NCBI GenBank assembly: GCA_033762295.1
Contig: JANRLW010000108.1
Location: forward strand, 1-29,045
Reading direction: 5' to 3'
Origin: Capsulimonadales bacterium
GTDB taxonomy: Bacteria > Armatimonadota > Armatimonadia > Armatimonadales > Armatimonadaceae
Length of the DNA: 29,045 nucleotides
Part shown: one piece after another, positions 1-29,045 of the stretch
How the letters are laid out: each line of letters opens with the position of its first letter
Position numbering within the stretch: the first letter of the stretch is position 1
Notes under the pieces: generated by a model
What the model saw: only the letters and a program-made list of their open reading frames with translations
What the model was told of the DNA's origin: nothing
Database searches by the model: none
Translations under genes and position numbers: made by a program

Positions 1-14
1 CGGCGGGGCCGGGC

Positions 15-833
15 CTATTTCGGGTATCCCCGGATAGCGCGCGGAGATTGGCCGAGAGTTTTTCGGACGCATTTGTTGAAGAGATGAAGATCGGGCAGTC
101 CGACCGTCGCGGCAATAACCTTGATCGGCAATGTGGAATGGCGGAGAAGGTGTTCGGCTCGTTGCATTCGCCGGGCCCGAATGTACGCAACGACCGTCAT
201 TCCGAAGGCGGCCTGGAAAAGTCGGCCCAGATAACTGTAGGAAACCTGCGCTTCCCGGGCGAGATCGGCCACGCTGATAGTGCCGCCCATGCGTAGCTCG
301 ATCCGGGCGACCGCGAACTGGACCGCCGGATGGGTGATGGCCGTATCCTCCATCGCCTTGCCGCCGCGTTCCGTCAATTCGCAGAGAAGGTCCCATACCC
401 GTGCCTGAGTCCGATGAGCGGGGTATCGGACGCCGCGAACCGCCTGCTCCAGCCGCCCGTAAAATCGCGAAAAATCCGTTCCGAGATCCTGCATGGCGAG
501 GATACGCTCGGTCGGCCGGGTGCTGACGCAACGAAAATGGACGAAGAGGTGCTGTGAGACGGCAGGATAGTCGTACTCGATCCGGGTGTTGGGAGGGATA
601 AGCCCGGCAAAGCCGGGCCGAATCGGAAAAAACTGATCGCCCAGACGAACGGTCGCCGTATACGGGTAGAAATGAAGGCACCAGAGGTCGGGCAGGTGAA
701 ACCGTTCCTTTCCCTGGAAGCCGTGCTGCCCGACACCGAGGGATACCACTTCGGGAGGTGTGCGCAGGTCGATCGGCCAGAAGACGGCCTCCCACCCGGA
801 CACGGGATTCTCCAACTCCCCTTTCGGTAACAC
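15..833 (-). CDS. AraC/XylS-family transcriptional regulator
   Basis: 272 aa; C-terminal double HTH (SVADLAREAQVSYSYLGRLFQAAFG...RRMQRAEHLLRHSTLPIKVIAATVGLPDLHLFNKCVRKTLGQSPRAIR); N-terminal cupin-like region; GTG start. Confidence 0.93.
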   Translation of the reverse strand: MLPKGELENPVSGWEAVFWPIDLRTPPEVVSLGVGQHGFQGKERFHLPDLWCLHFYPYTATVRLGDQFFPIRPGFAGLIPPNTRIEYDYPAVSQHLFVHFRCVSTRPTERILAMQDLGTDFSRFYGRLEQAVRGVRYPAHRTQARVWDLLCELTERGGKAMEDTAITHPAVQFAVARIELRMGGTISVADLAREAQVSYSYLGRLFQAAFGMTVVAYIRARRMQRAEHLLRHSTLPIKVIAATVGLPDLHLFNKCVRKTLGQSPRAIRGYPK

Positions 834-839
834 GCGGAG

Positions 840-868
840 AATATACCAAAAAAATCGATTTCAGGCAA
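840..868 (-). promoter_or_regulatory. sigma70-type promoter for the AraC gene (TTGCCT-N17-TATATT, extended -10 TG)
   Basis: Minus strand reads TTGCCT GAAATCGATTTTTTTGG TATATT CTCCGC GTG; the -10 ends 6 nt before the start codon. Confidence 0.6.
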
Positions 869-934
869 CTGCTCTACCGGAAATCAGAATTTCCTTACCT
901 GCTCCTTGGCTTATGCCGTATTTCCTGACACACT

Positions 935-1360
935 TCATTGATCGCGGACTGCGGCATCGCGAACTGCGGTCAGGCAGACGGAGATTAACTCCAGCAAAAC
1001 GGAACGATCCACGTCCGACAGACGGCGAAGATGCAGACACGATTTTCCGCGCCGATGCCGTCCGAGTCGGGCCAGAAGGTCACCCTGATCTTCGAGCGAA
1101 CCGCCGAGGTAGAGGGTCAGTCGATTCTCACGGGGCGCAAAGCCGGCCAGAAACGTTTCCCCGCTGTGTCCGCTGGCGTAACGGTAGCGGTACGCCCCGA
1201 AACCGATCAGGTTCGATCCCCAGAGAACGGGCGGTTCCCCCGTCCTGTCCCGCAACAGTTCGACAATGGTTTCGGCGTCGCGTCGTCGCGACTCATCCGT
1301 GATTGCCGCCAGGAATTCGTCGACGGAATGCTCCGTCGGTTTGGTCTTCGTCTCCGCCAT
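935..1360 (-). CDS. DUF1801 (YdhG-like) domain protein
   Basis: 141 aa; KTKPT..SVDEFLAAI..RRRDA...TGEPPVLWG..IGFG.YRYRYASG..G....GFAPR...LTLY...LG.H..GKSCL pattern; GGAGGA RBS upstream. Confidence 0.9.
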   Translation of the reverse strand: MAETKTKPTEHSVDEFLAAITDESRRRDAETIVELLRDRTGEPPVLWGSNLIGFGAYRYRYASGHSGETFLAGFAPRENRLTLYLGGSLEDQGDLLARLGRHRRGKSCLHLRRLSDVDRSVLLELISVCLTAVRDAAVRDQ

Positions 1361-1443
1361 TTTGTCCTCCGTTTTCTCGCCGACTCCGTACGAGCGACGT
1401 TACCGGGAAAACACGAAGAAATCCGAAGAAAGTTGATTCGGTA

Positions 1444-2130
1444 TCAGCGAGATCGCGATCGGTGCGCGGCGATCATGGGGCGGTTACCGCCTTTTTTCGA
1501 GCGGTAACCGAGTTCAGCAAGGGCGGTTCGGGTGAGCGTCGCGACGTCCGAACGGCGGTCCTTGAGATGGGGGACGAGAAGCGGGATCGCGCGGCGGTCG
1601 CCAAGCGCACGGAAAACCCCGATGCAGAAAGTCGGGATCAACCCGTCTCGGGCATTCCGCGCGGAATGCCCGGTCATGATCCGGGAAACGACGGTGAAAA
1701 TCCGCTTGCGTTGAGGGGCGCCGGTTCGATGCGTCCGAAGGACCGTCGAGAGCACATCGAGCGACCGAAAATTCCGAATCACCCTGGCCTCCGCGTTTTT
1801 CGATTTCAGGGCGGGGGCGCTGCAGTTGCGCAACACGAACTCCAGATCGTCGGTCGAAATCGGAGCCGGTGTTTTCCCGTCCTCAGGCTCCGAATCTTTG
1901 ACGATACGGGAAAGGCGGAAGTAATCGGGCGCGGACATCACTCCGTCCTTTTCCATGCGCAGGGAGGCTTCCTGGAGTTCCCTGACTTCCCGATCCGCTT
2001 CCGTACGCAACGCGGAGGTCACCTGATGGACGACCGCCATCGGAAACAGGCAGACACAGGCGACGGCGACGAGAACTTTCCCCTTCAACATACGAGCCCT
2101 CCGATCCGAGATGCCGGATGACATCGACAA
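1444..2130 (-). CDS. Hypothetical exported/membrane-anchored protein with C-terminal HEAT-like repeat
   Basis: N-terminal hydrophobic segment (VLVAVACVCLFPMAVV); C-terminal ALGDRRAIPLLVPHLKDRRSDVATLTRTALAELG resembles a PBS-lyase HEAT repeat; start uncertain. Confidence 0.6.
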   Translation of the reverse strand: MSMSSGISDRRARMLKGKVLVAVACVCLFPMAVVHQVTSALRTEADREVRELQEASLRMEKDGVMSAPDYFRLSRIVKDSEPEDGKTPAPISTDDLEFVLRNCSAPALKSKNAEARVIRNFRSLDVLSTVLRTHRTGAPQRKRIFTVVSRIMTGHSARNARDGLIPTFCIGVFRALGDRRAIPLLVPHLKDRRSDVATLTRTALAELGYRSKKGGNRPMIAAHRSRSR

Positions 2131-2230
2131 AGCATGGATGCTTTGCTGACCGTATTATCTCAGATACTGACGGACGCGGGTAGGTAGAAACCTGTTGTAA
2201 GACGCCAATCGATTGCGGCGACCGGGCACA

Positions 2231-4708
2231 TTAGCGCCAGCCGATCTCGTCCGGTCGGATCTTCCAGTCGTTGTCGAAGTAGAACGCGGCAAGAACGGCG
2301 TCGGCCCCCTGCGCCAGAACCTGAGGGTCGAACAGGACACCGTCCGGAAACGCCGCTCCGGAAATGAAGTAGGGGAGTCGGTCGGTCAACCGAAGGCCGA
2401 TCATTCCGGTCCCGCCGACGGCACCGACGAGAGCGCGATCCGACCCCGGCTTGGGATAGAGAAAGGCGAAGGCGAGGTCGTCACCCGAACGCACGGTCGA
2501 ACCGACACGAACGGAGCCTCGTTCCGCCCGAACGGGGCAGTCCTTGAGGAGGGTGGTCCAGCGGGTATTGATGGTGGCATTCCCGTAAAGGATCACGCTT
2601 CGATCCCGCATCGATCCCGGGTCGTAGGCGGTGTCGGCCATAACCTCCGGTGAGCCGTTGCCCCGGTAATAGAACGTTTCGGCATCGTATCGCGCGCGGG
2701 CGAATCCCCAGGCCGTCTCCTCGGGCGTTCCGTTCGTCGGGTAGAGAAGGATGAACCGTTGGTTGAACGCCTCCTTGAAAGGGCCGCCCCGGTTCGGGTT
2801 CTTTTGCGCGGCGTTCGGCCCGCGTCCCTGCATTTTCCATCCGCCGTTGCGCCGCAGAACGATGGGGTTACGCTGACGGGGCGACAGAGAGAAGACCGTT
2901 CCGTCCACTACCAGCGCTTTGACGCCGGCGCGGTCGGGAAGACGGGTCGGAAAGATCGTCAGCATCGCGACATTCTCCGTCGTCAGGGTCTGACGCCCGT
3001 TGACGACGGCGGCGGCTCGGACGACGGAGGGGAGGAGGGGACGCTCCTGTTGCTCGATGCGGAGCCAGCGGCAGGTGGCCGATACCGCCGGGTTGACCGT
3101 GAGGAAATCGAACGAACCGTCGCCCGGCGGGGCGGTCAGTCGGGATTGCCGGAACGTGTCGAACATCGGCTGCCAGTCGACGCAGTCCGCGCCCGGTGCG
3201 TCCGACACATCCCACCAGTGGCCCGCCCCTTTCTGCTCGTGCCAGAGGAGGGAGGGATGTCGTACCTTTTCCAGTTCGCTCCGCATTCGCCGCGCCTGAT
3301 CGACCGGAACGTTGTCGTCCGCGTCGCCGTGAAGGACATAAATATGCTGTCGGAGAAGGTTCGGAAGGCGCAAAAGCGTATCGTGTACGTTGGATGCCCG
3401 CTCCAGCAGAGCGACGGCCGGGGGGATTTTCTCGCCGTCCTGTCGAACGCCGCGCGTGGCCGCCCCATAGGTGCCGAAACTGATCCAGCCCGCGCTTGGC
3501 CCGAGGGCCGCGAACCGGTCCGGGAAAAGGGACCCGAGCGACCAGGTGCCGTGGCCGCCCATCGAATGCCCGGTCAGGACGACCCGCGCCGGGTCGTGCG
3601 CATACCCGCTCGTGGCCAGACGTAGCACTTCCAGGGCATCCAGTCGCCCCCAGTCCTCCCAGTCGAATCCGAAGGGCCGGCGATTCGTGGGCGCGATCAG
3701 AGTGGCCCAATCCTTCGGGCCATAGGCGTCCGCCTGGCCGATCGCCTCCACACTGGCTCCATGCAGGGAAAGGATCAGGGCATCGCCGGGGTCCGGTTGC
3801 GTCGACGGATGAACGGCGTAGTACTGAACGGACCCGTCGATTTCGCTGAGGAACGTACGTTTATAGGTATCGCCGGGTTTGCGCACCCGCATCCGCAGGC
3901 TTCTTTCGTCGGTCGGGATTCCGGGACCGCTTAAACGAAGATCGACGGTCACCTCGCCGGGCGGCAGGTTGGCGGGCGCAGGCACCTGGAACGCGACCTT
4001 GCGGAAAGACATCGGCGGGATCGTCGGCAGGGCCGTGTCGACGGTCTTCCCTTGAATCGTGGAGCGCAGGCGCAGGCCGGTCAGAGGGTCTTCCGAGGCG
4101 TTAATGACGGGAATCGCGGCCCGGAGAGGGCAGGTGTCCCCCGGAATCAGGTCCGGCAGCGTGACGTCGTCCGGATTCAGACTCGCGGGGGCGACGGCCG
4201 GAAGGAGTTCGGCGCGCAGTTGCCCCCTCCCGACGGAGAACAGGAAGCGGTTCACGCCCCGCTGGAGGCGGACCGGGGTTCGGACATAGCCGTATCGGTA
4301 CGGGTCGCCGGTTCTCGGTTCCCCGTTCACATAGACCAGGCTGTGGCCCTGCGCATGGAGCAATGCGATTCGCGGTTCCGGCGACCGTACCTCGGCGTAG
4401 AAGTATCCGCCGCTGAAGGCTTCGCTCTGCAGAACGCCTTCGGCGTTGGCTTCCACGGGGACATACTTTCGCTCGGTTCCGTCCGGCAGGCGAACGATGT
4501 CGCCGGCGACCGGCGGCCGCCAGGTGCCGCGCACCAGGGAGAACTGGACGGGATCGGCGACGAACGGGCGACGCGCCCCGCGAACCACCGGGCCGACCGC
4601 GACGCCCGAACGGATCGTCAGCGGCTCCGGGACCGGCTGCGCCCGGACGGCGGAGGCGCAAAACAACAGGAGAAACGCCGAAACACGAATCGATTGAATC
4701 GGAAACAC
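2231..4708 (-). CDS. Large secreted alpha/beta-hydrolase (S9 prolyl oligopeptidase/esterase-like) with extra beta-rich domains
   Basis: GHSMGG nucleophile elbow, LHGASV oxyanion region, HGDADDNVP acid, GAGHWW His; signal peptide SAFLLLFCASAVRA-QP favours GTG start at 4708 over the ORF-track TTG at 4828. Confidence 0.85.
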   Translation of the reverse strand: MFPIQSIRVSAFLLLFCASAVRAQPVPEPLTIRSGVAVGPVVRGARRPFVADPVQFSLVRGTWRPPVAGDIVRLPDGTERKYVPVEANAEGVLQSEAFSGGYFYAEVRSPEPRIALLHAQGHSLVYVNGEPRTGDPYRYGYVRTPVRLQRGVNRFLFSVGRGQLRAELLPAVAPASLNPDDVTLPDLIPGDTCPLRAAIPVINASEDPLTGLRLRSTIQGKTVDTALPTIPPMSFRKVAFQVPAPANLPPGEVTVDLRLSGPGIPTDERSLRMRVRKPGDTYKRTFLSEIDGSVQYYAVHPSTQPDPGDALILSLHGASVEAIGQADAYGPKDWATLIAPTNRRPFGFDWEDWGRLDALEVLRLATSGYAHDPARVVLTGHSMGGHGTWSLGSLFPDRFAALGPSAGWISFGTYGAATRGVRQDGEKIPPAVALLERASNVHDTLLRLPNLLRQHIYVLHGDADDNVPVDQARRMRSELEKVRHPSLLWHEQKGAGHWWDVSDAPGADCVDWQPMFDTFRQSRLTAPPGDGSFDFLTVNPAVSATCRWLRIEQQERPLLPSVVRAAAVVNGRQTLTTENVAMLTIFPTRLPDRAGVKALVVDGTVFSLSPRQRNPIVLRRNGGWKMQGRGPNAAQKNPNRGGPFKEAFNQRFILLYPTNGTPEETAWGFARARYDAETFYYRGNGSPEVMADTAYDPGSMRDRSVILYGNATINTRWTTLLKDCPVRAERGSVRVGSTVRSGDDLAFAFLYPKPGSDRALVGAVGGTGMIGLRLTDRLPYFISGAAFPDGVLFDPQVLAQGADAVLAAFYFDNDWKIRPDEIGWR

Positions 4709-4831
4709 ACCGCAGTATACCCGCCTTTCGGCTGCCTGAAAACGCGTCAATGCCCGGTCGTTATGAGGAATTACAATGCGGGAACCGACCGGCTGGTGGC
4801 GACACCGAAATCCCGGCTTTCCTGTCAAAGA

Positions 4832-5365
4832 TCAATAGCTTTCGCGCAACATGAACCGCTCGAGGGTGCCGGAAAGGAAGTAACCGATCACCACGGTGAC
4901 GATCGCCCATCCGATCCAGCCCGACAGGATACCCGAACCCTTGCCGACATTCATTCCGCCGGTCGGATGGTCGATGCCGCTGATCACCGGGTAGGTCGTC
5001 TCAAACCGGATCGGCACCGCAACCCCCTGCTTGAACTTGTCGAAATCCTCGTTTTTCACCTGGGCGACGCCGGTGTAAACCTTTGCCGGATCGGATTTCG
5101 GATCGCCGAAAAGAAGCGGTGTGTAGGGCGCCCGGAACCGGTACTCCACATAGCTCAGCTTTTCGCCGACGTGAAACGGATCGGAGGTCTCCTGTTTGTA
5201 AGTGCGCGTCACCACGCCGCGTGTCTTCCCGGTCGCGTTCCCGTAGACAAAAGGCGGAGGATAAAGCTGCGCTTTCGGAATTCCGGCGTACGGAAGCGCG
5301 ATGTTCAGTAGGAGCGCCGCTAAGAAAAGGCCGACCACGAAACGAACGATGCTTTTGATGGTCAT
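4832..5365 (-). CDS. Membrane protein, DUF3592-like (TM - beta domain - TM)
   Basis: N- and C-terminal TM helices flanking TRGVVT...YVEYRF...GVAVPIRFETTYPVISGI; ATG at 5365 directly precedes TM1. Confidence 0.6.
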   Translation of the reverse strand: MTIKSIVRFVVGLFLAALLLNIALPYAGIPKAQLYPPPFVYGNATGKTRGVVTRTYKQETSDPFHVGEKLSYVEYRFRAPYTPLLFGDPKSDPAKVYTGVAQVKNEDFDKFKQGVAVPIRFETTYPVISGIDHPTGGMNVGKGSGILSGWIGWAIVTVVIGYFLSGTLERFMLRESY

Positions 5366-5612
5366 GGTTTTTACCGGGCGGAGAGAACGGATAGCGACAG
5401 GTAAACAGGTAAAAGCGAACGGCAAACATGACGGGAAAAGACTCGGCGAACACGGTTAGTTTCCGCCTCCTCTCTGCGACTTCCTGCCGCGCCCACGGGT
5501 TCCGATAAGTGTTCGTCGAAACGGGGATCGACGCACGAAACCGACGGCTTCGGGAACAAAACCCGAACGTTTTCCGCTTTATGAGGTGTCAGAGAGAAGA
5601 GAGGTTTTGACG

Positions 5613-6464
5613 ATGGCATTTTCACCGAAGAACGGTTTTCGATATGGGGCCGCCGGACTGGCCGTCGCGTTCGTCGCGGTCAGCGTTCCGGCCGTGCCTG
5701 CGGTTGCCTGGCAGCTGTTCAAACGCCCGAGCCCGGAGGAGCAGAAGCGGCTCGGCGATCAGGAGGCGGCCAAGATCCTGAAGAAATATAAGGAGGTCAC
5801 CGACGGACGCGCGGCCCACTTCAAGGAGGTCGGCCGTCGGTTGGTCGCGGCTCTGCCGGAAAAGGAGCGGAACCGGTGGGATTTCCGTTTCCATGTGCTC
5901 GAAAGCGACGAGATCAATGCGTTCGCCTTGCCGGGCGGGGAGATGTTTCTGTTTACCGGACTGTACAAGCGGATGAAGACCGAGGACGAGGTCGCGGCGG
6001 TCACCGGTCATGAGATGTCGCACGTCCGACAGGAGCACTGGGCGAAAGCCTATACGAAGGCGCAGGAACGACAGCTCGGTCTGACCGGATTGGTGCTTTT
6101 GCTGAAAGGCAGTCGGGAAGCGCGTCTGGCGGCCAACCTCAGCGAATCGATCCTGGGGACCAAGTTCTCCCGGAGCGAGGAGGACGAGGCCGACAAGGAC
6201 GGCTTCAACAACATGGTGAGCGCGGGCTACAACCCGAAGGGAATGCTCAATCTGTTCGCCACGCTGCAAAAGGCGGCCGGAAACGGCGGCGACCGCATCA
6301 CCGGCGATTTCCTGTCGGAGCACCCGCTGACGACGACCCGGATCAAGCGGACCGAGGAACGGATCCGTTCCCTCGGCAGCGGGAAAAGTTTCGGAGCGGA
6401 GAAGCCTCTGAATTATGAGGCGCTGGCCGGGGCGTCGACCGGTCCGCGAACCGCGAGCAACTGA
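5613..6464 (+). CDS. M48 family zinc metallopeptidase (BepA/YfgC/LoiP-like), exported
   Basis: INAFALPGG, HEMSH zinc motif, FSRSEEDEAD, FLSEHP..TTRI; signal peptide; GAGG RBS before ATG 5613. Confidence 0.93.
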   Translation: MAFSPKNGFRYGAAGLAVAFVAVSVPAVPAVAWQLFKRPSPEEQKRLGDQEAAKILKKYKEVTDGRAAHFKEVGRRLVAALPEKERNRWDFRFHVLESDEINAFALPGGEMFLFTGLYKRMKTEDEVAAVTGHEMSHVRQEHWAKAYTKAQERQLGLTGLVLLLKGSREARLAANLSESILGTKFSRSEEDEADKDGFNNMVSAGYNPKGMLNLFATLQKAAGNGGDRITGDFLSEHPLTTTRIKRTEERIRSLGSGKSFGAEKPLNYEALAGASTGPRTASN

Positions 6465-6473
6465 TACCGATGA

Positions 6474-6508
6474 ACGCCCTCGCTTCCGGTTGGCGGAAGC
6501 GAGGGCGT
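6474..6508. terminator. 15-bp perfect hairpin between convergent genes (probable bidirectional terminator)
   Basis: ACGCCCTCGCTTCCG-GTTGG-CGGAAGCGAGGGCGT; no U-tract on either side. Confidence 0.7.
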
Positions 6509-6512
6509 CTCA

Positions 6513-7592
6513 TCAACCTTCGTTGTAGAAAACCTGTAGACCGTCCTTGCCGGGAGCGACCAGATCGAGGCGACCCGTTCCCCGAAGGTCCGCCAGTTCG
6601 AAGAAGATGCCGCATCCCGCTCCCACTCCCAAGGGGCCGTAAGCGATCACCTGTTTGGCGAACGACTCCCCGGTCCATTTGAAGTAGTAGATTCCCAGAT
6701 CATCGTCCCAGCCCGGTTCGTGGTCGTTGTGCGCCCGGAACCGTTTCCCGGTAATCAGTTCGTTCTGACCGTCACCGTCGATGTCGGCCCAGCGTAGGTC
6801 GTGGTACTGGGCGTTGAACGGGTCGATCGGGTGACGGACCCACTGCCGGTTGCCGTGGTCGTCGGTCGTCTGTTCGTACCAGTCGAGGCCGTAGTCGTGG
6901 CCCTGGCCGACGATCAGGTCGTTTTTCCCGTCGCCGTTGACGTCGACGACGAGGATCGGGACGCCGGCCGCGCCCAACCGGAACTCCGGGTGGAAGGTCC
7001 ATTCACCGTGCCATCGGTCCTCCGGCGCGCGTAGCCAACCGGACGAGAGAACGAAGTCGCCGCGCCCGTCGCCGTCAATATCGCCGAAACCGAGACCATG
7101 GCCCTGCGGCTCCGAACGGATCGGGAAGGCATCGAACGCGCCCGTGCCTTTGCCGGCGGCATCGGTCCGCAGTTTGTAGACGACCAGAGGGTGTCCGGGC
7201 GTGTTGGGAACGATCTCCGGAAGGCCGTCGCCATCGACATCCCAGGCCCGTGTCGTTTCGACGTTCCCGCACTCCGCGATCACATGTTCGGTCCAATCGC
7301 CGCCGTTCGGGCCGGGGTTCTCCCGCCAGCGCAGAGTATTGCCCCACCAGCCTCCGGTGACGAAGTCCGGGTACCCGTCGCCGTTGATATCGAGCGGAAT
7401 CGTGGAGAAGTCGTCGTAGTATTCGCCCGCGCGCGCAACATCGCCGAGGCGATGTTTCCGGGTGAAGTTCGGCCCTTCGTACCAGAAGCCTCCGGAGACG
7501 ATGTCGGGTATTCCATCCCGGTTCACGTCGAAGACGGCGACGGATTCGAAGTTTTCGGCAGCGATGACGCGCCGGGTCCAGCGGATCGGCAT
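6513..7592 (-). CDS. FG-GAP/VCBS-repeat beta-propeller protein (7 Ca-binding-type repeats), no signal peptide
   Basis: DVNRDGIPD, DINGDGYPD, DVDGDGLPE, DIDGDGRGD, DVNGDGKND, DIDGDGQNE, DLRGTGRLD. Confidence 0.9.
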   Translation of the reverse strand: MPIRWTRRVIAAENFESVAVFDVNRDGIPDIVSGGFWYEGPNFTRKHRLGDVARAGEYYDDFSTIPLDINGDGYPDFVTGGWWGNTLRWRENPGPNGGDWTEHVIAECGNVETTRAWDVDGDGLPEIVPNTPGHPLVVYKLRTDAAGKGTGAFDAFPIRSEPQGHGLGFGDIDGDGRGDFVLSSGWLRAPEDRWHGEWTFHPEFRLGAAGVPILVVDVNGDGKNDLIVGQGHDYGLDWYEQTTDDHGNRQWVRHPIDPFNAQYHDLRWADIDGDGQNELITGKRFRAHNDHEPGWDDDLGIYYFKWTGESFAKQVIAYGPLGVGAGCGIFFELADLRGTGRLDLVAPGKDGLQVFYNEG

Positions 7593-7612
7593 TATTCGGC
7601 CCCTTTTTGCCT

Positions 7613-7642
7613 ATTGTACGAAATTCGCGGCGTGGGGCGCAA
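7613..7642 (-). promoter_or_regulatory. Candidate sigma70 promoter for the FG-GAP gene
   Basis: TTGCGC-N18-TACAAT on minus strand, 20 nt upstream of ATG. Confidence 0.45.
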
Positions 7643-7698
7643 TGTGAAAGACGGCTCCCGGTCGCACGGCGACATGGCCGCAACGATCGGGAGCCGTC
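7642..7698 (-). terminator. Hairpin downstream of the small Cys-rich ORF
   Basis: GACGGCTCCCGGTCG (7650-7664) / CGATCGGGAGCCGTC (7684-7698) near-perfect inverted repeat, followed by TTTCACATT on minus strand. Confidence 0.55.
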
Positions 7699-7725
7699 CC
7701 GGTTGATTTTGTTTCGGGAAGCCGA

Positions 7726-8037
7726 TTAATGCGCGGTTCCGCGATAGGCGATCTCACAATCCGAACCGGAGGCATCGATCCACGGGCCGCCTTTGGTCCG
7801 CATATACCGCGAATGGCAGCAGGAACACTCAAAATACTCCGGAGAAACCTCTCGATACTCTTCCGGCATCCGGTAACGGAAGTTCATTTCGGAACCGCAA
7901 TCCGGGCACTGCGGGCGAAGTCGGCTCAGCAACCATTGCCACGGCGTGCGAACCGACATCGGTTTGTCACCCGCGCCCACGACCGAGGAAGCATTAAAAT
8001 TTACTGACATTTTTATAACCTTTCCCAGCACACCCAT
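7726..8037 (-). CDS. Small hypothetical zinc-ribbon-like protein
   Basis: CPDC...FECSCC motif pair; only plausible ORF in this lower-GC gap; start may be further downstream. Confidence 0.5.
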   Translation of the reverse strand: MGVLGKVIKMSVNFNASSVVGAGDKPMSVRTPWQWLLSRLRPQCPDCGSEMNFRYRMPEEYREVSPEYFECSCCHSRYMRTKGGPWIDASGSDCEIAYRGTAH

Positions 8038-8110
8038 ACCGTTTTCTATTATTACTGATTTTCGGAGGCGTATGTCTACTTCATTAGGGCAAATGTGGGA
8101 AATATCACTG

Positions 8111-9415
8111 TCAGTTTTGCGGGTTTGATTCGCGTACCTCCCGCTGGCTGACCAACAGCAAAAACAGGGTGACCGAAAACGCCAGACCGGAGACGATACG
8201 AATGGTGAGAAACGGACCGTATCGTTCGCTCAGAAAGCCCAGGAGCAACCCGCCGGCCGGCATCAACGCATTGGCGACCAGCGAATAGACGGCCATGACC
8301 CGTCCGCGCAGATAGTTCGGCGCGTCCTCCTGTACCTTGGTATTGGCGCTGGTGGTAAAAACGACCATTCCGATCCCGGCAAAGAACAGGCAGATCAACG
8401 CGAGCGGGTAGGATCGACTCCAGGCAAGAACGGCCAGGAAAGCGCAGAACTGAAGCGCGCCGCCATAGACCAGGAGTCGGCGGGGAATCCGGTTGCCGAC
8501 AGCGACGACCAGCGTTCCGCCGACCGTCGCGCCGATGCCGTTCACCGTGACCATCGTGCCGAACCCGACCGCGCCCTGACCATATCGTTCCGCCAGCACC
8601 GGAAACAGGGTGGAAACCGACAGGACGAAGAGACTGGTGACCCCGATCAGGACCGTGACCCGCCAGAGGCTCGGAAGACTGCCGAGAAAACGGACGCCCT
8701 CCCAGGGCGAGAACATCGTCGCGCCGCCCCGTTCCCGGGTCGCCGTCGGAAGGCGCATCCGGCTCAGGGAGATAAGGACGGCAATAAAAGAAAGCCCGTT
8801 CAAAAAGAAGCAGGCCGCCGCGCTCAACCGGACCAGAGCGATTCCGGCCAGCATCGGACCAAGGAACCGCGCCAGATTGAACCGAAGCGAGTTCAGGGCG
8901 ATCGCGTTCGAGATCGCTCTCGGGTCGTCCACCATTTCGGTGACGAACGCCTGCTGTGCCGGCATATTGAAGGCGTTGACGATGCCGCTCAATCCGGCAA
9001 ACACGGCGATATGCCATCCCTGAATCGGGACCGGGCGGTTCGTCGCCAGAATCGCCAGCGCGAAAGCGAAGATCATCGACAGCGATTGTGTCCAAAGGAG
9101 GATCGTTCGGCGGGGGAAACGGTCCGCCACCTCGCCACCCTTGAAGGCGAACAGGACGTACGGAATCGCCGACGCGCCGGCGACGATGCCGAGCCAAACG
9201 GAGGAACGGGTCAGGTCGTAAACGAGCCATTGCTGCGCGACCGTCTGCATCCAGGTACCGGCGACCGAAACCAGTTGCCCGAAGAAAAACCGTCGAAAGT
9301 TCGGGAACGAGAAGGCATGGAGCGAACCGCCGGGCCGAAAGACAGCGCGGGGGGCGGCCTCACCGCCCGGCGCCTCCTGGGTTTTATGGGCGGGAATCGT
9401 TTCGGAGTCGGACAT
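8111..9415 (-). CDS. MFS transporter (MFS_3/DHA3 EntS-like)
   Basis: About 12 hydrophobic helices; FRRFFFGQLVSVAGTWMQTVAQQWLVYDLT, GGEVADRFPRR motif A, YLRGRVMAVY; ATG 9415 preferred. Confidence 0.93.
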   Translation of the reverse strand: MSDSETIPAHKTQEAPGGEAAPRAVFRPGGSLHAFSFPNFRRFFFGQLVSVAGTWMQTVAQQWLVYDLTRSSVWLGIVAGASAIPYVLFAFKGGEVADRFPRRTILLWTQSLSMIFAFALAILATNRPVPIQGWHIAVFAGLSGIVNAFNMPAQQAFVTEMVDDPRAISNAIALNSLRFNLARFLGPMLAGIALVRLSAAACFFLNGLSFIAVLISLSRMRLPTATRERGGATMFSPWEGVRFLGSLPSLWRVTVLIGVTSLFVLSVSTLFPVLAERYGQGAVGFGTMVTVNGIGATVGGTLVVAVGNRIPRRLLVYGGALQFCAFLAVLAWSRSYPLALICLFFAGIGMVVFTTSANTKVQEDAPNYLRGRVMAVYSLVANALMPAGGLLLGFLSERYGPFLTIRIVSGLAFSVTLFLLLVSQREVRESNPQN

Positions 9416-9512
9416 AACGGGTGATTGCAGGATGTGCGGGACGAAAGTTAGGTTCCCGCCCGTAACCGTTCGCACCTTCCGGCGTTTTTTCGTTCAGCAG
9501 GGAATTTTGGGA

Positions 9513-9537
9513 GTAATGCGTCCGGCGGTCCGGCGTC
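9513..9537 (+). promoter_or_regulatory. Candidate ECF-type (autoregulatory) promoter GTAAT-N16-CGTC
   Basis: Resembles the generic ECF AAC-N16-CGT layout, just upstream of RBS GAAGGAG and the sigma ATG. Confidence 0.45.
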
Positions 9538-9553
9538 CAACAGGTGAAGGAGC

Positions 9554-10213
9554 ATGAAAGGCGTGTCAGTAACTGCGGCAGCTTGGCATCCCGTGGCGGT
9601 CTCCGAGCCGGAGACGGGAGAGGAGACGAGACAACGCGCGGAGGAGGAGATCTGGCTCCGACTCAGCCGGGAGGGCGACCTGGAGGCGTTCGAGCGGATC
9701 TACCGTCGATACGAGGAAGCGGTCTACCGGTATGCGTTTCGCCTTCTTGAGAACGCCGATGAGGCGGACGACATGCGGCAGGAGACTTTTGTCCGCGCCT
9801 ATCGTTCGTTGGCTCGCTTCCGGGGCGACTGTCGGTTGCGGACCTACCTTTTTGCGATCTGCGGCAATCTTTGCCGGGACCGGCTGCGCCGTCATCAGCG
9901 TCGCCCCGAATCCGGTTACGGTATCGCGGTCCCTGAGGACGCGACGCCGTTTCGCGCCGCACAGGAACGGGACGGTGATCCCTGGCTCGGCCTGCAACGA
10001 GCGACCGATGCCGGGCGCGTGCGCTCCGTTCTCGGGCGGATGTCGGCATCCGATCGGGAAATCCTTCTGCTCCGTCATGCCGAAAATCTGGAGATCGAGG
10101 AGATCGCCGTCATTCTCGGTTGCACGCGGGTCAGCGCCCCCGTGCGGCTGTTTCGTGCGCGTCAGCGCTTCAAGGACTTATATCTATCGCTTCTGAAAGA
10201 GGAAGGGGAATAG
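9554..10213 (+). CDS. ECF RNA polymerase sigma factor (sigma70 family)
   Basis: Region 2 (GDLEAFERIYRRY...EADDMRQETFVRAY..LARFRG..RLRTYLFAI..NLCRDRLR) and region 4 (DREILLLR...LEIEEIAVILG...VRLFRARQR). Confidence 0.95.
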   Translation: MKGVSVTAAAWHPVAVSEPETGEETRQRAEEEIWLRLSREGDLEAFERIYRRYEEAVYRYAFRLLENADEADDMRQETFVRAYRSLARFRGDCRLRTYLFAICGNLCRDRLRRHQRRPESGYGIAVPEDATPFRAAQERDGDPWLGLQRATDAGRVRSVLGRMSASDREILLLRHAENLEIEEIAVILGCTRVSAPVRLFRARQRFKDLYLSLLKEEGE

Positions 10214-10220
10214 TTCCGCC

Positions 10221-12629
10221 ATGGGAAGCGAATTTCGCTTTGGCCGTGACTGCGAGAGGATCGCGGAGCGGCTCGAGGAGTATGTCACCGGCGCATTGCC
10301 GGAGGGCGAGGAGCGGGGTGGAATCGCCGCGCATCTGGACGAATGCCGGGCTTGCCGGGAGGCGGCGGCCTCCGTCGCCCAGGTCGGCCGGATGGTCGGA
10401 AGCCTGTCCGCCCTGCCGATACCCGCGCGGCCGGGAAACTGGGACGGGGTAAAGGCGCGTCTGAAAACGACCCCGAACGCCGCTTCGACACCCGCGCCCA
10501 AGTTCGGATTCCGTTTCTGGGGCGTCGGCGTACTGGCGGCCCTGTGCGGAACGGCGGCGATCGTCCTGCCGTCGCCGAACGGACCGTTGCCGACATACTC
10601 ACAGGAGGCCGCCCGCGCCGCAGCCGATACCGCACCCGGACCCAAATGGGCGGATAAGGTGCCGTTGAAAGGCGATCGGCAGGACCTGCGGGGGTATTCG
10701 ACGGTCGGAACCGGGGGGAATACCCTGACCGTCGCGCCGGCGATCTTCAACAAGCCCGCTGACGGAACGTTCCCGGTGGTCGTGGAAGTGGGCAACAACG
10801 GTCCGGCGACCCGCGCCCGACTGACCATCCGTCCCTTCCAGTATACATATAATACCCTCCGGCAGTATACATACGCTCTCCCGCTTCGAGCACAGGGGGT
10901 CTCCCGTTTCCTGCTCTACCCGTCCGTCGGTGAAGTCGTATCGGGGGAGGCGAAGGTCCGCCTGCGCTTTCAACTGGAAGCGCCGGGGCGAGAGCAATCG
11001 ATTAACCTGGAGGAACCGGCGGGCGGACCGCAAACGAGGGTTGTTTACCTTGGGAAACGCTTCCCGGCGGTGTCCCTGAAAAGGACGGCGCGCCGGAACG
11101 GCCGGCCATTCTATATCCCGAGTTCGATGGATAGGGCGACTTCGATCGGTTACCTCCTGCCGGAAAACGCTCCGGATCAGGCGATCGGTTACGACAAAAC
11201 GGACGTTCTCGTGCTGTCCTCCGATGCCCGTCAGTTAAACGATATTCAGTGGCGCGCCATCAAAAACTGGGTGATTACGGGCGGAGCCGTGCTCCTTTCC
11301 GACCCGGAACTGCTCAAACGACCGATCGTCGCCGGGATGTCGCCCGTCTCCGTCGAGACATCACGCCTGGGAACCCGCCTCCTTCCCCGACCCGGCACGG
11401 ACGTCCGCGACCGCCTGATGTCGAGCATGCCGAACGTTCCGAATCCGCGTCTCGTACGACGCGATATCGGGGCGGGAACCGTTCTGTACGCCAACTTCGC
11501 ACTCGATACCGAGGAGTTGCGCGACTGGCCGGGTTACGGCGTCCTGTGGGATCGGATTCACTGGTTCCGCGTCGGACTGAAGGGGCATGCCTACTTCGCA
11601 CCGAAAGCCGGTTTCAGGACGGAAGCCGCCTACCACCGCCTGTGGCAAAACGGTGGCGGAGCGGGAGACGATCCGTTCCATACCGCTTTTCCCAGGATGG
11701 AACCGATCGCTCTCTACTTCGTCGCCTATTTCCTGCTGGCGGCGCCGGTTACCTACTTCGTTCTGAAACGACGGGGACGGCTCAACAACGCCTGGGTCAC
11801 CGGGCCTTGCGTGGCCCTGTTGTTCTCCGTCGGGCTGTTCGCGCTGACGGTTCGGCTGTATCTTCTACCGACCGCGCGCCGAACGAAAGGGGTGGTCGCT
11901 CTCGCGTCCGGCGACCCGCAGGGCGTCTTTCTCGGAACGACCGAGTTTTTCTTCCCGCGCGCCGGTCGGTACACCGCGAACGTCTCCGGATGGGAGTCGG
12001 TGGAGACACGGGTGGGTCCCTACGATCCGAGGGAGCGACCTCTGGAAACCGTAGGCCAGGCGGAAACCGACCGCACGGAGATCGCAATGGACGTCACGAA
12101 CTTGTCGTTCCGTCGTCTCTACCACCGGCAGTCGGTCAACCTGAACGGACCGATCGTTTTCCATCTGCAGCCGGTCGGCGGGGACCGGTACCGGGGATTT
12201 ATCGAGAACCGAACCGGACAGGCGCTCACGGATGCCACCATCGTCATGAGCGGCTGGAAAGCCGTCCGGTGGAGACCGAACCGCACCAACCTGTCTGGAG
12301 TAGAGACAGATCGGAAACCTTTCGTCGGCCTTTTCCAACTCGGTACGTTGCCCGTGGGACGGACGCCGGTGGATCGGGTGTTTAGGAATCCTGATGAAAC
12401 GCGGATCACGCATGACTACCGGGAACTGTTCGAAGGTTTCATAAGTGATCGTGATTATGTCCCTATGCCGCAGTTCGCCCGAATGACCCTGGTGGCAAGG
12501 ATTCCGGGGGGGCAGTTCGGGCTGCCACTCGGTAAGGACGTGGATCGGGAAAGGAACGTCACCGTCATGGTCAACACGGAGAGGGTGGGAGATACCACGG
12601 ACGCGGTCCGGCAAGGAGGACACCGATGA
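10221..12629 (+). CDS. zf-HC2 anti-sigma domain fused to a large ABC-associated membrane protein (GATase-like extracytoplasmic domain plus TM hairpin)
   Basis: N-terminal C..(ERLEEYVTGAL)..HLDECRAC, then TM1; PVVVEVGNNG; GYDKTDVLVL...QWRAIKNWVITGGAVL; GAGTVLY.NF.L....DW; TM pair YFLLAAPVTYFVLKRRGR...AWVTGP. Confidence 0.85.
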   Translation: MGSEFRFGRDCERIAERLEEYVTGALPEGEERGGIAAHLDECRACREAAASVAQVGRMVGSLSALPIPARPGNWDGVKARLKTTPNAASTPAPKFGFRFWGVGVLAALCGTAAIVLPSPNGPLPTYSQEAARAAADTAPGPKWADKVPLKGDRQDLRGYSTVGTGGNTLTVAPAIFNKPADGTFPVVVEVGNNGPATRARLTIRPFQYTYNTLRQYTYALPLRAQGVSRFLLYPSVGEVVSGEAKVRLRFQLEAPGREQSINLEEPAGGPQTRVVYLGKRFPAVSLKRTARRNGRPFYIPSSMDRATSIGYLLPENAPDQAIGYDKTDVLVLSSDARQLNDIQWRAIKNWVITGGAVLLSDPELLKRPIVAGMSPVSVETSRLGTRLLPRPGTDVRDRLMSSMPNVPNPRLVRRDIGAGTVLYANFALDTEELRDWPGYGVLWDRIHWFRVGLKGHAYFAPKAGFRTEAAYHRLWQNGGGAGDDPFHTAFPRMEPIALYFVAYFLLAAPVTYFVLKRRGRLNNAWVTGPCVALLFSVGLFALTVRLYLLPTARRTKGVVALASGDPQGVFLGTTEFFFPRAGRYTANVSGWESVETRVGPYDPRERPLETVGQAETDRTEIAMDVTNLSFRRLYHRQSVNLNGPIVFHLQPVGGDRYRGFIENRTGQALTDATIVMSGWKAVRWRPNRTNLSGVETDRKPFVGLFQLGTLPVGRTPVDRVFRNPDETRITHDYRELFEGFISDRDYVPMPQFARMTLVARIPGGQFGLPLGKDVDRERNVTVMVNTERVGDTTDAVRQGGHR

Positions 12630-13540
12630 AAGAAAGTCTGCGAAATCTCTTCATCGAAAATCCGATGCAGATCGAGACGGTGCGCGCCCTGCGGCGATTC
12701 ACCGTGGCGGGCGGAAGCGCGACCGTCCCTCGACATATGAGCCGGATCTTTTTCGGGCTGGTCAGCGGGTTGTACCTCTGGTTGCTCTTCGCCATCCTTG
12801 CCTACCGGGAGGACACGAGCCTCGGAATCCTCTGGTTTGAGTTCGTGATGCTGACCCTGCTGGTTCCCGGATCGCTTTACGCGTCCATCTCCGGAGAGCG
12901 TGAACGCCTGACCTGGGATTCCCTGATCCTAACCCGCCTGTCACCGGCGAAGATTCTGGTCGGGAAAATCTGCTGGCGGCTCGGAATGGCTCTTTGCTTT
13001 CAGCTCCTGTGCGCCGCTCCGCTAGTTCTGACCCATGCGGCAACAAAATTTCAGACCCAGTATACGTGGGATATGCTCCTCCGGGTCCAGTTCGCTTTGA
13101 CCGCCTGGGCGGTCTTTCTGGCGACGTTCACCCTGTGGGTGTCGGCGTCCACCCGTCGTTCGGCGATCAGTCTCTCGATAGTGACGACCTGCCTGTTCGG
13201 TTTCCTGATCCTGATGCCGTTTCTGTTGGCCGTATTCAGCATCAATGTCGAACTGGACTACTATGGGCCAACCGTGATCGAGTGGCTGGGGTCGTTCGTG
13301 TGGCACCTCCACCCCGTATCCCTGATGCACGGCCTGACCAGCGAAGGACAACCCCCCACGGACCGCTGGCGCGACCTGTTCGTTCCGCTGTCGATCGATC
13401 GGGTCACGGGAAAGTATACTCCGGCGGTTGGCATCTACGATCTCGTGCCGTGGATTTATCTCACGCTGGCCGGTCTCTGTATCGTCGCGACCCTGAAAAA
13501 CCTGACACGACTCGGAATGCCGAACGGGAAGGAGCGGTAG
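12626..13540 (+). CDS. ABC-2 type transporter permease
   Basis: About 6 TM; SISGERERLTWDSLILTRLSPAKILVGK motif; ATGA overlap with upstream gene. Confidence 0.88.
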   Translation: MKESLRNLFIENPMQIETVRALRRFTVAGGSATVPRHMSRIFFGLVSGLYLWLLFAILAYREDTSLGILWFEFVMLTLLVPGSLYASISGERERLTWDSLILTRLSPAKILVGKICWRLGMALCFQLLCAAPLVLTHAATKFQTQYTWDMLLRVQFALTAWAVFLATFTLWVSASTRRSAISLSIVTTCLFGFLILMPFLLAVFSINVELDYYGPTVIEWLGSFVWHLHPVSLMHGLTSEGQPPTDRWRDLFVPLSIDRVTGKYTPAVGIYDLVPWIYLTLAGLCIVATLKNLTRLGMPNGKER

Positions 13541-13544
13541 GCGT

Positions 13545-14489
13545 ATGCTGGTCACCGAAAACCTTCGTAAAACGTACGGCAACCTGGTCGCCGTCGATGG
13601 CATCAACCTGAAACTGCATCCGGGCGATATCTTCGGCTTTATCGGTCCGAACGGCGCGGGCAAGACATCGACCATCAAGATGCTGGCAACCCTGATTACG
13701 CCGACATCCGGGCGGGCGACCATCGACGGGATCGATGTCGTCAAACACCCGCGTGAGGTCCGCCCGTTAATCGGCTATATGCCCGACGCCTTCGGCGTTT
13801 ACGACGATATCAAAGTCTGGGAGTACCTGGACTTCTTTTGCGCCGCCTACGATCCGCCGCGCGAATCGCGTGGGGAGATCATCGATCGGGTGCTGGCATT
13901 GACCGATCTGACGGAGAAGCGGGACGCGTACGTGCAGACACTGTCGCGCGGTATGCAGCAACGGCTTTGCCTCGCGAAGTGCCTGGTGCACGATCCGAAA
14001 GTCCTGTTGCTGGATGAACCCGCCTCCGGCCTGGACCCGCGCGCCCGGATCGATATCAAGCGATTGATCGCCCGGCTCGGGGCCCTCGGCAAAACGATCA
14101 TTGTTTCGTCCCATATCCTCCCGGAACTCGCCGACTTCTGCAACAAGATCGGCATCATGGAGCGGGGGCATCTGCTGGTCTCCGGCGATGTCGGAACCAT
14201 CGTCCGACAGGTGCAGCCGACCCGACAGTTGATCGTGTCCACGGAGGAGGACGGGGACGTGCTGGAACGTCTCCTTCACGACCTGCAGGAACGCCCGATG
14301 GTGGAGAAGGTCGAATACGACCCGGATGCTGACCGCACCGTGTGCGTTGCCTTCAAGGGAAGTCTGGCAGACCAGGCGGAACTGCTGCGCGACCTGATTG
14401 CCGCCGGGCATCGGATCTGCTCGTTCGCGGAGTCGGCGGTCGATCTGGAGGATGTTTTCCTGCGTGTGACGACAGGAAAGGTGCAATAA
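13545..14489 (+). CDS. ABC transporter ATP-binding protein (DrrA/CcmA-like)
   Basis: Walker A GPNGAGKT, signature LSRGMQ, Walker B LLLDEP, H-loop SSH, C-terminal LEDVFL. Confidence 0.96.
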   Translation: MLVTENLRKTYGNLVAVDGINLKLHPGDIFGFIGPNGAGKTSTIKMLATLITPTSGRATIDGIDVVKHPREVRPLIGYMPDAFGVYDDIKVWEYLDFFCAAYDPPRESRGEIIDRVLALTDLTEKRDAYVQTLSRGMQQRLCLAKCLVHDPKVLLLDEPASGLDPRARIDIKRLIARLGALGKTIIVSSHILPELADFCNKIGIMERGHLLVSGDVGTIVRQVQPTRQLIVSTEEDGDVLERLLHDLQERPMVEKVEYDPDADRTVCVAFKGSLADQAELLRDLIAAGHRICSFAESAVDLEDVFLRVTTGKVQ

Positions 14490-14493
14490 AACC

Positions 14494-16110
14494 ATGACAC
14501 GCAACCCCCTTGCCCAACCGTGGCGTCGAATCTCGAATCTCGCGCGGTTCGTCGCCAATCCGGTCGTCGTACGCGACCTGCGTTCGCATCTGCGCAGTCC
14601 CCGGTCCTTCTGGCTGATCGGCGGGTACCTTCTCCTGCTCGGATTTCTGGCCGTCGCCGGATATGCTCAGTCCACCGGGCAGACCTGGTATCGAACGGAC
14701 TTGACGTCCGCCAATCCCGTGGACGTCATCGGGGCGCAGGCGAACCTGGAAGGCTTTTATAATTTCATTTTCGGAACGCTCGCCGGGATGATCCTTCTGG
14801 TCGCTCCGGCGTTGACCGCCCACTCGATCGTCGGTGAACGACAGCGGCAATCGTTCGATCTGCTCGTTACGACCCCCCTGACCGCCGGGCAGATACTGAT
14901 CGGCAAACTGATTTCGTCGATCGCCTTTATGGGATTGCTGCTGATTCTGTCGCTGCCGGCGACCGCACTCTGCCTCCTTCTGGGCGGCGCGAACGTTGCC
15001 GACGTGCTGCGGATCTATTTCGTGCTGGCGGTCGATGCGGTGGTGCTGTCCGCCATCGGACTGTATTTCTCCTGCGCGGTTCGAGTTCCGCTGCTCGCGA
15101 CCGTCTGGACCTATATCTCCGTTCTGGGCTTCACCTTTCTTACCTTTGTCCTGGGCATGTCAATGGACGGGTCGCTGTCGCCCCTGCCCGGGGCACTGCT
15201 CTGGCTCAGTCCGCTGGGGGCGATTAGTCCCGTCTCCGGAAACCATGACGGACTTTACCACACGACGAGGCTGCTGGCTTTCGCGGCTTTCGCCGTCGTT
15301 CTGGTTCGGCAGTTGATCGCCGCCGGAACCTATCGCCTGGGACGGTTCGGAACGGAAAGCGCGGTCTTCCTGCGGAAACAGGCGTTGCTGATCGCAGGCG
15401 TGATGACCCTCGTCGTTACGACCGGTATCTCATCCGAAGAATGGATCGTGAACAGGTTGACACTGTTCCTATTTTTGACCATCGCGCCGTTCCTCCCCGG
15501 GTTATTCGTTCCCGCGACCGGTGAAGCGTTGCCTCCTCCGGTCGGGAACGGCACGACGGACGCGGAGGACAGGGAGGAAGATCGGACGCCGTTTCGATTT
15601 CGCAACCTCTTTCGCCCGGTTCACAGTGGCGCGTTTCCCTGGTATCTGGCGCTGGTCGGGGTCGTTTTCGCCGGGTGGATTGTTGGCACGATCGGCTACG
15701 AAAGGGTCCGCCTGCCAATGCTGGCGGTAGGAACGGCATTCTGCGGATACCTGCTCGGAATGGGAACCCTCGCCTGGGGGTTGTCGCGTCTGGCGGGAAC
15801 GCTGGTATCCGACCTGTCGTCCGCCCGTGCCACCGCGTTCGGTCTCCTGGTGGCGGTTTGCGGCCTGCCGGTCCTGCTACTGACCTTCGCGAGTTCGGAT
15901 TGGACGGCGAATCCGCTCGCGCCGCTCTGGTTGCTCAGTCCCTGGCTGCGGAATAGCCACTATGGCCATGCGGAGGGCCTGATTCGGTCGGGAATCATCG
16001 CCGCTGCCGTCGGATGGGTGGTTTTCGGGATCGACCTGGCTCTGAGCCGTCGGGCGTCGGACCGAACGACCGGTATCCGTCCGACCACGGAACCGCAGAC
16101 CGCCCGGTAG
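14494..16110 (+). CDS. ABC-2 type transporter permease with extended multi-TM C-terminus
   Basis: NPVVVRDLRS.LR; SIVGERQRQSFDLLVTTPLTAGQILIGKL; about 12 hydrophobic segments. Confidence 0.88.
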   Translation: MTRNPLAQPWRRISNLARFVANPVVVRDLRSHLRSPRSFWLIGGYLLLLGFLAVAGYAQSTGQTWYRTDLTSANPVDVIGAQANLEGFYNFIFGTLAGMILLVAPALTAHSIVGERQRQSFDLLVTTPLTAGQILIGKLISSIAFMGLLLILSLPATALCLLLGGANVADVLRIYFVLAVDAVVLSAIGLYFSCAVRVPLLATVWTYISVLGFTFLTFVLGMSMDGSLSPLPGALLWLSPLGAISPVSGNHDGLYHTTRLLAFAAFAVVLVRQLIAAGTYRLGRFGTESAVFLRKQALLIAGVMTLVVTTGISSEEWIVNRLTLFLFLTIAPFLPGLFVPATGEALPPPVGNGTTDAEDREEDRTPFRFRNLFRPVHSGAFPWYLALVGVVFAGWIVGTIGYERVRLPMLAVGTAFCGYLLGMGTLAWGLSRLAGTLVSDLSSARATAFGLLVAVCGLPVLLLTFASSDWTANPLAPLWLLSPWLRNSHYGHAEGLIRSGIIAAAVGWVVFGIDLALSRRASDRTTGIRPTTEPQTAR

Positions 16111-16118
16111 GTCGAAAG

Positions 16119-16152
16119 CGCGGCGGGGCAGGACAACCGCTGTCCCGCCGCG
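16119..16152 (+). terminator. GC-rich hairpin ending the ECF-ABC operon
   Basis: CGCGGCGGGGCAG-N8-CTGTCCCGCCGCG (13 bp, one G-U); no U-tract. Confidence 0.55.
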
Positions 16153-16201
16153 AACCTTCCGAAAACAACCGGCCATCGCCGGACGGAAGGACCACCTCGT
16201 T

Positions 16202-17530
16202 ATGAACGGGCCAATCGTTGCCGATGCGGAGCGCATCACGCTCCATGTTCCCTTTCGTGAGCGGATCGCCGACTGGAACGAACTGCTGGTTCACCAGTGG
16301 CAGGTCGTCGAAATGATCCGCCTTTCCACGGACTCCTCCGATATCGTCGGGTGGGGCGAAACCCTCCCCTACTACACCTGGGGGCGTGTCACCGACGACG
16401 CCATCGCCCGGATTCGAGGCCGCCGTCTGTTCGAACTGCTCGGCGACGACTCCCTGGGCGCGGGTCTGCAGATGGCGGCCTACGATGCTGCCGGAAAGGC
16501 GGCGGGCGTCCCCGTTCACCGACTTTTCAACCTCCCGGTCGTGCGTCGCTCCTGCCCCATCGCCTGGTGGAACCATGATATGCCCGCCGAACTCCTTGCC
16601 GCGGAGGCAAGCGACGCCATCGCCGGGGGATATATCGCCCACAAGATGAAGGCGCGTCCGTGGATCGATCTGTTCGAGCAGATCGACGCGATCAGCGGCG
16701 TGACGCCGCCCCATTATCGAATCGATATGGACTGGAACGATACCCTGCTCTCCGTCGGGAACGCCGCGCGCATCCTCTCGGAACTCGACCGATACGAACG
16801 GGTCGCGCTGTACGAAGGGCCGATCCCGCAGCGGGATATCGAAGGGTATCAGTACCTTCGGCGCAAGGCGCAAAAGCCGATCGCGCTGCATTTCGGGCAT
16901 CCGCCGTTCCCGACCTGTGTCCGGGCGGAGATGTGCGACGGGTTTGTCGTCAGCGGCGGGGTGTCCTCAGTGTTGAATCAGGGCCTGCTGACCTCGGCGT
17001 TCGATAAGTCGCTGTTCCTGCAACTGGTCGGCACCGGGTGGACGACAACCATGATGGCGCACCTCGGTGCGGTCATTCCGGCGGCTCGCTGGCCGGCGGT
17101 CACCTGCATGAACAATTTCAGCGATGATCTTCTGGCGTCGCCGCTCGAACTTCAGGGCGGATATCTCCGCGTGCCGGACGGGCCGGGGCTCGGAGTGGAG
17201 CCGGACCTAGCGGCGATCGAGCGGTTCCGGGTCCCGGAGAATCCGATCGCTCCGGCGTTCCGTCTGCCGCGCCGGTCGTCGATCCTCTCCGTCGAGCGGG
17301 GCGGGGGACGCGTGACCCATTACGCCTCGATGTGGCGCACGACGCTGATCGACGATGAACAGCGACCCGCCGCCACGGTCGGTCCGCAGCTCTGGGACGA
17401 CTTCCTCGCCGGGAACCAGCCGGTCGACGAACGGGGCGTTCGGCTGACCTTCCGCCACGACGACGGTTCGGCGGAATGGAAGGAACTTTACGACCGGGCG
17501 GTACTCGGACCGGTCGCCTCCGGCGTCTGA
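16202..17530 (+). CDS. Mandelate racemase/muconate lactonizing enzyme (enolase superfamily) protein
   Basis: VGWGE, MAAYDAAGKAAGVPVHRL, KMK, DWN, YEGP, GYLRVPDGPGLGVE. Confidence 0.9.
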   Translation: MNGPIVADAERITLHVPFRERIADWNELLVHQWQVVEMIRLSTDSSDIVGWGETLPYYTWGRVTDDAIARIRGRRLFELLGDDSLGAGLQMAAYDAAGKAAGVPVHRLFNLPVVRRSCPIAWWNHDMPAELLAAEASDAIAGGYIAHKMKARPWIDLFEQIDAISGVTPPHYRIDMDWNDTLLSVGNAARILSELDRYERVALYEGPIPQRDIEGYQYLRRKAQKPIALHFGHPPFPTCVRAEMCDGFVVSGGVSSVLNQGLLTSAFDKSLFLQLVGTGWTTTMMAHLGAVIPAARWPAVTCMNNFSDDLLASPLELQGGYLRVPDGPGLGVEPDLAAIERFRVPENPIAPAFRLPRRSSILSVERGGGRVTHYASMWRTTLIDDEQRPAATVGPQLWDDFLAGNQPVDERGVRLTFRHDDGSAEWKELYDRAVLGPVASGV

Positions 17531-18453
17531 AGCGCGTCGGCAATCCGTTCCGCGAGTTCGGGCAGAGCGTCGCGAATCGTTCGAAGACGGTTCGGGTCGA
17601 AGAAAGGGAAGCGGTCAGCCTCGACCGTTTCCCCCCGGCGAAGGGCGTCGGCGATCCTCAGGGCGCGGATCACCTCGATGGCGTCCGTGGTTCCGGGCGG
17701 TCCGAACACGACATCCCCGAAATCCAGCACCAGATCGTGCAGCCGACGGGTGGCGGGCAGGTCGCCCCGGCTTGCCGCGTCGTACAGCGCGACGTACAAC
17801 CCCGGAAACAGATTCGCGCCGCCGGAAACGCCGCCCGATGCGCCAAACAGGACCGCCTCCGCCAGAAACCCTTCCGGACCGATAAAGATCGACCAGTCCG
17901 GACGATGGGTTCGGGCAAGGCGGACCGCGTAATGAAGGTATTCCATCCCGCCGGAACTGTCCTTGATGCCGAGGATGCGCGCGCACTCCATCAGTTGGGG
18001 GAGGAGGACGGGCGGAATCGGGCTGCCGGCCAGACCTGGAGGCAGGTTATACAGAAGGACCGGAAGCGGGGACCGCTCTGCGACGCCGGTCAGGTACGCC
18101 ACGTTTTCCCGCGCGGAGAGAGGCAGAAACAGGGGCGGGGTCACCACCACGGCAGCCGCGCCGGCGTCCGCGGCCTGACGGGCGAGATCCGTCGTGGCGT
18201 CGGGGGAACCGTCCATCGTTCCGACGACCACGGGGAGACGATCGGCGGCGGTCCGGCAGACCGTTCGGATCACCAGGGAACGGTCTGCCGGCGAAAGAAC
18301 CGGCCCTTCTCCGGTCGTGCCAAGAACGAAAAGGCCATGAACCCCTCCGGCGATAAGGTGTTCGGTCAATTCCTGCAGGGCATCGACCTGCGGACGGCCG
18401 TTTTCGTCCCGGGGTGTCAGGAGGGGCGGGACGATGCCGCGGAGCGTCATCAT
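17488..18453 (-). CDS. Dihydrodipicolinate synthase/N-acetylneuraminate lyase family aldolase or dehydratase (probably not true DapA)
   Basis: GIVPPLLTP, GTTGE, LYNLP, Schiff-base GIKDSS, GASGGVSG.ANLFP. Confidence 0.9.
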   Translation of the reverse strand: MMTLRGIVPPLLTPRDENGRPQVDALQELTEHLIAGGVHGLFVLGTTGEGPVLSPADRSLVIRTVCRTAADRLPVVVGTMDGSPDATTDLARQAADAGAAAVVVTPPLFLPLSARENVAYLTGVAERSPLPVLLYNLPPGLAGSPIPPVLLPQLMECARILGIKDSSGGMEYLHYAVRLARTHRPDWSIFIGPEGFLAEAVLFGASGGVSGGANLFPGLYVALYDAASRGDLPATRRLHDLVLDFGDVVFGPPGTTDAIEVIRALRIADALRRGETVEADRFPFFDPNRLRTIRDALPELAERIADALQTPEATGPSTARS

Positions 18454-18455
18454 GC

Positions 18456-19505
18456 CTAGGTCACCGAAAGCCGGGTCAGCAGGTCACTCATCGTTCGGGC
18501 CATCAACTCGACGGCGGCCATGGCGCGTCCGTAGTCCATCCGGGTCGGCCCGACCACCCCGATCCGCCCACGCTGTTCGTCGCCGATGTAGTAGGACGAC
18601 GAGACCAGGCTATATTCGGCGATTTCCGGGCGGCCCCACTCCTCGCCGATGCGTACCTGCACCGCGAAGTGCTGACCGGGAATGGAGACGGCCTGGCCGA
18701 GCATTTCGAGAACCGCGGCGCGTTCCTGGAGAGTGGATAGAAACTGGCTCAGTTTTTCCACCTCGCGGAACTCCGGCTGCGACAGGGCGGCGGTGGTTCC
18801 CTCGACGTACATCGGGCGTTCGTCGTGAATGCTCCGGGCGGCGGCGGCAATCTCGCCGGCGATCCGTTTCCAGATACCGGTGAACCCTTTCAACTCCGGC
18901 GGCGGCGGAACATCGCCCGGCGTCCGCAGTTCCGACAGGGTCCGTCGCCCGAACCGTTCGTTCAGCGCATTGGCCAGAATCAGGGCGTCGGACGCCGACA
19001 GGCGGGTATCGAGCAGAAGCCGGTTCTCGCTGCGTCCGGTGGAGAACAGCAGCACCATCAGCAGCTTGTCGTTTCCGGCGGCGGCGAGAAAGACCTGACG
19101 CAACTCCGTATCGGCGGCATCGGGCGAGGTGGCGACCGCCGGAAGCAGGGTCATGTCGGCGAGAAGCTGGCAGGTGCGACTGAGGATCGTGTCGAGTTCG
19201 GTCGAGGCCGACGCGATCGCGCTGCGGATTCGAACCGCTTCACCTTCCTGAATTACCGGGAGGGGCATCAGGCGATTGACGTAGAAGCGGTAGCCGCGAT
19301 CGGAGGGAACGCGTCCGGCGGACGTATGCGGCTGTCGCAGATAGCCGCGTTCGCTCATCTCCGCCATTTCGTTCCGGACGGTGGCGGATTTGACGCCGAG
19401 TCGGTAGCGTTCCACCAGCACGTGGGAGCCGACCGGTTCGGCGGTGGCGATGTAGTCCTGAACGATCGCCTGCAGTATTCGCTGTTTCCGAAGATCGAGT
19501 TCCAT
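18456..19505 (-). CDS. hrcA: Heat-inducible transcription repressor HrcA
   Basis: RKQRILQAIVQDYIATAEPVGS...SATVRNEMA...GYLRQPHTSAGRVPSDRGYRFYV; C-terminal GRIGVVGPTRMDY. Confidence 0.97.
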   Translation of the reverse strand: MELDLRKQRILQAIVQDYIATAEPVGSHVLVERYRLGVKSATVRNEMAEMSERGYLRQPHTSAGRVPSDRGYRFYVNRLMPLPVIQEGEAVRIRSAIASASTELDTILSRTCQLLADMTLLPAVATSPDAADTELRQVFLAAAGNDKLLMVLLFSTGRSENRLLLDTRLSASDALILANALNERFGRRTLSELRTPGDVPPPPELKGFTGIWKRIAGEIAAAARSIHDERPMYVEGTTAALSQPEFREVEKLSQFLSTLQERAAVLEMLGQAVSIPGQHFAVQVRIGEEWGRPEIAEYSLVSSSYYIGDEQRGRIGVVGPTRMDYGRAMAAVELMARTMSDLLTRLSVT

Positions 19506-19601
19506 GAAACGGGTACGTCTCCTGTCCGATGGTTAGACGATGGTGGGGAGACAAATGTTTGCCCCATGCGTCAGTTCCTCAGGAGCGGCACTGCATGAAA
19601 A

Positions 19602-19630
19602 ATTATAAAGGAACGGAGCATTCCTGTCAA
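19602..19630 (-). promoter_or_regulatory. Perfect-consensus sigma70 promoter of hrcA
   Basis: Minus strand TTGACA GGAATGCTCCGTTCCTT TATAAT (17-nt spacer). Confidence 0.88.
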
Positions 19631-19651
19631 ACGGAAGGTGCGCCGACGTAT

Positions 19652-19693
19652 CAAAAAAGCGAACGGAGGCTGAAAACAGCCTCCGTCCGCTTT
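19652..19693 (-). terminator. Rho-independent terminator of the pilin-lipoprotein unit
   Basis: Minus strand AAAGCGGACGGAGGCTG-TTTT-CAGCCTCCGTTCGC followed by TTTTTT. Confidence 0.85.
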
Positions 19694-19705
19694 GGACCGA
19701 CCGAA

Positions 19706-19894
19706 CTATTCCGGCTTGGCCGCCGGAACCGTCGCCGGTTCGCTTTTGACCGGCGCCCCGCCCGGTTCCGCCGTCTTCAGGCCCGCCGCGGCAGCGCCGG
19801 GCGGCGGAGACGGATTGTTCTCCGGAGGGGGGTCGCCGCAGCCGGCCAGGGCCAGGCAGACCAGGAGGACGAGACCGAAAAGGAGTCTGGACAT
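19706..19894 (-). CDS. Small Pro/Ala-rich lipoprotein
   Basis: 62 aa; signal peptide II with lipobox LAG-C; AGGA RBS; 12 nt after the pilin-like gene. Confidence 0.8.
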   Translation of the reverse strand: MSRLLFGLVLLVCLALAGCGDPPPENNPSPPPGAAAAGLKTAEPGGAPVKSEPATVPAAKPE

Positions 19895-19906
19895 GAGTGC
19901 GTTCCT

Positions 19907-20767
19907 TTACGGGTTGATGACCGGGCCGTAGAAGTAGTACCAGGTGGCGCACCATCCGGTGGTCGCGGTATTCGCGACCCAGAGTGAGGTCGGAAGCCCG
20001 TTGGCATCCAGCGCCGCCCACGGCGAGCTCGAACCCGGATTGACCACGTACTTCACGTGGCCGTCGGTGTAGGTGTAGTTGGTGCCGCGATTATGCACCC
20101 ACCAGGACCGGTTGTAGTTGAAGTTGAAGCCGTAGCGTCCGGTCGCCGTGGAGCAGTCACCCGAGGCCGAACCGGGGTTGAACTGCGTCTGCGCCGCGCC
20201 GGTGTCGCTCAGCAGCAGCGGGAAGACGTTGCCGAAGCGCGGCATGGTGCCCTTGCCGAGACCCTCGGAGATCATGATGACGCTGGCCGGAGCCTGGGTG
20301 CCGGCGAGAGCCCATGCGCCGAGGTAGCCGTTGAAGGTATACGAGAACTTGATCCCGTTCGTCTGGGCGGAGGTGACGCCGAAAACGTCGCTGCGCTCAT
20401 CCACGGCGGTCGGGCAGGTGAAGACCTGCCAGTTCTTGATATACGGAGAGACGGCGTTGGTCCAGAACGCTTTGCGTCGGTTGTAGCCCAATTCCGAGGA
20501 GGCGGTCGCGTCCCACGGGGTGGTGAAGGAGGCGACGACGTTATCCGGGTGAGCGATCGGGTACTTCTCATCGTAATCCTGAACATACATCAGGATGCCG
20601 GTACCCAGCTGCTTCATATTGGACAGACACGTGGCCTGACGGGCCTTTTCACGGGCCTGAGCGAAGACCGGAAAGAGGATGGCGGCGAGAATGGCGATGA
20701 TGGCGATAACGACCAGGAGCTCGATCAGAGTGAAGCCCGCCAGAGAGCGGTTGCGATTGCGAGACAT
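19907..20767 (-). CDS. DUF1559 prepilin-type N-terminal cleavage/methylation protein with H-X9-DG C-terminal motif
   Basis: [76 protein letters not shown]. Confidence 0.95.
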
Positions 20768-20900
20768 TACAAAGCACTCCTAACTACGATTGATTCGGTG
20801 CCGATAATAATTCAGCAATAGTGCGGTGTGTAATTTACCTGATCTCATCCGCGACAAAGGGATTTAACAGTGTCTTAATGTTTCTTGCCCTGTTGGGGAT

Positions 20901-20930
20901 AGTTTTAACCTGATTTCCTCCGCTTGTCAA
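20901..20930 (-). promoter_or_regulatory. Candidate sigma70 promoter of the pilin-like gene
   Basis: Minus strand TTGACA-N17-TAAAACT in an AT-rich intergenic region. Confidence 0.55.
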
Positions 20931-20936
20931 GCCGTT

Positions 20937-20952
20937 TGCGAAAACGATTGCA
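20937..20952. promoter_or_regulatory. LacI/GalR-type operator-like site
   Basis: TGCGAAAACGATTGCA with central CG, 6 nt upstream of the -35. Confidence 0.5.
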
Positions 20953-20960
20953 CGATAATT

Positions 20961-21025
20961 GAAAAAACAGAGATCGTCCGCGTGCCTGACGAGAGGAAAA
21001 CTCCGGGCAGGGGGACGATCTCTGT
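20961..21025 (-). terminator. Long-stem Rho-independent terminator of the oxidoreductase gene
   Basis: Perfect 13-bp inverted repeat ACAGAGATCGTCC (20967-20979) / GGACGATCTCTGT (21013-21025) with an inner stem; T-tract on minus strand. Confidence 0.8.
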
Positions 21026-21069
21026 GAAAAACCTGAAAAAACAGGTGAAGCTACCGGGTAAAACGGTCG

Positions 21070-22161
21070 TCAGTCGATGGCGACTTCCTTACCGGCGTCG
21101 GCGGCGGCGTAGATGCCGTCGAGCATTTTCTGCACCATGACGCCATGTTCCGCCGGAGCCTCGTTCGGACGTCCGTCGCGAACGACTTCGACGAAATGCC
21201 GCATCTTATACTCCCACATATCCCATTTCGGGATGAACGCCGGCGTGGCATTGACCATGTAGGTGTTATAGTCGGTAAAGGTTTCGGACGTATTCCAGAT
21301 AACGCCGCCCTTTTCACCGAAAATCTGGATGTTAAAAACATCTTCCTTAATGTGGGCGACAAAGGAAGACTCCAGGGTCAGCATCGCCCCGGTTTCGAAG
21401 CGGATCATGCCGACCGCCAGATCCTCGACCGTATAGGTTTCGTGGTCCCAGTTCGGCCAGGTCGACTTGACATCCGATTTGGTATTGCCGAGGTAGGTGA
21501 AGGTGTTTCCGGTAGCGGTGACCGGGCGCGGGGTGCCGATCAGCGAGTGCGCCGTTTCCAGGATATGGACGCCGATATCGATCATCGGACCGCCGCCCTG
21601 CAGCTCCTTGCGGCCGAAAACGCCCCAGTTCGGGATGCCACGGCGGCGAAGGGCCTGGGCGCGCACGTAGAGCACTTTGCCGATCGCGCCGGATTCGATC
21701 AGATCGCGAACATACTTGGAGCGGGGTTCATACCGGTGCTGAAAACCGATAATGAACTCGACCCCGTTCGCCTTCGCCGCGGCGGCCATCTCCTGCGCCT
21801 CTTTGGCGTTCATCGCCATCGGTTTCTCGCAGAGAACATGCTTGCCGGCGTTCATCGCGGCGATCGCGGCGGGGGCATGGACGCCGTTCGGAGTCGCCAC
21901 CGAGATCGCATCCACCGCGTCACCGACCTCCTGAAGCATCTCGTTGTAATCGGTGTAGAGCAGTTCGACCCCGTGCGCCGCCCGCATATGGTCGAGGGCG
22001 GTCTGACGGATATCCGCGCCGCAGACGATGGAAACGCCGGGAAATTTCTTGAAATAGCCGATGTGGGTTTGCGCAATCCCGCCGCAGCCGATGATTCCAA
22101 CCCTCAGCGCTTTGACCTCGGCTTCGTCGCCCTCGGGGACGACACTTACTGCTGTATCCAT
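21070..22161 (-). CDS. Gfo/Idh/MocA family NAD(P)-dependent oxidoreductase
   Basis: VGIIGCGGIA Rossmann motif, VATPN..H, GKHVLCEKPMA, GGGPMIDIGVH; ATG 22161 with GAAGGA RBS preferred over 22329. Confidence 0.95.
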   Translation of the reverse strand: MDTAVSVVPEGDEAEVKALRVGIIGCGGIAQTHIGYFKKFPGVSIVCGADIRQTALDHMRAAHGVELLYTDYNEMLQEVGDAVDAISVATPNGVHAPAAIAAMNAGKHVLCEKPMAMNAKEAQEMAAAAKANGVEFIIGFQHRYEPRSKYVRDLIESGAIGKVLYVRAQALRRRGIPNWGVFGRKELQGGGPMIDIGVHILETAHSLIGTPRPVTATGNTFTYLGNTKSDVKSTWPNWDHETYTVEDLAVGMIRFETGAMLTLESSFVAHIKEDVFNIQIFGEKGGVIWNTSETFTDYNTYMVNATPAFIPKWDMWEYKMRHFVEVVRDGRPNEAPAEHGVMVQKMLDGIYAAADAGKEVAID

Positions 22162-22331
22162 GAAAACCTGTCCTTCAACATAATGATGGGACGGTACGGC
22201 GATTCCCGCAGACCGGCCCTGTTCCCCAACGTTATACACCGGAACGGCCAAGTCCTGCCGTTCAACGGGATTTCCGGAGATTTCCGGGCGTACGCAGGGT
22301 AAAATCGGAAAAAACGGGACGGTGGGCAACC

Positions 22332-22655
22332 ATGTGGAACGTGCGAATGAACCTTCTGGAGGCGGAAGCGGTCGAAGAGATGAACGAGGCGACCGGCGTC
22401 ATCTCCGAGGCGGGCGGCGGTGGGACGGAACGCTACCTCTGGCTCCGGTCGATTTTCGCGGCCGGCCGGTCCGTCGGACGGCAGGAAACGATGGCGCTGG
22501 CCCGGGTCCCGGCCGTCGGCGAGTATGTCTGCCTTCCGCTGGAGGAGGATGTCTGGTACCGGGTCGAGGCGGTGCTGCATACTCCCGGACAGGCGACCCA
22601 CGTCGCCGAAATCTGGGCGTTCGAGGGCGCAGCCGACGACGTTGCCCCGGAATGA
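22332..22655 (+). CDS. Hypothetical small acidic protein
   Basis: 107 aa; protein-like C-terminal half (RVPAVGEYVCL...WYRVEAVLHTP); start uncertain. Confidence 0.6.
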   Translation: MWNVRMNLLEAEAVEEMNEATGVISEAGGGGTERYLWLRSIFAAGRSVGRQETMALARVPAVGEYVCLPLEEDVWYRVEAVLHTPGQATHVAEIWAFEGAADDVAPE

Positions 22656-22752
22656 CCGTTCCTTTCGCGCCCGGATCGACGGCGAGTGCCGTCGGAATCC
22701 CGATTTTCGGCCGGTTTGGTCGCCGTTTGAGGACTTTGCTCGAAATCTTGCC

Positions 22753-22780
22753 TTGACACGGGACCAAAAGGAGATATAAT
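22753..22780 (+). promoter_or_regulatory. Consensus sigma70 promoter of the LacI-pilin-GH144 operon
   Basis: TTGACA-N16-TATAAT. Confidence 0.85.
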
Positions 22781-22796
22781 TCAGCCAACGGCGGGG

Positions 22797-22807
22797 TTAA
22801 CCGTTAA
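22797..22807. promoter_or_regulatory. Palindromic operator candidate for the adjacent LacI repressor
   Basis: TTAAC-C-GTTAA perfect palindrome just downstream of the predicted TSS. Confidence 0.6.
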
Positions 22808-22852
22808 AGCATAAACGGTGTCCGGGAGCCGTTTCGGAGAAAAGCTTCAAGG

Positions 22853-23917
22853 ATGAGCAGGCGAGGCGTCACATTACAGGACATAGCGGTCCGCACCGGG
22901 GTTTCCAAAGTCACGGTGTCCTATATTCTCAACGGACGAGAAACCAAGGTGCGTATCAGCGATTCGACCCGCACACGCGTCCTGGCCGCCGCCCGTGAGA
23001 TGGGCTATCATCCCAACGCGCTCGCTCGCGCCCTCGTTCGCCGCTGTACCGACACGGTCACCCTGGTCATGCAGTTCCCCGGGGTTTTCTCCGGCGGGAC
23101 GGGCTTCATTTTCGAACTTCTGCACGGGGTTACCGAGGCGGCCAACCGCACCGGCTACGACCTGATGCTGCACACCAAGGCGCTGCCCGGCGTCACCGAG
23201 GAGGTGGGCGCGCTGACCGACGGACGCGCGGACGGTGTCCTCCTCTTGCGCGACCTGGGTGACCCGCTGATCGCCGAACTGGCGGCGCGACACTTCCCCG
23301 CCGTCTGCCTGTTCTCCCGGACCGACGAACCCGATGCCTGCTTCGTGGACTGTGATAACGTCTCGGGGGGGCGACTGGTTGCGGAGCACCTGCTGGAACT
23401 CGGTCATCGCCGCCTCTGCTTCGTCGGCGGGTCCTCGTCGTCGTCCGCCGTCCAGGACCGCTGGCAGGGACTTTTCGAAGTGGCGACGCCGGCGGGAGCG
23501 GAAGTGACGCGGTGTACCGTATACCATGCCAACGGGGATTTCACACCCTTGCGGGAGATTATGCAACGAAAGGATGCGCCGACCGCCATCTTCGTCTGGA
23601 GTGACGATGTCGCGGTCAGCACGATGAACCGACTTCGGGAATGGGGGTTCCGGGTCCCGGAGGAGGTGTCGGTGGTCGGATTCGACGGTCTGGAGTCGCT
23701 GTGCGAGCGCAGCGTTCCGCGATTGACCAGTGTTCGCCAGCCGATTTATGAGATTGCGGAGCAGGCCATGCGCCTGCTGGTTGCCCGTATTCGACAGGAA
23801 GAGGGCATCGAAACGCAAATTCTCCTGTCACCGGAACTGATACGGCGCGATTCCTGTGCGCCGGTAATATCGTCAATATCGTCTCAACACTCTACCTCCT
23901 ATGGAAGGAACCAATGA
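22853..23917 (+). CDS. LacI family transcriptional regulator
   Basis: [23 protein letters not shown]...[56 protein letters not shown]. Confidence 0.96.
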
Positions 23918-24774
23918 TGTCCCGTTCCCAAGTTCGAGCTTTTACGCTGATTGAACTGCTCGTCGTCATCGCCATTATCGCCATTCTGGCAGCCATCCTG
24001 TTCCCGGTCTTCGCCCAGGCCCGTGAAAAGGCTCGTCAGATTTCCTGTCTGTCCAACATGAAGCAGATCGGTACCGCGCTCATGATGTACAACCAGGACT
24101 ATGACGAACTCTTCCCGCTTCGCTACGGCGGCAATTGTGACGGCACCAACGCCGCACTGCCGAACGACTGCGTCCTGACCATGGACAACACCGGTCGATA
24201 CGTTCAGCGCAACTGGAAGCATATGCTCTTCCCCTATATCAAGAACCGCGATGTCTTCAAGTGTCCGAGCAACCCGACCGCGCAGAGGCCGGATACCTGG
24301 GGCAATGCGAACGGGATCCAGGAGGGCGAATTCGCCGGCGGTTACGCGATGTATCTGCCGGATAACTGGATCGCCAGCCGTGTCGGACGCGGTATGGCCT
24401 ACCCGCAGCCGATCGCCGGCGTCGAGGAACCGGCCAACGCGCTGATCATCGTCGAGCACAGCTACCGCTGGCCCGACACCGGAACCTACCTTGGCTATGT
24501 CGAACCGGCTCCGAGCAACGATCCGGCGATCACTCCGGGACCGTCGACCTGGAACTCCGGCCACAACAAGAAGAAGAGCAACATCGTCTTCATGGACGGC
24601 CATGCCAAGTACACGAGCCTCCGAGCGACCTATGGTCCGCAGTTCGACGATCCGAACTCCACCCAGCTCAGCATGTGGCGCTACTCCCGCCGCGAAGTCG
24701 ATGCTCATCCGGACGGCATCTCCTGGCTGTACACCCTGTACACCGACCTGAAGAACTACCCGGGCGAGAACTAA
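23914..24774 (+). CDS. DUF1559 prepilin-type N-terminal cleavage/methylation protein (H-X10-DG C-terminal motif)
   Basis: [76 protein letters not shown] overlap with lacI. Confidence 0.95.
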
Positions 24775-24782
24775 TCCCGTCG

Positions 24783-24813
24783 ATCCCTCCTGCGGTCCTC
24801 CCGCAGGAGGGAT
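24783..24813 (+). other. Intra-operon 13-bp perfect hairpin (mRNA stabiliser/attenuator) after the pilin-like gene
   Basis: ATCCCTCCTGCGG-TCCTC-CCGCAGGAGGGAT; the 3' arm contains AGGAGG. Confidence 0.7.
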
Positions 24814-24825
24814 TTCTCCGATTCC

Positions 24826-26076
24826 ATGCAAACCAGTATCACCGTACCGGAACCGAAGGCGATCACCCCGGACGCGCTTTTTGATAACGTCGCGCACCGC
24901 GCCGTCGCGTTCTTCTACAACGAATCCCATCCCGACACCGGGCTGACCAAGGACCGGGCGAAAAACCCCGCCCATCTCAAGGATGAGTACACGGTCGCCT
25001 CCATCGCCGCCACCGGCTACGCCCTTTCCGCTCTCTGCATCGGCGCGGAACGAAAGTGGCTATCGCGAAGCGACGCCGAAGCGCGCGCGCGTCGTACTCT
25101 GCGTTTCATCTATGACAGCCTCCCGGTCGTGCACGGGTTCCATTACCATTTCGTCGATTGGCGGGATGGAAAACGCGTCTGGAACTGCGAACTCTCCTCG
25201 ATCGATTCGACCCTTCTGGTCAAGGGAGCGCTGGTCGCCGGACGGTATTTCGAAGGCGAGTGCGCGCGTCTGGCGGATTCGATCTACGCCCGGATGGACT
25301 GGCGCTGGATGCAGAACCGGAAGCCGGGCGATCCCGTCGATACTTTGCTGTCCATGGGATGGAAACCCGAATCCGGGTTTCTCGACGGGCGCTGGGCGCG
25401 TTACGACGAGGCATCCTATCTTTACCTGATGGCGATGGGCGCGCCGCGACATTCCCTCCCGCCGTCGGTCTGGGATAAGTGGGAGGTCGGAGAAACCACC
25501 CTCGAAGGGTTCAAAATCCTCGGGCGGCCCGGCCCCCTTTTCTTCGTCCAGATGACCCCCGCCTACTTCGACCTGCGCGGCAAAAAGGACCGACTCGGAC
25601 GCGACTGGTGGAAAAACTTCGAGAACACCCATCGAGCCAATCATCGTTACTGCGCCCGGAACGCCGGTAGGTTCAAGACGTACAGCGATGTGATCTGGGG
25701 AATCACTGCCTGCGACCAGCCGCCGAACAAGCCGGGGGAGGGGAACGGATACGGCGCGGACGAACCGGTCGACGGACGGAACCGGGGAACCGTCGCCCCC
25801 ACCGCCGCCCTGGCCGGTATTCTCTTCGTTCCGGAGATCTCCCGGCGAACCGTGGTCGCCCTGTATTCACAGTACCGGGAGAAAATATGGGGGCGTTACG
25901 GATTCGCCAACGCCTTCAACGTCGATAAGGACTGGTACGATACCGATGTTCTCGGCATCGACCTGGGCATGATGCTGCTCGCCATCGAAAATTCGCGATC
26001 CGGCCTGATCCGGAAACTGATGCACAGCCACCCGGCGGCTCGGAAGGGTTTGAGCGCCGCCGGATTTCGCGTTTGA
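24826..26076 (+). CDS. Glycoamylase-like (PF10091) glycoside hydrolase, GH144-type endo-beta-1,2-glucanase; no signal peptide
   Basis: TGLTKDRA, SIAATGYAL, HGFHYHF, ELSSIDSTLL..G, MDWRW, YDE..YLY.MA.G, GPLF..Q, WGITAC, GTVAPTAA, WGRYGFANAFN, LGIDLG..LLAIENSRSG. Confidence 0.88.
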   Translation: MQTSITVPEPKAITPDALFDNVAHRAVAFFYNESHPDTGLTKDRAKNPAHLKDEYTVASIAATGYALSALCIGAERKWLSRSDAEARARRTLRFIYDSLPVVHGFHYHFVDWRDGKRVWNCELSSIDSTLLVKGALVAGRYFEGECARLADSIYARMDWRWMQNRKPGDPVDTLLSMGWKPESGFLDGRWARYDEASYLYLMAMGAPRHSLPPSVWDKWEVGETTLEGFKILGRPGPLFFVQMTPAYFDLRGKKDRLGRDWWKNFENTHRANHRYCARNAGRFKTYSDVIWGITACDQPPNKPGEGNGYGADEPVDGRNRGTVAPTAALAGILFVPEISRRTVVALYSQYREKIWGRYGFANAFNVDKDWYDTDVLGIDLGMMLLAIENSRSGLIRKLMHSHPAARKGLSAAGFRV

Positions 26077-26100
26077 CGGAACTGACGGAACTGACGGAGA
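26074..26100 (+). repeat. 9-bp tandem repeat x3 (TGACGGAAC, TGACGGAAC, TGACGGAGA)
   Basis: Read directly; begins at the GH stop codon and ends in the RBS of the next gene. Confidence 0.85.
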
Positions 26101-26106
26101 ACCTGG

Positions 26107-26313
26107 ATGAAAATGACCCAACGACGTTATCTTATTGCCGCCATCGGCGGCCTGCTGCTGCTGGCTGGTTGTTCCACCCCGGAGTCGAAACCGTCGCCGG
26201 TGCCGTCCTCCGACCCGAACGGCAACCCGACGCGCTCCACCGATCCCCGGGTAAAGGATAACCCGAATATTCCGCCCGAAATCCGCCGCCAACTCGGCGG
26301 GGGCCAGCGGTAA
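26107..26313 (+). CDS. Small Pro-rich lipoprotein
   Basis: 68 aa; MKMTQRRYLIAAIGGLLLLAG-C lipobox; GGAGA RBS. Confidence 0.82.
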   Translation: MKMTQRRYLIAAIGGLLLLAGCSTPESKPSPVPSSDPNGNPTRSTDPRVKDNPNIPPEIRRQLGGGQR

Positions 26314-26340
26314 CCTTCCGCCACACTGCCCACGGTAACT

Positions 26341-26372
26341 CGCTGGCACTCGCAAAAAAGCGGGTGCCAGCG
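26341..26372 (+). terminator. 13-bp hairpin after the lipoprotein gene (terminator or stabiliser)
   Basis: CGCTGGCACTCGC-AAAAAA-GCGGGTGCCAGCG, weak T-run afterwards. Confidence 0.6.
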
Positions 26373-26406
26373 TTCGGCGTTTCCGGTATCCTGACTCCCG
26401 ACGCCC

Positions 26407-27486
26407 ATGGCCTTACGTCCCGATGACATATTCCGCCGGCTGGCGACCCTCATGGCCGTTTCGGTCCTGGCGGTCGTGATCGGTTGCCGCTCCGCCGGGA
26501 CCGTCGACCGACCGACGCCGGTCTCCTCCGAAGCCGCCCGGGAGACGGACGAACGGACGCAGGCGGAGGTTCGGCAACGGCTGGCGCAGGGCGATTTCGC
26601 CGGAGCCGTGGCGCCGTTACGCGAACTCGCGAAACGAAATCCGAACGATACGGAGACGCTGACCATGCTCGGGACGTGCGTTCTCCGGTCGCCGGACCCG
26701 CGCCGGTTCGCCGACCAGGCGCGAAAGGAACTGACCGCCGATCCGAACGATGTCGTAGCCCTGACCGTCGCCGCCGCCGCGTTCACCGGGCCGGAACTGC
26801 AGAAAGAGCGGCTGGACGTCATGAAGCGTCTGGCCGAACGGCGACCGGACGATCCGCTCGTTCGTCTCGATCTCGCCGTGGAGTACGTCGCCGCCCATCA
26901 GTACGATCTGGCCCGTCCCCTGCTCGATCGGATGATCGAGCAAAAGCCGGACGAACCGATGGGATACCTCCTGCGCGGCAGAATCACCCTGGAGGAGGCA
27001 TCTACCGACGAGGCGCTCCGTCGCGCCGAAACGGATCTGAAAACGGCGATCCGCCTGCGACCGACGATGGCGACCGCGCATCTGAGCCTGGGGAGAATCG
27101 CCCTGCGCCGCAACCGCCCGGAAGCGGCGATCAAAGCCTTCGAAACGGCCTACCGGCATCAGCCCAACAGCGGCGAAATCCTGTACGAACGGGCGCGTAC
27201 CTATCGCCTGCTGGGGAACGCCGAAAAGGCGAACTCCGCCGAGAAGGCGCTGCGACGTTACCGCGAACTGGAGATGCGTAGCGCGACGCTGGTCACCCGC
27301 TGCGGCGCGTTTCCGGACGACTTCGAACTGCACCTGGAGACCGTCCGCGCCCTGGCGGAAAAAGGGGACTATCAGCGCGCCGCGCCGTTTCTCCGACGGG
27401 CGATGCAGCTTCGCCCGGACGATGACCGCACCCGTCGGCTGATGGAGGATCTGCGTCGACGGGCCGCGCAGGGGGCCGGTTCGTGA
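26407..27486 (+). CDS. Tetratricopeptide repeat lipoprotein
   Basis: Hydrophobic signal with VIG-C lipobox; multiple TPR-like units (AHLSLGRIALRRNRPEAAIKAFETAYRHQPN and others). Confidence 0.88.
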   Translation: MALRPDDIFRRLATLMAVSVLAVVIGCRSAGTVDRPTPVSSEAARETDERTQAEVRQRLAQGDFAGAVAPLRELAKRNPNDTETLTMLGTCVLRSPDPRRFADQARKELTADPNDVVALTVAAAAFTGPELQKERLDVMKRLAERRPDDPLVRLDLAVEYVAAHQYDLARPLLDRMIEQKPDEPMGYLLRGRITLEEASTDEALRRAETDLKTAIRLRPTMATAHLSLGRIALRRNRPEAAIKAFETAYRHQPNSGEILYERARTYRLLGNAEKANSAEKALRRYRELEMRSATLVTRCGAFPDDFELHLETVRALAEKGDYQRAAPFLRRAMQLRPDDDRTRRLMEDLRRRAAQGAGS

Positions 27487-29045
27487 GAACTTTCCCGATG
27501 GTCGGGATCGCTGCCGTTCTCCTCCTCGCCGGATGCTCGACCGCTCCGCCGAACGGGACGGGGACCGGCTCCGTCGCCGTCGAACCCACGACCCCGACCG
27601 CCGCGACCGCTCCGACCGTTACCATGACGGAACGCGCCCTGTTCGTTGACCGGGCCGCCGACGCCGGAATTCGCTTTACTCACGATGCCGGGGCGACCGG
27701 TAAGTTTTTCTACATCGAGAACACTCCGCCCGGCTGCGCCTTCCTCGATTTTGACAGCGATGGCTGGCTCGACCTCTTTCTGGTGCAGTCCGGACCCTCC
27801 GAACCGCCGGAGACCGTCACCGCCCGTCCGCCCTGCGCTCTCTACCGGAACAACCGCGACGGAACGTTCACGAACGTGACGGACGGTTCCGGCGTCGAGG
27901 CGGACATCGGATACGGGCAGGGCGTGGCGGTCGGCGACTACGACAACGATGGCTTCCCGGACCTGCTGGTAACGTCATACGACCGGCTGCATCTGTTTCG
28001 CAACCGGGGAGGGACCGGAAAATTCCTCGACGTGACGCGAACGATGGGTATGGACACCCTTCGGGGGTACTTTACCAGCGCCGCGTTCGGCGATTATGAC
28101 AACGACGGAAAGCTCGACCTGTATGTCTGCCGCTACGGCCCCTGGGACTGGAAGTCGAACGTTCCCTGCCGGGACAACCTGGGGCCGGACTACTGTCCGC
28201 CGATCGTCTACGAGCCGGACGAGCACCTGTTGCTCCGTAACGAAGGAACCCGTTTTCGCGACGTGAGCCGGTCCGCCGGAATTCATGCGGCGAAAGGCCG
28301 GGGTCTCGGGGTGGTTTTTCTCGATTTCGACCGGGACGGGAAACAGGATATTTTCGTCGCGAACGATCAGACACCGAATATGCTCTGGCGAAACCGGGGT
28401 GACGGGACCTTTTCGGAGGTGGCCGTGCCTGCGGGCTGCGCCTACGACGCTCAGGGGCAGGTCATGGCCGGGATGGGCGTTGCGGTAGGGGATTATGACC
28501 GCTCCGGCAACGATAGCCTGTATGTCGGCAACTTTTCCGACAAGCCGAACATGCTCTTCCGCAATATCGGGAACGGACTGTTCCGGGACGAGAGTTATGC
28601 GTCAGGTCTCGCGCTGCCGCATATGCCGTTCCTCACCTTCGGCACCGAGTTCTTCGATTACGACCGGGACGGCTGGTTCGATCTGCTGACCGTCAACGGA
28701 CATGTCAAGGTGACGGTCGACCGTCAATCCGCCATGACCACCTACCGGGAGCGAAAACAGCTTTTCCGCAACGAAGGGAACGGTCGCTTTACGGAGGTCG
28801 CCGAACCGGGGCAACTCGGGTCGCTGGGCAATGCGACCATCGGTCGGGGGCTGGCGATCGGCGACTATGACAACGACGGACGTCCGGACGCGCTGATCGC
28901 CAACCAGAACGGCCCGACCGAACTGATGCGTAACGAAACGAAGAATGAAAACCGCTGGGTTTCGTTCCTTCCCGTCGGCGTAAAGTCCAACCGCGAGGGG
29001 CGGCACGCACAATTCGTCCTCAGGGCGGGCGGTGAAACCCGGACG
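27483..29045 (+). CDS. CRTAC1-family FG-GAP + ASPIC/UnbV lipoprotein (truncated by window end; absent from the ORF track)
   Basis: Translated manually from GTG 27483 (GTGA overlap): MRTFPMVGIAAVLLLAG-C...FVDRAADAGIRFTH...GCAFLDFDSDGWLDLF...GDYDNDG repeats...GRGLAIGDYDNDGRPD...NRWVSFLPVGVKSNREG. Confidence 0.92.
   Translation, partial: MRTFPMVGIAAVLLLAGCSTAPPNGTGTGSVAVEPTTPTAATAPTVTMTERALFVDRAADAGIRFTHDAGATGKFFYIENTPPGCAFLDFDSDGWLDLFLVQSGPSEPPETVTARPPCALYRNNRDGTFTNVTDGSGVEADIGYGQGVAVGDYDNDGFPDLLVTSYDRLHLFRNRGGTGKFLDVTRTMGMDTLRGYFTSAAFGDYDNDGKLDLYVCRYGPWDWKSNVPCRDNLGPDYCPPIVYEPDEHLLLRNEGTRFRDVSRSAGIHAAKGRGLGVVFLDFDRDGKQDIFVANDQTPNMLWRNRGDGTFSEVAVPAGCAYDAQGQVMAGMGVAVGDYDRSGNDSLYVGNFSDKPNMLFRNIGNGLFRDESYASGLALPHMPFLTFGTEFFDYDRDGWFDLLTVNGHVKVTVDRQSAMTTYRERKQLFRNEGNGRFTEVAEPGQLGSLGNATIGRGLAIGDYDNDGRPDALIANQNGPTELMRNETKNENRWVSFLPVGVKSNREGRHAQFVLRAGGETRT

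Follow-up and report, generated by a model that had tools for sequence, protein, structure and literature searches.

A predicted zinc anti-sigma domain fused to an accessory protein in an ABC-2 transporter operon of uncultured Armatimonadota

In one family of uncultured Armatimonadota, an accessory membrane protein encoded in an ABC-2 transporter operon carries at its N-terminus what is, judged by its ligands and profile matches, a genuine class I zinc anti-sigma domain, and its gene directly follows that of an ECF sigma factor, the predicted binding partner. The window (the whole stretch of DNA analysed, 29,045 nucleotides) contains five co-directional ORFs on the forward strand that encode an ECF (group 4) sigma-70 factor (219 aa, 9554..10213), an 802-aa fusion protein (10221..12629), ABC-2 permease 1 (304 aa, 12626..13540), a DrrA/GldA-like ABC ATPase (314 aa, 13545..14489) and ABC-2 permease 2 (538 aa, 14494..16110). 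Five coupled genes with intergenic gaps of 7, -4, 4 and 4 nt, in gene order, had been claimed in the original prediction, and the ORF coordinates match exactly. The same five-gene order is found in five related genomes and further metagenome contigs. We give an even chance to the reading that these genes constitute a self-contained, positively autoregulated ECF sigma/anti-sigma module built into an ABC-2 transporter operon, from which the sigma factor would be released by proteolysis; the transporter probably controls its own production.

The sigma factor has 59.2 bits to Sigma70_r2 and 39.8 bits to Sigma70_r4_2 (Pfam) and 91.4 bits to TIGR02937 (cut-off 42.9), and consists of the sigma-2 and sigma-4 domains only, as ECF (group 4) factors do; it reaches no NCBIfam equivalog cut-off. 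The closest solved structures are E. coli RpoE, SigW and 6in7_B, which we take to be AlgU. All orthologues found, at 47-59% sequence identity, come from genomes that also carry an N-terminally extended accessory gene, apart from one decayed remnant, which is truncated and from whose genome the ABC cluster is gone. Linkage of the sigma gene to the extended accessory gene is strict: in each of the 10 loci with upstream DNA present, the sigma gene immediately precedes the accessory gene, and a sample of 20 other family loci across the phylum showed neither a sigma gene nor a zinc motif at any of them.

The original prediction that the 802-aa protein begins with a ZAS/zf-HC2 motif (HLDECRAC) and one TM segment was borne out by a zf-HC2 match, invariant ligands and a hydrophobic segment. 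The cytoplasmic domain (residues 1-95, 10221..10505) matches zf-HC2 over residues 11-46 with E 2.9e-4 and 21.3 bits, which is 0.9 under the Pfam cut-off of 22.2; the same model passes its cut-off in nine of 11 fused relatives, with 23.5-36.2 bits. NF052375 antisigma gives 35 bits, which is under its own cut-off. The predicted zinc ligands are Cys11 (codon at 10251-10253) and the H-x3-C-x2-C motif formed by HLDECRAC at residues 38-45 (10332-10355), with Cys11, His38, Cys42 and Cys45 invariant in the alignment of all 12 fused representatives. Among solved structures, the domain's profile matches the anti-sigma domains of RslA (E 1.2e-4), ChrR (3e-3) and RsiW (5.6e-3), the entries being 3hug_B, 2q1z_B and 5wuq_C. 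The domain is followed by TM1 (residues ~99-117, 10515..10571), which was located by hydropathy scan and alignment and is poorly conserved apart from Gly110, invariant among the 12 fused forms; its place is occupied in unfused relatives by a signal peptide, probably cleavable. Between TM1 and the rest of the protein lies a variable extracytoplasmic linker (residues 118-169, 10572..10727), which is 32-66 residues long among the fused forms and has their lowest conservation (mean majority fraction 0.285).

The accessory family to which the rest of the protein belongs was defined by an exhaustive search as 1,228 representatives, with members in Chloroflexota, Planctomycetota, Bacillota and Armatimonadota; a word-index protein search gave one distant match with the single protein and one with a 70-sequence alignment. 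Among the best 150 of the 1,228 representatives, most have 590-730 aa and an N-terminus that is hydrophobic or for which none was called, and 12, from different sources, are zinc-motif forms. Related loci were scanned with a profile of the 12 fused forms, the 70-sequence alignment being too diverse. The fused architecture recurs in several genera, with four other genomes and independent metagenome contigs showing it, which disposes of the concern, raised with the original prediction, that the fusion might be seen in this assembly only; among the genomes sampled, zinc-motif forms are limited to one Armatimonadota family. In genus g2, the sigma gene and the N-terminal extension are kept but the zinc motif is absent, as is most of the anti-sigma domain, and the extension aligned to the zinc anti-sigma profile over only 29 columns with 8% probability (hhalign); thus, the tether in that genus may work differently or may not be essential.

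Beyond the linker, the 802-aa protein is composed of an extracytoplasmic body (residues 170-480, 10728..11660), which includes a DUF4350/DUF7408-like region (residues 326-409, 11196-11447); a TM hairpin (residues 496-547, 11706..11861) with the basic cytoplasmic loop KRRGRLNN; and a C-terminal extracytoplasmic part (residues 548-802 plus the stop codon, 11862..12629), placed by alignments and junction sequences. The conserved body, the central TM hairpin and the adjoining ABC-2 genes are the features that define the family. Its relation to GldG/ABC_transp_aux (PF09822), DUF4350 (PF14258) and DUF7408 (PF24157) is distant and short of membership, none of the curated cut-offs being reached: DUF4350 gives 19.6 bits versus a cut-off of 30.4, and the ABC_transp_aux and DUF7408 models of Pfam have no match in it. 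In the family alignment, DUF4350 matches 38 of the 70 members, DUF7408 17 and ABC_transp_aux four, and in the per-protein table DUF4350 is always under its cut-off and that of DUF7408 is passed by one unfused relative (27.9 versus 27). The whole-family profile has no match in the PDB at E < 0.1, and Atlas entries for relatives are hypothetical proteins only.

Conservation across the family is highest in the TM hairpin (mean majority fraction 0.58 family-wide and 0.73 in the fused forms), in which all 70 aligned sequences share W525 and P529; in the body, G354, G417 and G419 are invariant in the family alignment. The motifs PVVVEVGNNG, GYD...LVL...WV..GG and YFLLAAPVTYFVLKRRGR..W.T.P, by which the protein was originally recognised, are all present and lie on the family's most conserved positions. 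Of the 49 positions with at least 85% conservation among the other 69 family members, the 802-aa protein retains 46, so that the accessory part of the fusion is, by sequence, intact and without degeneration. It is the sole copy of the family found in the genome.

The products of the three downstream genes, an ATPase and two ABC-2 permeases, are those of an ABC-2 type transporter. The ATPase matches ABC_tran with 100.7 bits (Pfam), TIGR01188 drrA with 244 bits and GldA with 209 bits, the latter two each under the equivalog cut-off, and has 67-79% identity to its orthologues. ABC2_membrane_2 (cut-off 27.2 bits) matches permease 1 with 31.2 bits and permease 2 with 39.9 bits. Permease 2 is a paralogue of permease 1 (29% identity over 164 residues, E 2e-8) with a C-terminal membrane extension of ~250 aa that is conserved in the orthologue alignment; its profile has no match whatever among solved structures. 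We expect the transporter to be made up of two copies of the ATPase together with permease 1 and permease 2. The stop codon of the accessory gene and the start codon of permease 1 overlap as ATGA in the window, and ATGA or GTGA is kept there and in eight of nine other orthologous loci, the exception being a split gene with TTGA. The ribosome-binding site of permease 1, GGAGG, sits inside the last codons of the accessory gene. Of 20 loci sampled across the phylum, 17 have an ABC ATPase gene next to that of the family protein, and an ABC ATPase or permease gene is so placed in six of seven distant paralogue loci. These counts, and the N-termini of the best 150 representatives, agree with the statement in the original prediction that relatives normally have a signal sequence and ABC-2 neighbours.

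Because of the stop-start overlap, the conservation of the hairpin, the single family copy and the parallel with its distant relative GldG, the accessory part has probably remained a transporter subunit. In the GldA-GldF-GldG system, as in the window, an ABC-2 ATPase, a permease and a large accessory membrane protein are encoded together, and membrane localisation of GldA depends on GldF as well as GldG, according to the excerpts available of PMC9127263. GldA and GldF are the best or near-best named matches of the ATPase and permease 2, all under curated cut-offs. The window family differs from GldG in topology, having a central TM hairpin, and no GldG relative carrying an anti-sigma domain was found in the searches.

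Two conserved elements lie upstream of the sigma gene on the forward strand. P1, an ECF-type promoter-like element (CGTAAC-N16-CGTT, 9461..9486), and P2, a promoter-like element (GTAATG-N15-CGTCCAA, 9513..9540), were counted in nine loci; they were defined on seven of these, in all of which they are present, and both are found in the other two, which are independent metagenome loci. Neither P1 nor P2 is present upstream of the five unfused loci. The P1 pattern alone has 29 matches in the 5.16-Mb genome, which is chance level by a rough estimate made without a computed control, so support for P1 comes from its conserved position and not from rarity. The P2 pattern has a single match in the whole genome, and a degenerate P2 pattern has the sigma operon as its sole genome-wide match in genomes G002 and G003; the relaxed pattern GTAAY-N16-18-CGTYYAA has four matches in the genome. 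P2 ends 13 nt before the start codon of the sigma gene, and its role as a promoter is uncertain because it is so near; the distance between P1 and P2 varies from 6 to 52 nt in the seven loci measured. In five related genomes, the degenerate pattern GTAAYN15-17CGTCYAA was not enriched relative to a reversed-pattern control, a comparison in which the pattern is unable to match the element of genome G012 itself, GTAAGG. The regulon search found no downstream gene common to the pattern matches. No sigma-70-type promoter was found in 9300-16400, and no Rfam family matched the window or the surroundings of P1 and P2. Most ECF sigma factors autoregulate, and their promoters have been found by the same approach as was used here, according to the portion of PMC3817407 consulted.

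A mechanism that may account for this arrangement begins with the replacement of the signal peptide of the accessory protein by a class I zinc anti-sigma domain, a TM helix and a flexible linker. In the resting state, the cytoplasmic domain would keep the sigma factor at the membrane. A cue, which may be a substrate or an envelope perturbation, would be met by the extracytoplasmic body or by the transporter that houses it, and the tether would be inactivated, most likely by a cut within or close to the variable linker, which is exposed, and then by an intramembrane cut of TM1. The freed sigma factor would then drive transcription of its operon from the conserved upstream element(s), and production of more transporter together with fresh anti-sigma would reset the system. 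The variable linker and the invariant Gly110 of TM1 both speak for this proteolytic route. Peptidase_M50 genes, of the site-2-protease family, are present in the genome, but do not discriminate between models because such genes are nearly universal.

The original prediction proposed an ECF analogue of flux sensing. In place of proteolysis, the anti-sigma might sense ATP-driven conformational cycling of the transporter via the membrane helices and release the sigma factor reversibly and in proportion to transport, by strict flux sensing analogous to that of BceAB-BceS. The fusion places the anti-sigma covalently within a protein whose gene shares translational coupling with a permease gene, conservation of the TM hairpin and of its basic cytoplasmic loop is high, and the operon is apparently the main or only target of the sigma factor, which would suit a need-based logic as in Bce. 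The likeness to BceRS-BceAB, in which the transporter is both sensor and regulated output, is functional and hypothetical: Bce modules have a histidine kinase, a response regulator and an FtsX-domain permease, whereas the window has an ECF sigma factor, a zinc anti-sigma domain, ABC-2 permeases and a separate accessory protein, and neither an FtsX nor a kinase domain is present in any of its five proteins. Moreover, TM1 is an add-on in the place of a signal peptide, little conserved outside its one glycine, and a linker that varies from form to form would be a poor conduit for conformational signals. Because the anti-sigma domain and TM1 replace a signal peptide and the linker is variable, proteolysis fits better than pure allosteric flux coupling, and strict flux sensing is unlikely. 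The broader proposition that the ABC complex itself is the sensor, with substrate load or ATP-driven cycling as the working state that determines the amount of free sigma factor and hence of transporter, is slightly less unlikely and yet doubtful.

The accessory body might also have been co-opted as an ordinary ligand sensor, uncoupled from the transporter, with the ABC genes serving as regulated output only. Class I anti-sigma domains do combine with many C-terminal sensor domains, as described in the excerpted text of PMC7406223. If the body had been given over to sensing, however, no other accessory-family copy in the genome could serve the transporter, the protein would not be expected to keep nearly all of the most conserved family positions, TM hairpin included, and the translational coupling to permease 1 is the same as in unfused orthologues. 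This explanation seems somewhat less probable than strict flux sensing.

Improbable to a further degree is a third explanation, in which the zinc site is a thiol or oxidative sensor as in RsrA or RslA and the accessory protein is merely a membrane anchor that matches the sigma factor to the transporter output. The four ligand positions are invariant in every fused form, their spacing is presumably that of RsrA, and RslA, which has been reported to be redox-responsive, is the best solved match of the domain. Such a sensor would leave the fusion to this particular protein without a reason, and genus g2 lost the zinc motif while retaining the sigma factor and the fusion. In membrane-bound zinc anti-sigmas such as RsiW, the zinc is structural. 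The weakest alternative, an artefact in which a chimeric contig, a missed stop or a frameshift joined two genes, is ruled out for practical purposes by the single open frame of 802 codons and by the recurrence of the architecture in the 12 representatives, the four other genomes and the independent metagenome contigs, across genera and with the sigma gene upstream in all ten loci.

The predicted module resembles several known systems in part. Membrane-anchored class I zinc anti-sigmas (RsiW, RslA, ChrR-type N-terminal domain) likewise have an N-terminal cytoplasmic domain with H-x3-C-x2-C and an upstream Cys, a TM helix after it and a gene directly after that of the sigma factor; in the window, the extracytoplasmic part is a transporter accessory protein of ~685 residues with two more TM helices instead of a small sensor. 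In the FecA-FecR-FecI system a transport protein also reports to an anti-sigma factor, but there the two are distinct proteins, each in a different membrane. The sigY-yxlCDEFG operon of B. subtilis is also autoregulated: its ECF sigma gene is followed directly by that of the negative regulator, and an ABC transporter is encoded as well. Unlike in the window, its anti-sigma function resides in small separate proteins (YxlC, with YxlD also taking part), there is no accessory fusion, and no DUF4350/GldG-like protein is involved. The window sigma is not a SigY equivalog (NF007216, 64.5 bits versus a cut-off of 194). The ATPase of the B. subtilis operon is YxlF and the permease is YxlG, as given in the available parts of PMC4105308 and PMC11466899.

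ECF genes conserved beside ABC transporter genes also characterise groups ECF258, ECF257 and ECF234 (excerpts of PMC7826278 and PMC8999054), which differ from the window in being Firmicutes groups for which those excerpts describe gene neighbourhood alone. The original prediction held that such an arrangement had not been described; this does not stand for ECF genes associated with ABC transporters, which are published (sigY-yxlCDEFG, ECF234, ECF257 and ECF258), but it does stand for the covalent fusion, as the literature searched, in the portions of the sources that were available, contains no anti-sigma covalently fused to a transporter accessory protein. The word 'Armatimonadetes' is absent from the main text of PMC7826278, and the supplement of that paper may list groups with this neighbourhood and may bear on novelty.

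This analysis concerns one family of uncultured bacteria, and each mechanistic step beyond the architecture is a prediction. Bacterial signalling has three main schemes, of which ECF sigma/anti-sigma pairs are one, and, to our knowledge, the cue sensed by the membrane anti-sigma is not known for most groups. In the present system the sensor part can be named as the putative accessory subunit of an ABC-2 transporter, and the output is apparently the same transporter, which makes a compact five-gene system for asking how the state of a transporter reaches transcription. The module offers a first functional handle on a large uncharacterised accessory family with more than 1,000 representatives, for an inducer of the sigma factor would be a candidate for the substrate or cue of the transporter. 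If the transporter does act as the sensor, the operon would be the first counterpart of Bce-type flux sensing with an ECF sigma factor, and its anti-sigma factor would be the first to be covalently part of a transporter.

Five co-directional open reading frames on the forward strand of the window, with intergenic gaps of 7, -4, 4 and 4 nt, encode an ECF sigma factor (9554-10213; Sigma70_r2 59.2 bits, r4_2 39.8 bits, TIGR02937 91.4 bits), the 802-aa accessory protein (10221-12629; zf-HC2 and weak DUF4350 matches in Pfam), ABC-2 permease 1 (12626-13540; ABC2_membrane_2 31.2 bits), a DrrA/GldA-like ATPase (13545-14489; ABC_tran 100.7 bits) and ABC-2 permease 2 (14494-16110; ABC2_membrane_2 39.9 bits). 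These coordinates and the product identities, taken from Pfam and NCBIfam, bear out the original prediction of five tightly coupled genes. The closest solved relatives of the sigma factor are 6in7_B (which we take to be AlgU), RpoE and SigW. Ahead of region 2, the sigma factor has some 35 additional N-terminal residues (residues 1-35, window 9554-9660), whose motif A-A-W-(Q/H)-x-V is common to the orthologues paired with zinc-motif accessory proteins and missing in the genus g2.

The accessory protein had been claimed to begin with a zinc anti-sigma domain (ZAS; Pfam zf-HC2) and one transmembrane helix, and by its sequence the N-terminus is a real domain of this class. The zf-HC2 match at residues 11-46 (E 2.9e-4) scores 21.3 bits, below the Pfam cut-off of 22.2 bits, and nine of 11 fused relatives, i.e., accessory proteins with such an N-terminal domain, score above it. 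Cys11, His38, Cys42 and Cys45 are invariant in an alignment of 12 fused representatives, as are Leu18 and Gly24; the cysteines and the histidine together supply all four ligands expected of ZAS proteins. A domain profile built from five sequences matched the solved chains 3hug_B (E 1.2e-4; deposited as 'probable conserved membrane protein' and presumably RslA), 2q1z_B (ChrR; E 3e-3) and 5wuq_C (RsiW; E 5.6e-3); the domain of the 802-aa protein as a single sequence matched no solved structure.

A hydropathy scan places helices of the 802-aa protein near residues 99-117 (TM1), 496-514 and 526-544, the last two being joined by a basic loop (KRRGRLNN), and a topology in which the N-terminus and this short loop are inside and residues 118-495 and 545-802 are outside would be consistent with the sequence. 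The claim that relatives normally start with a signal sequence was correct: unfused N-termini resemble signal peptides, apparently cleavable, that lead directly into the first conserved domain, and in their place the fused forms have the anti-sigma domain, TM1 and a linker. Among the segments of the fused forms, the linker (32-66 residues) has the lowest mean majority fraction (0.285) and the transmembrane hairpin the highest (0.73; 0.58 family-wide), and Gly110 of TM1 is invariant. Because the window protein still has 46 of the 49 positions that the family conserves most, and no second family member was found in its genome, its accessory role has presumably been kept. The stop codon of the accessory gene overlaps the start codon of permease 1 (ATGA or GTGA), with GGAGG within the last accessory codons, in the window and at eight of nine other orthologous loci, fused and unfused; such coupling would be typical of subunits produced in fixed proportion. 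A conserved Gly-Gly close to the C-terminal end of the accessory protein (window 12613-12629) coincides with this GGAGG, the ribosome-binding site of permease 1, so the nucleotide signal may be what keeps it conserved. For GldG, a distant relative of the accessory protein, GldF and GldG are both needed for membrane localisation of the ATPase GldA (review PMC9127263).

An exhaustive HMMER search with the 802-aa protein as query gave 1,228 representatives at E <=1e-3, of which 348 reached E <=1e-10. Among the best 150 of the 1,228, 12 including the query (780-929 aa) have H-x3-C-x2-C at positions 34-41, two have an N-terminal extension without the zinc motif, and the remainder are mostly of 590-730 aa, with the same transmembrane hairpin and either a hydrophobic N-terminus or no such segment called. 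Two close relatives of the fused forms (P0006, P0008) start exactly at a conserved M-G-x-x-T-V-G (query residue 158) and lack a hydrophobic N-terminus; their gene calls were probably cut short, or they may have a genuine internal start. Matches in a 70-sequence alignment were to DUF4350 (38), DUF7408 (17), zf-HC2 (11) and ABC_transp_aux, the GldG family (4); DUF4350 matches the 802-aa protein weakly at residues 326-409. Since every DUF4350 match in a 20-protein table is below cut-off and just one unfused relative reaches that of DUF7408, the accessory proteins are a distinct family, distantly related to DUF4350, DUF7408 and ABC_transp_aux. No solved structure was matched by sequence, and ESM Atlas clusters (Chloroflexota, Planctomycetota, Bacillota, Binatota) are labelled only 'hypothetical' or 'DUF4350 domain-containing'. 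By gene context, the family belongs with ABC-2 transporters, as had been recognised for the body of the 802-aa protein: orthologous loci share the order accessory, permease 1, ATPase, permease 2; an ABC ATPase gene directly adjoins the family gene in 17 of 20 loci from different families of the phylum; and an ABC ATPase or permease gene does so in six of seven distant paralogue loci. Permeases 1 and 2 are paralogues (29% identity across 164 residues), so the membrane part may be a heterodimer. Permease 2 carries at its C-terminus some 250 further membrane residues (residues about 290-538, window 15364-16110), which match no Pfam family and are kept among orthologues. Distant paralogue systems have a lone permease of about 280 aa.

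The fusion is genuine and confined to one clade, and its linkage to the sigma factor is strict. The five-gene order with a fused protein recurs in G010, G003, G002, G014 and G012, and G018 and G021 have the sigma and extended accessory genes ("extended" including g2 forms without the zinc motif) at contig ends; named records place all of these genomes in Armatimonadota. In a metagenome scan, L083 and L084 were further fused loci, independent of the others, and two more matches nearly duplicated loci already known. The sigma gene is directly upstream of the extended accessory gene in ten of ten distinct loci, counted once each (the window, L021, L022, L027, L028, L030, L031, L033, L083, L084); no sigma match or zinc motif was found at 20 phylum-wide family loci, nor a zinc motif among seven distant paralogues. 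In a 301-genome phylum sample, 59 genomes have a match at E <=1e-15, and matches covering the N-terminus are limited to the window's own family. Sigma orthologues (47-59% identity; next-best matches <=40%) are present in eight of 60 related genomes searched, seven of them together with an extended accessory gene; in the remaining one, G001, the sigma gene is truncated and the ABC cluster is missing. This locus (L053, G001:C197:24073-27534), at which the sigma factor stops near residue 189 and unrelated regulator genes follow, has neither accessory nor ABC genes and seems to be what is left of a decayed copy of the system. In the genus g2 (L030:3380-3619, reverse; L031:7722-7961, reverse; L033:497-736, forward), the accessory protein, with the sigma gene upstream, begins with a cytoplasmic extension of about 55 residues that has neither the zinc motif nor the greater part of the anti-sigma domain; RLR(D/E)WG.AER is a conserved motif of its own, and it shares with the fused forms only a juxta-membrane P-x-R-x-G-x-(W/F)-x-x-V-x-x-R-L. 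At L022, L027 and L028, an upstream open reading frame ends with a common W-W-H-(Y/F)-D motif, of a kind known from D-Ala-D-Ala dipeptidases.

In a tree of the shared body (residue 170 onward), all 14 extended forms fall within one well-supported group of 23 rows, some of them unfused. With P0006, P0008, P0051 and P0055 left out, their N-termini being apparently cut by the gene call, a single clade of the 14 was not rejected (delta lnL 2.4, p-AU 0.44), so a single origin of the extension would be compatible with the data. At the same locus in one genus, G002 (L027) has a fused protein and sigma factor and G013 (L023) is unfused and sigma-less. Identity between the two is 90-91% for the outer flanking genes (one per side), 68% for the gene adjoining the cassette on the upstream side, 84% for the ATPase, 54% for permease 2, 50% for permease 1 and 34% for the accessory protein. 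The difference looks like an exchange of the entire cassette, not a simple deletion, and identities of 34-54% versus 84% point to much faster evolution of the membrane parts than of the ATPase.

Two promoter-like elements precede the sigma gene on the forward strand: P1 (9461-9486; CGTAAC-N16/17-CGTT) and P2 (9513-9540; GTAA(T/G)(G/C)-N15/16-CGTC(T/C)AA), each common to otherwise divergent upstream sequences. Both occur, 6-52 nt apart, in the seven loci from which the patterns were derived, and also in the two independent metagenome loci; neither lies upstream of five unfused loci. In mononucleotide shuffles, each pattern occurred in fewer than 4 of 10,000 stretches. P1 contains the AAC and CGT cores typical of ECF promoters, and as a bare pattern has 29 matches in the 5.16-Mb genome; P2 is unique there, and in G002 and in G003 the sole genome-wide match to a degenerate P2 is the sigma operon. 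Because P2 ends just 13 nt before the sigma start codon, its function may not be that of a promoter. A scan of window 9300-16400 found no sigma-70-type promoter. The longest open reading frame of a divergent MFS_3 family transporter gene (8111-9475, reverse strand), a neighbour not kept at other fused loci, would start 78 nt from the sigma start and overlap P1. Conserved motifs upstream of ECF genes are a published route to autoregulated promoters (PMC3817407). As no conserved second target of such elements emerged in the window's genome and related genomes, the five-gene operon is likeliest to be the main output of the sigma factor. A relaxed P2-like site (GTAACC-N17-CGTCTAA, around 8368 on the reverse strand of contig C117 of the window's genome) lies 45 nt upstream of a 676-aa open reading frame with a Cys-rich start and then a kinase-like glycine loop; five related genomes showed no counterpart.

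The reading best supported by these sequences is a self-contained, autoregulated module in which sigma and anti-sigma lie within the transporter operon. The zinc anti-sigma domain, as a covalent part of the predicted transporter accessory protein, would tether the sigma factor at the membrane; perception of a cue by the extracytoplasmic body or the transporter would inactivate the tether, and the freed sigma factor would raise expression of the whole operon. Since TM1 is an add-on and the linker is variable, we favour proteolytic release over a purely conformational relay; site-2-protease genes, which are nearly universal, are present in the genome. Rival readings are that the transporter would signal by strict flux sensing, that the zinc site would sense redox state, or that the accessory body may have been co-opted as a free-standing sensor. 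An assembly artefact is excluded by recurrence of the same fused architecture across genomes and metagenome loci.

That such a system had not been described stands in part. ECF sigma genes that, like that of the window, share an operon or neighbourhood with ABC transporter genes are in print: sigY-yxlCDEFG of B. subtilis (PMC4105308), ECF258 and ECF234 (PMC7826278) and ECF257 (PMC8999054), and class I anti-sigma domains pair with many sensor domains (PMC7406223). An already-listed ECF group with this context is possible, the groups of PMC7826278 having been compared by its main text and table. The literature searched gave no link of DUF4350 with anti-sigma, no relevant link of GldG with anti-sigma, no relevant combination of ABC-2, anti-sigma and ECF, and, among the best-ranked matches, nothing on Armatimonadetes with ECF or anti-sigma; fused proteins are publicly named only 'zf-HC2 domain-containing protein' or 'hypothetical protein'. 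The architecture of the fused system is solid, and the mechanism is inferred. Linkage of ECF and ABC genes being itself already published, what would be new here, by the literature searched, is the joining of an anti-sigma to a transporter accessory protein.

Follow-up and report, generated by a model that had tools for sequence, protein, structure and literature searches.

The window, the whole 29,045-nucleotide stretch of DNA that was analysed, is an entire contig of an Armatimonadota host, a soil-type bacterium. It carries at positions 22753-29045 an operon of six genes, the 3' end of which therefore lies beyond view. The genes and signals are the following:

22753-22780, plus strand: sigma-70 consensus promoter (TTGACA at 22753-22758, 16-nt spacer, TATAAT at 22775-22780; 12 of 12 consensus matches)
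22797-22807, no strand: predicted LacI operator, the palindrome TTAACCGTTAA, read from the sequence, 17 nt past the -10 box
22853-23917, plus strand: lacI, LacI-family repressor, 354 aa (PF00356, 3e-15; PF13377, Peripla_BP_3, 3.5e-35)
23914-24774, plus strand: prepilin-type DUF1559 protein, 286 aa (PF07963, N_methyl; PF07596)
24782-24814, plus strand: intercistronic hairpin 3' of the DUF1559 gene, 14-bp GC-rich stem followed by UUUCU
24826-26076, plus strand: GH144-type beta-1,2-glucanase homologue, 416 aa (PF10091, 1e-61)
26107-26313, plus strand: 68-aa lipoprotein with a Pro/Ser-rich tail (lipobox LLLAGC)
26407-27486, plus strand: TPR lipoprotein, 359 aa (TPR_16, TPR_19, TPR_14; lipobox VIGC)
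27483-29045, plus strand: CRTAC1-like FG-GAP beta-propeller lipoprotein (six FG-GAP_3 repeats; lipobox LLLAGC)

The promoter, operator, lacI, DUF1559 gene, hairpin, GH144 gene and three lipoprotein genes announced in the original prediction were each found in their place, and its description of the operon anatomy is confirmed. The DUF1559 gene is translationally coupled to lacI, its first 4 nt being shared with the end of the repressor gene (ATGA), and the CRTAC1-like start overlaps the stop of the TPR gene by the same length. Two exact copies of the promoter consensus TTGACA-N16-18-TATAAT lie in the window, for which 100 shuffles of the window gave an expectation of 0.00; genome-wide there are 26, the reversed control giving 0. 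The predicted operator is the sole exact copy of its palindrome in the genome and is accompanied by an inverted AAACGGT half-site at 22813-22819. Related palindromes follow the -10 box in three of the four relatives inspected (L032, L040 and L046), and none was seen in L033. With an HTH, a sugar-binding core and a palindrome at the promoter as predicted operator, the components of a LacI/GalR repressor operon are all present; the NCBIfam matches of lacI all remained under equivalog cut-offs. The folding energy of the hairpin was -29 kcal/mol (z -5.9), and none of 200 shuffled sequences was equally good. A strong hairpin is kept at this position in all four loci with a spacer of at least 50 nt (the window, L032, L049 and L051), the sequences being different. 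This element is likely an attenuator or an mRNA-stabilising element.

The GH144-type gene is the only PF10091 gene of the genome. The PDB relatives of its product are 8xul (4e-58) and 5gzh (4e-42), and the SGL-clan residues given in PMC12102758 (in part), E239, F286 and Y367 of XcSGL, have their counterparts in its E195, the F of its GPLF and the Y of its GNGYG. The alignments place the protein in the GH144 family as a predicted enzyme. No signal peptide was found in it and its N-terminus is devoid of a hydrophobic stretch; the enzyme is likewise without signal peptide in L032, L033 and L049, which makes four loci with the window. Such SGL-clan enzymes are known, namely PgSGL1 and PgSGL2 (PMC12102758, in part). 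As the enzyme of the window is without signal peptide, an inner-membrane importer must be encoded elsewhere, and the operon module would at most make up that half of an uptake route which serves the envelope or outer membrane.

The absence of a transporter, on which the original prediction was built, holds: no SusC/TonB, ABC, PTS or MFS gene is found among the six operon genes in the window. The downstream sequence, in which a transporter was to be looked for, can be followed in L032, the closest relative, where the operon is complete. Its last gene there is the CRTAC1-like one, and the next genes, which are convergent, are PolX-like and GlnD-like; no transporter was found in this operon, and no SusC/SusD in it or its flanks. 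Nor is an importer co-located at any of the nine GH144 loci. The term PUL-like stands as an analogy and goes no further, because the adjacent SusC/SusD of a Bacteroidota-type PUL are missing. Taken as a whole, the original interpretation is partly supported.

A class III signal peptide comprises a short basic leader, G or A at -1, F+1, E+5 and about 20 hydrophobic residues. It was recognized in the DUF1559 protein of the window by PF07963 (32.3 bits, cut-off 21.2) and TIGR02532 (28.3, cut-off 16.3), and F+1 and E+5 (F10 and E14) are invariant across 64 sequences. The protein belongs to the PF07596 family (42.2 bits, cut-off 23.3). The C-terminal family motif H-x9-DG is present as H-x10-DG, and D228 and H230 are invariant in the 64-sequence alignment. 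In the NCBIfam scan, TIGR04294 was absent and the best N-terminal match, sub-threshold, was GspG. An AF2 model (pLDDT 92) displays a helix from residue 12 to 62 followed by a globular head. Pilins and pseudopilins fill 18 of the top 20 VIA rows, at Z 3-4.9, including EpsG (4.6), PulG (4.3) and the DNA-binding minor pilin ComP (4.1), Z values under 5 being in the range that the tool rates unreliable alone. Foldseek gave nothing at E <= 0.001 with the model, and the head domain alone matched no solved chain. No binding protein appeared among the matches of the full or head model, a missing match that excludes nothing. The model thus lends partial support to a pilin/pseudopilin core, with no periplasmic-binding-protein fold seen. 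The family is placed among solute-binding proteins by its Pfam name, SBP_bac_10, which is repeated in PMC2754498 (in part).

The gene slot right after the regulator is the usual location of binding-protein genes, and the original prediction had put the pilin-like protein in that slot. This proved statistically true in the genome: a DUF1559 gene immediately follows 12 of the 31 LacI-type regulators, where about 1.05 were expected (binomial p 2e-10), and one lies within two genes of 19 of them, an ABC permease being found within six genes of merely 2. In an independent genome of another family (G036), a DUF1559 gene comes right after six of the eight LacI regulators, and a seventh regulator has a divergent one. 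The LacI-DUF1559 pairing is not chance. For the substrate-binding role claimed with it, the slot stands, but the modelled core is pilin-like. These data bear on a first alternative, in which DUF1559 would not polymerise: its helix would anchor a periplasmic head acting as binding or sensor protein, and the oligosaccharide would be passed to a distant importer of the ABC or DUF6785 type. The slot, the Pfam name and the scarcity of ABC genes near the regulators are consistent with it, as are the DUF6785 membrane proteins within six genes of 5 of the 31 regulators, the fractionation with membranes of Tuwongella proteins having both domains (PMC8567305, in part) and the precedent of the Sulfolobus bindosome (PMC3047682, in part). 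Against it, the model shows no detected binding-protein fold, the hairpin suggests a structural-protein stoichiometry, and no importer accompanies the GH144 loci. Furthermore, F+1 and E+5, which are required for filament assembly, are invariant. On balance this alternative seems improbable.

The genome holds 141 DUF1559 genes. The homologues of the window protein are separated by a sharp gap in scores, with 73 clusters at 48-62% identity and the next at 42%. Its orthologue is single-copy in each of five other genomes, and the orthologue clade (99% local support) includes no in-genome paralogue. The original prediction had asked if DUF1559 clades track the neighbouring glycoside hydrolase family; this one does, GH144 sharing an operon with the DUF1559 orthologue in 9 of the 9 loci examined. 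The TPR and CRTAC1 genes are missing from six of these nine, and the short LacI-DUF1559-GH144 forms in L033, L043, L050 and L051 are without transporter. In L052, from another family, the order is LacI, DUF1559, TPR, CRTAC1 and GH144. These loci show that the gene set is conserved across families.

Concerning the lipoproteins, the 68-aa protein has no Pfam match and its ORF has no counterpart in L032; similar small ORFs with a lipobox or a single TM adjoin many DUF1559 genes. The TPR lipoprotein has an orthologue in L032 at 42% identity. As the window is the whole contig, the gene of the CRTAC1-like calcium propeller is cut at 521 of about 580 aa and UnbV_ASPIC is out of view; the L032 orthologue (579 aa, 65% identity) carries this domain (PF07593). 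The CRTAC1-like profile matches 9etn at 3e-27, and in 58 homologues the G-C of the lipobox shows a conservation of 90% or more. The co-occurrence of DUF1559 with small lipoproteins and CRTAC1, suggested in the original prediction as a check, is real: 9 of the 13 CRTAC1 genes follow a DUF1559 gene at a distance of one to three genes, and in eight of the nine a TPR gene stands between the two. Members of the CRTAC1 cluster lie within three genes of DUF1559 on either side in 8 of 13 cases, an enrichment over the background of 0.156 (p 2e-4). DUF1559, TPR and CRTAC1, in this order, are a recurrent cassette.

This recurrence raises a second alternative: a generic, multi-copy envelope cassette, with the small lipoprotein as optional member, would have a job not particular to glycans, such as the upkeep of the envelope or a chemistry of redox or calcium-dependent kind, and LacI and GH144 would merely have been inserted into one copy. 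Most of the nine copies are without LacI or glycoside hydrolase, and the CRTAC1 paralogues are highly conserved (50-72% identical), as this explanation would predict. It accounts badly for the association of the DUF1559 orthologue with GH144 at all nine loci, six of them being without TPR or CRTAC1. Moreover, the five-gene set is kept in L052 despite the altered order, which speaks for selection acting on the whole set and not for a chance insertion. We consider a generic cassette unlikely.

The reading that we favour, tentatively and at somewhat less than even chance, is a repressor-controlled response operon for beta-1,2-glucan (sophoro-oligosaccharides) with pilin-based glycan capture. A sugar inducer would release LacI, and one of the approximately 140 DUF1559 pilin-like paralogues would be made and cleaved by a prepilin peptidase. 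The shared type IV filament machinery (four PilB/GspE-type ATPases, three secretins) could then put it into the inner membrane or a short fibre, where its variable head, with the TPR and CRTAC1-like lipoproteins, would capture or thread the glucan at the envelope. In this the system would resemble the competence pilus, whose DNA-binding minor pilin draws DNA through a secretin. Oligosaccharides would reach the cytoplasm via an importer encoded elsewhere and be cut there by GH144, and the hairpin would keep the pilin in excess over the downstream products. Glycan capture by this DUF1559 protein is what we infer. In planctomycetes, a phylum where DUF1559 is likewise expanded, pili-like fibres become decorated with gold-labelled dextran (PMC5394234, in part). 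The genome has nine T2SSE ATPase matches, and contig C121 brings together an ATPase gene, a 404-aa candidate in platform position and small pilin genes.

The same machinery is compatible with a third alternative, in which DUF1559 would adapt a shared type II secretion-like machine to export and surface the lipoproteins of the operon. The maltose-regulated secreton of Klebsiella, which exports the lipoprotein pullulanase, is a precedent. All three operon proteins with signal peptides are lipoproteins, the pseudopilins EpsG and PulG are among the top structure matches, the sub-threshold N-terminal match is to GspG, secretins and GspE-type ATPases are encoded in the genome, and small and TPR lipoprotein genes recur beside DUF1559 genes. 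On the other hand, the reduced LacI-DUF1559-GH144 operons L033, L049, L050 and L051 have no lipoprotein cargo, and the enzyme itself is without signal peptide in four loci, so that the pilin is retained where the operon has nothing to export. In addition, no secreton is known to employ over 100 pseudopilins each dedicated to a cargo. Export is thus doubtful, while somewhat less so than the two preceding alternatives.

Several observations count against the capture proposal itself. In the protein, the prepilin site has Ala instead of Gly at position -1, and no lectin, CBM or binding-protein likeness of the head was detected in the structure searches. LacI is directly upstream of only about 10-20% of DUF1559 genes (12 of 141 in this genome and 9 of 49 metagenome loci), so the family is not solely sugar-related. 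Classical ABC importers are ample in the genome, with 30 ABC permease genes, next to 13 DUF6785 membrane proteins, and for the prepilin peptidase there is one weak, partial A24 match. A fibre-tip complex is not easily reconciled with partners that are lipoproteins. On the tree, the 12 TPR-CRTAC1-linked DUF1559 paralogues are scattered (12 changes, 11.6 when shuffled), so that pilin and propeller display no visible co-diversification, and the identity among CRTAC1 paralogues suggests that their job is constant and does not vary with the substrate. Under the capture proposal, the operon offers a huge pilin-like family a concrete and testable job. The recurrent cassette, the GH144 enzyme without signal peptide and the pilin core of the DUF1559 model go beyond the original reading.

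The closest likeness was looked for in type IV pilins and the major pseudopilins of type II secretion (PilA4 of Thermus, 6xxd; EpsG, 4lw9; PulG, 5wda). The signal peptide (class III, F+1 and E+5) is shared, as is a conserved acidic/His motif near the C-terminus, a region that may correspond to the calcium-binding site of GspG, and the model suggests that a long helix at the N-terminus is likewise packed against a beta-sheet; assembly genes exist in the genome. However, the window protein is about twice the size of these proteins (125-130 residues), with about 100 extra residues in the head, and unlike in pilus or secreton operons, 141 paralogues are scattered in the genome, the copy in the window standing behind a sugar repressor. 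With the competence pili (ComP of Neisseria, 5hz7; structure match at Z 4.1, in the range rated unreliable alone), the likeness would be that of a polymer-specific pilin on a retractile filament with a secretin; the substrate would be a glycan, and the operon has no ComEA/ComEC counterpart. Sugar-uptake proteins of the Sulfolobus bindosome (Bas system) carry a pilin-type signal peptide as DUF1559 does, but are true ABC solute-binding proteins with ABC transporters (PMC3047682, in part), whereas the window operon has no ABC genes and its DUF1559 no detected binding-protein fold. As in a Bacteroidota PUL, a regulator, envelope lipoproteins and a glycoside hydrolase share one substrate-specific locus; in contrast, SusC/SusD are absent, the regulator is of LacI type and the enzyme, without signal peptide, is cytoplasmic. 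Classical loci for beta-1,2-glucan that encode an ABC importer also have a GH144-type enzyme (L041, where SBP_bac_1, a fused permease and MalK adjoin GH144; the Chloroflexus binding protein, PMC13731917, in part), whereas in the window and eight related loci a DUF1559 gene is present and an importer is absent. Finally, the planctomycete fibres belong to a different phylum, and the available part of PMC5394234 names no fibre protein and draws no link to DUF1559 or LacI; they share with the proposed system a DUF1559-rich phylum in which the polysaccharide is bound and is later periplasmic (PMC5394234, in part).

All the elements claimed in the original prediction (promoter, operator, lacI, DUF1559 gene, hairpin, GH144 gene and lipoprotein genes) were found in the sequence of the window, which is the whole of contig C108 (29,045 bp), one of the 132 contigs of a 5.16-Mb, 94.5% complete assembly. 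The features are listed below.

Features of the operon in the window
from 22753, + strand: perfect sigma-70 promoter (TTGACA, 16 nt, TATAAT)
22797-22807: palindrome TTAACCGTTAA, predicted LacI operator, sole exact copy genome-wide
22853-23917, + strand: lacI
23914-24774, + strand: DUF1559 gene, prepilin-type, ATGA overlap with the lacI stop
24782-24814, + strand: hairpin with a 14-bp stem (z -5.9)
24826-26076, + strand: GH144-type gene
26107-26313, + strand: lipoprotein gene, 68 aa
26407-27486, + strand: TPR lipoprotein gene
27483-29045, + strand: FG-GAP lipoprotein gene, 4-nt overlap with the TPR stop, cut by the contig end

It is very probable that this operon is a conserved, LacI-type-controlled and β-1,2-glucan-related unit whose constant partner is a private pilin-like protein.

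A Gfo/Idh/MocA oxidoreductase gene (21070-22329, - strand) is divergent from the lacI promoter region and is separated by a 300-nt gap from a second DUF1559 gene (19907-20767, - strand), itself beside an ORF of 62 aa with a lipobox (19706-19894, - strand), the set 19706-22329 being of envelope type. A second perfect promoter, TTGACA-N17-TATAAT, lies ahead of hrcA (19602-19630, - strand). The interval from the oxidoreductase gene to the lacI promoter contains an ORF of 107 aa (22332-22655, + strand) that scores well for coding and matches nothing in Pfam; it is absent upstream of lacI in L032, the closest relative with a complete operon. In the region 9554-16110 (+ strand), an ECF sigma factor gene precedes that of an 802-aa protein without Pfam match and three genes of an ABC-2 type transporter (permease, ATPase, permease).

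Because contig C108 stops within the last gene, the end of the operon was read from relatives; those closest to the GH144 gene are Armatimonadota MAGs throughout. L032 lies on a 117-kb contig from an uncultured Armatimonadetes bacterium; its GH144 is 84% identical to that of the window by tblastn and 85% by BLASTP, and its gene order is LacI (64% identity), DUF1559 (57%), GH144, TPR (42%) and an FG-GAP+UnbV_ASPIC protein of 579 aa (65%). Since the next genes, PolX-like and GlnD-like, are convergent, the CRTAC1-like gene is the last of the operon. A conventional sugar transporter directly downstream, the case that would have refuted the original prediction, does not occur in this complete version. 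A short form, LacI, DUF1559 and GH144 followed by unrelated or convergent genes, was observed in L033, L049, L050 and L051; L034 has the same beginning and is cut by a contig end, L043 shows DUF1559 followed by GH144, and L052, which represents another family, carries the five genes of L032 in a changed order (LacI, DUF1559, TPR, FG-GAP/UnbV_ASPIC, GH144). In L049, a stretch of about 5 kb (11800-17000) beyond the GH144 operon of the complete genome G036 contains no ORF of at least 150 aa and may correspond to an rRNA operon.

The DUF1559 orthologue and GH144 share an operon in 9/9 loci, the window included; related genomes among them are not independent samples, and L069, the same DNA as L032, was left out of the count. 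Homologues of the window protein were grouped in 73 clusters with identities of 48-62% (E 1e-104 to 1e-60); beyond these, identity falls to 42% (E 1e-42). Five of 150 other Armatimonadota genomes gave a match at E <= 1e-55, exactly one each, with 16 candidates scored per genome, so that misses are possible. A metagenome pattern scan returned the orthologue in 1/79 loci, again the same DNA as L032; paralogues dominated, one pattern matching the common N-terminus. A FastTree of 131 DUF1559 proteins places the window protein in one clade with seven GH144-linked orthologues (99% local support) and every in-genome paralogue outside it; the genome has one PF10091 gene. The expectation that DUF1559 clades follow the neighbouring hydrolase family is thus borne out for the GH144-linked clade. 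In two further loci the DUF1559 gene seems degraded: a 90-aa C-terminal fragment lies between lacI and GH144 in L040 (2641-2913), and the lacI-GH144 interval of L046 (2896-3617) is a 720-nt gap with no gene called. This points to the pilin being sometimes lost.

The PDB relatives of the GH144 enzyme are 8xul and 5gzh. A signal peptide is absent from the GH144 of the window, L032, L033 and L049, clear in those of L043, L050, L051, L052, L040 and L046, and ambiguous in L034. An adaptor role of the pilin in secreting or displaying the lipoproteins of the operon is conceivable but, in our view, unlikely. The pilin is retained with cytoplasmic and exported GH144 alike, which argues against a role limited to the export of GH144. 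No match to a GH94 phosphorylase was found in the 94.5% complete genome.

The perfect promoter has 26 copies in the genome versus 0 for the reversed control, 0.00 exact matches being expected in shuffles of the window, and several copies stand upstream of other LacI or DUF1559 genes (C67:15031, C75:24528, C117:38496, C85:14334). Related palindromes are found just 3' of the -10 box of orthologous lacI promoters, namely two inverted copies of TTAACCGATTAA in L032, TGAACCGGTTCA in L040 and TGAAACGGTTCA in L046; no such palindrome was apparent in L033. Near matches of the operator precede two other genes for LacI-type regulators (C51_23 and C92_10) and occur at a few unrelated spots, and a genome scan with four operator variants (<=1 mismatch) revealed no convincing second site ahead of a transporter. 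In 4/4 loci where DUF1559 and GH144 are separated by at least 50 nt, the spacer contains a hairpin (10-15-bp stem) and, after it, a U-rich tract, the sequences differing between loci. Terminator-like hairpins stand downstream of major pilin genes, and this resemblance suggests, by analogy, that the pilin may be made in excess.

The predicted genome-wide co-occurrence of DUF1559 with LacI was confirmed in two genomes. In the genome of the window, the next gene on the same strand is DUF1559 for 12/31 LacI-type regulators (about 1.05 expected; binomial p 2e-10). These counts rely on our own dicodon-model calls of 4157 genes, which are crude with starts taken as the longest ORF, and on family assignments by our own scripts, many cassettes ending at contig ends. 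Local profile searches of these genes gave 141 DUF1559-like genes, about 3% of the total, and 31 LacI-type regulators; Pfam searches of the raw genome sequence gave 128 and 28 matches, respectively. Two further regulators are separated from DUF1559 by an ORF of 78-93 aa, three more are divergent neighbours, and 19/31 have a DUF1559 gene within two genes. In G036, which belongs to a different family, DUF1559 directly follows 6/8 LacI genes, one other being divergent and the last having none. Starting from the pilin genes, the association is partial: LacI is directly upstream of about 12 of the 141 DUF1559 genes and, in the metagenome locus sample, in 9/49 loci having enough upstream DNA.

Classical importers are plentiful in the genome (34 BPD_transp_1 matches in 30 genes) and nearly all distant from LacI genes, an ABC permease being located within six genes of only 2/31 regulators. 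A DUF6785/DUF6784 membrane protein is found within six genes of 5/31. The genome contains 13 paralogues of this polytopic protein of about 650 aa, with 6-13 hydrophobic segments, on C16, C92, C69 and ten other contigs (e.g. L010:3982-5949); no PDB relative was found by sequence, and the protein is a candidate unconventional importer.

The neighbourhood of DUF1559 genes was analyzed on the clustered proteome, families within ±3 genes being compared with a background of 0.156 and the identities of enriched families being confirmed with Pfam. Besides LacI (19/31 near a DUF1559 gene, p 1e-8), the enriched families are CRTAC1-like FG-GAP (8/13, p 2e-4, in agreement with the co-occurrence foreseen), PQQ_2 propeller (6/8, p 3e-4), Metallophos (4/4, p 6e-4) and TPR (5/7, p 1.5e-3). 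At 9/13 CRTAC1-like genes the order is DUF1559, zero to two genes (often an ORF of 70-110 aa), TPR and CRTAC1; one of the nine cassettes, on C9, has no TPR gene between DUF1559 and CRTAC1, and a LacI gene is near 4/9. The small ORFs adjoining DUF1559 genes mostly encode a lipobox or a single TM segment, then a low-complexity tail. The GH144 could be a passenger of a generic envelope cassette, a reading to which we give little credence; its linkage to the orthologue has no exception among the nine loci. The CRTAC1-like proteins evolve slowly, the best 120 homologues listed being 51-72% identical to the L032 protein and the C38 paralogue, from the genome of the window, 65%; their lipobox is conserved at >=90%. 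The pilin is fast (median terminal branch 1.12 substitutions per site) and the TPR partner intermediate between the two. No co-diversification of the pilin with TPR-CRTAC1 is visible on the tree, where the 12 cassette-linked DUF1559 paralogues form no subfamily.

Two other arrangements were noticed. In L058 (C93:1-10000) a DUF1559 gene heads an array of five to six PQQ_2/BamB-like β-propeller genes adjoining a galactose-oxidase-like E-set/fn3 protein. A triad of a GntR-HTH+Peripla_BP_3 regulator, DUF1559 and a Metallophos phosphoesterase occurs twice (L059, C62:19000-22500; C6:75159-78344), and all four members of this Metallophos cluster adjoin a DUF1559 gene.

The DUF1559 protein carries a prepilin leader whose residue -1 is Ala, with invariant F+1 and E+5, and conserved Cys 45 and 117, Y-x-Q-D-Y-D-E and D-G-H-x-K motifs. 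Its AF2 model (pLDDT 92, pTM 0.86) consists of a helix (12-62) that leads into an alpha/beta head. For the full model, Foldseek had no match at E <= 0.001, the best weak rows being type IV pilins. In an independent structure search, pilins and pseudopilins made up 18 of the best 20 rows, all at Z < 5 (PilA4 4.9, EpsG 4.6, PulG 4.3, ComP 4.1). The head alone (60-286, pLDDT 88) matched 0 of 48,161 chains at Z >= 2, and nothing in Foldseek at E <= 0.001. Since no binding-protein fold is among the matches, the Pfam name of the family (PF07596, "SBP_bac_10") gains no support; it appears quite improbable that the protein is a bindosome-like binding protein, anchored and non-polymerising. On the filament side, the genome has four long and five short T2SSE ATPase matches, three secretins and one weak prepilin peptidase match, and 124 of its 132 prepilin-motif proteins are DUF1559-like. 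A plausible, still tentative reading is that a shared type IV filament machine uses this pilin as a substrate-specific subunit, which, with the TPR and CRTAC1-like lipoproteins, would capture or thread the glucan at the envelope. The inner-membrane import step would then have to be encoded outside the operon.

In the papers found, DUF1559 is the largest paralogue family of several planctomycetes, with a function called unknown (PMC10632474, PMC8567305), and is likewise treated as an expanded family of unknown function in PMC2754498; PMC5352709 mentions it in passing only. Planctomycete pili-like fibres carry dextran, the fibre protein not being named (PMC5394234). No description of regulator-pilin-hydrolase operons was found in the literature searched on DUF1559/PF07596 or on Armatimonadota and Planctomycetes pilins, and no functional study of bacterial CRTAC1/FG-GAP/UnbV proteins. 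This analysis adds LacI-DUF1559 statistics for two genomes, the full 3' limit of the operon, the conserved hairpin, the cytoplasmic enzyme, the structural result and the 9/9 orthologue-GH144 linkage, including the rearranged five-gene version.

The locus is a clean test case: its single-copy orthologue always comes with one enzyme whose specificity is known, its repressor and operator are predicted, and its candidate partners are defined. If the DUF1559 head binds sophoro-oligosaccharides, the role of the family becomes testable paralogue by paralogue, and a route opens to testing polysaccharide binding by planctomycete fibres; such binding would also bear on the reading of carbon turnover from metagenomes, because these phyla are without recognisable PULs.

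The window-type loci are unlike the classical ABC locus L041, in which a GH144 (53% identical) is encoded with SBP_bac_1, a fused permease and MalK. A broader and more speculative reading, which we hold possible rather than probable, is that the DUF1559 family is a wardrobe of over 100 pilins, each regulated on its own and dedicated to one substrate, which all serve a single type IV filament and secretin machine; this machine would pull polymers or other nutrients across the outer membrane in a competence-like uptake. The operon would be its β-1,2-glucan cartridge, the TPR and CRTAC1-like lipoproteins acting as a periplasmic receiving station. If true, this would account for the paralogous family that is the largest without an explanation in Planctomycetota, Verrucomicrobiota, Lentisphaerota and Armatimonadota, and would give diderm bacteria a third general way of capturing glycans, in addition to SusC/D and the binding-protein-dependent ABC systems.
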